Below, piece by piece: positions 1-64,000 of a stretch of 64,000 nt of DNA (position 1 is the stretch's first letter; each line of letters starts with the position of its first letter). Source of the DNA: a virus; the IMG/VR virus record IMGVR_UViG_3300027801_002586, positions 18,070 to 82,069 of that record. One strand, 5' to 3'. Below the pieces are notes generated by a model. The model did not search any database, was not told where the DNA came from, and worked only from the letters and a program-made list of their open reading frames with translations. The position numbers and the translations under genes were made by a program.

Positions 1-594
1 GATGCTAGTGGTTCTATGGGTGGAGAAAAATGGAGACAGACTATGATTTCTACCATTGCTATTTGTAAGGCTGTTGATATGATTCAAAATGTTGATGTGA
101 TGGTTTCTTTTAGAAGTACTCACGAAGGTGGTCACAGAAGAAATAGAGATATGAGTTCACCATTAATCTTGATTGGTTATGATTCAAGAGTTGACAAGTT
201 TTCAAAAGTGAAAAAAATGTTTCCATGTATTTATCCTGGTGGAACTACTCCAGAAGGATTATGTTTTGAAGCTATTCTAAAAGATATTGTTCCTACTACT
301 AATAATAGAGAATCTTATTTTTTGAATCTTTCAGATGGGATGCCAATGTTTAGTAATAATGATGTTGATTATTATAATAAAACGGCAATAAACCACACTA
401 AGAAAATGGTTGATGAGATTCGTAAACAAGGTATCAAAGTTATGAGTTATTTTGTTAGTGATACAAACTACGATAGGTCAGAGAATCTTAGAGATTTCAA
501 AAGAATGTATGGTAAAGATGCCGAGATGATAGATTTGAGCTCAGTACTTCAAATTTCAAAAACAATGAACAAAAAATTCTTGGAGAAAAATTAA
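1..594 (+). CDS. vWA-domain protein (CobT-like partner of the AAA ATPase), 5'-truncated
   Basis: Frame from base 1 reads DASGSM (MIDAS DxSxS), later GGTTPEG and LSDGMP; lies just upstream of a MoxR/CobS-type ATPase. Confidence 0.8.
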   Translation, partial: DASGSMGGEKWRQTMISTIAICKAVDMIQNVDVMVSFRSTHEGGHRRNRDMSSPLILIGYDSRVDKFSKVKKMFPCIYPGGTTPEGLCFEAILKDIVPTTNNRESYFLNLSDGMPMFSNNDVDYYNKTAINHTKKMVDEIRKQGIKVMSYFVSDTNYDRSENLRDFKRMYGKDAEMIDLSSVLQISKTMNKKFLEKN

Positions 595-833
595 TGGGTC
601 ATAAAAAACCGCTAGTAGCTGCTAGAAGAAGAGAAGTGGCAGGAATGTTTTTCAAGTGGATATACAATAATTTAATTAATAAAAAAAATACTAAATGTAT
701 GTGTGGGTGGAATATGAAACCATTTGAAAAATATACAGATAGACACCAATGGATATGTATATGGAAAAAATGTGGATGGGAAGCATTTGATAATAATGAT
801 GGTAAATTACATTGGTTTAAAACAAAAAAGTGA
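594..833 (+). CDS. small zinc-ribbon-like hypothetical protein
   Basis: CxC ... CxxxxC pattern; start overlaps upstream stop. Confidence 0.55.
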   Translation: MGHKKPLVAARRREVAGMFFKWIYNNLINKKNTKCMCGWNMKPFEKYTDRHQWICIWKKCGWEAFDNNDGKLHWFKTKK

Positions 834-834
834 A

Positions 835-872
835 AATAACACTTGACTCGTATAGTAAAAAAGCCTTATATT
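835..872 (+). promoter_or_regulatory. early sigma70-type promoter, copy 1
   Basis: A-tract-CAC-TTGACT(843-848)-N18-TATATT(867-872). Confidence 0.8.
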
Positions 873-898
873 GTCATATGACAACAGGGAGAAAAATT

Positions 899-997
899 AT
901 GGATTGGAAATTAATAGGTTATAGGATTGCTGAGTTTGGTACGGCACTACTTATATTTGTATCATTTTATTTATGGATGATTATTGCTAATATTTAA
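899..997 (+). CDS. 32-aa single-TM membrane peptide (not in ORF track)
   Basis: GGGAGA SD then MDWKLIGYRIAEFGTALLIFVSFYLWMIIANI; alternative leaderless ATG at 878 in frame. Confidence 0.55.
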   Translation: MDWKLIGYRIAEFGTALLIFVSFYLWMIIANI

Positions 998-1012
998 TTT
1001 AAAAAAAGTGAA

Positions 1013-1050
1013 GAAAACACTTGACTTGTATAGGCAAAAAGCCTTATATT
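1013..1050 (+). promoter_or_regulatory. early promoter, copy 2
   Basis: TTGACT(1021-1026)-TGTATAGGCAAAAAGCCT-TATATT(1045-1050). Confidence 0.8.
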
Positions 1051-1120
1051 AAGGTATAAGAAATGGGAAAAAAATTAACAATTGAAAAATAAAGAAAACA
1101 AAAAAAAGGAAAAAACACAT

Positions 1121-2278
1121 ATGGCTAATTTAGTTGTAAAAATCGAAAAGTCTGGAAACAGATATAATGCTTGGGATATTGATGGTAATAAGTTTACTTC
1201 AAAAATCTCAATTTCTGCTCGTAAACGAGCTCACAAAAAGGGTATGGCCCTTGAACAGAGAGTTAATAAATCAGGTAAGAACTACTGGTGGGTAGTTCCA
1301 ATGTCTGAATTTGAAGCTAATTCTGCTCCAATATTTGATGTATCTTCAATAGAGATTCCATCAGACCATGCTGAAGTTCTTAACTTCATACACGATTCAT
1401 ATAAACTAAAACCTAAAGGTTTAGTTATGAGAGAATTAAAGTGGAAGTACTTAATCCGTTCTGCCGTAAGAGGTAAGAATATTTTAATGACTGGCCCTGC
1501 TGGTTGTGGAAAAACTATGGCTGCTAAATCTTTGGTTAATTCCTTAGATAGGCCAGATTACTATTTTAATATGGGTTCTACACAAGACCCACGAGCCACC
1601 CTAATCGGTAACACTCATTTCGATAAAAAGAAAGGTACTTACTTTTCAGAGGCTCTTTTTGTAAAGGCTATTCAAACACCAAACGCTGTGATTCTTCTTG
1701 ATGAATTATCAAGAGCTCACCCTGATGCTTGGAATATTCTGATGACGGTTTTAGATGCTGGTCAAAGATATCTTAGGTTGGATGAGGCTGATGGTCAAAC
1801 TACTATCCCAGTTGCTGAAGGTGTAACTTTTGTAGCTACGGCTAATATCGGAAACGAATACACAAGTACTCGTGTAATGGATAAAGCTCTAATGGATAGA
1901 TTCACTATCGTGGAAATGGATGTCTTAACTGATGAAGAGGAACTTGGCTTACTTACTTATATGTTCCCCCATGTTGAGCCTGATTTAATGAAGGCTGTTG
2001 CTGAGATTGCTCATACTACACGTATGGAATCAAAATCAGATACTGGGAAAGTTTCTGCTGGAGTTTCTACGAGAACTTCGGTTGAGATGGCTGGATTACT
2101 TTACGATGGTTTCGGAATCGATGAGGCTGCTGAAGTAAGTATCTATCCACAATTCGCTGATGATGGCGGGATGGATTCTGAAAGAACTTTTGTAAAGCAG
2201 TTAGTTCAGAAGTACATCAATGATGGTTCGGACGAGGATTTATTCAATGTTGAGGATGAATCGGAAAATATGAGTTAG
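1121..2278 (+). CDS. MoxR/CobS/CbbQ-type AAA+ ATPase
   Basis: Walker A GPAGCGKT, Walker B ILLDE, ATANIG sensor, ALMDRF Arg finger; start moved to ATG 1121 after AAGGA. Confidence 0.9.
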   Translation: MANLVVKIEKSGNRYNAWDIDGNKFTSKISISARKRAHKKGMALEQRVNKSGKNYWWVVPMSEFEANSAPIFDVSSIEIPSDHAEVLNFIHDSYKLKPKGLVMRELKWKYLIRSAVRGKNILMTGPAGCGKTMAAKSLVNSLDRPDYYFNMGSTQDPRATLIGNTHFDKKKGTYFSEALFVKAIQTPNAVILLDELSRAHPDAWNILMTVLDAGQRYLRLDEADGQTTIPVAEGVTFVATANIGNEYTSTRVMDKALMDRFTIVEMDVLTDEEELGLLTYMFPHVEPDLMKAVAEIAHTTRMESKSDTGKVSAGVSTRTSVEMAGLLYDGFGIDEAAEVSIYPQFADDGGMDSERTFVKQLVQKYINDGSDEDLFNVEDESENMS

Positions 2279-2296
2279 GTCTTACCTAACTCGGTG

Positions 2297-2343
2297 TGGC
2301 TGGTGGTTTTTGATTTCCTTTCTTTCCCATCAGCCATTTTTTT
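2297..2343 (+). terminator. rho-independent terminator
   Basis: TGGCTGGTGG/CCATCAGCCA stem then T7; a second 9-bp hairpin (2272-2292) overlaps the AAA stop. Confidence 0.7.
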
Positions 2344-2390
2344 ATACATTTTGGAAATTTGAAAGTATATTTATAAATGAGGAATAAGAT

Positions 2391-2747
2391 ATGATAAAAA
2401 TTATTAAACGAGTTTTAAATCGACATAGAGATACTCAAGGTAATATTGGTTCGGAAGCATTTCGTGATTTGTTAGCAGTAGAAATTGCTGCAGTTATGAA
2501 ATCTAAGGGTTGTTATACTGAATATGGTGATAGTGAAGCAAAAGATAATCCACTCAGTATGGAAATGTGGAAAGGTTATAATACAGAAAAATTATCTAAA
2601 GAGTATTTAGATGCTTGGACTTGTGACCATTGTGGTAAACATACTCACAAAGTTGAATATGATTATCTTGGTAATGGTACAAATCACTTACAATGTGAAT
2701 TAGAACTTGAAACAAAAAACGAACAAATAGAATTGGAGCTTAAGTGA
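2391..2747 (+). CDS. hypothetical protein with CxxC motif
   Basis: ORF with GAGG SD; TATTTATA upstream at 2368-2375. Confidence 0.6.
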   Translation: MIKIIKRVLNRHRDTQGNIGSEAFRDLLAVEIAAVMKSKGCYTEYGDSEAKDNPLSMEMWKGYNTEKLSKEYLDAWTCDHCGKHTHKVEYDYLGNGTNHLQCELELETKNEQIELELK

Positions 2748-3025
2748 CAGTTACTTATGATAGATATTTAATATTGGCTAGTTATTCAACAAAAATAAGT
2801 GGCGATTATAGTGGATATGTAGGGTTTAGAGAATTGGTTGACGTGTTAGAAAATATAGCAGTAAAACAAATTAATACATATTTATATAATGGAAACCATT
2901 ATACATCTGAATTAACAATAAATGAAGTTAATGTTATTTTAGATTGTGTTAAAGATGGTAAGTACAATAGTGGCTTTGATAAGTTAAGAAAGATATCAAA
3001 CCAAATTGGGATACGACGAATTTAA
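2744..3025 (+). CDS. hypothetical protein
   Basis: GTG start overlapping upstream stop. Confidence 0.5.
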   Translation: MTVTYDRYLILASYSTKISGDYSGYVGFRELVDVLENIAVKQINTYLYNGNHYTSELTINEVNVILDCVKDGKYNSGFDKLRKISNQIGIRRI

Positions 3026-3076
3026 ATAAGTAGAGAAGTAGTTCTCTTAGTTACATTAAATAACAGGAGAATTACG

Positions 3077-3625
3077 ATGGCAAAAAAACTTGATGTTCGT
3101 GAATATCAATGTGAATTGGTAAGAGTTTTAGATGGAGATACAATCGATTGTTATATTGATTTAGGCTTTCATTTAAAAATTAAAAAAAGAATTAGATACA
3201 TGGGTATTGATACTTGGGAAAGTAGAACCCGAGATTTAGAAGAAAAAGCAAAAGGTCTATTAGCTAAAGCTCGGAATAAAGAATTGTTAGAGGGTGGAGT
3301 ATTTAAACTGAAAAGCTTCGGAACGGGAAAGTTCGGAAGAGTATTAGGAGAAATATTTGTATCACCAGATGTTGTTGGTGAACACATTACTGAGTGTATT
3401 AGTAACCCAGATTCTAAAATTGATTTATCTGTCGATGGTTGGGTAAGTATAAATGATATTCTAATTGAAGAAGGTCATGCTTATGATTATCTTGGTGGAA
3501 AGAAAAAAGATTTCAAAGCTGAAGCAGCTAAGGAAATTGGAAAAGAAAAAGTTGAGGCTAGTAAAGATTATGTTGATAAACCAACAGAAGAAAAAGAAAA
3601 AGAAGCAGGAGCAAAAGAAGAGTAA
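3077..3625 (+). CDS. thermonuclease (SNase-like) family protein
   Basis: RVLDGDT, IRYMGIDTWE, GKFGRVLG, LIEEGHA motifs. Confidence 0.85.
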   Translation: MAKKLDVREYQCELVRVLDGDTIDCYIDLGFHLKIKKRIRYMGIDTWESRTRDLEEKAKGLLAKARNKELLEGGVFKLKSFGTGKFGRVLGEIFVSPDVVGEHITECISNPDSKIDLSVDGWVSINDILIEEGHAYDYLGGKKKDFKAEAAKEIGKEKVEASKDYVDKPTEEKEKEAGAKEE

Positions 3626-3701
3626 CACATATAAGATTGTTGTTCCTTATGCTACCGAAACAACAACAATGAGTTACGAACAAATAACCTGGAGTTCTTA
3701 A

Positions 3702-3992
3702 ATGGAAGAAACACGATTTATATACTTTACAGCAAAGTGGTGTGGCCCTTGCAAAACATTTAAACCTATAATGGAAGGTTTGGAAGCAGAGGGATATCCT
3801 ATCTACTTTCAAGATGTTGACGAAGACCAAGTACTTGCAGAATCATATCAAATCAAATCAGTACCTACAATTAAAATTGTAAGAGGAAATGAAGTGCTAG
3901 AGACTATGATTGGAATACAAGACCCTGAAATAATGGTTGGTAAATTTCAATTATATGCACCCTTAGAATTTGGTGTTGAAGATGAAAGCTAA
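3702..3992 (+). CDS. trxA: thioredoxin
   Basis: WCGPC active site, SVPT cis-Pro loop. Confidence 0.9.
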   Translation: MEETRFIYFTAKWCGPCKTFKPIMEGLEAEGYPIYFQDVDEDQVLAESYQIKSVPTIKIVRGNEVLETMIGIQDPEIMVGKFQLYAPLEFGVEDES

Positions 3993-4158
3993 AGTAGAGT
4001 TTGAGTATCCTACTATTGAAGGGATGATTTATAAAGATACTATTATAGTATGTGAAGAATTAGATTTTAATAGTAGGGTAGGTGACGAAAAAGTTAAGGG
4101 TAAATTAGATACTGGTAAGATAGTATGGATACCCAAAAAATTATTAAGAAAAATGTAA
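3982..4158 (+). CDS. hypothetical protein (SH3-like?)
   Basis: ORF overlapping the thioredoxin end; ATG 3982. Confidence 0.45.
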   Translation: MKAKVEFEYPTIEGMIYKDTIIVCEELDFNSRVGDEKVKGKLDTGKIVWIPKKLLRKM

Positions 4159-4199
4159 TTTTTAGTTATTGATTAACTATTTATATACAGATTAAAATT

Positions 4200-4258
4200 T
4201 CAATGCTCGAAAGAGGTTGATTAAAAGATAGAATACTGATGTCGAAAGAATCAGTATT
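4200..4258 (+). promoter_or_regulatory. tandem GAAA-tetraloop hairpins in the hsp20 5' UTR
   Basis: TCAA-TG-CTC[GAAA]GAG-G-TTGA and AATACTGAT-G-TC[GAAA]GA-ATCAGTATT. Confidence 0.55.
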
Positions 4259-4293
4259 TAGTTAGACAAACAAGTTAACAAAGGAGAAAACAA

Positions 4294-4767
4294 ATGACTA
4301 AAGTTATCTTTAACGCAGGAGTCCCTATTATTGATAGGGATAATTTCCTAACACCATTCGATAGAATGTTCGACCAAATCGTGGAAAATTCATTTCCCGA
4401 TATCACAAAATCAGTAGGAGTAAAACCATTTCAAGGTACTGCATATCCAAAAGTAAATGTATATGAGTATGATGATAGGGTTGGTATAATAGCCGAAATC
4501 CCAGGTCTTGATAAAAAAGATTTATCAATAGATGTGGAAGAAGGCGTATTAACTATTGCTGGAAACAAACATGGATTGTTTGATGATAAAGGTGCAAAAG
4601 TAATTCGTAAAGAATTAAAACATTCATCTTTCAAACGACAATTCGAATTGGGTGATTTACTGAATGGAGATAAAATCAAAGCAACATTTAAAGATGGATT
4701 GCTTTCGATTGATGTTCCTAAAGTAGAACCAAAGAAACCAATTAAGACCTCTGTCAAGATTTCCTAA
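4294..4767 (+). CDS. small heat-shock protein Hsp20
   Basis: Alpha-crystallin motifs: AEIPGL, LTIAG, SFKRQF, ATFKDGLLSIDVPK. Confidence 0.92.
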   Translation: MTKVIFNAGVPIIDRDNFLTPFDRMFDQIVENSFPDITKSVGVKPFQGTAYPKVNVYEYDDRVGIIAEIPGLDKKDLSIDVEEGVLTIAGNKHGLFDDKGAKVIRKELKHSSFKRQFELGDLLNGDKIKATFKDGLLSIDVPKVEPKKPIKTSVKIS

Positions 4768-4954
4768 CATAATAAATGTAGGAAACGATAAGTATGTTGT
4801 TCTTGGAACGGCAAAGGTGGACACTGGTTTTACAACAGAAGAACTTAAGTCTCAGTATGGGTACGCCGATGCCGTTCTTAGGAACGGAGATGTATATTAT
4901 ATCTGCTATAAAATGATAGAAGCAGAATTTGAAGAACTAAATCAAGAAACATAA
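4751..4954 (+). CDS. hypothetical protein, probable near-cognate (CTG) start (not in ORF track)
   Basis: Open frame SRFPNIINVGNDKYVVLG...EAEFEELNQET; no ATG near its 5' end. Confidence 0.45.
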   Translation: MSRFPNIINVGNDKYVVLGTAKVDTGFTTEELKSQYGYADAVLRNGDVYYICYKMIEAEFEELNQET

Positions 4955-4959
4955 ATTGA

Positions 4960-5190
4960 TATCGTGATTTCTTGTTACCACTTAGGTGGGTTGTTGTTTT
5001 CGGAAGTGAGGTTAGAAGTTGAAAAACAGACTAACAAAAAGTCCTATTAACAAATATAGGTAATCTTAACAGCGAATAGGCTGGGTTGTAGACCACGCGT
5101 AAGGTTACCACAATTAGTTTTGTATGGAGATACTTAATATAGAAAGTGTCGGAAGAATCTGAAATAAATAACGATTAGGTATGCACAGAT
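4960..5190 (+). ncRNA. candidate structured non-coding RNA
   Basis: About 230-nt intergenic region with several stems: GGTAATCTTA/TAAGGTTACC, GTTAG/CTAAC, CCTAT/ATAGG, GATACTT/AAGTGTC. Confidence 0.35.
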
Positions 5191-5205
5191 GATACTTATT
5201 ACTAT

Positions 5206-5733
5206 ATGAATCTCAAACAGATTAAGCAAAGAAAAGTGAGACAGAAACTTGCATGGTTACAATCCGAATTGGAAGAAACTAAAATTATATATAAAACTTG
5301 TATAGAAAGATTTAATACAGATTTTAGAAACTATTTAATGGGGGGTGATTCTACACCAGACCCATCATCTAAGTTAAGTAAAGACCCACTCGATAAAATT
5401 GAATCCGATGTTGATGATGATACATTGAAAGCAGTATATCGTAAGGTGGCAGGAAAAACTCACCCCGATAAGGGTGGAGATTCTGATAAATTTAAATTAG
5501 CGAATGAAGCTAATAAAAATAAAGATTTTGGAAAGTTGTTAGATATGGCTGATGAATTAGGTCTTGAAGTTCCTATGGATGATAGAATGAAATTTGAAAT
5601 GGAACAACAGATTAAAGCAGTATCCAATAATATAACAAATATGAAATCCACGATGGCGTGGGTTTGGGTTCACATTGAACCAAATTCAAAAGATAATATG
5701 AAGCAATATATTCTACAACAATTGAATATATAA
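5206..5733 (+). CDS. J-domain (DnaJ-like) protein
   Basis: LKAVYRKVAGKTHPDKGG...FKLANEA with HPD motif. Confidence 0.85.
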   Translation: MNLKQIKQRKVRQKLAWLQSELEETKIIYKTCIERFNTDFRNYLMGGDSTPDPSSKLSKDPLDKIESDVDDDTLKAVYRKVAGKTHPDKGGDSDKFKLANEANKNKDFGKLLDMADELGLEVPMDDRMKFEMEQQIKAVSNNITNMKSTMAWVWVHIEPNSKDNMKQYILQQLNI

Positions 5734-5765
5734 CATATTTATATATAACAAAAAGGTTAATACAC

Positions 5766-5957
5766 ATGAGAAGAAAAATAGAAGTAATAGACAAGATAAA
5801 TTCAATTCAACTTGAGGTAGAGAGACTACACGAGAGAACACCCGAAGATACTGGTGATAATAGGTTTGACTTAATACTAAGAATCACAAAAGGATTAAAA
5901 ACGATGTTGGACGATTTAGAAAATATCGTTGAATTAGAGTCTGATGGTATTGAATAA
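5766..5957 (+). CDS. hypothetical helical protein
   Basis: ORF preceded by TATTTATA (5736-5743). Confidence 0.55.
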   Translation: MRRKIEVIDKINSIQLEVERLHERTPEDTGDNRFDLILRITKGLKTMLDDLENIVELESDGIE

Positions 5958-5971
5958 ATAGGAGAGTACAG

Positions 5972-6883
5972 GTGGAACGCTCAGAAAATTTCCATATATG
6001 GTTGGGAATCTCAGCATTACTTATTGCAGGTAGTGCAGGATTCTTTTCCGTATTTGGATTAAGCAAATTATTTAGTGGTGCAACATTAAGTGTAATCGTA
6101 ATGGCGAGTTCATTAGAACTTGGTAAGTTGGTTACTGCTGCATTCGTATATAGATATTGGAAACTGATTAGTTGGTTTCAAAGGATATATTTAAGTACTG
6201 CAGTAATAGTATTAATTGCTATTACATCTGCTGGTATCTTTGGATATCTAAGTAATGCTTATCAAGGAGCGACCGTCCAGTTCGAAAAAGAATCTACTGC
6301 CTTATTATATATGGAAGATAGATTAGACCAGTTAAAAGAAGATAAGATATTTTTAACTGAGGAATTGGAAGTGGCAATATCAGAATTACCTGATAACTAT
6401 CTTACAGCAAAGAGAAAACTTCGAGAGGAATATCAACCACAGATATCTGATATCAATAAACAAATGTTAGATTTAAAAGGTGAGGTGGGGGAATTAAAAA
6501 TTGCCCTTGTGGAGACTGGAGTAGATGTCGGCCCAGCAATATATCTGGCTCGAACATTCAACACGGATGTAGATTCGGTCGTTAAGTTTTTCATCTTTAT
6601 TCTAATATTCGTCTTTGACCCATTAGCTGTTATGCTAGTTGTAGCATTTAATCAAGCGATAGTACTTAGGGGAGAAGAATCCGAATTAAAAATTGGTAAT
6701 CAAAAAAGCTTGCTTACCAAGAAAGCAAAAAATTGGTGGGAAGTATATGGTGAAACAAAAGATAAGATTCTTAAACGAGAAGATATTGTTGAACCAGAAG
6801 AAGATGTAGTAGAGGTTATCAAAGAAGATAAAACTTCCGATAAAAATATTAGAAAGTCATTAAGAGGTGGAGTTAGAACATAG
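5972..6883 (+). CDS. multi-TM membrane protein with coiled coil
   Basis: Three N-terminal hydrophobic helices, heptad region, fourth TM with FVFDPLAV. Confidence 0.75.
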   Translation: MERSENFHIWLGISALLIAGSAGFFSVFGLSKLFSGATLSVIVMASSLELGKLVTAAFVYRYWKLISWFQRIYLSTAVIVLIAITSAGIFGYLSNAYQGATVQFEKESTALLYMEDRLDQLKEDKIFLTEELEVAISELPDNYLTAKRKLREEYQPQISDINKQMLDLKGEVGELKIALVETGVDVGPAIYLARTFNTDVDSVVKFFIFILIFVFDPLAVMLVVAFNQAIVLRGEESELKIGNQKSLLTKKAKNWWEVYGETKDKILKREDIVEPEEDVVEVIKEDKTSDKNIRKSLRGGVRT

Positions 6884-6950
6884 TATATATTATATTTATT
6901 AGTAAGAACCCGCGGATTACATTTAATTAAAACTTAATGGGAGTGTTACT

Positions 6951-7787
6951 ATGAGTAGTAAAGCAAAAGTAAAAACTATAACAAAGGTTGTATCAACTCA
7001 AGATTGTCAAAACAAACGACAAGCATTATCACAGATGAAACGTATCAAATGGGACATCGATTTCAAAAACACAAATCAAAAGAAATTTTGGGATACCATT
7101 GTATCTAATACTATTAATTTTTGTATAGGCCCTGCAGGATGTGGTAAAACATATATTGCAACATATTGGGCACTACAACATTTAGTTGATAAAAATTCAA
7201 AGTATGATGGGATTATTATTACTAAACCAATGGTGGAAGTTGATGGAGAAAAGATTGGATACCTACCAGGTAATATCGATGAGAAAACTGACCCGTTTAT
7301 GCAATCAGTATATTATAATATGGAACAGATAATTGGTAAGCAGAGAATGGAAGTTTTAAGAGCTGCAGGATTGATTAAAGTTGTACCATTAGCTTATATG
7401 CGTGGATTAACATTACAGAATAAAATTGTGATATTAGATGAAGCACAGAATGCTACAATACCACAGATTAAAACTTTTCTTACAAGAATTGGAATGGGTT
7501 CTAAATATATTGTAAGTGGAGATTTAATGCAGAGTGATTTGAAAGCAAAAGGGGCAAATGCATTAGAAGATAGTATCAGGAGATTTACTGGTTTATATGG
7601 TGTAGGATTTTCTCAGTTCGGAATGAAAGATGTTGTTAGACATCCAATCGTTGCAGAACTATTAAGTAGATATGAAGATAAGTTTTTTATTGATGAGAGT
7701 GTTACTGCAGAAGCAACACTATCTGAATGGTTAACACATCCCACATACGAACATCCAAAGTACTCACATTATTGGGAGAAAAATTAA
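6951..7787 (+). CDS. phoH: PhoH-like ATPase
   Basis: GPAGCGKT, GYLPG, YMRGLT, ILDEAQN, GDLMQSD, DVVRHP. Confidence 0.93.
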   Translation: MSSKAKVKTITKVVSTQDCQNKRQALSQMKRIKWDIDFKNTNQKKFWDTIVSNTINFCIGPAGCGKTYIATYWALQHLVDKNSKYDGIIITKPMVEVDGEKIGYLPGNIDEKTDPFMQSVYYNMEQIIGKQRMEVLRAAGLIKVVPLAYMRGLTLQNKIVILDEAQNATIPQIKTFLTRIGMGSKYIVSGDLMQSDLKAKGANALEDSIRRFTGLYGVGFSQFGMKDVVRHPIVAELLSRYEDKFFIDESVTAEATLSEWLTHPTYEHPKYSHYWEKN

Positions 7788-7791
7788 CTTA

Positions 7792-7830
7792 AAAAAACAC
7801 TTGACTTGTATGGGCAAAAAGCCTTATATT
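7792..7830 (+). promoter_or_regulatory. early promoter, copy 3 (likely leaderless transcript)
   Basis: TTGACT(7801-7806)-N18-TATATT(7825-7830); ATG at 7836. Confidence 0.8.
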
Positions 7831-7835
7831 CAGCT

Positions 7836-8345
7836 ATGAATAAAAATACTATAATTTTTGATTTGGATGGAACTCTAGCTAACATTGATGTTAGAAGGAA
7901 TAAGTCTTTAAAACCCGATGGTAAGTTAGATTGGGAAATCTTTGCTGCTCCACAATCAATTTTAGATTTAGACGAACCTAATCTTCCAGTAATCAAGATG
8001 GCTCAAATGTTCAAAGCCGATGGCTTTAAGATTGTTATCTTTAGTGGAAGGAACGATAGAGGATTTGTTGCTACTAACCATTGGTTAACAAGATACGATG
8101 TTCCATTCGACCTTTTAGTATTAAGACCTGATAAGTTTAAAGCTAACTCATGGCCTATTGCTGATGGAAATCAAGCTACATCTGATATGAGGTTTATGCC
8201 TGATGAGATTCTAAAGAAAGCTATGTTAGATACCTTTGTTGATATCGATGATGTATTCTTGGTTGTTGATGATAGAGATAAGGTTGTTAAGATGTGGAGA
8301 GATTTAGGATTAAATACTTTTCAAGTAGCACCAGGAGATTTTTAA
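7836..8345 (+). CDS. HAD-family phosphatase (PNKP phosphatase-like)
   Basis: FDLDGTLA, FSGR, VDDRDKVVKMWR; start moved to ATG 7836. Confidence 0.85.
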   Translation: MNKNTIIFDLDGTLANIDVRRNKSLKPDGKLDWEIFAAPQSILDLDEPNLPVIKMAQMFKADGFKIVIFSGRNDRGFVATNHWLTRYDVPFDLLVLRPDKFKANSWPIADGNQATSDMRFMPDEILKKAMLDTFVDIDDVFLVVDDRDKVVKMWRDLGLNTFQVAPGDF

Positions 8346-8367
8346 ATGGATAAAATAAAATAGTTAA

Positions 8368-8406
8368 AAATAACACTTGACTTGTATAGGGTTTTAGTGT
8401 TATATT
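8368..8406 (+). promoter_or_regulatory. early promoter, copy 4
   Basis: TTGACT(8377-8382)-N18-TATATT(8401-8406). Confidence 0.75.
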
Positions 8407-8433
8407 ATAGTAATAAATAAAGGAGTTATAAAA

Positions 8434-8582
8434 ATGAATTTACCAGAAATAAAAACGATAGAAGATATGAAATCGTTGGTATCACAGATGGTGATACCTA
8501 CAAAGAAATTAAATATAAAAAAGCTAAACCATTATTAGATAGTGGTGAATGGGTAGTATATGTAGGAGGCCCAATAACATGA
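8434..8582 (+). pseudogene. frameshifted or chimeric small gene
   Basis: SD+ATG 8434 opens a 34-aa ORF, but the -1 frame (ITDGDTYKEIKYKKAKPLLDSGEW) ends in an ATGA overlap with the next gene. Confidence 0.4.
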
Positions 8583-8809
8583 AATCGGAGTTACAAGTAG
8601 TAAAGAGTCTTGTAAAAAAATATTCTAATGATAAAGAATTAGGTAGTGCAGTTAGACGATTCTTGACAGAAGATTATTGGATACAAAAAGGTAATACTTT
8701 AAGAGTTCTTGAATATCGAGAACTTAAAGAATTTAAAAGTCTGGCAACGTATGGACAGGACCATATAGCGGCAGAAAGAGAATGGCTGGAGCAGTTAGAA
8801 AAGATATGA
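8579..8809 (+). CDS. hypothetical protein
   Basis: AGGAGG SD before ATG 8579. Confidence 0.6.
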   Translation: MKSELQVVKSLVKKYSNDKELGSAVRRFLTEDYWIQKGNTLRVLEYRELKEFKSLATYGQDHIAAEREWLEQLEKI

Positions 8810-8962
8810 GAACAATAAAATTAACCACATTTAATGACATCGAAGATTGTGATAGACAAGATGTTAATGACCTGATTTCGGCACTCGTAAGAATGGGTTA
8901 TGAAGTATGGATGGCAGACCATTCCGTTTGTTTTAACTTGGGGAATGATGACGTAATAAAAG
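8806..8962 (+). repeat. about 155-bp direct repeat, copy 1 (copy 2 at 10255-10411)
   Basis: About 9 mismatches by eye between the copies. Confidence 0.9.
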
Positions 8963-8988
8963 AAGAAAATAATGAGGAAGAGAAATGA
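8806..8988 (+). CDS. hypothetical protein, paralogue A
   Basis: Near-identical to 10255..10452; ATGA overlap start. Confidence 0.65.
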   Translation: MRTIKLTTFNDIEDCDRQDVNDLISALVRMGYEVWMADHSVCFNLGNDDVIKEENNEEEK

Positions 8989-9278
8989 AAACAATAGAGC
9001 TTGAAGAAATAGCACCTTACATGAACGAAACTCCGATTTGCGAGCAAACGTTCATTGATTGTGGATTTGAAAGAATAGATGTTTCGGTAGAAGAAAGTGG
9101 TGATGACATGCCCACTCATTATTACACATATGATTTCGGAACTACTTATGACCCATCATTAATTTCAGAAATGGACTTTACAGGAGTTCAACTATTTAAT
9201 GAAGAATATAAAACTTGGCATACTGAAGGTGAATTACAGCTTTTGTTTATGTTGTTTTTAAAAGAAGAAGAGAAATAA
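8985..9278 (+). CDS. hypothetical acidic protein
   Basis: ORF with ATGA overlap. Confidence 0.6.
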   Translation: MKTIELEEIAPYMNETPICEQTFIDCGFERIDVSVEESGDDMPTHYYTYDFGTTYDPSLISEMDFTGVQLFNEEYKTWHTEGELQLLFMLFLKEEEK

Positions 9279-9279
9279 A

Positions 9280-9825
9280 ATGGACTACCCGACAGATTTT
9301 AATAAAAAAAGACCAGGGCCCTGGGATGACGAAACATTTGAATTAGCAGAAGATGTATTTGCAACATGGAATAAAGAGAATGTAAAATGGTATAATAAAT
9401 ACTTTATAGTACCATTTGAGAGATTCATACACGCCATTGAAGATTTCCCATCTGAAGCCAAGTGGTTTTATCAACGTGGAAGTAGAGGTTGGTCTGATAG
9501 GTCAGCTTGGTCTATTGATACTTGGTTGGTAGATAATTTGATTCCAATGTTAGAACGATTGAAGAACAATAAGCAGGGCACACCATCCACGATGTTTAGA
9601 CAGAAAGACGGAGTTGACAAAGATGGAAATCCAACTGATGAAGCCTCTGCATTAGCAGAACAAAGGTGGGAAAATGTATTGGGTGAAATTATTTATGGAT
9701 TGAAATGTGCAAAGACAATTCAGAATTACGATTACGAAGATAAAGAAGATGTAAAGAAGCTAACAAAGAGTTCCCAACGTTCATTTGAATTGATTGGAAA
9801 ACACTTATTTAATTTATGGGATTAG
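9280..9825 (+). CDS. hypothetical phage protein
   Basis: Tightly packed ORF; QRGSRGWSD...WSID...LWD pattern seen in phage hypotheticals. Confidence 0.65.
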   Translation: MDYPTDFNKKRPGPWDDETFELAEDVFATWNKENVKWYNKYFIVPFERFIHAIEDFPSEAKWFYQRGSRGWSDRSAWSIDTWLVDNLIPMLERLKNNKQGTPSTMFRQKDGVDKDGNPTDEASALAEQRWENVLGEIIYGLKCAKTIQNYDYEDKEDVKKLTKSSQRSFELIGKHLFNLWD

Positions 9826-9826
9826 T

Positions 9827-10258
9827 ATGATTGACAAAACAATAAAATTAGCTGGTGAGTATCCAAGTGATTTCAAACCATCTATATCAGTACAAGAAGT
9901 ACAACAATTTTTTAATGCACATAGTTTTCATAATGGCAGAATGATAGGTGGCAGTAAATCCGGATATAGGAATATGCATCCTGATGATTTAATTATATTC
10001 AATGCTAATATATTAATGCCAGGTCATGGTAAAGTATGGTATGGGGATTTAAATCTTACCGAAGATTATTTAGTATTAAAAGAAATTGCTCAAAATTTAA
10101 ATACAGAGTTATATGTGTTGCGGGAATCGCATGCGAGATTTGGTGAAGAGGATAAACCAATTGATGAGTTGATTAAAAAGGCAGTATGGAATACAAGTGA
10201 AGATAACCCAACTAAAGAATGGTATTTAAACAAGCAGGATAAAAAGTATAAGAAATGA
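9827..10258 (+). CDS. hypothetical protein
   Basis: ATG 9827 directly after upstream stop; GRMIGGSKSGY, WYGDLNLT. Confidence 0.65.
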   Translation: MIDKTIKLAGEYPSDFKPSISVQEVQQFFNAHSFHNGRMIGGSKSGYRNMHPDDLIIFNANILMPGHGKVWYGDLNLTEDYLVLKEIAQNLNTELYVLRESHARFGEEDKPIDELIKKAVWNTSEDNPTKEWYLNKQDKKYKK

Positions 10259-10452
10259 AATCAATAAAACTAACCACATTTAATGACATTGGTGATTGTG
10301 ATAGACAAGATGTTAATGACCTGATTTCGGCACTCGTAAGAATGGGTTATGAAGTATGGATGACAGATGATTCCGTTTGTTTTAACTTGGGGAATGATGA
10401 CGTAATAAAAGACGAAAAAGATTTAAATAAAAAAAGTGAAAAAAGTACTTGA
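10255..10452 (+). CDS. hypothetical protein, paralogue B
   Basis: Duplicate of 8806..8988. Confidence 0.65.
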   Translation: MKSIKLTTFNDIGDCDRQDVNDLISALVRMGYEVWMTDDSVCFNLGNDDVIKDEKDLNKKSEKST

Positions 10453-10478
10453 CTCTTTGGCTAGTTTATACTTATATT
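10440..10478 (+). promoter_or_regulatory. early promoter, copy 5 (divergent spacer)
   Basis: TTGACT(10449-10454)-N18-TATATT(10473-10478). Confidence 0.7.
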
Positions 10479-10486
10479 AAAGGCAT

Positions 10487-10759
10487 ATGAATAATCAAGA
10501 ATTAGTAGATTTGATAGTAAAGACATTTGATGGTGTAATCATCGATGATTATGGTTGGGAACATTACACTATACCAAATAAGAAATATGATATTCGATTT
10601 GATGCATCTCGAATAGAATGGGCATGTGATTGTCCAGCATTTATGTACCGAAGAAAATTTAAGAAGAAGTATTGTAAACATATTATTGAGATACAGAGTA
10701 AAAAATTAGAACAACGGGTGGCAGATAGCAGAGGCCGTGCTGGTGCCAGAGTGGTCTAA
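10487..10759 (+). CDS. SWIM zinc-finger protein
   Basis: WACDCPAF...YCKHI. Confidence 0.75.
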   Translation: MNNQELVDLIVKTFDGVIIDDYGWEHYTIPNKKYDIRFDASRIEWACDCPAFMYRRKFKKKYCKHIIEIQSKKLEQRVADSRGRAGARVV

Positions 10760-10810
10760 TGGGGTGGATTGCAAATCCATTGTTCGTCGGTTCAAATCCG
10801 ACCCAGCACT
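10737..10810 (+). tRNA. tRNA-Cys(GCA)
   Basis: Acceptor GTGCTGG/CCAGCAC, anticodon arm GTGGA-TTGCAAA-TCCAT, T-arm GTCGG-TTCAAAT-CCGAC, U discriminator; CCA not encoded. Confidence 0.93.
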
Positions 10811-10833
10811 CAAAATATAAACGGAGATGAAAA

Positions 10834-11052
10834 GTGAGAATAACAGAAATAATAACACGATTGGAAAAGATTGAACTTGAATCAGATGGTGAGGTTAATG
10901 CGATGTGTACTAAATTGATAGATGATTTGATAGAGTTTGAACTTATAGTGGATAAAGAAATACACAAGATTACAGAAAATTTGAAAACCGATGATTGGTT
11001 GGAGATGTTGTTAGCAGAGGGTATTAAATCTGGTTCAGTAGGGGAAGCTTAA
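10834..11052 (+). CDS. hypothetical acidic protein
   Basis: GGAG SD, GTG start. Confidence 0.55.
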   Translation: MRITEIITRLEKIELESDGEVNAMCTKLIDDLIEFELIVDKEIHKITENLKTDDWLEMLLAEGIKSGSVGEA

Positions 11053-11069
11053 TGTCGGTAAAATTAATT

Positions 11070-11110
11070 AAAAAAAACACTTGACTCGTATAGGCAAAAA
11101 GCCTTATATT
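11070..11110 (+). promoter_or_regulatory. early promoter, copy 6
   Basis: TTGACT(11081-11086)-CGTATAGGCAAAAAGCCT-TATATT(11105-11110). Confidence 0.8.
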
Positions 11111-11161
11111 AAAGTAATAAATAAAAATTGACAAATAAACAAATAAATAAAGGAGTTAAAT

Positions 11162-11635
11162 ATGTCACAAACAATATTTGAAAAAGCAGGGGGATATGTA
11201 GTGAGTAAGGAAGTAATATATCCTTTTCAAGAAAATGTAAATTATATGGATTGTACTCACTGCCACATACCCGTAAGGAATGTGGGAGAGACTGCTACAT
11301 CAGTAGTTTGTTCTCGATGTTTAATGGGACAAGTTGCTAAACAATTCCCCGAATCAATGGAGTCTATACGTACATACAAACCAACAGGACGACCAGCAGG
11401 TTGGCATTGGATGGCTGAGTTTGTAGATAAAGATGGTAACGTCTTTCATAAAGGTAAAGAGGTGAAAAAGTTAAAGGGTACATTAAAACCCACTAAGGCT
11501 TCTAAACCTAAGAAACGAATTAAACGTCGTACTAAAGATGCGATACTTGTTGCAACTTATAAAGAAAAACAAATTCTAAAAAAAGCTGCTAAGAAACAAC
11601 AAGATTTTCTTAATCATATAACTGAGGATAAATAG
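11162..11635 (+). CDS. zinc-finger protein with basic C-terminus
   Basis: CTHC...CSRC; AGGAG SD. Confidence 0.65.
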   Translation: MSQTIFEKAGGYVVSKEVIYPFQENVNYMDCTHCHIPVRNVGETATSVVCSRCLMGQVAKQFPESMESIRTYKPTGRPAGWHWMAEFVDKDGNVFHKGKEVKKLKGTLKPTKASKPKKRIKRRTKDAILVATYKEKQILKKAAKKQQDFLNHITEDK

Positions 11636-11637
11636 TT

Positions 11638-11796
11638 ATGAGTAAAAAAGTAAAAGGTCAATTCGACCATTACAAAAAATGGACTACTGACGAGGGATAC
11701 ACTTTCCTTGCGGAGAATAAAGAAGATGCTGAAGCGTATCTTAAAGTAACTGGTAGTGGTTCATTAGGTAAACTAAAGGAGGTCGAAGTTGGGTAG
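11638..11796 (+). CDS. 52-aa hypothetical protein (not in ORF track)
   Basis: GAGG SD; MSKKVKGQFDHYKKW...EVEVG. Confidence 0.55.
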   Translation: MSKKVKGQFDHYKKWTTDEGYTFLAENKEDAEAYLKVTGSGSLGKLKEVEVG

Positions 11797-12061
11797 TTTA
11801 GATAAAATAATAGATTCCGTAACTTCCGCTGTGGAGACTGGAAATAGGTTTAAAGTAGGTGAAGTACTTAAAGGTGATAAACGATTGGAAGATGAGTCTT
11901 ACGAAGATTTTAAAATTCGTAGGAAGGTTGAAAAGGGGTTAGTTAAGGATTATCTTAAAGGAAGATTTATTACAGATAATAAATCATCAGATGGAAAAAA
12001 TGAACCATTGGTTACTAAGAGCAAAGAAGGTGGCCGACCAATATTAGAGCGTAATGTTTGA
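11789..12061 (+). CDS. hypothetical protein
   Basis: AGGAGG SD, TTG start. Confidence 0.6.
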   Translation: MGSLDKIIDSVTSAVETGNRFKVGEVLKGDKRLEDESYEDFKIRRKVEKGLVKDYLKGRFITDNKSSDGKNEPLVTKSKEGGRPILERNV

Positions 12062-12139
12062 ATTTTTAGTAGTATGTTTACTGATTTACATTGCAGTAAA
12101 ATTAAGTGATATTAACGATAGTAATAAACCTGGATTTTA

Positions 12140-12730
12140 ATGAATAAGGTAGTTGATTGTTTTAAACACGATAACCCAGTTATCCACAAAAAGTTAAGAG
12201 AGGTTTCAGTTGAAGAAGGACTTGAAATTGCCGCAGAACTATTTAAGATACTTAATGAACGAGGGGATGGCATCGGGTTGGCTGCTAATCAAGTTGGTAT
12301 TGATGCTGCTGTTGCTGTACTTAATGTTCGCGAACCGATTATCTTAATTAACCCAAAAATACTTTCAAAAGAAAATGAGATACCTTATTATGAGGGATGT
12401 CTATCTTTCCCAAAGAAAGGTTGTCATACCAAACGATATGAAACCATACATATACAAACCGCACAGGAAGAGAGTGGTTGGGTGTTTAGTGGAGCATTAA
12501 GTGGAAGTGATGGTAAAGGTAGTTGGGAAAAACATGATGCCGAAAATGACGAATTAAGATTGTTAGAAACCATATGTGTTCAACATGAGATTGACCATTT
12601 AAATGGGTTAACAATATTTGATAGGGAAGATAAACCACAACCTATTATAAGTAAAAAGGCCGTGGGCAGGAATGAACCTTGTCCTTGTGGTAGTGGTAAG
12701 AAGTTCAAAAAATGTTGTATAGGAAAATAA
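12140..12730 (+). CDS. def: peptide deformylase with C-terminal SEC-C motif
   Basis: [18 protein letters not shown]; [18 protein letters not shown]. Confidence 0.95.
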
Positions 12731-12731
12731 T

Positions 12732-13013
12732 ATGAGAATTAGATTATGGAATAGATTTCTAAAGATGATGGATACAAAAGTTCCACTTTGGATAATCTTA
12801 GTAATAATGAATTTCTATTGGTTGACTACTTCAGTATATGATATAATTATACAAAGAGGGTTTCAACAAGCTATTATCCAAATGGAAAATGGGGAGTTGA
12901 CTGTCTTAGAAGGAAGAGTTACACCAAGTGGAAGATTAAAACGAATAGAGGAATTTTTAGGAATGCCTCGTTCATTAACAGATGATAAACCAATCGTAAG
13001 GAAGAATAAATAA
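12732..13013 (+). CDS. membrane-anchored hypothetical protein
   Basis: One hydrophobic helix. Confidence 0.55.
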   Translation: MRIRLWNRFLKMMDTKVPLWIILVIMNFYWLTTSVYDIIIQRGFQQAIIQMENGELTVLEGRVTPSGRLKRIEEFLGMPRSLTDDKPIVRKNK

Positions 13014-13255
13014 TGGCTGGATTCAAAGGTAGACCAAGTAACAAAAGACCAATAGTTGAAGCAATTAGACGCAAGTGTGTTGGTTGTGGTAAAATTAAAG
13101 AAGTTAAATTTAAAAAATATTGGATACCATCTTATTCAGATTTAAGTGAGATACCCGTATATTTAAAGAATGGCCCGAAAACCAATCGGTTAGAACGTAA
13201 GGGTGCGATAGTTAAATACTATTGTGAATATGAGTGTTATCAAGAACATTTATAA
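13013..13255 (+). CDS. zinc-finger-like hypothetical protein
   Basis: CVGC ... CEYEC. Confidence 0.55.
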   Translation: MAGFKGRPSNKRPIVEAIRRKCVGCGKIKEVKFKKYWIPSYSDLSEIPVYLKNGPKTNRLERKGAIVKYYCEYECYQEHL

Positions 13256-13486
13256 ATGAGTAAGAAGAAATCAATCTACGATTCGGGTACAACCAAAGGT
13301 TCAGCACCAAGAACATCAGACAAGAAAAGGTATGATGATAATTGGGAGAAAATCTTTGGTAAGAAAGAAAACTCATCAACACCCAATCCATATGGTGATG
13401 ATGATTTTGCAACACCAACAGAATCGAGTGGAAGTGTTAAACATTTCGCGGATGGGTTTCACGAAGGCAACTGGCAAGATGATTGA
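13256..13486 (+). CDS. hypothetical protein
   Basis: KGSAPR...YDDNWEKIFGKK, a small phage-type motif. Confidence 0.6.
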   Translation: MSKKKSIYDSGTTKGSAPRTSDKKRYDDNWEKIFGKKENSSTPNPYGDDDFATPTESSGSVKHFADGFHEGNWQDD

Positions 13487-13601
13487 AAAAATAAAATCCA
13501 TTTTGGGTAAACTTCGTAATATGTATTTTATGTACCAATACGGAAAACACTTACAAAAACGAATCGAGAAAAACGATTTCGGAAGGAGACCTGAATATTA
13601 A
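13479..13601 (+). CDS. 40-aa hypothetical protein
   Basis: ATG 13479 in the frame of track ORF 13332..13601; coupled to the next gene. Confidence 0.45.
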   Translation: MIEKIKSILGKLRNMYFMYQYGKHLQKRIEKNDFGRRPEY

Positions 13602-14083
13602 TGCAAACATTTTTACCATATAGTGATTTTGAAAAATCAGCCAAAGTATTAGATTGGCGTAGACTTGGTAAACAACGAGTTGAGGGTATGCAGATTTTAA
13701 ATGCTATCGAACAGAAACCAAGAAAAGATGGGAAACCATATAAGGGGTGGGTTAATCATCCTTGTAGTGTTATGTGGAAAGCATATGTACCAGCATTAAA
13801 ACACTATACTAATATTATTATTACAGAGTGGATTAATCGTGGATACAATAACAATATGAAATTCTATGCTGTTGATGATTTAGTAATACCACATTGGATA
13901 GGTGATGAGCGAATACATTCATCACACAGAGCTAACCTATTAAGAAAAGATTTTGAGTGGTATGGACAGTATGGTTGGGATGAAGGTCTCAAAGATGTAG
14001 AAACTGCACCCTATGTGTGGCATGATATTGAGGGTAAGTTTTATGAACAATTGATAGGAACGGGAGTTAGAAACTATTTATGA
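13601..14083 (+). CDS. pyrimidine-dimer DNA glycosylase/endonuclease V-like (MSMEG_6728 type)
   Basis: MQTFLPY, LDWRRLGKQRVE, GWVNHP..MW, HSSHRANLLRKD. Confidence 0.85.
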   Translation: MQTFLPYSDFEKSAKVLDWRRLGKQRVEGMQILNAIEQKPRKDGKPYKGWVNHPCSVMWKAYVPALKHYTNIIITEWINRGYNNNMKFYAVDDLVIPHWIGDERIHSSHRANLLRKDFEWYGQYGWDEGLKDVETAPYVWHDIEGKFYEQLIGTGVRNYL

Positions 14084-14135
14084 TTTACAAACAAGGTTTA
14101 ATAATAAACCACTAAACAAACAAGGAGTACAGGTT

Positions 14136-14339
14136 ATGTATTTTGAAACACAAGTAATATTTACAGAAGAAATCCCAACGAAGAATGGAGTACGAGAAAA
14201 GAAAACTCGTAGAGCATTTTTAGTTGAGTGTGATTCTGTATCAGTAGCAGAAGCAAAGGTAAATGAAACATTAAAAGATTCACCATATCCCTTTGAAGTT
14301 AAAGTAGCAAAAGAATCTAAAATTGTAGAGGTAATTTAG
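14136..14339 (+). CDS. DUF4494-like protein
   Basis: KKTRRAFLVECDSVSVAEAKV...ESKIVEV resembles this FCB-associated family. Confidence 0.65.
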   Translation: MYFETQVIFTEEIPTKNGVREKKTRRAFLVECDSVSVAEAKVNETLKDSPYPFEVKVAKESKIVEVI

Positions 14340-14482
14340 TGAAACCAGATAAAGTAGAGATGGTATTTGATATCATAATTACAAGTCTTAAACTTGGAGC
14401 AGGATGTATATTACTATATGTGATGTATCAGTTCACTCAAGGTATGGGAGCATGGGTTGAATTAGATAGGATTACGAGATGA
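14339..14482 (+). CDS. small membrane protein (not in ORF track)
   Basis: GTG start; one TM helix. Confidence 0.45.
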   Translation: MKPDKVEMVFDIIITSLKLGAGCILLYVMYQFTQGMGAWVELDRITR

Positions 14483-14515
14483 TGGGTTATTACAAATCTA
14501 ATATAGGAGTTGAAC

Positions 14516-14722
14516 ATGAGTTATAAAGGTTGGGATACTATGTTAGGATTGTTTGGTGCTGGACTTATAATATTGGCAACACTATTATTTTTTGTTCCTT
14601 TTTGGGCATTGTGGAATTGGATAATGCCTGTATTTGGATTACCAACATTGACGATTTTACAGAGTATAGGATTATACTTATTATTGAAACTTGTGATATT
14701 TACACCTACAACAAAGGAGTAA
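14516..14722 (+). CDS. small two-TM membrane protein
   Basis: LWNWIMPVFGLPTLT..Q..GL pattern; AGGAG SD. Confidence 0.65.
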   Translation: MSYKGWDTMLGLFGAGLIILATLLFFVPFWALWNWIMPVFGLPTLTILQSIGLYLLLKLVIFTPTTKE

Positions 14723-14726
14723 CGAA

Positions 14727-14882
14727 ATGTCACTTGCGGAAATAAAGAAAAAATTAGAAAAAGCCTACAATGAAGAGGATTGGGGTATAGTAGAAGATTT
14801 ATTAGAAACATTATCATATGAAGTTGAAATCGAAGGCGAAGGTTTTTGGGGTGATGACGATGATGATGTGGAAAATGATTAA
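14727..14882 (+). CDS. 51-aa acidic protein (not in ORF track)
   Basis: AGGAG SD; MSLAEIKEKLEKAYNEEDW... Confidence 0.55.
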   Translation: MSLAEIKKKLEKAYNEEDWGIVEDLLETLSYEVEIEGEGFWGDDDDDVEND

Positions 14883-14889
14883 GTAGTAT

Positions 14890-15230
14890 GGGGCTGCTTG
14901 GTATCGACAGGTGTTATTTGACACTTGGGTGCAACGGAGTTTGAACAAGACTCGCTACAAAAGGTTCACTTTGATTAATTGGCACACAAGCTAATTTAAC
15001 TTACGCTTACGCGTAACATCTTACTTATGACACCGATAGTAAGATAAGATGTCGACATCGGTAGACCACTCTTTTTATAGGTTGGAGTTAAACTTAATCT
15101 TTCAGTTAAGCCATTCTGTGTAAAATGGTGAAGTGGGTTGGAGATAACTACTTATTTGGAATCTCACTAAGTTGTGAATGACCCTTTGGAAAAAGCAGAC
15201 TGGACGCGGGTTCGACTCCCGCCAGCTCCA
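14890..15230 (+). ncRNA. ssrA: tmRNA
   Basis: 5' GGGGCTG..GGTATCGAC; 3' GCGGGTTCGACTCCCGC-CAGCTCC-A; G3:U70 Ala identity; tag frame 14981-15016 GTQANLTYAYA*. Confidence 0.93.
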
Positions 15231-15264
15231 CAAAACAATAAAAAATGAAAAGGTTATATTTAAA

Positions 15265-15582
15265 ATGGTAGAATATATTTTGTTAGGTATTCTTGCTCCT
15301 GTAGTTCTCAATCTAATGCACTTATTGGTTGGGATATATGTGGTGGTACAAAGAGGTAGTGTAATGTCATTAGGATTTTCTGGCATAAGTTTCTTAACTA
15401 AAACAATCGGAATGATGCTTCTAACTTGGGTAGGGGTAAGTAAATTAAACTTAGACGTTCAGATATTTGTGCCAATGTTGGCATTCTTTTGGTTCTTTAC
15501 TCATATAGTAGAAGCCTTTGTGATACAACATTACATAGATGAAAATCAATCTGAATATATTAAAGGGATACAAATAAAATGA
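15265..15582 (+). CDS. multi-TM membrane protein
   Basis: Three hydrophobic helices; start moved to ATG 15265, outside the tmRNA. Confidence 0.65.
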   Translation: MVEYILLGILAPVVLNLMHLLVGIYVVVQRGSVMSLGFSGISFLTKTIGMMLLTWVGVSKLNLDVQIFVPMLAFFWFFTHIVEAFVIQHYIDENQSEYIKGIQIK

Positions 15583-15644
15583 ATTTTAACAAGTTAGCTA
15601 GATATTTATATACGAGTGGAAATGACGATTCATATGAATCAGTA

Positions 15645-16175
15645 ATGAAAAATATAAGAACATATTCAAGTTTGGCTTTTATAGCCTTAGTGATATTTAA
15701 TGGTTTCGTATGGACAACGATTTTTGATAATTACAAGAGTTTTCATCAAGAAACTTTGGTGAACTTGAAAGAGGATAATCAGAAACTAAACAATTTAGTT
15801 TCGGAACATAACCTTGAGGGGATGGATGTGGTAGTAACGATGTATCATCCAGTTTCGTATCAAACAGACTCCACACCGAACATTCTCGCGGATGGAACGC
15901 GAATACGGGTACACAAAGCTAGTGAGTACCGATACATAGCGGTTAGTAGGAATCTTTTGAAACGCTGGGGTGGTTGGTTAGATTACGGCGACTTTATTCT
16001 CTTAAAGGGAACTGACGGTAAAGATGGTATGTACCAAGTAAAAGATACAATGAACGCAAGATTTGTAAATCGTATAGACATCTTGGAATCACCAGGTACA
16101 AAACCATACAAGTTCGATATTGCTCAAATATCAAGAGTGCCAGATGATACTTTTGTGTCATACAACAATAAATAA
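15645..16175 (+). CDS. membrane-anchored 3D-domain (double-psi barrel) cell-wall protein
   Basis: N-terminal TM and coiled coil; TMY...QTDSTP..ADG, IAVSR, VKDTMN, RIDI; TATTTATA at 15603-15610 favours start 15645. Confidence 0.8.
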   Translation: MKNIRTYSSLAFIALVIFNGFVWTTIFDNYKSFHQETLVNLKEDNQKLNNLVSEHNLEGMDVVVTMYHPVSYQTDSTPNILADGTRIRVHKASEYRYIAVSRNLLKRWGGWLDYGDFILLKGTDGKDGMYQVKDTMNARFVNRIDILESPGTKPYKFDIAQISRVPDDTFVSYNNK

Positions 16176-16201
16176 AAAATAAAAAATACAACAGGTAATA
16201 A

Positions 16202-17821
16202 ATGAAAAAATGGTTTTATGAGAGAAGTAAGTTCTCTGAGTTTAAATCAAATACGACTTATCATAAGTTGTTAGAGATGTCAGTAGAGGATTTCAATGAG
16301 TGGGCACGATTGCTAAGACAAGAAGTAACTACTCAATGGGATGAGTATGGAACACCACCTGTAATCGGTAGAGATGAAGATGGTATTATTCAAAAATTCA
16401 AAAAATTAAAAGACAATCCTTGTAATTATTTAATTGAAGATAATACTGGTGATGATGAATCACTTGGTATAATTAAAAACTTCAATAAAGATGCAAGTAG
16501 TGTTAATCAATTCTTCCCAACAATGTTAAAAACAAAAATCAGTATTGGTGCATCAGCCGATAATGGATTATCTATATACGACCACTTTGGTGACCCAGAG
16601 TTAGAAGATAAGTTTGTTCACATTATGCGTAGAGCAGTAAAGAAAGATTCTATGTATAGTTGGAGTAGAAGTATTGTAACCAAGAAAGATGAGAATCCAT
16701 TTTGGAATGGACAGACTGGTAAAGAGTTTATTAGAGATGTACACGAGGGTAAAGTGTTTACTGGTAAATACAAAGATACAGGTATTGTACTTGCAAGAGT
16801 AAAAGAAAATACTGTCGGTAATTATGGTACAATGAATGAAGAGTTTAAAGGACATGGAAATGTTTATTTAACTGCAGAGGAAGTACAAGAGTGTAAAGAT
16901 AGTGGTTACTTGAATGATACACAATTAAGTAACATACCAGATATAGTTTCAAGCGAAACGAGTAAGACTGGTAATGTAACTAAGTTCTTATATTTGATTA
17001 GACATTATGACAAAACTATCGGAATCTTTCCAAAGATATTACAAGTGTTTAGATTAGCGTGTGGACAACCTGCAGTAAACTTTCCACCATTAACTGCTAA
17101 ACTTTTGTATGAAAAATTTACAAATCATATAGAAAATCAAGAACAAAAATTTCATATCTATGACCCATCCGCAGGTTGGGGTGGTAGAATATTAGGAGCA
17201 ATGAGTTCTCGTAAGAATATTCATTATGTAGGTACAGACCCTAACCCAGATAACTTAGGTAGATATCAAGCAGTTGCTGATTTCTATAATAGTAATTGTG
17301 TTGATGATTTTTCTGATAACTTCAATAAGTTTTTTGATGTAGAGAAACAATCAAACACGTATGAAGTATTTAGTGATGGGAGTGAATTAATATCTAACAA
17401 TCCAGCATTTCAAAAATATAAAGGTAAGTTGGATGTAGTATTTACTTCGCCACCATACTTTAATCGTGAACAATATTCCCAAGATGAGAATCAGTCGTTC
17501 AAAGCCTATAGTGAGTATCAAGACTGGAGAGATAACTTCTTAGAACCCACTTTACGAACTGCGTATGAGTATCTCAAACGAGATAGATATATCCTTTGGA
17601 ACATCGCTAGTATAAAGATAGGAGCAAATACCTACTATGATTTAGAGGGTGATAGTAGAAAAATATTAGAAGAGCTTGGTTGTGAGTATAAAGGAAAGCT
17701 AAAAATGTTAATGACAAGGATGATTGGCTTAGACCCAAGTAAGACTGGAATATTAAATTCAGTACAATATGATAATAATGTTTATAAATTTGAACCTATA
17801 TTTGTGTACTATAAAAGATGA
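16202..17821 (+). CDS. amino-type (m6A/m4C) DNA methyltransferase with large unknown N-terminal domain
   Basis: YDPSAGWGGR (SAM motif I), FTSPPYF (motif IV). Confidence 0.8.
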   Translation: MKKWFYERSKFSEFKSNTTYHKLLEMSVEDFNEWARLLRQEVTTQWDEYGTPPVIGRDEDGIIQKFKKLKDNPCNYLIEDNTGDDESLGIIKNFNKDASSVNQFFPTMLKTKISIGASADNGLSIYDHFGDPELEDKFVHIMRRAVKKDSMYSWSRSIVTKKDENPFWNGQTGKEFIRDVHEGKVFTGKYKDTGIVLARVKENTVGNYGTMNEEFKGHGNVYLTAEEVQECKDSGYLNDTQLSNIPDIVSSETSKTGNVTKFLYLIRHYDKTIGIFPKILQVFRLACGQPAVNFPPLTAKLLYEKFTNHIENQEQKFHIYDPSAGWGGRILGAMSSRKNIHYVGTDPNPDNLGRYQAVADFYNSNCVDDFSDNFNKFFDVEKQSNTYEVFSDGSELISNNPAFQKYKGKLDVVFTSPPYFNREQYSQDENQSFKAYSEYQDWRDNFLEPTLRTAYEYLKRDRYILWNIASIKIGANTYYDLEGDSRKILEELGCEYKGKLKMLMTRMIGLDPSKTGILNSVQYDNNVYKFEPIFVYYKR

Positions 17822-18504
17822 TAATAATTAAAGCAAACTCACCAACAGATGCTTGGATACAATCACACGAGTATCTTTTAGCAAATGGTAACAAAGATGT
17901 GATGAATGAAAGTATTAATATGTCGGTAGAGATAGAAGATAACTTCGATGTCGATATAAAATTTGATGGAGTATTCAGAGAAATCTTTGGTGATGATAGA
18001 ATAGATTATGCAAGTTCAGTTACATTTGTTAAACCAACAGAACATCCGTTTATGGATGAGTTACAATACAAACAGAATGATATCAAAGTAAAGTGGAATA
18101 AAACTTATTGGGGTAGAATGATTAATTGGGATAATAGTTTTAATCAAATAGAACAAGTTATTAAAAGATTAAAAGAACATAAGAATAGTAAAACAATTGC
18201 AATGAGTATCTATGACCCAAAATCAGATGGTAGAAAAACTATGAGTGGAATGCCATGTTTATTATCGATAGATTTAAAACCACGAAAAGATGGATTGTAT
18301 TTAACAGCATTCTTTCGTAGTATGAGAATTAGTAAAAGTGGTTATGCTGATTGGATGGCGTTGTGTGAATTAGGTAAGTTCTTATGTGAACAAGCAAATT
18401 TAAAATTAAAACGAGTTACCACAATTGGCGGTTCGGTACATATTGGGGATATGAATAACGAAAAGAAAAATGTGAGGGAGTTGCTTAGTGTGTGGAATAG
18501 TTAG
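17818..18504 (+). CDS. divergent thymidylate synthase / dCMP hydroxymethylase-like protein
   Basis: YWGRM, NQIEQVI, catalytic MPC, FRS...D, SVHI. Confidence 0.8.
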   Translation: MIIIKANSPTDAWIQSHEYLLANGNKDVMNESINMSVEIEDNFDVDIKFDGVFREIFGDDRIDYASSVTFVKPTEHPFMDELQYKQNDIKVKWNKTYWGRMINWDNSFNQIEQVIKRLKEHKNSKTIAMSIYDPKSDGRKTMSGMPCLLSIDLKPRKDGLYLTAFFRSMRISKSGYADWMALCELGKFLCEQANLKLKRVTTIGGSVHIGDMNNEKKNVRELLSVWNS

Positions 18505-19993
18505 TACTATTGGTTATACAGAAGATGATGTAGAGGTGATGTTACAGGAGATTGAACATCGAGGTAGAGACAACAGAGAAATTTATCAGAGTGGTAATGT
18601 TATACTTGGACATAATCGTTTAAGTATTAATGATGTTAGTTCAGATGGGAATCAACCATTCGTATGGAATGATTATGCACTTGTAGTTAATGGTGAGATA
18701 TGGAACTATCCACAATTAAGAAAAGAATATGAAGAACGAGGTTATAGATTTTTTAGTAATAGTGATTCGGAAATAATTTTATATTTGTATAAGGAGAATG
18801 AGTTACCAAGATTAGATGGTATGTTTAGTTTTGCACTACACGATACAATGACTAATCAATTAATTCTATCGAGAGATTGGGTTGGTAAGATACCATTATA
18901 TATTTACAATAATGATACGAATATTATAGTAGCATCTGAAATGAAATCCATACTAAAAATATTACCACAAGCAGAATGTAAGTTTGTACCAAAAAATTCG
19001 GTGGTTACAATAGGAACTGAAACTGGAACAATACATATTGAGAAAGATTATTATTTTAGTTTTTCGAAATATGAAGTAAAAGAATTTGACCAAGATGAAG
19101 TGAATAAAAAAACATATGAGTTATTGGATAACGCTATTGAAAAAAGATTATTAAGTGATGTTAAGGTTGCAACTTGTTTGAGTGGTGGAATTGATTCAAG
19201 TGTGATTACTTATTTGTTAAGTAAGAAAGTACCTGATATAGTATCTTATACAGTCAAGTTCGATGAAGATTCAAGAGATTTAATGTTTGCAAGAATGGTT
19301 GCAAAACATATTGATGTACCATTGGTTGAGGTTGAGATACCAAGAGACCCAGAAGAAATAAAAAGAAAATTTTTAGAAACAATTAGGGTTATAGAATATC
19401 CATCAACAGTCCAAATGGAAGTTGGTATTTTACAAAGTTATGTTGCAGAACAAATGGCAAAGGATGGGGTTAAGGTTGCGTTTAGTGGTGAAGGTTCTGA
19501 TGAGGCGTATGGTTCATATGGTATGGTAAGAATGTTCAGTAAGAAACCTGACTGGAGTGATGTAAGAAAAAAGATGTTTGAAAAACAATACTATGGTAAT
19601 TTACTTCGTGGTAATAATATTTTTATGAACTATGGAACAATCGAATTAAGATGTCCATTCTTCGATTTGGATTTTTTAAATTACACCACAAACTTGAATC
19701 AGCCAGTATTGGATAATGGTGGTAACCAATGGAAGAAACCACTTGCTGAAGCATTTCGTGGCCACTTACCAGATGAAGTATGTGACCAAGAGAAAAGAGC
19801 ATTTCAAAAGGGAACAAACTTTAAAGACTATATAGAAGATTTAATTCTTAATGATAGAGATTTAAATTTTAGAAATAGAAAAAAACTATTTCATTGTATA
19901 GGAGATAACTTTGAAAAAATATTTGGTTTCAAACATAAAGGTATGAGAGATACTTTGAGTGGAACTGAAAGTGGATTTAATAAATGGGCATGA
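18488..19993 (+). CDS. asparagine synthetase B-like glutamine amidotransferase
   Basis: N-terminal MCGI, HRGRD, GHNRLSI, NGEIWN, LSGGIDSS, SGEGSDE. Confidence 0.92.
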   Translation: MCGIVSTIGYTEDDVEVMLQEIEHRGRDNREIYQSGNVILGHNRLSINDVSSDGNQPFVWNDYALVVNGEIWNYPQLRKEYEERGYRFFSNSDSEIILYLYKENELPRLDGMFSFALHDTMTNQLILSRDWVGKIPLYIYNNDTNIIVASEMKSILKILPQAECKFVPKNSVVTIGTETGTIHIEKDYYFSFSKYEVKEFDQDEVNKKTYELLDNAIEKRLLSDVKVATCLSGGIDSSVITYLLSKKVPDIVSYTVKFDEDSRDLMFARMVAKHIDVPLVEVEIPRDPEEIKRKFLETIRVIEYPSTVQMEVGILQSYVAEQMAKDGVKVAFSGEGSDEAYGSYGMVRMFSKKPDWSDVRKKMFEKQYYGNLLRGNNIFMNYGTIELRCPFFDLDFLNYTTNLNQPVLDNGGNQWKKPLAEAFRGHLPDEVCDQEKRAFQKGTNFKDYIEDLILNDRDLNFRNRKKLFHCIGDNFEKIFGFKHKGMRDTLSGTESGFNKWA

Positions 19994-20829
19994 TAGAAAC
20001 ACCAATAGAAACCTATAAACTAAGTGGTATTGATGTAGATGTTAAACGAGATGATTTAGTTGGTGATGGTATTAATTATCCACGATGGGCAAAGATAGAT
20101 GGTATCCGAAGAATATTAGAGAGTGCTGATATAGATAAAACAAAACCACTAACACATTTATCAGTATATGGAAGTTGGACAGGTTGGGTACTGAGTGGTT
20201 TATGTAAAGAATATGGAATAGAATTTATTTCTGCTTATCCAGATACCCAAAGGTTTCCACAAATATTATTAGAAAGAGTTGTGGGTAATGGGGGAACTCT
20301 ACATCCTATGAGACCCAACATGATGGCGTTTATGCAAAATAAATTAAACACCCAAGCAAAAGAAAATGGTTGGCAACAATTACCATACGCGTTTAATCAT
20401 CCAGCATATATTAATTACATGGGTGAGAGAATGAAACAAGTTTTAGAAGAAAATGAATATGATAATCTTATAGTTAGTATCGGAAGTGGTGTTACTGCAA
20501 GTGGATTAATAAAAGAGTTTTTAGAATACAATGATGATTGGTGGAAATTATCTGCCAAATCAAAAAAAGTTTATTCAATCACGATGAGTGCATTCTCATC
20601 AACAAAAAAGATTTTAAATGAGAATCACGCAGGTGATTTAAAAAACATACTACTCGAAAAATCACCATATGCATTTGATGATATGATGGATGACTATAAA
20701 GTACCATTTGATTGTAACGAATTTTGGGACAAGAAACAATGGTATTGGTTAGAGAATAATATACAGAACTTAAAAGGTAAAACCTTATTTTGGAATATCG
20801 GCGGTTCTTATTTAAATTCAATAAAATGA
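19990..20829 (+). CDS. PLP-dependent fold-type II enzyme (ACC deaminase/D-Cys desulfhydrase-like)
   Basis: ETP...VKRDDL..G..RWAK, SIGSGVTASG, FWNIGG; ATGA overlap at 19990. Confidence 0.8.
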   Translation: MIETPIETYKLSGIDVDVKRDDLVGDGINYPRWAKIDGIRRILESADIDKTKPLTHLSVYGSWTGWVLSGLCKEYGIEFISAYPDTQRFPQILLERVVGNGGTLHPMRPNMMAFMQNKLNTQAKENGWQQLPYAFNHPAYINYMGERMKQVLEENEYDNLIVSIGSGVTASGLIKEFLEYNDDWWKLSAKSKKVYSITMSAFSSTKKILNENHAGDLKNILLEKSPYAFDDMMDDYKVPFDCNEFWDKKQWYWLENNIQNLKGKTLFWNIGGSYLNSIK

Positions 20830-20868
20830 AAAAAACACTTGACTTGTATGGGCAAAAAGCCTTATATT
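20829..20868 (+). promoter_or_regulatory. early promoter, copy 7
   Basis: TTGACT(20839-20844)-TGTATGGGCAAAAAGCCT-TATATT(20863-20868). Confidence 0.8.
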
Positions 20869-20901
20869 AAGTCATACTAAAATTGGAGATATATAAATAA
20901 T

Positions 20902-21675
20902 ATGAAGAGTTTAACAGCAGAAAAAATACAAGAGAATTACAACTCACTGCGAAATATTATCACTATGAATTTCTCGGGTGAACGACTTGAGAAATTAAAT
21001 AAGATGTATGATTATTTCGAGGATAGGATGATGTTAGCACCAGCAAGTGCAAAGGAACATTATCACAATGCTATGGTGGGTGGATATGTAGAACACGTAT
21101 TACACATTGTAGATTTTTCACAATCAGTAAAAAAGTTGTGGGAAGAAAAGGGAGCAGAAATTGATTTTACAGATGAAGAATTAATCTTTGCTGCATTACA
21201 TCACGACTTAGGTAAAGTAGGTAATTTAGATTATGATTACTATATACCAAATGAATCAGATTGGCATAGGAAGAATCAAGGTAAGATTTATACACACAAC
21301 CCTGAATTACCTTATATGACAGTAACGGATAGAGCATTTTATTTACTTCAACATTTTCAAATACCTTTAACAGAAAACGAATATATGGGTTTAATGTTAA
21401 CAGATGGGATGTATGAAGATGCAAATAAAAAATACTTAATGACGTTCTTACCAGAGACTGGATTACGAAGTCATATATCACGAATATTACACCAAGCAGA
21501 TATGATGGCAACATTTATAGAATCTGATGAATGGAAGCGTGGAGATAAAAAAGAAACTAAACGAGTTGCTAAATCAGTTGGTAACATCAAAAATGCAGTT
21601 GCAACAGAAGTTGATACTAAACTCAAAGGTGAAAATGCTAAAGAGTTATTTAACGAGTTGTTTGGAGATAAATAA
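20902..21675 (+). CDS. HD-domain phosphohydrolase
   Basis: HYHNA..GGYVEH, HHDLGK, HQAD. Confidence 0.88.
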   Translation: MKSLTAEKIQENYNSLRNIITMNFSGERLEKLNKMYDYFEDRMMLAPASAKEHYHNAMVGGYVEHVLHIVDFSQSVKKLWEEKGAEIDFTDEELIFAALHHDLGKVGNLDYDYYIPNESDWHRKNQGKIYTHNPELPYMTVTDRAFYLLQHFQIPLTENEYMGLMLTDGMYEDANKKYLMTFLPETGLRSHISRILHQADMMATFIESDEWKRGDKKETKRVAKSVGNIKNAVATEVDTKLKGENAKELFNELFGDK

Positions 21676-21935
21676 TGGTAGTAGAAATATTGCTTGGGGT
21701 ATTTGTAATAGTTTGTATAGCCCTAAGTTGGACAACATATAATCAAATACAAAAAGTAGAAAGGTTAGAAGATTGGGTTGAGAACTTCTCGGCACAAATT
21801 ATTTTAACACAACGAACACTTGCAGAATTAGATTCTGAGGGTAAGTTTGAATCCGATGATGATATCGGAACAGTCTTTACAGCAATTAAAGATACGGTCA
21901 ATGATTTAAATAAATTAACAATAGAGGATATATAA
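21675..21935 (+). CDS. membrane-anchored hypothetical protein
   Basis: N-terminal TM; FESDDDIG. Confidence 0.65.
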   Translation: MVVEILLGVFVIVCIALSWTTYNQIQKVERLEDWVENFSAQIILTQRTLAELDSEGKFESDDDIGTVFTAIKDTVNDLNKLTIEDI

Positions 21936-22658
21936 ATGCCACCAAAAGCAAAAAAGACATCACCACGATATTACTTTCATCAAGGAACTGAAGATGCAAT
22001 CGTCAGATTGAATAAAGAAACTCGTGCTCATATGAAACAACGAATTTACAATGAACATATTCGCACACCATTTGAGAAACTTGCTGAGAATATAATTCAT
22101 ACATTTAAATTTTATTACTTTGATGTTCCATCGGATGATGTGAAACACGAAGTGGTATCATTCTTATATATGAACATCCACAAATTTGCTGAAGGTAAGG
22201 GAAAAGCTTTTTCATACTTTAGTATTGTTGCTAAGAATTATTTAATTTTACATAACAACAATAACTACAAGAAGATGAAACAACATGATTCTGAAGATGT
22301 AATGGATTATAAAAGAGACCCTGTCGGAGAACTTCGAGGTAAGGAATCTAAATCTATGGCAATGGAATATATAGAACAACTTGCGGATTATTGGAGAAAT
22401 AATTTAACAACAGTCTTTAAACGAAAGAAAGATTTGGATGTTGCTAATTCTGTAGTGGAGTTAATTGATATGAGACATAATATTGATAACTTTAATAAGA
22501 AAGCATTATACATTCTTATTCGTGAGATGACGGGTTCTAATACACAACACATTACTCGTGTAATTAATGTGATGAAGAAACATCATAATAATCTACACAA
22601 GGCTTATGTAGCTACTGGTTCAGTTGATACTAAACGAACTGGTAGTTGGTTTGAGTGA
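21936..22658 (+). CDS. phage sigma factor (T4 gp55-like late sigma)
   Basis: Region-2-like KFAEGKGKAFSYFSIVAKNYLI. Confidence 0.7.
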   Translation: MPPKAKKTSPRYYFHQGTEDAIVRLNKETRAHMKQRIYNEHIRTPFEKLAENIIHTFKFYYFDVPSDDVKHEVVSFLYMNIHKFAEGKGKAFSYFSIVAKNYLILHNNNNYKKMKQHDSEDVMDYKRDPVGELRGKESKSMAMEYIEQLADYWRNNLTTVFKRKKDLDVANSVVELIDMRHNIDNFNKKALYILIREMTGSNTQHITRVINVMKKHHNNLHKAYVATGSVDTKRTGSWFE

Positions 22659-23467
22659 AACTCTATAAACAAGATTGGGATTATCGGAAAATAAATACCG
22701 ATGAATATCCACAATTAAAAGCGATTACATCACAACCAAATTCTTTTTGGATAATAAGTAATCCTAAAAAACCACTCAAACGAGTTACAACAAGAATACG
22801 AAGATTATGTAGAAGAGCACATCCATACCAACCTATTATAGTTTTATATGCTATACCTGGTAGAGATGTAGGTGGACATTCAAAGGGTGGGTTATCTGAT
22901 AAACAATATATAAAATATATTGGAGATATTGCAAAAGGTATTGGTTCATATAAACCAATAGTAATATTCGAACCTGATGCTATTCCACATATGAGAAGGA
23001 TGAATTTCTTTCAACGAACAAGTCGAACAAGGTTAATCAGAAAATCTTTAAAACTCTTATCACAATGTAGTGCACAAATTTATCTTGATATAGGACATCC
23101 CAATTGGTTAAAGGTTGGAGATGCGTCTACTTATTTAAATCTTTTTAATGATAATAAGATAAAAGGCTTTTCAGTTAATGTAAGTAACTTTGTTACTACG
23201 GATAAATGTATTCGATGGGGTGATAAAGTTTCCGATAGAACCGATTTAAATTATATTATAGATACATCAAGGAATGGTACTGAAGTATGGGAAACCTTTA
23301 ATCCAGAAGAAATGAAACTTGGAGAAAAACCAACAATCAGAACTTCATCAAGAAGTTGTGATGCTTATCTTTGGATTAAAACACCAGGTGAAAGTGATGG
23401 TGCCGTAAATGGTTGGCCTAAAGCTGGTAGATTTGATGCTGAAAAAACCTTATCTCTTATAAACTAA
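22655..23467 (+). CDS. glycoside hydrolase family 6
   Basis: YAIPGRD..GHSKGG, EPDA, YLDIGHPNW, GFSVNVSNF, IDTSRNG, DAYLWIKTPGESDG. Confidence 0.9.
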   Translation: MKLYKQDWDYRKINTDEYPQLKAITSQPNSFWIISNPKKPLKRVTTRIRRLCRRAHPYQPIIVLYAIPGRDVGGHSKGGLSDKQYIKYIGDIAKGIGSYKPIVIFEPDAIPHMRRMNFFQRTSRTRLIRKSLKLLSQCSAQIYLDIGHPNWLKVGDASTYLNLFNDNKIKGFSVNVSNFVTTDKCIRWGDKVSDRTDLNYIIDTSRNGTEVWETFNPEEMKLGEKPTIRTSSRSCDAYLWIKTPGESDGAVNGWPKAGRFDAEKTLSLIN

Positions 23468-23495
23468 AAAGGGAGAGCCGGATAAGCTCCCCCTT
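23466..23495 (-). terminator. rho-independent terminator for the minus-strand gene (possibly bidirectional)
   Basis: AAGGGAGAGC/GCTCCCCCTT stem (a G:U pair on the minus strand) followed by a T-run on minus. Confidence 0.65.
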
Positions 23496-23516
23496 AGTTA
23501 TCTATCCGATATAGTA

Positions 23517-23738
23517 CTACTTACGGAATAAACCCACCAACACCAATAAAGCTACTAATCCAGCGAAACCTGATTCGCCAAAATTATTAATTATTGCTGT
23601 TAGGTTACCAATAACATTAACGCCGAAAATACCGCTTCCGAATATTACTTCAGAAACCGCACCAATGGCTACAAACGACATAAGTAGTTGAGCAATGTCA
23701 TCTACCCAGCCTTTTACGAGTGTTATGATTTCCTTCAT
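23517..23738 (-). CDS. small two-TM membrane protein
   Basis: GGGAG SD on minus strand; hydrophobic; own terminator. Confidence 0.75.
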   Translation of the reverse strand: MKEIITLVKGWVDDIAQLLMSFVAIGAVSEVIFGSGIFGVNVIGNLTAIINNFGESGFAGLVALLVLVGLFRK

Positions 23739-23894
23739 ATGGTTATATCTCCCGTTAGTTAATCAATTAGTCGGAAATTGTTACCGACATAATATAACTA
23801 TTGTATATATTAGGAAATATTTTTGGGTATATATTTATATACACCAATTTTTTAAGAATTTGATATTTATTATTGTAACAATATAGGTAGAATT

Positions 23895-24275
23895 ATGGCA
23901 ATAGACTTTGAAGTATTCGAGGGAAAAACTTTATCAGATGTATTTAAAGACATTTATGATAACTCAAACAAAAACAAAATTCAATTAGAAGTTCTAATGA
24001 AAGAGGTAGTTGGGTTCATCAAGGATGGTGATACCGCTGTGCAGATAATTCCTATGTTGAAAGAGTATTTAGAAATCAACGTAAAGAACGATGAACAACT
24101 TGTTAAGTTAGCAACCATTGTACAGAGAATGGCAACTGCTAATAGTAAAGGTGATGATGATGATAACTTTATGTTGAGTGATAGAGAAAAAGAACAATTA
24201 ATGAATAATATTAAAAGCACGGTCGAGGAACTTCAAGACCATTCGGATAACATAACTGCAAAATTAGATAATTAA
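23895..24275 (+). CDS. conserved phage hypothetical protein
   Basis: First gene of the late cluster, after TATTTAT motifs. Confidence 0.7.
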   Translation: MAIDFEVFEGKTLSDVFKDIYDNSNKNKIQLEVLMKEVVGFIKDGDTAVQIIPMLKEYLEINVKNDEQLVKLATIVQRMATANSKGDDDDNFMLSDREKEQLMNNIKSTVEELQDHSDNITAKLDN

Positions 24276-25402
24276 TGTCGTATAATATAAAACCAAATGT
24301 TGGGACTAAATCAGGTCCAATCATGGGTAATAGAGTACAAAATGTTGAATCTACTTTACGATTAATAAAAGAAATATCATCTGAAGATGGTAAGTTTTAT
24401 GAGTTAGAACCTTTAGAAATATTAGAGGTACATTTAGATGATACAAAAAACTCTTTCCCACAAGGGAGTGATGGGCCCGATTATACTTATCTCGGTGGGG
24501 TAAAGGGTAGGTTTGTAATTTCTGAAGTTGGATTAAACATTGATAAGTTAAATGATTATAAACCATTGAATCCACAGATTCAAACAACACCAATAATTGG
24601 TGAGATTGTAATTGGTGTAAAGTATCTTGGGCAATTATTTTATACAACCCAAATAAACTTTTTTGGTAATCCAAATTTTAATACACAACATGGATTGAGT
24701 AAAGGTAAATCAAAAGATACCTTAGTATCAGAAAAAATAGATACTGCAAATGAACAAGATGACACTTCAGTAAATCTCGGATACTATATGACAGCAGATG
24801 CTGATGCAAGAAAAATTTTACCAAGTGAGGGTGATGTTATTATTGAGGGTAGATTTGGAAACACTATCAGATTGGGTAGTGATATTAAAAATGAAAATCT
24901 GGAATCCCCAAATATTATTTTAAACGCCGGACAAACTAAAGAGGGTGATAAGAAAGTACCAATTAAAGAAGTAATCGATACAGATGGTTCGAGTGTATAT
25001 ATCACTACTAATCAACCATTAGAATTTACACCTGGTACTGCAAGTCAATTAACACCACCACCATATGAGGGTAAAAACATTTTACTAAGTTCGGATAGAA
25101 TTATTTTTAATACAAAGAATGGTGGAGATATTGGATTGTTTAGTAACAATAACATTTCCTTAACAGCAGCAAAAGAAGTTGTTATTGAATCTCCTGTAAC
25201 TAAGATTGGTAGTATTCAAGCAACAGAACCAATGGTATTGGGTGCAATACTTGAATCAAAATTAAATGATATCTTAACATTAATTGAAACTGGTTTGTTA
25301 GCACCAACAGGACCCGTAATTGTTGGACCTGGTGCACCAATATTAGCAAGTTTAAAATCCACCTTGGCTCAAATAAAAAGTCCAAATAATGTGGTAGAGT
25401 AA
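24275..25402 (+). CDS. baseplate hub/spike (gp5-like) protein
   Basis: PIIGEIV OB-fold-like part, EGDVIIEGRFGNTIRLGS, SDRIIFN beta-helix; upstream of gp25. Confidence 0.6.
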   Translation: MSYNIKPNVGTKSGPIMGNRVQNVESTLRLIKEISSEDGKFYELEPLEILEVHLDDTKNSFPQGSDGPDYTYLGGVKGRFVISEVGLNIDKLNDYKPLNPQIQTTPIIGEIVIGVKYLGQLFYTTQINFFGNPNFNTQHGLSKGKSKDTLVSEKIDTANEQDDTSVNLGYYMTADADARKILPSEGDVIIEGRFGNTIRLGSDIKNENLESPNIILNAGQTKEGDKKVPIKEVIDTDGSSVYITTNQPLEFTPGTASQLTPPPYEGKNILLSSDRIIFNTKNGGDIGLFSNNNISLTAAKEVVIESPVTKIGSIQATEPMVLGAILESKLNDILTLIETGLLAPTGPVIVGPGAPILASLKSTLAQIKSPNNVVE

Positions 25403-25436
25403 TGAAGAAGAATGGAATAGAATTTCAGAGGAAAAT

Positions 25437-25889
25437 ATGAGTTGGGATATATTTAGAGCTGAGTATAAACAAGGTATAGACGCAGGTGATGATATGGCTA
25501 AAGTAATTGCCGAATCATATGATAAATGTGTTAAGACTGGAATGACAATTGGTACGGCACCACCCGCTCCATTAGCTAGTGGTAATGTGGCAGGATTAGA
25601 AGTAATGTTGAAATTGTGTTTTTCATCTTATGGTGTAACACCATTTCCAATCCAACTTGATAATGGATTAAAATTATATTGGTTGGGTGGAGTTACGGCA
25701 TCGGGTTCGACTGTAATCGTACCAGGAATAACTGCAGGATATGTTCCAATGGGAGCAGCAAATGCAACAATAGAAGATTTTATAGAACAATTAATAATGA
25801 GTTTTAAAAACCACATGGGACAGGTAAGTGGATTATTTCCATCAGCACCAGCACCTTTACCATTTGCAGGTTACAATGTACCAGGATAA
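25437..25889 (+). CDS. putative structural protein
   Basis: Position in baseplate cluster; Gly/Pro-rich. Confidence 0.55.
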   Translation: MSWDIFRAEYKQGIDAGDDMAKVIAESYDKCVKTGMTIGTAPPAPLASGNVAGLEVMLKLCFSSYGVTPFPIQLDNGLKLYWLGGVTASGSTVIVPGITAGYVPMGAANATIEDFIEQLIMSFKNHMGQVSGLFPSAPAPLPFAGYNVPG

Positions 25890-25900
25890 AGGAGTTAGAA

Positions 25901-26398
25901 ATGACTAAAAAAGAATTAGTAAAAATAATACAAGAAGTTGTGCGTAGAGAAGTACAAAAAGAGGTCAAACAGATATTTATTACTGAGGGAATAAATAGTT
26001 TGAAAGCTAAACGTACTACTCTCAAATCAACCGCACCAATCGTGAAGAAGAAACCGATTCAAAAGAAAGTTGTAAAAAAACGAGACCCCGTTAACTATAC
26101 ATCAAACGAATCATTAAACAGCATTCTAAATGAGACTGTTGGGTTAGGTAAAGGGGATACTGATGAGTATCCAACAATGGGTGGTGGAGTATTTGATTCA
26201 ACACGAGCAACGGAACTATTAGGTTATGGGGAAGGTGGTCTTGGTGGAGATAAAGAAACTGCTAGAAAAGTTGGAGCAGTACAAACGATGAAACAAGCAG
26301 GAGTTTCTTCAGACCAATTACCTGAGAGTTTAGTTAACGCGTTGACAAAAGATTATAGTAAATTAATGAAACATGATAAGATGAAGAGTAACAAATAA
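25901..26398 (+). CDS. hypothetical phage protein
   Basis: AGGAG SD; LNSILNET, ALTKDYSKLMK. Confidence 0.65.
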   Translation: MTKKELVKIIQEVVRREVQKEVKQIFITEGINSLKAKRTTLKSTAPIVKKKPIQKKVVKKRDPVNYTSNESLNSILNETVGLGKGDTDEYPTMGGGVFDSTRATELLGYGEGGLGGDKETARKVGAVQTMKQAGVSSDQLPESLVNALTKDYSKLMKHDKMKSNK

Positions 26399-26850
26399 TG
26401 CCAGAAAATGTAAACTTAACCAATAACCCATCTGTCACACAGATTAATGAAGATGAAGATTCATTCTTCGGGTGTACATTTCCGTTAACATATAAGGGAG
26501 ATAATGTTGGATTTTTTCCAAGAGCTAAAACGGTCAAGGAACAAGCATTTTCTAATATTAAAAATTTATTGTTAACTCAAAAAGGTGAACGCGTAGGTCA
26601 ACCTAATTTTGGTAGTAACTTACCATCATTATTATTTGAACAAGTTGGTGAAGATTTAAGTGATAGGATTGAAGAAGCAATCCACGAAGCTTTAGAAGCA
26701 TGGTTACCTTATATAAAAGCACAAAATGTTTTTGTGGTACAAGATAAACAAAACCCAAACCAAGTAGTGGTTACTTTAGAATTTGTCGTAACTGTCGATG
26801 ACCCTGATTCCCCAGAAACGATAACATTCAATTTTAACTCAGGAGGATAA
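26398..26850 (+). CDS. baseplate wedge protein (T4 gp25/GPW-like)
   Basis: NIKNLLLTQKGERVGQPNFGSNL..LLFE, WLPYI. Confidence 0.9.
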   Translation: MPENVNLTNNPSVTQINEDEDSFFGCTFPLTYKGDNVGFFPRAKTVKEQAFSNIKNLLLTQKGERVGQPNFGSNLPSLLFEQVGEDLSDRIEEAIHEALEAWLPYIKAQNVFVVQDKQNPNQVVVTLEFVVTVDDPDSPETITFNFNSGG

Positions 26851-26852
26851 CA

Positions 26853-28823
26853 ATGGCTAATGATGTAGATTATGGGCTAAGTAATAAAAAAGAAAAAAGA
26901 GATATTAGATATATTGGTAGGGAGTTTACGTCCATAAGAGCTAATTTATTAGAATACGCTAAATCTTATTATCCAACTGCATATAATGATTTCAATGAAT
27001 CTTCACCAGGTATGATGTTTATTGAAATGGCAGCATATGTTGGTGATACATTATCTTTTTATATCGATACACAATATCGAGAAACACTATTACATGCTGC
27101 GGAAGAAAAGAAAAATATTTATAAGATTGCACAATCATTTGGGTATAAACCAAAACTATCTCATCCAGCATCAGTACTTTCAGAAATAACAATTGAAGTA
27201 CCAGCAGAAGATGATGGTACAGATGTAACACCTGATTTAGATTATGCATTAATGGTTAACGCTGATAGTTTATTCTCATCAAAGACAGGTAGAACTTTTA
27301 GATTGTTAGATGATGTTAATTTTAAAACATCTTCATCACTTGATTCGCGAGTAGAAAAAATATCACAATATGATAGTGACACACCAACACACTTTACATT
27401 AACTAAAAAATGTTTATTAGAATCTGGTACAAAAACTTCCGAGAATTTTACATTTGGGGAAGGGATTAAATTTGATAAAGTTATTTTAAGTAAAGAACGA
27501 GTAATACAGATTTTAAGTATGGTTGATGATGATGGGAATACTTGGCATGAAGTTCCTTTCTTAGCACAAGATACAGTCTTTTCATCAGCAGAAAATAACG
27601 CAACAACCACACCGGATGTTTCTGCTAACGCTGCAGATGCACCTTATATGTTAAAGTTAATTAAAACTGCAAACAGATTTACAACCTATACAAGAAGTGA
27701 TGGTAAATCAGAATTGAGATTTGGAGCAGGAACATCTACAAATGCAGATGAAGAATTAGTTCCAAACCCAGACAATGTTGGTTCATCATTAGGAACTGGT
27801 GTTAGTAAACTTGATGCATCATTTGACCCAAGTAACTTTTTAAAAACAAAAGCTTTTGGACAAGCACCAAGTAATATTACATTGACTGTGAATTATACAT
27901 ATGGTGGAGCAATAGAAGATAATATTCTTTCAGGCGAATTGAAAAATAATGATAGTCTTTCTACAACATTAAATGAAGAGGGATTAGATGCTGATAGTGT
28001 AAAAGATGTTAAGACGAGTATTAGTATTACGAATAAAGAACCTGCAACTGGTGGAAGTAGTGGTGAATCTGCAGAAGAAATTAGACAGAATGCATTAGCA
28101 TATTTTAATTCACAAAATAGAGCAGTTACTAAAGAAGATTATATAACAAGAGTTTATTCATTACCACAGAAGTATGGTAATGTTGCTAAAGTACATATTG
28201 TACAAGATGAACAATTAGAACAGAATACTCAAACTATTGTAAAGGATGGTAAGATTGTTAGAGAGAAAAACATAACAACAATACCTAATCCATTAGCATT
28301 AAATATGTATGTATTGGGATATGATAGGAATAGAAAGTTAGTTGCATTGAATGCAGCAGTTAAACAAAATCTTAGAGTTTACTTATCACAATATAGAATA
28401 CTAACTGATGCAATAAATATTAAAGATGGTTACACAATTAATATTGGTGCGAGATTTTCAATTATTACTCAAAGAGGATTTAATAAAAATTCAGTACTAT
28501 TAAAATGTATTGATGCCGTAAAGAATCATTTTAATATTCAAAAGTGGCAAATTAATCAACCGATAATTTTAAGTGATATTGCATATACAATATCGTTAGT
28601 TGACGGAGTTGCAAGTGTTGTTCCACCCGAAGATGATAATCCACAAAAACAAATGGTGGTTGTCGAGAACAAGTGGAGAACTGAGAATGGATATAGTGGA
28701 CACGTATATGATTTACAATCAGCAACAAAAGATGGAATTATTTACTCATCACTTGACCCAAGTATATTTGAACTTAAATTCCCCAATTTAGATATTGAGG
28801 GTAGAGTAGTAGGAGATATTTAA
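26853..28823 (+). CDS. baseplate wedge subunit (T4 gp6-like)
   Basis: YNDFNESSPGMMFIEMAAYVGD, ATGG...E..EEIR, QNRAVTKEDY, DPSIFELKFP. Confidence 0.88.
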   Translation: MANDVDYGLSNKKEKRDIRYIGREFTSIRANLLEYAKSYYPTAYNDFNESSPGMMFIEMAAYVGDTLSFYIDTQYRETLLHAAEEKKNIYKIAQSFGYKPKLSHPASVLSEITIEVPAEDDGTDVTPDLDYALMVNADSLFSSKTGRTFRLLDDVNFKTSSSLDSRVEKISQYDSDTPTHFTLTKKCLLESGTKTSENFTFGEGIKFDKVILSKERVIQILSMVDDDGNTWHEVPFLAQDTVFSSAENNATTTPDVSANAADAPYMLKLIKTANRFTTYTRSDGKSELRFGAGTSTNADEELVPNPDNVGSSLGTGVSKLDASFDPSNFLKTKAFGQAPSNITLTVNYTYGGAIEDNILSGELKNNDSLSTTLNEEGLDADSVKDVKTSISITNKEPATGGSSGESAEEIRQNALAYFNSQNRAVTKEDYITRVYSLPQKYGNVAKVHIVQDEQLEQNTQTIVKDGKIVREKNITTIPNPLALNMYVLGYDRNRKLVALNAAVKQNLRVYLSQYRILTDAINIKDGYTINIGARFSIITQRGFNKNSVLLKCIDAVKNHFNIQKWQINQPIILSDIAYTISLVDGVASVVPPEDDNPQKQMVVVENKWRTENGYSGHVYDLQSATKDGIIYSSLDPSIFELKFPNLDIEGRVVGDI

Positions 28824-30001
28824 TGTTTTATTTTGAATACCCAATAACAGATACAACAATTTATCAAGGCAATATCACATCTTCAATTAATACAGGTTTA
28901 GATGAGATATTAGAGGTTTCAAAAAATGTTAATTCTTCAGGTACAACAATTAGTGTATCAAGAGCATTATTAAAATTTGATTATAGTTATATCTCATCAT
29001 CCGTAGCAAGTGGAATAATACCAGTTGGTGCAAAATATTTTTTAAACTTATATGATGCAACTTCAACAGAACTTGCTACCGAACAAACATTAGAAACCTA
29101 TATGGTTAGTGGAAGTTGGACTGGTGGAACAGGAACATTAGATAGAGACCCTGTATTAAGTGATGGTGCGAGTTGGAAGTATCGTGATAATGATACCGAG
29201 AAAACTGAATGGGTTAGTGGTAGTACAACACAAGGTGGTACTTGGTACACTTCAAGTTTAGATAGCTCATATAATGTTTCATCATCATTTGATTTAGTTT
29301 ATGAAACACGAGATATAAGAATGGATGTAACAGATTTAGTTAAGAATCATATCTATTCAAGTTCAGTATTTCCAAATGATGGATTTATTGTAAAAAGAAA
29401 TAATACAGCAACCAGTCAAAGTTTATATTCTATATTTGACCCCACAACAGCAACTGGTTCTGCAGAGGGAAATTCAACACCACTTGGTAATTTGAAATTC
29501 TTTTCAAGAGAAACCCACACAATCTTTCCGCCAAAGTTAGAAGTGGAGTGGGATGATTCATCATGGAACACAGGAAGTTTGGGTGAATTAGCAGCAACTG
29601 ATTTAGATAGGTTGACAGTTTACTTTCAAAACATGAGGCCTGAATACAAAGAGAAATCAAAAGTAAAGTTTAGAGTTGTGGGTAGAGAATTATATCCAAC
29701 AAGAGGATTTGAGACAACTCCCGCAGCATTAACAATTAAAACTTTACCACAAGGTACTACTGCAATGGGACAAGGTACATATTATTCAGTAAAGGATGCT
29801 CATACCGAGGATGTAATAATACCATTTAGTACAGGCTCAATAGTTAGTTGTGATTCAAGTGGTAATTACTTTAATGTATGGATGGATGGTTTCCAACCCG
29901 AAAGATTTTATAGATTTGAAGTTAAGGTCGTTAGTGGTAGTGGTGTGAATCAAACTTCTATGATATACGATGATGATTATGAATTTAAAGTGGTGAGGTA
30001 A
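28823..30001 (+). CDS. putative virion structural protein
   Basis: DTTIY...NTGLDEILE, SRALLKFD, KFFSRETHTIFPPKLEV; baseplate cluster. Confidence 0.65.
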   Translation: MFYFEYPITDTTIYQGNITSSINTGLDEILEVSKNVNSSGTTISVSRALLKFDYSYISSSVASGIIPVGAKYFLNLYDATSTELATEQTLETYMVSGSWTGGTGTLDRDPVLSDGASWKYRDNDTEKTEWVSGSTTQGGTWYTSSLDSSYNVSSSFDLVYETRDIRMDVTDLVKNHIYSSSVFPNDGFIVKRNNTATSQSLYSIFDPTTATGSAEGNSTPLGNLKFFSRETHTIFPPKLEVEWDDSSWNTGSLGELAATDLDRLTVYFQNMRPEYKEKSKVKFRVVGRELYPTRGFETTPAALTIKTLPQGTTAMGQGTYYSVKDAHTEDVIIPFSTGSIVSCDSSGNYFNVWMDGFQPERFYRFEVKVVSGSGVNQTSMIYDDDYEFKVVR

Positions 30002-30002
30002 A

Positions 30003-30638
30003 ATGCCTTTAACGTATGAACAGGCTAAGAGTAAAGATTTTTATCGCAATGTACAAGATGCGGATGAACAAAAACATTTAAAAGCCGTTGAAGAAGAAAA
30101 GAATAGAGCTGCAATAAGTGGTTCTGCAATTGATGCTTTAAATCCGTTACGAGATGAAAATGGTTTCTTGTTATCTTACGAGGACCCAAAAAAACCAGGA
30201 CAAACTTTAACGGAAGATTATCAATATGTTCGACTCAATGTTGAGCAAAAATCTGCAACAACGGGAGATACGATTAGACACTTCGGGGATGATTTACAAT
30301 TTTTAGAAATTATGCCGAGGGAAATCGAAGAACCAATTATGACTGAAGCAGAACTCAACTTGATGAAAACAGATTTAAGAAGTAAAATAGAAGAGCAAGA
30401 TATACTCAATCAAACATTAGATGTAACTATGAAACAATTACAAAATTCAATTGCAGTTACGAATGAACTTCCAGAGCCATATCCAAATGTGGAAGAAGAA
30501 CTTGCAAATATTCAAGCGAACAAAGAAGAAATTAGTGAACGAGCTAAAAATGCTAGTGGATTACTTGATAGTGAGAAACAAGGTAAAAAATCTGCAGATG
30601 CAGTTGCAGATATATTAGCAAAAACGACTGGGGATTAA
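30003..30638 (+). CDS. hypothetical protein with coiled coil
   Basis: ORF in structural operon. Confidence 0.6.
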   Translation: MPLTYEQAKSKDFYRNVQDADEQKHLKAVEEEKNRAAISGSAIDALNPLRDENGFLLSYEDPKKPGQTLTEDYQYVRLNVEQKSATTGDTIRHFGDDLQFLEIMPREIEEPIMTEAELNLMKTDLRSKIEEQDILNQTLDVTMKQLQNSIAVTNELPEPYPNVEEELANIQANKEEISERAKNASGLLDSEKQGKKSADAVADILAKTTGD

Positions 30639-30641
30639 TGA

Positions 30642-33600
30642 ATGTTACAATTTGGCTTAACTGAAAAAGATAGAGAACAATTAGAATATCCAAAAAGATT
30701 GTTTAGTGGTTTTGGTAGAGACCCTAATGATTTTATACATTTCTATGTCTATGATATGGAAGATACATTATTGGAAGATGATATTCTTAGTACGGGTGAT
30801 GTATTATTCCGTAATGATAATACAATTGATTTAGATATTGGTGGCCACATCAGAGATTTAGGATATGATTCAGGTGAGTTCAAAGTAAAGTATCTTTTCC
30901 TTAGAAGATTAGCTGGACAAAAGAAAACCATTATGGTGAACGATGAGGGATACATCAATATGGGAAAAATATCCACTAAGGTTATCAATGGCAAAACAAG
31001 ATTTTTCAAAGGTGGGGAAACACCAACAAATCAAACTTTAGAAGAGTTATATGCAAAAGAAATGAAATATGTGGTGAAAGAAGTTTCACCATCAAAAAAT
31101 GAAGTAAAGGTAGATATTCAATTAATTAATAATATACCATATCGTAAGAATTTTGCTGGTATAAATAAAGATTTTGTTTATGTTCCGAATAGAAAAGGTG
31201 GTTCTGGTGCTGGGACAATCAGATTTGACAAAACTGATGGTAATGTTTTAATACTTACTCCTGGACAATCCGAAAGAGGGTTCACAGATGCTATGGTGGG
31301 TGGTGATATTATTATTAAGGGTATGTATGAATACACATTAACCGAAACTAAAATGGTAGAGATTAAGGTTAAGAAAGAAACTCAAGTTTTAGTTGATAAG
31401 GGAAATAGAAATTCTCCAAGACCTAAGGATAAAAAAGTATTATTCAATGATATTGTAAAAACTACTATCGATAAAGAACCTGTTGCAGTACGAGAAATAT
31501 TAGAAGCAACACCCGGTCCTGACCAAGATTACGAAGATTATAGAGATAATGATGAGTATGGAAGTGTTTGTTTTACTGGGGATACAAAAATTAAATTAAG
31601 TAATAATCGTACCATTCCAATCAAGATGATGAGACCTGGTATGAAAGTTAAAACCGAACAAGGTTACGCAAAAGTATTAAAGGTAGTTAAGGATAATCGA
31701 CCTTATGGAGATAAATTAGTTCGTTACAAAAATCTTACCACTACAGACCATCACCCAATTAAACATCAAGGTAAATGGTACTTAGCAAATGAAGTTGGTA
31801 CTGAGTTTAAAGCTGGAGCATTAGATGTTTGGAATCTAATACTGGATAAACATCATACTATTATTGCTAATAATGTAACATCTGCAACACTTGGTAAGTG
31901 GAATAGTATTACTCATTTCTTAGAGAATAGAGATAAAAGAATTAATATGTTAAGATTATCTGAAGATTTTGAAGATAGTGGTGGAGGCGGTTCAAGTACC
32001 ACAGTCAATACTGATAATTCTGCTGAAGAAGTACTTGCAGAAGTAATTAATAACATACCAGAAGATGAAAATGTTCCGGCAGATAGACTTCCGGCATCAC
32101 CACTTGAACCAGATAACGAATATATTGTTGATGAAAGACCAAGACCAATTACAAAAGAAATAATTGAAGATTTTGCTACTGATGAAGAGTCTATTCTAAA
32201 ATTTAAAACTGTCGTAACATTTGAAAACGAATTAGTTCCAATTGATGTGTTCACTCAAGTACCCATTGATTTTACAGCTAAGGTTGTTGAGATAATGGAT
32301 TATAATAGAATAAGAGTTGATACTTCATATGAAGAAGGAGCAAATAAAGCAGACCATAGTGGTGAAGATAGATTTAATGATGTATTCACCGATATGTTTT
32401 TAACTTTTAGAAAAAATAAAGTAACCAGATTAAATACTTACATGGTTACTAAAGAGGGGTATCACTTATGTATAAATGTACTTGATGCACCCAAATCATC
32501 AGTTCCTGATAGTGATAAGAAATTACCGATACGTGATGTGGCAGATAGAACTGCACGATATATTAAAACATATTCACCATTACCAGAAACGATTGAGAAA
32601 AATGATTTAGTTTATTTCGTAGAAGAAAAAATGGAGCCATATGAAGATATGGTAAAATTAACAAAGTTTGTAGAAGAAACTCCTGAAGTATTATTTTTAA
32701 GAGTTCCAAATTTAAACTCAACAACAAATCCAATCAATTTTAGAAGTACTAATTATAAAAAGTATGATGATTTAATTGGAACTGATACACAAGTTCAGGA
32801 AGATATTACAAATTATATTCATTCAAGTAGTTTATTAGATGTGCAATTATCAATTGATTATTCTAAACGAACTGATGCAATTGGTTTAGACCGAACGGAT
32901 TATGGGTTTGGAAACTTTATTAACTTTGGTGGAGCAGAAAATAGACTACGAAATTTTAAAAAGAAAATAACATTAATAGAGGGATATAAAACAGATTCAC
33001 ATAATTTAATAAACATATCTTCGTCAGCAGATACACGAGCTAGTATAAATATGAAGAAACGTCAAGTGGTAAATAGTTTCGACCCATATGAAAATTATCT
33101 ATATACTGTCTCATCAAGTTACGCTACAAGTTCAGTTGGTGAATATTATACTGCCTCATGGCCTAAGACAAGTGGTTCAAGAGCAGATGGTACAGACTTT
33201 ACGTTAGAACATACAAGTGGTTCAACATTCACTACTTGGTTTGATACTTGGACTGGATATGCAAAAGAATTTGATACTTATAACCAAAATAGTTTAGTAA
33301 ATAATTTACCACTTCATGTGGCGAGTGATACAGAGAATAAAGTATTCTTAGATTTTATGGATATGACTGGACAACAATTTGATGAGATATGGTCTTATAT
33401 TAGACACTTCACGGATATAAATGAAAAGAGTAATAAATTATCAGAGGGCATTTCAAAAGATATAGTTCGCGAAGTAGCGAAGAGTATGGGATTTGAAGTT
33501 GATAGCGGAAATGATTTAGTTATCTTACCCGAATACTTGTTAGGTAAAACCGCAGATGGTGCAGATAAATATGAATCACCACAAGAAGAATTAACCGAAG

Positions 33601-35660
33601 AGATATGGAAACGAATTTTAGCTAATATGCCGTTCTTTATGAAGAACAAGGGTAACCAACGAGCGATGAAAGGGTTGATAAATTGTTATGGTATTCCAAG
33701 TTCAATACTAAGAATCCGAGAGTATGGTGGACCAGATTTAAATGATAGTGTTAGTTATGAAATAAAACGAAAATTTAGTTATGCTGCGGATTTTAAATCG
33801 AGTGAGTATTTAAAATTCCCTTGGCAAGATGATGGTACGAGTGGAATTAAACCAGAAACTATAGAATTTAGATTTAGAGCACCCACTTCAAAGGATATGA
33901 CAATTGTTCAGAAAGGTGTTGGTAATCATAGTTTTGCAATTCAATTACAAGATAACGGAGCAACCGATTCTTATGGTAAGTTAAGATTTAGTGTATCTGC
34001 ATCAACAGGTATTCAATTTATGACATCATCACTACAACCATTTTATAATAATGATATGTGGAGTGTGATGTTAACACGAGTATCACAGAGTGGATTAGAT
34101 TTAGTAACAGATGCAAACGCACAAGATATAACATATCAGTTAACATCAAAACAATATGATGCTACAAGGCAAGTTATTTTATATCAAACAAGTGAGAGTG
34201 TAAGTATAGATGGAAATGCTTCTGCTGGAGCAGCATTTAATAATGCGTTCCATACTGATGGTACATTTTATATAGGTGGTAACGGAGAATTTGGTACAAG
34301 GTTTAGTGGTTCAATGATGGAGTTTAGATTGTGGAGTGAACCATTATCACAAAGTGTATTTGATAATCATGTCCAAGCACCAAAAAGTTATAATGGTAAT
34401 ACTACAAGTTCTGCTTATGATAATATGATATTTAGATTACCAATAAATGATAATACTGATTTAAATACTTTACCAGAATCGGTAGATGATAAATCATATA
34501 AAACATCTTATCATACAAGTGCAAGTGCAGTTAACTTTAGTGGTAATCCATTTAGAAGTTTAGTAGACCAAGAAAAATTAAGAGTTCCAAACATTGGACC
34601 TCAAAGAAGAAACGCAACAAAGATTAGAAGTGAGGCAACTAAACTAAGTGGTAACTTATCATCAAACATTAGAGTTGAACAGTCATCAATGGATTTTGCA
34701 CCAACAGATAGTAATAAACTTGGTATATTCTTTTCACCTACTGATGTAGTGAATGAAGATATAATGTATTCCTTAGCAGATATAAACCTTGATAATGAAA
34801 TTGGTGACCCAAGAGACCAATATGCTGATACCTATCGAGGATTAGAGAGAGTACAGCGAGAGTATTGGAAAAAGTATAGTCGTTCAAATAACTTTTGGGA
34901 TTATATGAGAATCATAACTTTCTTTGATGGAAGTATTTGGAGTCAATTAAGGAATATGGTCCCAGCAAGAACAAATGCAACACTTGGTTTATTAATAGAA
35001 CCAAATATTTTAGAGAGAAGTAAACAGGTAGTGGGTAAAGTACCAAGTTTCGAAAATACATATTATGAAAATGCTAATCAATTTGGAGATGGAATACAAT
35101 TATCAAGTAGGTTAAGTAGTTCTGCAGCACCTAATCCATTTACACTTTCGGGTACATTACCTTTATATGAGGGTGAAATTAATTTATATACAATGGATAG
35201 TGGTTCAATTGGAATACTTGGGAATCCAACATTAAATAAGATAGCAGAGATAGACCCAAGAACACCATTCCAATCACTTTATGCAACAGCAAGTATTACA
35301 TTCGGTGATATAGATATAACATTTGAAGAAGCGGTGCAACCTTTTATCACTGCTTCAAGATTATCAGAACATAATGATATTAAAGTTCCTTACTATACGA
35401 GTTCATTATCGGATTCAATAGCAAAGGGATATGGATATCATACAGAGTACAATGGGAATTACCAATTTAGTGCATCATACGAAAGAAGTTCATACACGAG
35501 TGTAGCACTTGATTCATCACTATTTAGGTTATTCTATAAAGGTAGCAATTTAACAAAAAACAACACGATAGATGGATTAGACCCAGTTGAAATAACGATT
35601 ACTACACCTTCAAGGTTGGTAACACAAGAACCTGGTGATTCTAAATTAAAAGTAGAGTAA
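30642..35660 (+). CDS. large baseplate/structural protein with Hint insertion and LamG-like domain
   Basis: 1672 aa; KGNQRAMKGLINCYGIP...IREYGG wedge-like motif; LamG-like TIEFRFR...FYIGG...FSGSMMEFRLW. Confidence 0.75.
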   Translation: MLQFGLTEKDREQLEYPKRLFSGFGRDPNDFIHFYVYDMEDTLLEDDILSTGDVLFRNDNTIDLDIGGHIRDLGYDSGEFKVKYLFLRRLAGQKKTIMVNDEGYINMGKISTKVINGKTRFFKGGETPTNQTLEELYAKEMKYVVKEVSPSKNEVKVDIQLINNIPYRKNFAGINKDFVYVPNRKGGSGAGTIRFDKTDGNVLILTPGQSERGFTDAMVGGDIIIKGMYEYTLTETKMVEIKVKKETQVLVDKGNRNSPRPKDKKVLFNDIVKTTIDKEPVAVREILEATPGPDQDYEDYRDNDEYGSVCFTGDTKIKLSNNRTIPIKMMRPGMKVKTEQGYAKVLKVVKDNRPYGDKLVRYKNLTTTDHHPIKHQGKWYLANEVGTEFKAGALDVWNLILDKHHTIIANNVTSATLGKWNSITHFLENRDKRINMLRLSEDFEDSGGGGSSTTVNTDNSAEEVLAEVINNIPEDENVPADRLPASPLEPDNEYIVDERPRPITKEIIEDFATDEESILKFKTVVTFENELVPIDVFTQVPIDFTAKVVEIMDYNRIRVDTSYEEGANKADHSGEDRFNDVFTDMFLTFRKNKVTRLNTYMVTKEGYHLCINVLDAPKSSVPDSDKKLPIRDVADRTARYIKTYSPLPETIEKNDLVYFVEEKMEPYEDMVKLTKFVEETPEVLFLRVPNLNSTTNPINFRSTNYKKYDDLIGTDTQVQEDITNYIHSSSLLDVQLSIDYSKRTDAIGLDRTDYGFGNFINFGGAENRLRNFKKKITLIEGYKTDSHNLINISSSADTRASINMKKRQVVNSFDPYENYLYTVSSSYATSSVGEYYTASWPKTSGSRADGTDFTLEHTSGSTFTTWFDTWTGYAKEFDTYNQNSLVNNLPLHVASDTENKVFLDFMDMTGQQFDEIWSYIRHFTDINEKSNKLSEGISKDIVREVAKSMGFEVDSGNDLVILPEYLLGKTADGADKYESPQEELTEEIWKRILANMPFFMKNKGNQRAMKGLINCYGIPSSILRIREYGGPDLNDSVSYEIKRKFSYAADFKSSEYLKFPWQDDGTSGIKPETIEFRFRAPTSKDMTIVQKGVGNHSFAIQLQDNGATDSYGKLRFSVSASTGIQFMTSSLQPFYNNDMWSVMLTRVSQSGLDLVTDANAQDITYQLTSKQYDATRQVILYQTSESVSIDGNASAGAAFNNAFHTDGTFYIGGNGEFGTRFSGSMMEFRLWSEPLSQSVFDNHVQAPKSYNGNTTSSAYDNMIFRLPINDNTDLNTLPESVDDKSYKTSYHTSASAVNFSGNPFRSLVDQEKLRVPNIGPQRRNATKIRSEATKLSGNLSSNIRVEQSSMDFAPTDSNKLGIFFSPTDVVNEDIMYSLADINLDNEIGDPRDQYADTYRGLERVQREYWKKYSRSNNFWDYMRIITFFDGSIWSQLRNMVPARTNATLGLLIEPNILERSKQVVGKVPSFENTYYENANQFGDGIQLSSRLSSSAAPNPFTLSGTLPLYEGEINLYTMDSGSIGILGNPTLNKIAEIDPRTPFQSLYATASITFGDIDITFEEAVQPFITASRLSEHNDIKVPYYTSSLSDSIAKGYGYHTEYNGNYQFSASYERSSYTSVALDSSLFRLFYKGSNLTKNNTIDGLDPVEITITTPSRLVTQEPGDSKLKVE
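31569..31895 (+). other. Vint-type Hint (autoprocessing) domain inside the 1672-aa protein
   Basis: CFTGDTKIKL start, TTTDHHPI block B, VWNLIL...IIANNVTSATLG end. Confidence 0.8.
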
Positions 35661-35728
35661 AACTTTGCATTCTTATATTTATATATGAACGCTATCCATC
35701 TTAGTTCAATTCAACAGGAGTAAAAAAA

Positions 35729-36484
35729 ATGGGATTTTTAAATAACACAAGCGTAACCGTCGATGCCGTTCTTACGAAGAAAGGTCGAGAATTACTCGCA
35801 AGAGGTCAAGACGAGTTCAAAATAACGAAATTTGCTTTAGCAGACGATGAAATCGATTATCGTTTGTGGGATACAGCACATCCTAATGGTTCTAATTATT
35901 ATGGCGCAGTGATTGAAAACATGCCGTTATTAGAAGCATTTGTAGATGAGAATCAAATATTAAGATATAAATTAGTATCTCTTCCAAAGAATACTGCGAA
36001 ACTTCCTATCTTGGAAGTTCCATCACCATCATTGGTTTTTAATGGACCTGGTATTACCCAGACCATTACACCAAATACAAGAAATGGTAGTGATGCTGAA
36101 GGTGGTTATAGTTTCGTATTACACGATGCTACTATCGCTAACTTAACACCAGTAATCATTAGGAAGAATAAAAAGAGACGAAAGAGTAAAAAACTTAAGC
36201 TTGGAGCAGCTCAAAAATTTGGAGCAGCAGCACTTATGAATGAATTTGATTTCATACAAAAAGAAGATATAGCAGATTTACAAATGAACACGGGTGCAAC
36301 AACACCAGTATTCCTAAATGAAGAAGAGAGAAAGCGTTCAATCACTTTATCTGGACATTCAGTAAATCTTGTTTCTCGTTCAGTAACAACAGATACTTCA
36401 ACCAATATAACGGTCGTGGGATTATCAACAGGTGCTACATACAATGTGGCAGTTACGATAAAAGCCGACCAGAGTACACTATAA
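35729..36484 (+). CDS. conserved virion structural protein
   Basis: MGFLNNTSVTVDAVLTKKGRELLA..FKITKFALADDEIDY; TATTTATA upstream. Confidence 0.7.
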   Translation: MGFLNNTSVTVDAVLTKKGRELLARGQDEFKITKFALADDEIDYRLWDTAHPNGSNYYGAVIENMPLLEAFVDENQILRYKLVSLPKNTAKLPILEVPSPSLVFNGPGITQTITPNTRNGSDAEGGYSFVLHDATIANLTPVIIRKNKKRRKSKKLKLGAAQKFGAAALMNEFDFIQKEDIADLQMNTGATTPVFLNEEERKRSITLSGHSVNLVSRSVTTDTSTNITVVGLSTGATYNVAVTIKADQSTL

Positions 36485-36491
36485 GGAGTAG

Positions 36492-37505
36492 ATGATGTCA
36501 GTATTTACAAGATTCGATTTTTCAAATGATGTAGTGGAAAACCAACGAGTTAAAATATCGAGTGGTATTTTTAGTGGTGGAAGTGGAACAATGACCGCAT
36601 TTTATACTGCTTCTTCACAAGGACAAGTAACAGGTTCTCACTTATCGATATATCACCAAGACCCCGCTACTAATGCTTCAACCGCAGAGATTCAATTTTC
36701 GTTGGGATATGCTCACTTTCAAGGAAGTGGTTCAGCAGGAAACACCACAAAGTTAACAACAGGTGGTAGAGATTCTGCAACAATGTATAGACAATTTTCT
36801 AATGTATTGTTACCACCACTAACAGAAAAGTTTAGTTTTTCAAGTTCGCCATCGGCATCTGAAGATTTCTACTTTGTTAGTTTTAACAGAGCACGAATGA
36901 GAGAAAAGATTGACCCTGGTAATTGGGAAATTAAAGTTGGTACGACACACTTGATTGATGATAGTGGTGCTACAAATAATCCTACAGTCAATGAGGGTGG
37001 TAGAGTGTATAATATTGTTTCGGGTTCATTAGAGACTGGAACTGGTGTTATTAAAACTGCAGCAGCTTCACAAACTGGTGGAGCAATTGGAGCATTTTAT
37101 CCTGATTTGGGGATTATATTATTAAACGCAACACATATGGATGACGTCGCTGGAATGGGTACTGCAAGAAGTACCGATTCATTTGATGATAATCCTAAAA
37201 AGTTCTTTAATAAAATTGTAACTGGGACGAAGTTCCAAGTTCGTAGAGAAGAAGAAATTAGTTCTACTAACTTCTTTTGTAGGGTTAATAATAAAAAGTA
37301 TAACTTTAGTTCTAACCCAACTTTCTTTACAGGTTCAGATGGAGCTATGACAAACTCAACATTCTTTAAAGACCCTAAAGTGTACATTACACAAGTTGGA
37401 CTTTATAATGAAGATAATGAGTTGTTGGCAGTTGCAAAATTAAGTAAACCAATATTAAAATCATATTCAAGAGAAGCTATTATAAAAGTAAAACTTGACT
37501 TCTAA
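36492..37505 (+). CDS. virion structural protein (tail/baseplate associated)
   Basis: C-terminal YITQVGLYNEDNELLAVAKLSKP..KVKLDF. Confidence 0.7.
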   Translation: MMSVFTRFDFSNDVVENQRVKISSGIFSGGSGTMTAFYTASSQGQVTGSHLSIYHQDPATNASTAEIQFSLGYAHFQGSGSAGNTTKLTTGGRDSATMYRQFSNVLLPPLTEKFSFSSSPSASEDFYFVSFNRARMREKIDPGNWEIKVGTTHLIDDSGATNNPTVNEGGRVYNIVSGSLETGTGVIKTAAASQTGGAIGAFYPDLGIILLNATHMDDVAGMGTARSTDSFDDNPKKFFNKIVTGTKFQVRREEEISSTNFFCRVNNKKYNFSSNPTFFTGSDGAMTNSTFFKDPKVYITQVGLYNEDNELLAVAKLSKPILKSYSREAIIKVKLDF

Positions 37506-37517
37506 AGGGGAAGGATA

Positions 37518-47248: not shown

Positions 47249-47640
47249 TACCTAAATTAGCAACAATACATCTACTGATGGAGCGAGTTGATTTTCAATT
47301 CATTGCTTCTCAATTGGTTGAATATTATGGATTACGAAGTAAAGTGAAGTTTAACGTAAAGGGTAATAATGATGGTGATTATGATTGGGATAATGATATT
47401 ATTAATTTACGAAAATCTTACAAAAATGTCAAGGAATTTATTGTAAGTGTTCTACACGAAATTCATCATGCTGATATGGTTAAGAAATATGGTAGGAAGA
47501 AGTTCTTAAAGAAATATCAACAAGCAGATGATATGGCTGATGTACAAGGTTTTAGAAGATATGATGATAACAAGTGGGAAAAGAGAGCAGAGAATTGGGC
47601 TAAACAAGAATATAATAGAAAATGGAAAGATAAATTCTAA
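47245..47640 (+). CDS. zincin-like (HExxH) protein
   Basis: VLHEIHH ... WEKRAE. Confidence 0.7.
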   Translation: MIPKLATIHLLMERVDFQFIASQLVEYYGLRSKVKFNVKGNNDGDYDWDNDIINLRKSYKNVKEFIVSVLHEIHHADMVKKYGRKKFLKKYQQADDMADVQGFRRYDDNKWEKRAENWAKQEYNRKWKDKF

Positions 47641-47856
47641 TTTGAGCTTTTGTTCTGATATATATTATTAACTATAGTTATGTTAACATTAAAGGTTCTA
47701 AGAAAAATCACAACCTTATTTTTCTCTGAAATTATTACGTCCAATTAAAAAATAAAAATTACATTCTGAGAGATTTATAATATATTTATTAATAACTAAT
47801 AATTAAAAGCTTTTAAATAATATAACTAATATTAACTTTAACTTAGGTTATACACT

Positions 47857-48189
47857 ATGAAAACTCGTTCGGCAAAGAACAAAGGCAAACGTCTACAAAA
47901 TTCAGTAAGAGAACTTCTTCTCGAAACATTTACAGATTTAGAATCAGATGATATTAAATCCACAACGATGGGTGAAAGTGGAGAGGATATTCAGTTATCA
48001 CCTGCAGCCCGTAAACTTATACCATACTCATTCGAGTGTAAGAATCACGAAAAATTAAATATATGGAGTGCCTTAGAACAAGCAGAGGAATACTCACATA
48101 AAGGAACACCAGTTGTGGTGTTTAAAAGAAACAGGTCAAAGACCTACGCAGTAATAGAACTAAAAGAATTTGTAGAACTTATTAAATAA
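47857..48189 (+). CDS. Holliday-junction resolvase-like PD-(D/E)xK nuclease
   Basis: SAKNKGKRLQ, MGESGEDI, SFECKN, VVFKRNRS. Confidence 0.7.
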   Translation: MKTRSAKNKGKRLQNSVRELLLETFTDLESDDIKSTTMGESGEDIQLSPAARKLIPYSFECKNHEKLNIWSALEQAEEYSHKGTPVVVFKRNRSKTYAVIELKEFVELIK

Positions 48190-48536
48190 TGGAATATTCA
48201 TCAGACTTTAAATATGACTTGGGTGTCGGAAAACTTAAAGGAGAAACAAAACTTCATACTATGTTAGAGGATTCTAAAATAGAAGTTAAGTTTGATAGAA
48301 AGACAAGAGATACTGGTAATGTTTATATAGAGTATGAATCAAGAAATAAAGCTTCTGGTATTAGAACTACACAAGCAGATTATTGGGCATACTTTATTGA
48401 AGATGAAGAAGTATATGTAGTGTCAGTAGAAAAACTAAAGGAAAAAATTGCCAAACTAAATCCTAAAAGAATACCAGGTGGAGATAATAACACATCTATG
48501 GGGTTTTTAATAAAATTAGAGGAACTTATTAAATGA
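48189..48536 (+). CDS. PD-(D/E)xK nuclease-like protein
   Basis: IEVKFD...TGNVYIEY..SGIRTTQADYW. Confidence 0.65.
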   Translation: MEYSSDFKYDLGVGKLKGETKLHTMLEDSKIEVKFDRKTRDTGNVYIEYESRNKASGIRTTQADYWAYFIEDEEVYVVSVEKLKEKIAKLNPKRIPGGDNNTSMGFLIKLEELIK

Positions 48537-48757
48537 GTGTAACAACCATATCAGAAGATGGTAAAGAATACGATGATACTTTTGTAACAAGTATTGATTC
48601 AATTAACATATTGAAAGAAATGTTAGCTGATGATAAAACTTGTGATGAGAATGGAAAACTTACTGAGTATGGAAACAAAAAATTAAAAAGGTTACAAAAG
48701 AAGTGGTGTAGAGAAAATCAACACAAGAATTATAATAACGAAGATTATCAAAAATAA
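48533..48757 (+). CDS. hypothetical protein
   Basis: ATGA-type overlap. Confidence 0.5.
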   Translation: MSVTTISEDGKEYDDTFVTSIDSINILKEMLADDKTCDENGKLTEYGNKKLKRLQKKWCRENQHKNYNNEDYQK

Positions 48758-48767
48758 TGGGGATTAA

Positions 48768-49691
48768 TTGAGTCAGTTAGTTATAAACATATTAGATAAA
48801 GCATTAAAATCTAAGGGTACAAAATTAAAGAAAACAAATGAGTATATGTATTGGTCACCATTTGTTTCACATCATAAACAAAAATTACAAGTCAATATAG
48901 AGACTGGTAAGTGGCATTGTTGGGTAAGTAATCAAGGTGGACATAATCTATTTCAATTACTCAAACAGATAAATGCAAATCATATATTATATAAAGAATT
49001 AAGTGATGCTACTGGTAGTACATATTACCAAAAGAAAGATGATAAAAAGGAAATCGCGGTAACCTTACCCAAAGAATGTAAACCATTATGGAATGGTGGT
49101 GATTCAGTACAGAAGTTACACGCATTAAAATTTGTTATGGAGAGAGGATTATCTTACGAAGATATTATCAGATATAACTTAGGGTATTGTTTATCAGGTA
49201 CATATCAGAATAGAATTATTATACCATCATATGATAGTGATGGAGTATTAAATTATTTCGTTGGTAGGGATTTCTATCAAGGCGGGATGAAGTATAAGAA
49301 TCCACCCGTACAAAAGGATATCATCGGATTTGACCTATATGTGAATTGGGATGAACCGATTATACTTTGTGAGGGTGTATTTGATGCTATGGCCATTAAA
49401 AACAATAGTATTCCCTTATTCGGAAAAACAATTTTACCTAAACTTTATAATAAGATAGTCGAAAAGCGAGTCAAAGAGATAGTTATTTCTTTAGACGATG
49501 ATGCGTACAAGTCATCTTTGGAAATAATATCTAAACTAAAGGCGTTGGATATCGATGTAAGGTTCATAAAGTTACAGGGTAAAGACCCAAGTGATTTAGG
49601 TTATTTACAAATGATTGACCACGTGTTATCATCTAATATAGTTGATTTTAAAGAATTAATGAGGATGAAAGTTTATGGAAACAAACGATAA
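48768..49691 (+). CDS. DNA primase (DnaG/TOPRIM)
   Basis: RIIIP..YFVGR, KYKNP, CEGVFD, LDDD, KDPSD. Confidence 0.9.
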   Translation: MSQLVINILDKALKSKGTKLKKTNEYMYWSPFVSHHKQKLQVNIETGKWHCWVSNQGGHNLFQLLKQINANHILYKELSDATGSTYYQKKDDKKEIAVTLPKECKPLWNGGDSVQKLHALKFVMERGLSYEDIIRYNLGYCLSGTYQNRIIIPSYDSDGVLNYFVGRDFYQGGMKYKNPPVQKDIIGFDLYVNWDEPIILCEGVFDAMAIKNNSIPLFGKTILPKLYNKIVEKRVKEIVISLDDDAYKSSLEIISKLKALDIDVRFIKLQGKDPSDLGYLQMIDHVLSSNIVDFKELMRMKVYGNKR

Positions 49692-49884
49692 CATATGGAA
49701 GTTTGGTGCAGGACATCATAAAGTGTATATAACTAATTCTAAGGCATACAAGAAAATAAAAGTGTATTTGGGAATTTCAAGAGATAGTTATTATAAGAAA
49801 AATGGCAAAGTATTTGCATGGGATATTACTTGTGAAAATAAGAAATTATCCAAAGTAAAAAAAATACTAAAGGAGTATTCTTGA
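49675..49884 (+). CDS. hypothetical basic protein
   Basis: Overlap-coupled ORF. Confidence 0.5.
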   Translation: METNDNIWKFGAGHHKVYITNSKAYKKIKVYLGISRDSYYKKNGKVFAWDITCENKKLSKVKKILKEYS

Positions 49885-52800
49885 TACAGGAAAAAGTTAA
49901 AGTTCCTTTCAGAAAATTAAAATATATACACCATATTTCCGACATACAGATTAGAAATCTGAATAGGCATAAAGAATACGAACAAGTATTTAATGGGCTG
50001 TATGAGGAAGTAAAAAAGAATCCAAAGAATGCAGTTGCATATATTGGTGGTGATATAGCACATAGTAAAACCGAAATGTCTCCAGAGTTAATTGACCAAT
50101 TATCTCGACTATTCAAAAATTTAGCAGACATATGTCCTACAATTATTATTGCAGGAAATCACGATTGTAATCTAAATAATCTAAATAGAATGGATTGTTT
50201 AACACCTATCGTAGAAAACTTAAATCATCCGAATTTACATTATTTAAAACGAACAGGTGTATATACATTTGCAGATACTGATTTTGTAGTATGGGATGTT
50301 TGGGATAAGGAATCCGATTACATTAAAGCTAAAGATATTCCAGGAGATAATACTAAAGTTGTATTGTTTCATGGAACAGTCGATAGAAGTGAAACTGATT
50401 TGGGATTTAAGTTACCAAGTAAAGTAAAGATGAGTATGTTCAAAGGATATGATTTTGGATTACTTGGTGATATACACAAAAGACAACATTTAAATAAAGA
50501 AGAAACTATTTCTTATTGTGGTTCGTTAGTACAACAAAATCACGGAGAGGATATTGGTAAGGGTTATTTACTTTGGGATGTTCCTGCCCGCAAATCGGAG
50601 TATATAGAGATACATAATGATTATGGTTATTATACGATTGATATTGATAATGGTAAGTTACCTGATTTAAGTGATTTACCAAATAAACCACGAGTTCGGG
50701 TACGAGTAAGTAATACAAAACCTGCTCAATTAAAAAGGTTAATGACTAAGATTCGGAAAATGGCTAAGATTCAAGAATCAGTTGTAACACGAGTAGATGG
50801 GTTATCAACGGATAAGATTCGAAATAAGAAAATAAACATTGGTGATGTAGCAGATGTAGGTTATCAATATAAATTAATTAGTGAGTATTTAAATAGCAAT
50901 TATATGGTGGATGATGACACCATGATAAAGATAAAAAAAGTACTTACCGATTTAAATTCAGTTGTACCCGAAGCAGATATCCAACGAAATGTAAGTTGGA
51001 AATTAAAGAAATTTGAATTTAGTAATTTGTTTAGTTACGGAGAAGATAATGTAGTAGATTTCACAAAACTAAATGGTGTAGTTGGATTGTTTGCTCCTAA
51101 CGCTAGTGGTAAATCTGCATTATTAGATGCTCTATGTTTTAATCTATTTGATATGAGTTCTCGTACATTTAAAGCTGATAATATTATCAATAAAGCAAAA
51201 AGTACATTACATTGTAAAGTTAACTTTGAAATAGATGGTATGGATTATTTTATCGAGAAGAAAGGTAAAATAAATCTAAGGACTGGACATGTCAAAGTTG
51301 ATATAGAATTTTGGATGATAGATGAGACTGGTGAGAAGTTATCATTAAATGGAGACCAACGAAGAACTACACAAAATAACATCAAACGAGTTATTGGTAA
51401 TTATGAGGATTTCATTCTTACATCTATGAGTTCACAAAATAATTCTACAGTCTTTATAGATAAAACACAAAAGGAACGTAAAGAGTTATTATCCCAGTTT
51501 ATGGGATTGAAGATATTTGATACTTTATGGCAACAAGCATCTGAAGATATTAAAGAAGTGAATACACTTTTGAAAGATTTTAAGAAAGCAGACTATGATA
51601 GTGAGTTAGCTAATATAACTGATGAGTTGATTCTACTTGAAGCAAAAGAAACAGATTTCAAGACAGATGAGATGGGATTGAAGAAACAGGCAAAATCGGT
51701 ATTGGATAATATTAAGAATCAAACATTAAGATTGAAACCAGTAGATGATACATTAAGACCTATAGATACCTTAGAAAAGGAACACTCTAAGTTAACAACA
51801 TTATCGGATAATGTCAAGTTAAAATTAGATGAGTATATGGTTGAACAATATGACTTTGAAAAAGCAACTCAAGAGATAGAGAATAAGATTGCAATCTATC
51901 AAACTGATGGTGTAGATGAGAAGTATTTTGAATTAGAAAAATTAGAACAAGAAATAGATTTGTTTCAAATTGAAGTAGATAAATTAAGAGCAGATGTTAG
52001 GGTTAAATTGGATAAGATTGAAAAGCTTGGTAATTTAACACATGATGAAGATTGTAAACATTGTATGAGTAATCCATTTACATTAGATGCTATTCAAACG
52101 AAAGAGAATCTTGATAAGGATAAACTACTTGCACAACAATATCTACAAAAGAAACAATTGATGGAAGATGAGATACAGACCAGATTCAAGGTTCGTGCAT
52201 TTAAAAAAGATTTGGATACATTATCTGACCAATTAAATGAAAAGGGTAGATACCACGATAACATAACATCTAATATAACACTTATAAAAGAAAAGCAAAA
52301 AAATATAATTGCCCAATTTAGTTTAATCACAAGTGATATTACAAAATCAAAAGCACAAGAACAGAATGTTGTATTTAATTCACAAGTAGAAAGTGAAATT
52401 GATAAGTTACAGACTAACAATGATGATTTGGATTATCAGTTAGATATGGTTGCTAAAAAATTAACTACGTTACATGGTGATATTCAAGTATTGAAAACTA
52501 AAGAAACACAAATCAACGATAATATCAATAAAGTAGAAGAACTCGAAGATTCACATCAGGCATATCAATACTTACTTGAGGCAATTAAACGAGATGGTGT
52601 TCCTTATGATTTGATTAGTAAATCATTACCCACAGTCGAGGGTGCAGTAAATGATATTCTTGCACAGATAGTTGATTTTAGTATTGTGTTTAATATGGAT
52701 GGTAAACAAATAGATACTCACATCGTATATGATGATGATAGAGTTTGGCCATTAGAATTATCAAGTGGTATGGAACGATTCGTTAGTTCTCTTGCAATAA

Positions 52801-53042
52801 GAGTTGGTTTAATGAATGTTAGTAATTTACCACGAAGTAACTTCCTTGCTATTGATGAAGGTTGGGGAACGATGGATAGTGAAAATTTAAATTCAGTTTC
52901 ACAATTGTTCCAATATTTGAAATCACAATTTCAATTTACAATGGTAGTTTCACACATAGAAACTATGAGAGATTTTGTTGATACTCTATTAGAGATTAAG
53001 AAAGTTGATGGTAGTTCTTCAGTTAAATTTAGTAGGGATTGA
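49881..53042 (+). CDS. fused Mre11/SbcD nuclease - Rad50/SbcC ATPase (gp47-gp46)
   Basis: SDIQ, GGDI, AGNHD, GDIH; NASGKS Walker A, CKHC hook, LSSGME signature, AIDEG, VSH. Confidence 0.92.
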   Translation: MIQEKVKVPFRKLKYIHHISDIQIRNLNRHKEYEQVFNGLYEEVKKNPKNAVAYIGGDIAHSKTEMSPELIDQLSRLFKNLADICPTIIIAGNHDCNLNNLNRMDCLTPIVENLNHPNLHYLKRTGVYTFADTDFVVWDVWDKESDYIKAKDIPGDNTKVVLFHGTVDRSETDLGFKLPSKVKMSMFKGYDFGLLGDIHKRQHLNKEETISYCGSLVQQNHGEDIGKGYLLWDVPARKSEYIEIHNDYGYYTIDIDNGKLPDLSDLPNKPRVRVRVSNTKPAQLKRLMTKIRKMAKIQESVVTRVDGLSTDKIRNKKINIGDVADVGYQYKLISEYLNSNYMVDDDTMIKIKKVLTDLNSVVPEADIQRNVSWKLKKFEFSNLFSYGEDNVVDFTKLNGVVGLFAPNASGKSALLDALCFNLFDMSSRTFKADNIINKAKSTLHCKVNFEIDGMDYFIEKKGKINLRTGHVKVDIEFWMIDETGEKLSLNGDQRRTTQNNIKRVIGNYEDFILTSMSSQNNSTVFIDKTQKERKELLSQFMGLKIFDTLWQQASEDIKEVNTLLKDFKKADYDSELANITDELILLEAKETDFKTDEMGLKKQAKSVLDNIKNQTLRLKPVDDTLRPIDTLEKEHSKLTTLSDNVKLKLDEYMVEQYDFEKATQEIENKIAIYQTDGVDEKYFELEKLEQEIDLFQIEVDKLRADVRVKLDKIEKLGNLTHDEDCKHCMSNPFTLDAIQTKENLDKDKLLAQQYLQKKQLMEDEIQTRFKVRAFKKDLDTLSDQLNEKGRYHDNITSNITLIKEKQKNIIAQFSLITSDITKSKAQEQNVVFNSQVESEIDKLQTNNDDLDYQLDMVAKKLTTLHGDIQVLKTKETQINDNINKVEELEDSHQAYQYLLEAIKRDGVPYDLISKSLPTVEGAVNDILAQIVDFSIVFNMDGKQIDTHIVYDDDRVWPLELSSGMERFVSSLAIRVGLMNVSNLPRSNFLAIDEGWGTMDSENLNSVSQLFQYLKSQFQFTMVVSHIETMRDFVDTLLEIKKVDGSSSVKFSRD

Positions 53043-53192
53043 TGGCATCTTAGCTTTAGGTGTAGAACCACCTTTCATCTTACCCAATGTTTGATTGATA
53101 AAAGAAGAACAATTAGTTCTATTCTCTTTACAATAATACTTTAGCCATTCCATAACATCTTCATCTAATGTGAAGTTATATCTTTTTTTCAT
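53019..53192 (-). CDS. ribbon-helix-helix DNA-binding protein
   Basis: MKKRYNFTLDEDVMEWLKYYC...SSFINQTL. Confidence 0.7.
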   Translation of the reverse strand: MKKRYNFTLDEDVMEWLKYYCKENRTNCSSFINQTLGKMKGGSTPKAKMPSIPTKFN

Positions 53193-53254
53193 TTTTATAC
53201 TCACTTTATACTCATCTTATACATATAAATAAGTATCATTATTTTAAATTTTAA

Positions 53255-53262
53255 TATTTATA
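53255..53262 (+). promoter_or_regulatory. putative late promoter TATTTAT(A/T), representative copy
   Basis: Same motif before genes at 2368, 4178, 5736, 6893, 15603, 23832/23864, 35676, 38541, 47783 and on minus at 53224-53231. Confidence 0.55.
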
Positions 53263-53295
53263 TAGGACTACTTTTATAACGAGGTACACACTTAA

Positions 53296-56200
53296 ATGGC
53301 AATCTTAAAGAGAATCAACAAATATCAAGGTTTAAAGGATATAGATATACTTGTCGAAGAGACTGGGTTAACTTCCCAATACTTTCAAGTTTACGATTTT
53401 CCAAACCAAATACCACAAGGTAAATCATCATTCTTAGTTGCAGGTTCACCTTTCTTAGCAGACAATGTAGAACTTAAAGTTGAAATATTAGATGCGGGTG
53501 GGAACACTGTCTATACTGAAGCAATAACAAATTATCTTGAGGGTGGTGCACGCCGTGTATCAATAGAGGTATATGATGATGTTATACCTGGTGATGGTTT
53601 TATGTATATTGTTGGGGAACTTAAAACTAACTATCAACAGATATCAGGTTTAGAAAACAACAATGATGAAATAACTGATTCTCAGATAACCGACCCTAAA
53701 AGTTTTGGAAACATTAATCCAGCTAATTTATCCGAAGAATTTATAGACCAACTTACTGCACAAAATGCTCAAGATGTTCCAACAGAATTTCAAGGTGTTT
53801 ATAATGTACGATATGTAAGACCAATTTTTATTAATGCGGCATTACCTAATTCACAACCAATTTTCTTTTATCAACAACCAAGAGTAACTGTCACAGAAGT
53901 TGTTAAACCTTTTATAGAACAATTAGCACCAAGTGGTTCAGTTGTATTGAGTGGTAGTATTGAAGCAAATCCTGCTCCAGATTTAACACCACTACCAGCA
54001 CCAATTGCTCCACCACCAGGATTTCCAAAGAATCCAACAGCAGAGGGATTGGGTCAGATTGGACAAATAAATGAAATATTTAAATCAAGTAAAAAATCAA
54101 AATCAAATCCATTTAGAAATTCTGGGTTTAGGTCAAGGGGGAGATTAGTAAGAAGGTCATCACCTGAACAAGATAGATTCTCAATGAGAGTACACCAACT
54201 TGAAGAATCAAATGAAACCACAAAGGATAAGGCATCGAGTGCATTAATTGGTGCAACTCTAACTATTAAATCACCAAAAATTGATTTAGTTAAATATCCA
54301 GCAGAAGAGTTTGATGTACCTACTTCATTCCATACAAGTATTAAAAAAGTTTTAAATGAAGAAACGATTGTACCAGTAGATGATTTCTTTATTACAAGAA
54401 AAGATACATTAGAAAAAATACCAGTTCCAATTATAGCAGACGAGGTTGCTGGGAATGGACAATCTGAAGTTACAATGTCTTATACACCTTTTCCTGAACA
54501 ATCACTTAGTGCAACACATAATCGTTCTTTTGCTGATGTAACAGTCGCAAACCTACGAACATTTAGTGGGGATGTTTACAAGACAAAAATTTATGGAAAG
54601 AGTCAAGGTTCACTTGGAGATTTTGAATTACTACATGAGGGTACAATCGAATCCCCACAAACTTTAATAGACCCATATAGTGTAGATGGATTTTTAAATA
54701 TAGGTTATTTTCATACTCAAAGTATTGTTGATAATTATTGGTTGTTAAATGGTGGTACTGCTGCAAGAAATGATAGTAAGATTTTAGATGGTATTGAGAT
54801 TAGTGGTTCAAACTATGCAGTAGGTTCATCAGTTGAACTTACAACATCGGGTAGTTTTGCATTAGAAAAGGGTGTACCTTATTCAATTACTTTTAATGCA
54901 CATTATTTCAAGGAAGATAAAGTACAAGATAACGATGATGTAGAAAAAGATTTTGAGTTAGATGTATTGGTATCGGAAGCAGCATTAATAGGTGGTACTT
55001 TATCCGATACATATCAATCAGTAGGTAAAGTAGATATAGGGAATAATAACTTAAATGAGGGTTCAATACCAGGTATTTATACTACGTTCATAACGCCGAG
55101 TGATATTGGTCCAACTCTTAAATTAAAATTTAAATTAAATGCTGGTAGGGCAATTATAAATGATGTAGTTGTACGACCACACGCAGAAACAAACTTTAAT
55201 CCAGATTACTTTAGGGTAGTACTTCCGATGGCATATCCATTACCCAAACAACCAGATTTATATGATTTCTTAGTAGAGTTTTATGATGTAAATAATAATA
55301 TTGCAGAAACATTCACGATAGGTCAAAACATAGAATTTACAGGTGCACCATTAAATATCGATGGTGAGGATAACTTACTTAGTGGTTCATTATACATTGG
55401 TTCTACACAAGGTAGTGGTTTTGAGATGGCAGGAGTATCTTCTGCATTCTTACGGTCTATTGGATATAATGGGTTTGACAGAACAATTGCAGAAAGTAAG
55501 GGTGGATTTTTATTGTGGAGTGGTTCTATCGGGGATAGATTAACTGCAAGTGAAGATTATGATGGAGTTGGGTTAGAGATAGTAGATGCTCATACTTCAC
55601 AAGATAGATATTTAAAATTTAGAACAAACCCAAGCACATTTGAAGTTGTTACCGACCAGTTCTTCTTAGGACAAGCTGGTAGTTCTTTTGTAAGTGGTTC
55701 AAATGGTAACATCGAAATATTCTCATCAGGTACTACAACATTAAGTGGTAGTAATGTAGATATTTTAACACCTAATTTTTTCTTAGGTGGTTCGAGTGCA
55801 TTTGTAAGTGGTAGTGGTGGTAATATAGAAATAAGTTCAAGTAATTTCCATGTCACTCCAGAGGGTAATGTTACAATGAGTGGTGATATTACTGCAAACG
55901 CTGGTTTCATCGGTGATTGGGCAATTGTAGATGGTCAGATAAGTGGTAGTAACATTACATTAAATGCTGATAATTCTACAATATTTAAAACAGACCAAGG
56001 GCCTGGCAGTGATTCATCAGCAGCATTTGATGCATTAAGAGATGAGTATTATATAGATTTTACACCGACCGAAGAATCTCCAAATAACTATTATATTAAA
56101 ATGGGCCCAAGTTTTATGGTGGATAAGGATGGTATCTTAATCGCAAGTGGTGCAACATTTGAGGGAAGTATTACTGCATCAGAAGGTTTAATTGGTGGGT

Positions 56201-59200
56201 TCACTACAGATAGTCATTCATTCCATAGTAACAATATTTTCATAAGTGGTTCACCCGCAATTGGTGGAGTTGACCATCCACGATATATGTTTATCTCATC
56301 TTCAAATTTCAATGTAAAAGAAAATGGGGATATAACTGGTTCAAGTGCTTTATTTGATGGTAACACAAGTATATCAGGAACTACTACTATTGGTGGAAAT
56401 TTAACTGTCAATGGTACAGGTACGATTGCATCATTTGGTTTAACAGAAACTGCAATATCAAGTTCTAACGATAAATTAATATTGAAATCAAGTGGAGAAA
56501 TAACTTCATCTGCTGCTAGGATTGTTGGTAGTGATGTAGATATAGATGTTGAGAAATTCGAATTAGATGCTAATAATTTAGAAATATCTTCTACACATTC
56601 ATCTATGAGTTTAGGTGAGGGTAAGATAGATTTAGTTGGTGGTTCTACTTCATTTATACAAGTTGGTTCTGCAAATGCAATAACATTGAAAGATGATGGA
56701 ACTGATAGGTTTTTGGTTATTGGAAGTAAAACATCTTTCTCACATTTCAACCAATCTACCGCAGGAGTAATTTTAGGTACAGATGGTGGAACTACAAAAT
56801 TTGAAGTAGTTGGAGATGCATCTAATTACATTTCTTTTAACGGAACAGCATTTGATATCAAATCAGAAGAATTTGGATTAAAGACTTCAACACTACACAT
56901 ATCATCATCTAATGGTGGTGTGATTGCTATGGGTTCTACAATACCACAAAAAGTAGAACAGGCTGGAATATTTTTAAGTGGTAGTGGACAATTTAGTTTC
57001 TACTCATCATCACGAGGACATATAGTATTCGATGGTACAGATTTTAAAATTGCCTCAAAGAATTTAACAATAGATACATCAACACTTGATATTAATACTG
57101 CGGGTGGTGGTAACATTGCACTTGGTAGTGGAACACCATCATTAAGTGCTGCAGGTATTTTCCTAAGTGGTAGTGGAGATTTTAATTTCCAAAAAGATGG
57201 AAATAACTTTATAAGACAGAGTGGTGGAGCATTCCAAATAAAAGCAGATACTTTTGATTTAGATGCTACAACACTCATTATGGATAGTGCTGGTGATAGT
57301 GGAAATGGAATAATTAGATTGGGTGCAAGTGGAGGCCCATCTAGTCCAACAAATGGTACTGCTGGTATTTATATGGATGGGGGTGGAGCACTTAATGTTG
57401 TAGGAAATGCTACAAACTTCTTTAGGGTAGATGGTGGTTCATTTACGATTAAATCCGATACATTTGATTTACAAACCACAACCTTTTCTGCATCATCTGC
57501 AGGTACTGGTAAGATTTCACTTGGACAAACACCACCTACAAGATACGATAGTGGAAATGGTATATTCTTTGATGGAGATGCTAACTTCCTAATCGGTAGT
57601 GCAAGTGGAGATAAGATACAATTTACCAATGGTGATTTTACAGTCCAAGTTGGTTCATTAGAATTGGATGCAAGTAATATAGAGATTAGTTCAACGAACG
57701 CTTCTATGTCATTGGGTGAGGGTAATATTATACTTGATGGTGCTAACAATAAAATTAAAGTTGGTAAAACTACTAATAAATTAATTGAGATTGTAGGTTC
57801 ATCTACACAAGGATACATTGCAACAGGTAAAGATTCCGCTACATCTACAACCGCAGGATTTTGGTTAGCAAACAATAACACAGACCCAGAATTTGCAGTT
57901 GGAGATTCTACAGATTTTATTAGATTTAATGGTGGTAACTTAGATATTAATTCTCAAAAACTTGAGATTGCAGCATCCACATTACAATTATCCACAACCG
58001 AAGCAAGTATGAGTCTTGGACATAATGCACAAAGTGGTTCTTATGGTAGAGTTATATTAGAGGGTGCAGGAGTACCAACATTAAGAATTGGAAAACAAGC
58101 ACACACCATTACACTTGCAACTGGTAGTGGTATTTATATGGATGGTGATGGTAACTTTAGATTTGGTGATGATGATGGTGGTATAAAATTTAATAATGGT
58201 AATTTCTCAATTACTGGTTCTGATGTAGATATTGATGTAACAGATATTAATATTACTTCGACTGGATTTAGATTATCATCCACAAATGCTTCGATGTCGT
58301 TAGGTACAAACGACCAATTATTAGTACACGCCAATAGTTCAAGTCCATTTTTAAGTATTGGACAATCTACAAAGGGTTACGGACAAACAGGAATATTTCT
58401 TGGGTATATAAATTCAGTATCAAGACCACGAGTTTCGTTTGTTGGTTCAACGGGTCATTTTAAAGTTGACCAAGATGTTGATATAAAAACAGAAACATTT
58501 GAAATGGATGCGAATAGTGGTGATTTACAAATATCAAGTGCTCATAAATCAATGTCATTGGGAGACCAATCTATTGTACTTGATGGGCCAAACAAAAAAA
58601 TAACAGTCGGTACGGGTAATCAGATTAGTATCGTGGGTGGAGCATCAGATAACTTTATTACTATGGGTAGTAAAACGGGTATGGATAGTACTCAAGGTAG
58701 TGGAACTGCAGGTATCATTATTGGGATGGATGGAAGTAATCCACAAGCTGAATTTGTAAAAAGTGCAACCGAATATTTTATATACGATAATGGTATAGAT
58801 ATGAAAACACTTAACTTTGAGTTAGATGCGGGTACAGGAGATTTACAAATATCATCAGCACAAAAATCAATGAGTTTGGGTGATGGTAATGTAATATTAG
58901 ATGGATTAGAAAAAGCAATTATACTTAATTCAGGTAGTAATTCGATTACTTTACAAACTAATGCTACTGATTCATTTATGGTAATGGGTAGTAAGACAAG
59001 TTTTACAGAAGAGGGTAGTGGAACTGCTGGAATATTAATTGGAATGGATGGAAGTAATCCACAAGCTGAATTTGTTAAGAGTGCTACTGATTACTTTATA
59101 TTTGATGATGGTTTAGATATAAAAACTACTAAACTTGAATTGGATGCTGGTTCATTACAATTATCTAATACACATAATTCTATGAGTTTAAGCCCTGATA

Positions 59201-62200
59201 GTAGTAATCCTATCAGAATGGTTGGTGATGGAACTGATGCATTTATTACGATGGGTGGAAAATCAAGTTTTGGTAATGAGGGAAGTGGTACTGCTGGTAT
59301 TATTATCGGTATGGATGCTTCTAATCCACAAGCAGAGTTTGTTAAAAACTCTACAAATTATTTTATATTTGATGATGGTATTGATATTAAAACTGATACT
59401 TTTAAATTAGATACTACACGATTAGATATCGATTCATCCACAAGTAGGGTTCAAGTTTTTGATAGTGAGGGTGATGAGGTTTTACGATTAGGAGAGATAT
59501 CAGATAGTGCATCAGATTTATATGGATTAAAAGTTTATGATGGAGCAGGAACAGGTTCTACCGATACATTAGTAAAACTTGGTGGAGAGGGTAATGAAAT
59601 AGCTGGTTGGACTATCACGAATGATAGATTATCTGGTGGTAATATGATTATCCGACAAGATGGTACGATTGAATCTGCAGGATTTGCAAGTGATGTTGCA
59701 GGTAGTGGATTTAGATTAACTGCCGCACAAGGTGGATTCTTAGAAGTAGAGAATGCTAAGATTCGTGGAACATTGGCAACTGCAGTATTTGAGAAAGAAT
59801 CTGTCAACGCGGTTGGTGGACAATTATATGTAGCAAACTCTACAGTCTTAACATCAAGTGCATTTGCTGTAAATGCGATACATACAGCAGCACAAGAAAC
59901 AATGTCAGTTGCAAATGTAACTGGTTTCTCATCGGGTGAAATTTTATCATTAAAGAAAGTATCGAGTACAGGTTTTGCAACAGAGTATGTAAAGGTATAT
60001 AGTGCTTCGCGAGATGATATATCAAGCGATGTTAATTTTGCGGGTAACCTATTTGTTACTCGTTCATTTGGTCAAGGCGTTACAGGAGATAGTGGTTCTT
60101 TAGGAGAATCCCCAGCGGTTTCACAATCGTATAGTGGTTCACAAGTAATCGTATCGACTGGTAAACTTAACACAGGTTATATCAGATTAAACGCAAATCC
60201 AAATGATGAAACCACACCTTATATGGATATTGTTGAGAGAACGGGTAGTGGAATATATGATGTAGATTTAAAAGTTAGGTTAGGTGATTTAAGTGGAATA
60301 AGTAGTGGATTATTGTTTGGAAACACTTCACCTGGATTTGGTATCTTCACCGAGAATGGTTTCTTTAGTGGGGGTATAACTGCAACTACTGGTTCGATTA
60401 CAGGTCAGTTATTTGTAAACACAAGTGATTCAGAAAGATTAATTTTAGGTGTTGATATAAGTGGTACTAACGATGGTTTACACATAAATGATAATAACTA
60501 TTGGTACACGACTGGTGCTTGGAAAGTTGGTGGAAGTACTTATAATATTTCTAACGATTCAAGTGGAAATATATCCTTAAATCCAAAATCACTTGATATA
60601 AATGTAGGTACAGATTTTGAATTATCATCAACACACAAATCTATGTCATTTGCAGATGGTGATTTATTACTAAAGAAAGAAGGAAGTGATGCTTCAATTA
60701 CAGTCGGTGGAACTACAAGTAAACAGATTACAATCAAGGGTAGTGATACTCAAGGATACATCGCATCAGGTAAAACATCAGCAACATCCACAACTGCTGG
60801 ATTTTGGATAGCAAATAACAATACGGATACCGAATTTCATATTGGTGATGCTGGTAATTTCTTAAAGTATGATGGGGGTACTTTAACACAAAAGATACAA
60901 TCTTACGAACTTGATGCTAATGAGGGTGATTTACAGATATCATCTACACACAAATCAATGTCCTTGGCAGATGGAGCAGTTATATTTGGACAGAAAAGTA
61001 GTGGAGTAGGGTTTGGACAATTTGGTAGTGATTCATCAAAAGCAATTCAGATAACAGGTAGTAATTCACAAGGTGTTATAAGAAGTGGTAAAGCATCTGC
61101 AGCAGATTTAACTGAGGGATTCTGGTTAGCAAATAACAATACTGATGCAGAGTTTCATATCGGTGATGGTACAAGTGCAATTAAATTTGATGATAATCAA
61201 TTACACATAACTTCTTCTAAATTTGAACTTGACGCGGGTGAGGGTGATTTACAAATTTCTTCACTACATAAATCAATGAGTCTTGGGGATGGTTCTTTTG
61301 AAGTTATCGGTGACCAAACTAACAATCTAACAAAATTAAAAGTTGGACAACACACGATACAAAACATTCAAATGACTGGTAGTTCAAATGCTGGTATATT
61401 GAAAAGTGGTAAGAAAGGAATCAATGATTTAAATGCTGGATTCTATATGTCAAATGAAGCAGGTACTGCTAAATTTCATGTCGGTGATGGTACAAGTGCA
61501 TTAAAGTTTGATGGAAGTAATCTACATATAACCGCATCACAAGCTAATTTAAGTGGTGATGGTGTAACTATCGATGTTAATACATTTGAGTTAGAAGCAG
61601 CAAATGTAGAAATCTCATCAGGTCAAGCATCAATGAGTGTTGGGTATGATGATAATATAGCTGGTGGTATAAATATTAAAGGTGGTGCAACATCTACTAT
61701 TGGGTTTGGAAGTAAAGCAGCACCAAGAATGAAATTATCAAGTACTTCAACGGATAGTTACTTATCAATTGGTAACATCGCGTTTGGTAGTGAAACTACT
61801 GCTGGTATTTTAATTGGTAGTGATGATGGAAATCACGAATTTAGAATTTATAAAGATTCAGATGAATATTTTACATATGATGCTTCAAGTGGATTTGATT
61901 TAAAAACAGATTCATTAGAAATAGTAACTGAAGGATTAACAATATCTGGTAGAAGTGGTACAGCCGCAACTAACAAAATCTCATTAGGTACAATCACGAG
62001 TGATAGTGATACAAGTGGTCAAGGTGTATTTATGGATGGTGGTGGACACTTCAGAGTATTCGGAGATGCGAATAACTTTATGATTGTTGATGGTGGTTCA
62101 TTACAAATTAAATCAGATAATGTAGATATTCAATCGACTGTATTCTCATTGGATGCAAATAGTGGAGATTTACAATTATCAAGTACACAGAAATCCGCAT

Positions 62201-64000
62201 CATTTGCAAATGGTAAAATCGTTATAGAGGGTTCAAGTACTAATGGTAGTTTAAAAATTGGTGGAGTTGGAAGTGTTACAGATACAGGTGGAAGTAACAA
62301 AGGATTTTATGCAGAGGGTGATGGAGATTTTATCGCTAAAGCAGGAGCAAACGAATATATAAAATTTGATAATGGTAAACTTGGAATTAAAGCAAGTGAT
62401 TTAAGTATCTTAACCACAGGTACAAATAAAATTAAAATGGAATCAAGTGCAAGTACACCAATAATCGCATTGGGTACAACACTTCCAACCGCATATAATA
62501 ATGGTGATGGTTTTTATGTAGATGGTACTGGTAAGTTATTACTTGGTAACTCAAGTGATAATCATGTCAAGTATGATGGAAGTACTTTGACTGTTGCGGG
62601 TACGATTAATATTATTAGTGGAGATTTAGCTGGTATCGATGGTGATACAATTAGTGGTTCATATCCACCAGCATCTGCTTCACAAGATTTAAGTTTTGCA
62701 ACACAAGTTGTGTTGGATTCTGCTGGTATGAGTTTAAAGAATGCTGATGCAAGTAAAACATTAGCAATTTATGGAGCAACATCAAAAATATTTGATGGTT
62801 TAAATTCTAACACTTATGTAGAGGTTGGTGGTAAAGGAATAACACAAGTTAGTGGAAGTGTAACGGGTAGTGTATTAACCAACGGAGTGTTGAGTTTATA
62901 TGGTTCTGGTTCAGAAAAAGCAGTATTTAGTGGTACAGGTTCATTATTTAGAGGTGATACACAAAACACATTTACACGAGTAGATTCAAATGGATTAACA
63001 ATTGTAGATAATGGAGTTACACAAGGTACATTCACAAATGGTACAATTAATCTTTATGGAAACAATGGTACGGATAGAAAAGTAACGATTGATTCAGATG
63101 GTATGAGAGCATACTATGATTCAAATAATTATACGAATGTAAGTTCGAGTGGATTTACAATTGTTGGTGGTGGTGCTAGAAAAGTATCTATAAATTCATC
63201 AAGAATACAAATGGGTGAAGATGGTGAAGCAAGAACACTTATTACCGATACTGATATTTCTATGTACTCTGGACAATCAACACCTTATAGAAGAGTACAT
63301 CTTGATAGTACAGGTAGAGCAGCATTTGGTGGAGCAGCAGGAGCAGATGTATCAGTAACAAGTACTGATGATGTAGTTAGAATAAATCCAGGTGGTGGTG
63401 TAGCAATTTATGAAGATAGTAATAACTATGCTTCTATGAGTTCAGCTGGTATGGAAGTATTTCAAGGTGGAAATTCAGTTTCAAGTTTTGGTAGTTCAGT
63501 TAGAATTGGAAAAGCTGGTCAAGCAAGAACTGAGATTAGTGATACTGAAGTTGCTATGTATGGTGGAGAAGGTACACCAATAAAGAGAGTATTAATAGAA
63601 TCAGATGGAACTATAAATCTTGGTGGGGACACATCAACTGATGTAAGTGCAACTTCTACAGCTGATGTTATTAGAATAGACCCAGGTAGTGGAATAACAC
63701 TTTTTCAAAATAGTACAGATTTTGTAAGTATTACTACAAGTGGTGTAAGTGTACACGCAGGTGATGCAACAACTGCTTCAGCGGTATTTGGTACGACTGT
63801 AACGATTCGTGGAAATAATTCTGATGCTGATAGAGTTGTAATTGATGATGGTGGAATGAATGTATTTAGTAATTCAGTACAAAGAGCTGGATTTCACGAT
63901 ACTGGTTCAATATTTTATGGAGATGAAGCAAACACATACACAAGAGTAAACTCAAGTGGAATGCAAGTAGTGTTGGATGGTTCTGAAAAAGCAGCAATCG
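53296..64000 (+). CDS. giant (>3,500 aa) tail-fibre/virion protein, 3'-truncated (not in ORF track)
   Basis: GAGG SD, ATG 53296 MAILKRINKYQGL...; the same frame reads MQVVLDGSEKAAI at the window end; its absence from the stop-dependent track implies no internal stop; G/S/T-rich beta repeats. Confidence 0.85.
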   Translation, partial: MAILKRINKYQGLKDIDILVEETGLTSQYFQVYDFPNQIPQGKSSFLVAGSPFLADNVELKVEILDAGGNTVYTEAITNYLEGGARRVSIEVYDDVIPGDGFMYIVGELKTNYQQISGLENNNDEITDSQITDPKSFGNINPANLSEEFIDQLTAQNAQDVPTEFQGVYNVRYVRPIFINAALPNSQPIFFYQQPRVTVTEVVKPFIEQLAPSGSVVLSGSIEANPAPDLTPLPAPIAPPPGFPKNPTAEGLGQIGQINEIFKSSKKSKSNPFRNSGFRSRGRLVRRSSPEQDRFSMRVHQLEESNETTKDKASSALIGATLTIKSPKIDLVKYPAEEFDVPTSFHTSIKKVLNEETIVPVDDFFITRKDTLEKIPVPIIADEVAGNGQSEVTMSYTPFPEQSLSATHNRSFADVTVANLRTFSGDVYKTKIYGKSQGSLGDFELLHEGTIESPQTLIDPYSVDGFLNIGYFHTQSIVDNYWLLNGGTAARNDSKILDGIEISGSNYAVGSSVELTTSGSFALEKGVPYSITFNAHYFKEDKVQDNDDVEKDFELDVLVSEAALIGGTLSDTYQSVGKVDIGNNNLNEGSIPGIYTTFITPSDIGPTLKLKFKLNAGRAIINDVVVRPHAETNFNPDYFRVVLPMAYPLPKQPDLYDFLVEFYDVNNNIAETFTIGQNIEFTGAPLNIDGEDNLLSGSLYIGSTQGSGFEMAGVSSAFLRSIGYNGFDRTIAESKGGFLLWSGSIGDRLTASEDYDGVGLEIVDAHTSQDRYLKFRTNPSTFEVVTDQFFLGQAGSSFVSGSNGNIEIFSSGTTTLSGSNVDILTPNFFLGGSSAFVSGSGGNIEISSSNFHVTPEGNVTMSGDITANAGFIGDWAIVDGQISGSNITLNADNSTIFKTDQGPGSDSSAAFDALRDEYYIDFTPTEESPNNYYIKMGPSFMVDKDGILIASGATFEGSITASEGLIGGFTTDSHSFHSNNIFISGSPAIGGVDHPRYMFISSSNFNVKENGDITGSSALFDGNTSISGTTTIGGNLTVNGTGTIASFGLTETAISSSNDKLILKSSGEITSSAARIVGSDVDIDVEKFELDANNLEISSTHSSMSLGEGKIDLVGGSTSFIQVGSANAITLKDDGTDRFLVIGSKTSFSHFNQSTAGVILGTDGGTTKFEVVGDASNYISFNGTAFDIKSEEFGLKTSTLHISSSNGGVIAMGSTIPQKVEQAGIFLSGSGQFSFYSSSRGHIVFDGTDFKIASKNLTIDTSTLDINTAGGGNIALGSGTPSLSAAGIFLSGSGDFNFQKDGNNFIRQSGGAFQIKADTFDLDATTLIMDSAGDSGNGIIRLGASGGPSSPTNGTAGIYMDGGGALNVVGNATNFFRVDGGSFTIKSDTFDLQTTTFSASSAGTGKISLGQTPPTRYDSGNGIFFDGDANFLIGSASGDKIQFTNGDFTVQVGSLELDASNIEISSTNASMSLGEGNIILDGANNKIKVGKTTNKLIEIVGSSTQGYIATGKDSATSTTAGFWLANNNTDPEFAVGDSTDFIRFNGGNLDINSQKLEIAASTLQLSTTEASMSLGHNAQSGSYGRVILEGAGVPTLRIGKQAHTITLATGSGIYMDGDGNFRFGDDDGGIKFNNGNFSITGSDVDIDVTDINITSTGFRLSSTNASMSLGTNDQLLVHANSSSPFLSIGQSTKGYGQTGIFLGYINSVSRPRVSFVGSTGHFKVDQDVDIKTETFEMDANSGDLQISSAHKSMSLGDQSIVLDGPNKKITVGTGNQISIVGGASDNFITMGSKTGMDSTQGSGTAGIIIGMDGSNPQAEFVKSATEYFIYDNGIDMKTLNFELDAGTGDLQISSAQKSMSLGDGNVILDGLEKAIILNSGSNSITLQTNATDSFMVMGSKTSFTEEGSGTAGILIGMDGSNPQAEFVKSATDYFIFDDGLDIKTTKLELDAGSLQLSNTHNSMSLSPDSSNPIRMVGDGTDAFITMGGKSSFGNEGSGTAGIIIGMDASNPQAEFVKNSTNYFIFDDGIDIKTDTFKLDTTRLDIDSSTSRVQVFDSEGDEVLRLGEISDSASDLYGLKVYDGAGTGSTDTLVKLGGEGNEIAGWTITNDRLSGGNMIIRQDGTIESAGFASDVAGSGFRLTAAQGGFLEVENAKIRGTLATAVFEKESVNAVGGQLYVANSTVLTSSAFAVNAIHTAAQETMSVANVTGFSSGEILSLKKVSSTGFATEYVKVYSASRDDISSDVNFAGNLFVTRSFGQGVTGDSGSLGESPAVSQSYSGSQVIVSTGKLNTGYIRLNANPNDETTPYMDIVERTGSGIYDVDLKVRLGDLSGISSGLLFGNTSPGFGIFTENGFFSGGITATTGSITGQLFVNTSDSERLILGVDISGTNDGLHINDNNYWYTTGAWKVGGSTYNISNDSSGNISLNPKSLDINVGTDFELSSTHKSMSFADGDLLLKKEGSDASITVGGTTSKQITIKGSDTQGYIASGKTSATSTTAGFWIANNNTDTEFHIGDAGNFLKYDGGTLTQKIQSYELDANEGDLQISSTHKSMSLADGAVIFGQKSSGVGFGQFGSDSSKAIQITGSNSQGVIRSGKASAADLTEGFWLANNNTDAEFHIGDGTSAIKFDDNQLHITSSKFELDAGEGDLQISSLHKSMSLGDGSFEVIGDQTNNLTKLKVGQHTIQNIQMTGSSNAGILKSGKKGINDLNAGFYMSNEAGTAKFHVGDGTSALKFDGSNLHITASQANLSGDGVTIDVNTFELEAANVEISSGQASMSVGYDDNIAGGINIKGGATSTIGFGSKAAPRMKLSSTSTDSYLSIGNIAFGSETTAGILIGSDDGNHEFRIYKDSDEYFTYDASSGFDLKTDSLEIVTEGLTISGRSGTAATNKISLGTITSDSDTSGQGVFMDGGGHFRVFGDANNFMIVDGGSLQIKSDNVDIQSTVFSLDANSGDLQLSSTQKSASFANGKIVIEGSSTNGSLKIGGVGSVTDTGGSNKGFYAEGDGDFIAKAGANEYIKFDNGKLGIKASDLSILTTGTNKIKMESSASTPIIALGTTLPTAYNNGDGFYVDGTGKLLLGNSSDNHVKYDGSTLTVAGTINIISGDLAGIDGDTISGSYPPASASQDLSFATQVVLDSAGMSLKNADASKTLAIYGATSKIFDGLNSNTYVEVGGKGITQVSGSVTGSVLTNGVLSLYGSGSEKAVFSGTGSLFRGDTQNTFTRVDSNGLTIVDNGVTQGTFTNGTINLYGNNGTDRKVTIDSDGMRAYYDSNNYTNVSSSGFTIVGGGARKVSINSSRIQMGEDGEARTLITDTDISMYSGQSTPYRRVHLDSTGRAAFGGAAGADVSVTSTDDVVRINPGGGVAIYEDSNNYASMSSAGMEVFQGGNSVSSFGSSVRIGKAGQARTEISDTEVAMYGGEGTPIKRVLIESDGTINLGGDTSTDVSATSTADVIRIDPGSGITLFQNSTDFVSITTSGVSVHAGDATTASAVFGTTVTIRGNNSDADRVVIDDGGMNVFSNSVQRAGFHDTGSIFYGDEANTYTRVNSSGMQVVLDGSEKAAI

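What the first reader, a model, noticed from the sequence alone, without database searches (positions are those of the whole stretch)
16202..20829. Candidate new DNA base-hypermodification operon: MTase + cytosine-type TS homologue + AsnB amidotransferase + PLP enzyme
Seen: four genes with overlapping starts and stops (ATGA at 17818 and 19990, overlap at 18488), closed off by an early promoter at 20839. Known: TS-fold enzymes (T4 gp42) make C5-modified pyrimidines. PLP enzymes tailor amino-acid adducts in phage ViI/M6 thymidine hypermodification. AsnB-type enzymes amidate a carboxylate using ATP and Gln. Inference: the set builds a modified base, likely a cytosine with an amide- or amine-bearing side chain. 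No 5-hmU DNA kinase or amino-acid:DNA transferase is visible in this window, so the chemistry would differ from the known routes. The roughly 290-aa unknown N-terminus of the MTase may take part.
Basis: partly seen in the sequence, partly recalled or inferred. Interest (0 to 1): 0.88.

Follow-up and report, generated by a model that had tools for sequence, protein, structure and literature searches.

The report
Undescribed phage cytosine hypermodification cassette
An uncultured marine phage carries a compact, widely conserved enzyme set whose three core members are each related to an enzyme proven to modify bases in phage DNA, so it probably builds a modified cytosine that nobody has yet described.

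Summary
The four overlapping genes are real. Three of them form a conserved cassette: a rewired thymidylate-synthase-fold enzyme, an AsnB-type amidotransferase and a PLP enzyme.

In 52 related viral loci with enough flank, the TS-like gene has an AsnB/PP-loop gene nearby in 51. It has the PLP enzyme or a B12 radical-SAM enzyme nearby in 52.

Each core protein has a characterised DNA-modification relative:
- TS-like: MilA and the phage dCMP hydroxylase AfhB.
- AsnB: CmoY, the ligase that amidates DNA 5-carboxymethylcytosine.
- PLP enzyme: phage M6 gp52, which decarboxylates amino acids attached to DNA.

The known starter enzymes are absent. These are 5-hmU DNA kinase, amino-acid transferase, CmoA and CmoX.

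The methyltransferase is a backbone gene. Close relatives keep MTase-HD with no cassette or with other cargo. Even so, fusions and bacterial MTase/TS/PP-loop/radical-SAM operons hint at a link.

The product and the order of steps are inferred, not shown. My searches found no paper describing this set. The scan has already reported the same module on other DNA.

The parts
16202..17821 (+). Amino-type (N6-A/N4-C class) DNA methyltransferase-like protein, 539 aa. The catalytic domain spans about residues 290-539 (motif I DPSAGWG, motif IV TSPPYF). The N-terminal ~290 aa has no known family. It is a backbone gene of this phage lineage and only possibly a partner of the cassette.
   Evidence: PF01555, 29 bits; PADLOC MTase_II, 1.3e-8; family invariants DxSxGWGxR, FTSPPYF..E.Y..QS; present without the cassette; N-terminus: no named relatives.
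17818..18504 (+). Short TS-fold enzyme, 228 aa. It keeps the catalytic Cys147 and the cytosine-type Asp178. At the folate-contacting Asp169 position of ThyA it has Arg, and at the Leu143 position it has Gly. Predicted C5 modifier of (d)CMP with a non-standard cosubstrate.
   Evidence: TIGR03283, 82 bits, below its cut-off; pLDDT 93.
18488..19993 (+). AsnB-type glutamine-hydrolysing, ATP-dependent amidotransferase, 501 aa, GTG start, N-terminal Met-Cys. It is a CmoY-like adenylating amide former carrying a glutaminase domain. The Thr-Thr-Ile-Arg segment of E. coli AsnB is replaced by Val-Gln-Met-Glu.
   Evidence: with 118, 120, 121.
19984..20829 (+). Fold-type II PLP enzyme of the phage M6 gp52 family, 281 aa (alternative start at 19990). 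Lys37 and the loop G167-S-G-V-T171 are invariant.
20839..20868 (+). Sigma-70-like hexamer pair TTGACT-18-TATATT in the 72-nt gap before the HD gene. It is a pattern match only.
   Evidence: matches are not enriched over shuffles.
20902..21675 (+). HD-type phosphohydrolase-like protein, 257 aa. It is a backbone neighbour that directly follows the MTase in relatives lacking the cassette. It is not part of the conserved triad.
   Evidence: (phrog_28876, 3.3e-12).

Best explanation
Genes 17818-20829 are an accessory three-enzyme cassette for making a hypermodified cytosine in the phage DNA. It sits between a backbone DNA methyltransferase and an HD hydrolase.

Inferred steps:
1. The TS-fold enzyme attacks C6 of a cytosine nucleotide (probably dCMP) with Cys147. 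It recognises cytosine through Asp178 and puts a new substituent on C5. Its cosubstrate is probably not handled as in folate-dependent TS, because the folate-contacting Asp is replaced by Arg or Ala.
2. The modified nucleotide is built into DNA.
3. The AsnB-like enzyme adenylates a carboxyl group on the modified base. Like CmoY, it then converts that group to an amide, here a primary amide using ammonia from its own glutaminase domain.
4. The M6 gp52-type PLP enzyme tailors an alpha-amino-acid-like part of the side chain, most likely by decarboxylation to a primary amine.

The methyltransferase family may act on the same DNA, but the cassette can come and go without it. The homologies, the conservation and the absence of known starter enzymes are shown. 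The substrate, the order of steps, whether steps occur before or after replication, and the product are all inferred.
For: Conservation. Of 52 non-redundant viral loci with a whole TS-like ORF and at least 3 kb downstream, 51 have an AsnB/PP-loop gene within 6 kb. The 52nd, L069, has a 208-aa member of the same cluster. The PLP enzyme is present in 49 and a B12 radical-SAM enzyme in 4; all 52 have one or the other. TS-like identity to the window falls as low as 41-52%, and contigs reach 375 kb.

Context. In many loci the cassette lies between RNR/thioredoxin and DNA polymerase B.

TS-like. The AF2 model has pLDDT 93. The top Foldseek hits are MilA and the phage HY126 dCMP hydroxylase AfhB, E about 1e-11 to 1e-10 and TM about 0.7. 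The family profile hits the same two at E about 2e-8. Cys147 and Asp178 are invariant in 30 of 30 sequences. PMC13326640 sections 24 and 28 show that TS homologues with N177D act on dCMP and that changing Asp169 changes the chemistry. Complete related genomes carry a true ThyA (G004, E 1.1e-90) or ThyX (G003, E 1.6e-46) as well as the TS-like gene.

PLP enzyme. It is 27% identical to M6 gp52 over the full length, E 4e-26, with Lys37 aligned to gp52 Lys36 and a shared C-terminal PF.CN...W.WL...FWNIG signature. gp52 decarboxylates DNA-bound C-alpha-glycinylthymidine (PMC8989533 section 19).

AsnB. The Met-Cys start, the PP-loop and SGEGSDE are kept, but the TTIR segment is lost. It is homologous to SpCmoY at E 1e-8. 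The PP-loop-only proteins that replace it in other cassettes match SpCmoY at 99.4% probability, E 6e-22. SpCmoY ligates glycine to DNA 5-carboxymethylcytosine, and a glutaminase-bearing CmoY cluster is predicted to use ammonia (PMC12783734 sections 11 and 13). The best isolate-phage hit of the window's AsnB is TurkishDelight gp124. It lies between a CmoX homologue (E 4e-74) and a CmoA homologue (E 2e-22).

Fusion. P0127 joins the TS-like domain to the B12 radical-SAM domain in one 676-aa protein.
Against: No chemistry was measured, and no virion DNA or isolate exists.

No single scheme uses both the AsnB and the PLP enzyme without extra assumptions. An amidation and a decarboxylation of the same alpha-carboxylate would compete.

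Nothing in the cassette is known to install a carboxyl group. The TS-fold enzymes characterised so far add CH3, CH2OH or OH.

The Arg at the Asp169 position is not invariant; it is Arg or Ala across the family.

In bacterial MAG loci the TS-like gene sits in MTase/TS/PP-loop/radical-SAM operons behind ParB-like genes. That layout fits sequence-specific post-replicative modification better than whole-pool replacement of dCMP.

The same MTase family is flanked in other phages by AsnB, PALP, GNAT, dioxygenase-like and dehydrogenase genes without any TS-like gene. The MTase rather than the TS-like enzyme may therefore be the hub.

The 52 loci are not independent lineages. I did not count lineages formally; by eye there are roughly eight to ten architectures or groups.

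Absence of starter enzymes rests on single-sequence or single-Pfam searches of five records, of which three are at least 95% complete.
Confidence: 0.6

Rival explanations
1. A methyltransferase-centred, post-replicative pathway. The SPPY methyltransferase-like enzyme flips out a base in DNA and transfers a group from SAM or a SAM analogue (methyl, carboxymethyl or aminocarboxypropyl). The AsnB, PLP and radical-SAM enzymes tailor that group on DNA. The TS-like enzyme has a side role, such as making or recycling a nucleotide or cofactor.
For: An MTase of this family lies within 6 kb of the TS-like gene in 46 of 52 loci and directly upstream in 37 of 52. All 3 bacterial MAG loci have MTase-like directly upstream of the TS-like gene. 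In the 2 whose upstream genes were analysed (L076, L078), ParB-like genes lie upstream. L070 carries a radical-SAM::MTase fusion whose MTase part matches the family at 97.6%. Other phages pair the same MTase family with AsnB, PALP, GNAT, cupin-dioxygenase-like and 2-hydroxyacid dehydrogenase genes and no TS-like gene. All of these enzymes suit an amino-acid-like side chain. M6 gp52 and CmoY both act on DNA, not on nucleotides.
Against: The long MTase occurs in at least 551 viral stretches. In 76 of 78 loci examined it has no TS-like gene in the fetched flanks, so it works without the cassette and looks like an ordinary DNA MTase. It leaves a conserved Cys/Asp TS-fold enzyme without a role. The TS-like gene sits among nucleotide-metabolism genes. 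No evidence shows that the MTase binds anything other than SAM.
Confidence: 0.17
2. The cassette makes a modified free nucleotide or nucleoside rather than a DNA base. Examples are a MilA/bacimethrin-like antimetabolite, a signalling molecule, or a poison of the host nucleotide pool.
For: The best sequence and structure match of the TS-like enzyme is MilA, a CMP hydroxymethylase of nucleoside-antibiotic synthesis. The GGSVH segment resembles MilA's VGSVH, so CMP is not excluded as substrate.
Against: The closest characterised relatives of the two partner enzymes act on DNA. The cassette lies between RNR and DNA polymerase genes. It associates with DNA MTases and ParB-like proteins. No glycosidase, transporter or other antibiotic-type gene was seen in the loci examined.
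Confidence: 0.08
3. The genes are unrelated auxiliary metabolic genes that merely sit together. On this view AsnB makes asparagine, the TS homologue makes dTMP or 5-methyl-dCMP, the PLP enzyme degrades an amino acid, and the MTase protects DNA.
For: AsnB passes the NCBIfam TIGR01536 cut-off, 295 against 267 bits, and matches E. coli AsnB at E 1.5e-47. The closest complete relative (G001, 95% complete) has no other TS or ThyX.
Against: The triad is kept together across loci down to 41-52% TS identity. In 11 of the 52 loci AsnB is replaced by CmoY-like PP-loop-only proteins of about 300 aa. The TTIR segment of AsnB is not kept; that it is needed for aspartate activation is recalled, not tested. 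The protein falls below the AsnB equivalog cut-off, 268 against 499 bits. Asp178 is a cytosine-type residue. G003 and G004 carry ThyX or ThyA as well.
Confidence: 0.06
4. The enzymes modify RNA (tRNA or rRNA cytidine) rather than DNA.
For: PP-loop enzymes and SPPY/NPPY methyltransferases are common in RNA modification. The phage carries a tRNA and a tmRNA. CmoA itself was borrowed from tRNA modification (PMC12783734 abstract).
Against: TS-fold enzymes are not known to act on RNA (recalled). The nearest characterised relatives of AsnB and the PLP enzyme act on DNA. The cassette lies in the replication and nucleotide module.
Confidence: 0.04

Closest known systems
CmoA/CmoX/CmoY of Synechococcus phage S-B43: 5-carboxymethylcytosine and its glycine amide (Yang et al. 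2025, PMC12783734; abstract and sections 11 and 13 read)
   Same: An asparagine-synthetase-type ATP-dependent enzyme acts on a modified cytosine. The window's AsnB is homologous to SpCmoY at E 1e-8. The PP-loop-only variants match it at 99.4%. The paper predicts that glutaminase-bearing CmoY homologues make the primary amide. The window's AsnB is most like such a protein, TurkishDelight gp124, which sits between CmoX and CmoA homologues. ParB-like genes accompany both kinds of cluster.
   Different: No CmoA or CmoX homologue was found in the window's record or in four related records. A TS-fold enzyme stands where the carboxymethyl installer would be. A gp52-type PLP enzyme is added. The MTase here is an SPPY amino-type enzyme, not an SPPC C5-type.
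Thymidine hypermodification of Pseudomonas phage M6 and Salmonella phage ViI (Lee et al., PMC8989533; section 19 and passages read)
   Same: There is a TS-fold enzyme plus a gp52-family PLP enzyme. The PLP homology is full-length, E 4e-26, with the aldimine Lys aligned. Some cassettes also carry a radical-SAM gene next to the PLP gene, as M6 does.
   Different: The TS-like enzyme is cytosine-type (Asp178), not uracil-type. No 5-hmU DNA kinase (M6 gp54, PF18723) and no amino-acid transferase (M6 gp51) was found. The radical-SAM enzyme is a B12-class protein with no detectable similarity to M6 gp53. An AsnB enzyme is present.
Cytosine-specific TS-fold enzymes: T4 gp42 dCMP hydroxymethylase, MilA CMP hydroxymethylase, and the flavin-dependent 5-hydroxy-dCMP synthases RB69 gp48, DLP3 gp80 and HY126 AfhB (PMC13326640; sections 24 and 28 read)
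   Same: The fold, the catalytic Cys, and Asp at the ThyA Asn177 position are shared. The enzymes are small, and there is precedent for non-folate chemistry on this fold.
   Different: ThyA position 169 is Arg or Ala, where hydroxymethylases have Asp and hydroxylases have Asn. Position 143 is Gly or Lys rather than Asp or Glu. The family has extra invariant charged residues (R54, R61, D63, D152, K154, R156, K173, E215). The closest curated family is the methanogen-type short TS, TIGR03283, at 82 bits against a cut-off of 174.55. The enzyme is always paired with an AsnB/PP-loop gene.

Membership tests
Thymidylate synthase / dCMP hydroxymethylase superfamily (PF00303) | TS fold | tested here: met
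   PF00303 at E 1.7e-8, 34.4 bits against a cut-off of 24.3. AF2 model with pLDDT 93. Foldseek gives probability 1.00 to MilA, AfhB and many TS structures.
Thymidylate synthase / dCMP hydroxymethylase superfamily (PF00303) | Catalytic cysteine (ThyA Cys146) | tested here: met
   Pro146-Cys147 is invariant in 30 of 30 family members and aligns with the MilA catalytic segment.
dTMP-forming thymidylate synthase (ThyA) | Asn at ThyA position 177 (dUMP specificity) and Asp at position 169 (folate contact) | tested here: not met
   Position 177 is Asp178, invariant. Position 169 is Arg170 in the window and Arg or Ala across the family. The residue roles are taken from PMC13326640 sections 24 and 28.
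dCMP/CMP hydroxymethylase (T4 gp42, MilA) | N177D together with an acidic residue at ThyA position 143 and Asp169 retained | tested here: not met
   N177D is met. Position 143 is Gly144 (Gly, Lys or Ser in the family) and position 169 is not Asp. My register for position 143 was counted by eye from the PC motif.
Flavin-dependent 5-hydroxy-dCMP synthase (RB69 gp48 / AfhB) | D169N signature | tested here: not met
   The family has Arg or Ala at this position, whereas AfhB has Asn in the aligned RSQN segment.
Asparagine synthetase B (glutamine-hydrolysing) | N-terminal nucleophile Cys, PP-loop SGGxDS, SGEGSDE | tested here: met
   A Met-Cys-Gly start is seen in 8 of 8 full-length cassette AsnB representatives, excluding one misclustered TS-like ORF. 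SGGIDS and SGEGSDE are kept. TIGR01536 scores 295 bits against a cut-off of 267.
Asparagine synthetase B (glutamine-hydrolysing) | AsnB equivalog score and the Thr-Thr-Ile-Arg aspartate-activation segment | tested here: not met
   NF006949 scores 268 bits against a cut-off of 499. E. coli TTIR aligns with VQME (VQVE or VQQQ in relatives). The functional weight of this segment is recalled from the literature and was not checked here.
CmoY-type DNA base amide ligase | Homology to SpCmoY | tested here: met
   BLASTP gives E 1e-8 over the whole of SpCmoY. The PP-loop-only cassette family matches SpCmoY by hhalign at 99.4%, E 5.9e-22.
CmoY-type DNA base amide ligase | Partnership with CmoA (Cx-SAM synthase) and CmoX (C5 carboxymethyltransferase) | tested here: not met
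   No match to SpCmoA or SpCmoX in 5 of 5 records searched, 3 of them at least 95% complete. These were single-sequence searches.
M6 gp52 / ViI gp226 PLP-dependent decarboxylases of DNA-bound amino acids | Full-length homology with the aldimine lysine conserved | tested here: met
   27% identity, E 4e-26, residues 6-273 against 6-277. Lys37 aligns with gp52 Lys36. Lys37 is invariant in 18 of 18 sequences. The hit is PPM6_gp052.
M6 gp52 / ViI gp226 PLP-dependent decarboxylases of DNA-bound amino acids | Works downstream of 5-hmU DNA kinase and an amino-acid:DNA transferase | tested here: not met
   No match to M6 gp54, M6 gp51 or PF18723 in the 5 records, nor in any fetched locus.
M6 gp52 / ViI gp226 PLP-dependent decarboxylases of DNA-bound amino acids | PLP binding and decarboxylase activity on DNA | not testable with these tools
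   Only the fold and the conserved Lys and Gly-rich loop can be seen.
N6-adenine / N4-cytosine DNA methyltransferases (PF01555 class) | SAM-binding motif I and (S/N/D)PP(Y/F) motif IV | tested here: met
   DPSAGWG at residue 321 and SPPY at residue 416. Both are invariant in 23 of 23 family members. PF01555 scores 29 bits against 26.7. The target base and the transferred group are unknown.

The most novel reading that the evidence does not exclude
The TS-fold family is a third chemical type of cytosine C5 enzyme, neither hydroxymethylase nor hydroxylase. It installs a carboxyl-bearing or amino-acid-like handle on (d)CMP without the CmoA/CmoX or kinase/transferase starters. The AsnB and PLP enzymes then turn this handle into an amide- and/or amine-bearing cytosine that replaces C in the DNA of many uncultured marine and freshwater phages. 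The related MTase/TS/PP-loop/radical-SAM operons behind ParB-like genes in Ignavibacteria-type genomes would then be a cellular DNA-modification (restriction-modification-like) system built on the same chemistry.
Probability: 0.3. Interest if true: 0.85.

Novelty: new variant of a known kind. Interest (0 to 1): 0.74.

Why it matters
Phage DNA hypermodifications decide whether restriction enzymes, CRISPR and other defences can cut a phage. They have also given useful enzymes for epigenetic sequencing and DNA labelling.

This cassette combines relatives of three separately discovered pathways in an arrangement that none of them explains. It lacks every known enzyme that starts those pathways. 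If the reading is right, the cassette encodes a new natural DNA base and a new reaction on the thymidylate synthase fold.

It is not rare. The TS-like family was found in 60 viral contigs in one scan and in 123 protein clusters at 90% identity, including complete 289-kb and 376-kb phage genomes. The bacterial versions would extend it to cellular epigenetics.

The question is directly testable by expressing three or four genes in E. coli and running nucleoside LC-MS.

Tried and rejected
DNA-level search of the block against 50,697 phage records found no match. tblastn of the TS-like protein against the same records also found no match at 1e-5. No cultured phage can therefore be named as a carrier; records near the window may also be withheld.

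I could not look at the contexts of the individual homologues, and used the search for related loci for contexts instead.

The B12 radical-SAM protein of the cassettes shows no detectable similarity to M6 gp53. The HD protein shows none to M6 gp59. I dropped the idea that these two are M6-pathway orthologues.

The MTase N-terminal 290 aa gave only unnamed viral clusters below 0.9 in the Atlas search. The MTase family profile found nothing significant in the PDB; the best hit was an N4-cytosine MTase at E 0.17. PADLOC gave nothing beyond 'MTase_II' and a ZorA-like neighbour for the bacterial loci.

A search for Cj0600, the top structural neighbour of the PLP enzyme, found 0 papers. Iyer et al. 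2013 (PMC3763556) is not held, so I could not check whether that survey predicted this gene set.

The TS::AsnB 'fusion' in L073 (710 aa) begins its AsnB part at residue 13. It therefore lacks the N-terminal Cys. I do not count it as a clean fusion, since it may be a deletion or an assembly error.

I first thought the PLP lysine was replaced by Arg. The family alignment and the gp52 alignment show that the invariant Lys37 is the likely aldimine lysine.

I considered the sigma-70-like site at 20839 as an operon boundary and rejected it as evidence.

I did not run complex prediction, the look-up of sequencing runs or read laying. Supplementary files of the three papers were not opened. The supplements of PMC12783734 (ligase clusters) and PMC8989533 (co-associated amidotransferases) may already list relatives of this AsnB.

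Literature searches with 0 relevant hits. The CmoY paper was found only after a lead from the scan's earlier notes.

Full report
OBSERVATION. The window is part of an 82-kb IMG/VR viral record, estimated 45% complete. It has about 33% G+C and nearly all large ORFs lie on the + strand.

The four ORFs are as described: 16202-17821, 17818-18504, 18488-19993 (GTG start) and 19984-20829. Three overlaps are present. ATGA lies at 17818. A 17-nt overlap begins at 18488. ATGA lies at 19990, with an alternative ATG at 19984.

TTGACT-18-TATATT lies at 20839-20868. Such matches are no more frequent here than in shuffled sequence, 30 against 36.8 +/- 5.0. 'Early promoter' is therefore not established.

WHAT THE FOUR PROTEINS ARE.

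(1) The 539-aa protein is an amino-type DNA methyltransferase-like enzyme. PF01555 scores 29 bits against a cut-off of 26.7. Motif I is DPSAGWG and motif IV is TSPPYF. The N-terminal ~290 aa has no named relative.

(2) The 228-aa protein has the TS fold. The model has pLDDT 93. Its nearest solved structures are MilA (CMP hydroxymethylase) and the phage HY126 dCMP hydroxylase AfhB, and its family profile hits these two equally at E about 2e-8. The closest curated family is the methanogen-type short TS, TIGR03283, at 82 bits, well below the cut-off of 174.55.

In 30 family members Cys147 and Asp178 are invariant. ThyA position 169 is Arg or Ala, and position 143 is Gly, Lys or Ser. Lee et al. 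2026 (PMC13326640, sections 24 and 28) give three rules. Asp at position 177 marks dCMP enzymes. An acidic residue at 143 marks hydroxymethylases. Asn at 169 marks the flavin-dependent 5-hydroxy-dCMP synthases. This family fits the first rule and neither of the other two.

(3) The 501-aa protein is an AsnB-type amidotransferase. It has a Met-Cys start, the PP-loop SGGIDS and the SGEGSDE segment. It passes TIGR01536 but not the AsnB equivalog model. The Thr-Thr-Ile-Arg segment of E. coli AsnB is replaced by Val-Gln-Met-Glu.

(4) The 281-aa protein has no Pfam hit, but it models as a fold-type II PLP enzyme with pLDDT 88.7. Lys37 and a Gly-rich phosphate loop are invariant.

CONSERVATION. Pattern scans of IMG/VR with the TS-like protein and with its family alignment gave 74 viral loci. 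With the window's own region added, 65 were non-redundant.

Of these, 52 hold a whole TS-like ORF with at least 3 kb downstream:
- 51 have an AsnB or PP-loop-only gene within 6 kb. The remaining locus, L069, has a 208-aa member of the same cluster.
- 40 have a full-length AsnB and 11 have the PP-loop-only form.
- 49 have the PLP enzyme and 4 have a B12-class radical-SAM enzyme. All 52 have one or the other.
- 46 have an MTase of the same family within 6 kb, and in 37 it is directly upstream.

TS-like identity to the window falls to 41-52%, in contigs of up to 375 kb. The loci are not independent lineages, and I did not count lineages formally.

In many loci the cassette lies between the RNR subunits with thioredoxin on one side and DNA polymerase B on the other, beside RecA, a DnaB-like helicase and a 5'-3' exonuclease. 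In one group a dUTPase-like gene and a SAM lyase gene follow the PLP gene.

Two complete related genomes carry a true ThyA (G004, E 1.1e-90) or ThyX (G003, E 1.6e-46) as well as the TS-like gene. The TS-like enzyme is therefore not their dTMP source. The window's nearest large relative (G001, 95% complete) has neither, so this argument does not reach the window's own lineage.

THE METHYLTRANSFERASE IS BACKBONE, NOT CARGO. A scan with the MTase family alignment found at least 551 matching viral stretches, of which the best 80 were kept. Seventy-eight loci of that fetch were examined. Only 2 have the TS-like gene in the fetched flanks. By my reading of the listing, at least 13 loci with the full 10 kb on both sides lack it.

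Close relatives of the window's phage keep the neighbours g15579-MTase-HD-g21675-g21936 without the triad. In L087 the HD gene starts 21 nt after the MTase. In others the same slot holds different cargo:
- L080 has an Asp/Asn-hydroxylase-like cupin and a YunG-like protein.
- L089 and L124 have other PALP-family PLP enzymes.

In further phages the MTase family is flanked by AsnB with a GNAT (L115). In L119 it is flanked by an epimerase, AsnB, a 2-hydroxyacid dehydrogenase, a cupin and a PALP enzyme, with no TS-like gene.

The triad 17818-20829 is thus an accessory insertion. The MTase and its N-terminal domain work without it.

LINKS THAT STILL TIE THE MTASE FAMILY TO THE CASSETTE. Three metagenome-assembled bacterial genomes carry the TS-like gene. 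They are an Ignavibacteria bin, a Kapaibacterium bin and an unclassified bin with a 3.28-Mb contig.

The two loci analysed in detail have the order ParB-like, MTase-like, TS-like, PP-loop, B12 radical-SAM. One of them has a ZorA-like gene nearby.

Protein P0127 is a 676-aa fusion of the TS-like and radical-SAM domains. L070 encodes an 801-aa radical-SAM::MTase fusion whose MTase part matches the family profile at 97.6%. L002 is the closest relative of the window, with the TS-like protein 98% identical. It has the radical-SAM gene inserted between AsnB and the PLP gene.

LINKS TO KNOWN PATHWAYS.

The PLP enzyme hits 65 phage records, all M6/Yua-like and related phages. The M6 hit is gp52, with 27% identity over the full length, E 4e-26. 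Lys37 aligns with gp52 Lys36, and the two share a C-terminal signature. M6 gp52 is the PLP-dependent decarboxylase that converts DNA-bound C-alpha-glycinylthymidine to 5-aminoethyl-deoxyuridine. ViI gp226 does the same on O-serinylthymidine (PMC8989533 section 19).

The AsnB synthetase domain is homologous to SpCmoY of Synechococcus phage S-B43, E 1e-8. The PP-loop-only proteins of other cassettes match SpCmoY at 99.4%, E 5.9e-22. SpCmoY adenylates DNA 5-carboxymethylcytosine and ligates glycine. The authors predict that a second cluster of CmoY homologues, which carry a glutaminase domain, uses glutamine-derived ammonia (PMC12783734 sections 11 and 13).

The best isolate-phage match of the window's AsnB is Streptomyces phage TurkishDelight gp124, 32.5% identity over 91% of the length, E 2e-67. 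It sits between a CmoX homologue (E 4e-74) and a CmoA homologue (E 2e-22), behind two ParB-like genes. Another AsnB-like hit, in Achromobacter phage Motura, lies inside a 7-deazaguanine cluster. Phage AsnB relatives thus recur in DNA base modification clusters.

The starter enzymes of both known routes are absent. M6 gp51, M6 gp54, Pfam HMUDK_hel, SpCmoA and SpCmoX gave no match in the window's record or in four related records, three of which are at least 95% complete. These are single-sequence or single-model searches, so distant analogues could be missed.

MECHANISM. My best reading, at about 0.6, has four steps:
1. The TS-fold enzyme activates C5 of dCMP and adds a substituent using a cosubstrate that is not handled as in folate-dependent TS.
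2. The nucleotide enters DNA.
3. The AsnB enzyme adenylates a carboxyl group of the modified base and makes the primary amide with its own ammonia.
4. The gp52-type enzyme trims an amino-acid-like part, probably by decarboxylation.

The homologies, the conservation, the genomic setting and the missing starters are shown. Everything about substrate, order and product is inferred.

Three weaknesses stand out. No known TS-fold enzyme installs a carboxyl group. An amidation and a decarboxylation would compete for a single alpha-carboxylate. The bacterial ParB/MTase operons fit modification on DNA better than modification of the nucleotide pool.

The main rival, at about 0.17, makes the MTase-like enzyme the installer on DNA and the others tailoring enzymes. 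Smaller rivals are a free-nucleotide product, unrelated metabolic genes, and RNA modification.

NOVELTY. Five searches of the held library found no description of this gene set. The three papers that bear on it describe other pathways. The scan's own notes show that the same module has already been reported and followed up on several other genomes, with similar conclusions. One of those notes gave me the CmoY lead, which I then checked myself.

I rate it a new variant of a known kind, phage DNA hypermodification pathways. The TS-fold chemistry might be new in kind.

LIMITS. Supplementary files were not read. Residue equivalences to E. coli ThyA were counted from printed alignments and by eye.

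Noticed in passing
L076:5345-10975, L078:4755-10913, L077: Bacterial MAG chromosomes carry an operon of ParB-like, MTase-like, TS-like, PP-loop and B12 radical-SAM genes. The bins are Ignavibacteria, Kapaibacterium and an unclassified bin with a 3.28-Mb contig. In L078 a ZorA-like gene lies nearby on the other strand. This may be a cellular DNA-modification or defence system using the same core. L077 was not analysed in detail.
   Followed up: partly
protein P0127 (676 aa); L070:4486-6891: Two natural fusions exist: the TS-like domain joined to the B12-class radical-SAM domain (P0127), and radical-SAM joined to an MTase domain of the same family (L070).
   Followed up: partly
L080:9863-12478, L124:10224-14099, L089:6214-7194, L091:8174-10452: The slot between the backbone MTase and the HD gene is a variable cargo site in relatives. 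It holds an Asp/Asn-hydroxylase-like cupin with a YunG-like protein, other PALP enzymes, or unknown proteins. In L087 it holds nothing.
   Followed up: partly
L119:4440-13164, L115:4279-9849: Other viral contigs pair the same MTase family with different enzyme sets and no TS-like gene. L119 has an NAD epimerase/dehydratase, AsnB, a 2-hydroxyacid dehydrogenase, a cupin and a PALP enzyme. L115 has AsnB and a GNAT. These may be further undescribed modification clusters.
   Followed up: no
L161 (Streptomyces phage TurkishDelight, 89500-93518 of the record): This isolate phage has ParB-like, a CmoX homologue, a glutaminase-bearing AsnB-like gene and a CmoA homologue in a row. It is a culturable candidate for the predicted 5-carbamoylmethylcytosine branch of the CmoY family.
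   Followed up: partly
L047:12008-13242: In one freshwater group a dUTPase-like gene and a SAM lyase gene directly follow the PLP gene of the cassette.
   Followed up: no
window 14890-15231 and 10737-10811: A phage-encoded tmRNA with tag GTQANLTYAYA, and a tRNA-Cys.
   Followed up: no
window 13601-14083 and 22655-23467: A pyrimidine-dimer DNA glycosylase (DenV-like, PF03013, E 1.1e-22) and a glycoside hydrolase family 6 protein (PF01341, E 1.3e-40) flank the region.
   Followed up: no
window 53296-63999: An open reading frame of at least 3568 aa runs off the end of the window.
   Followed up: no
L033:1-12587: A complete 376-kb phage genome carries six paralogues of the SPPY MTase family around its TS-like / PP-loop / PLP cassette.
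   Followed up: no
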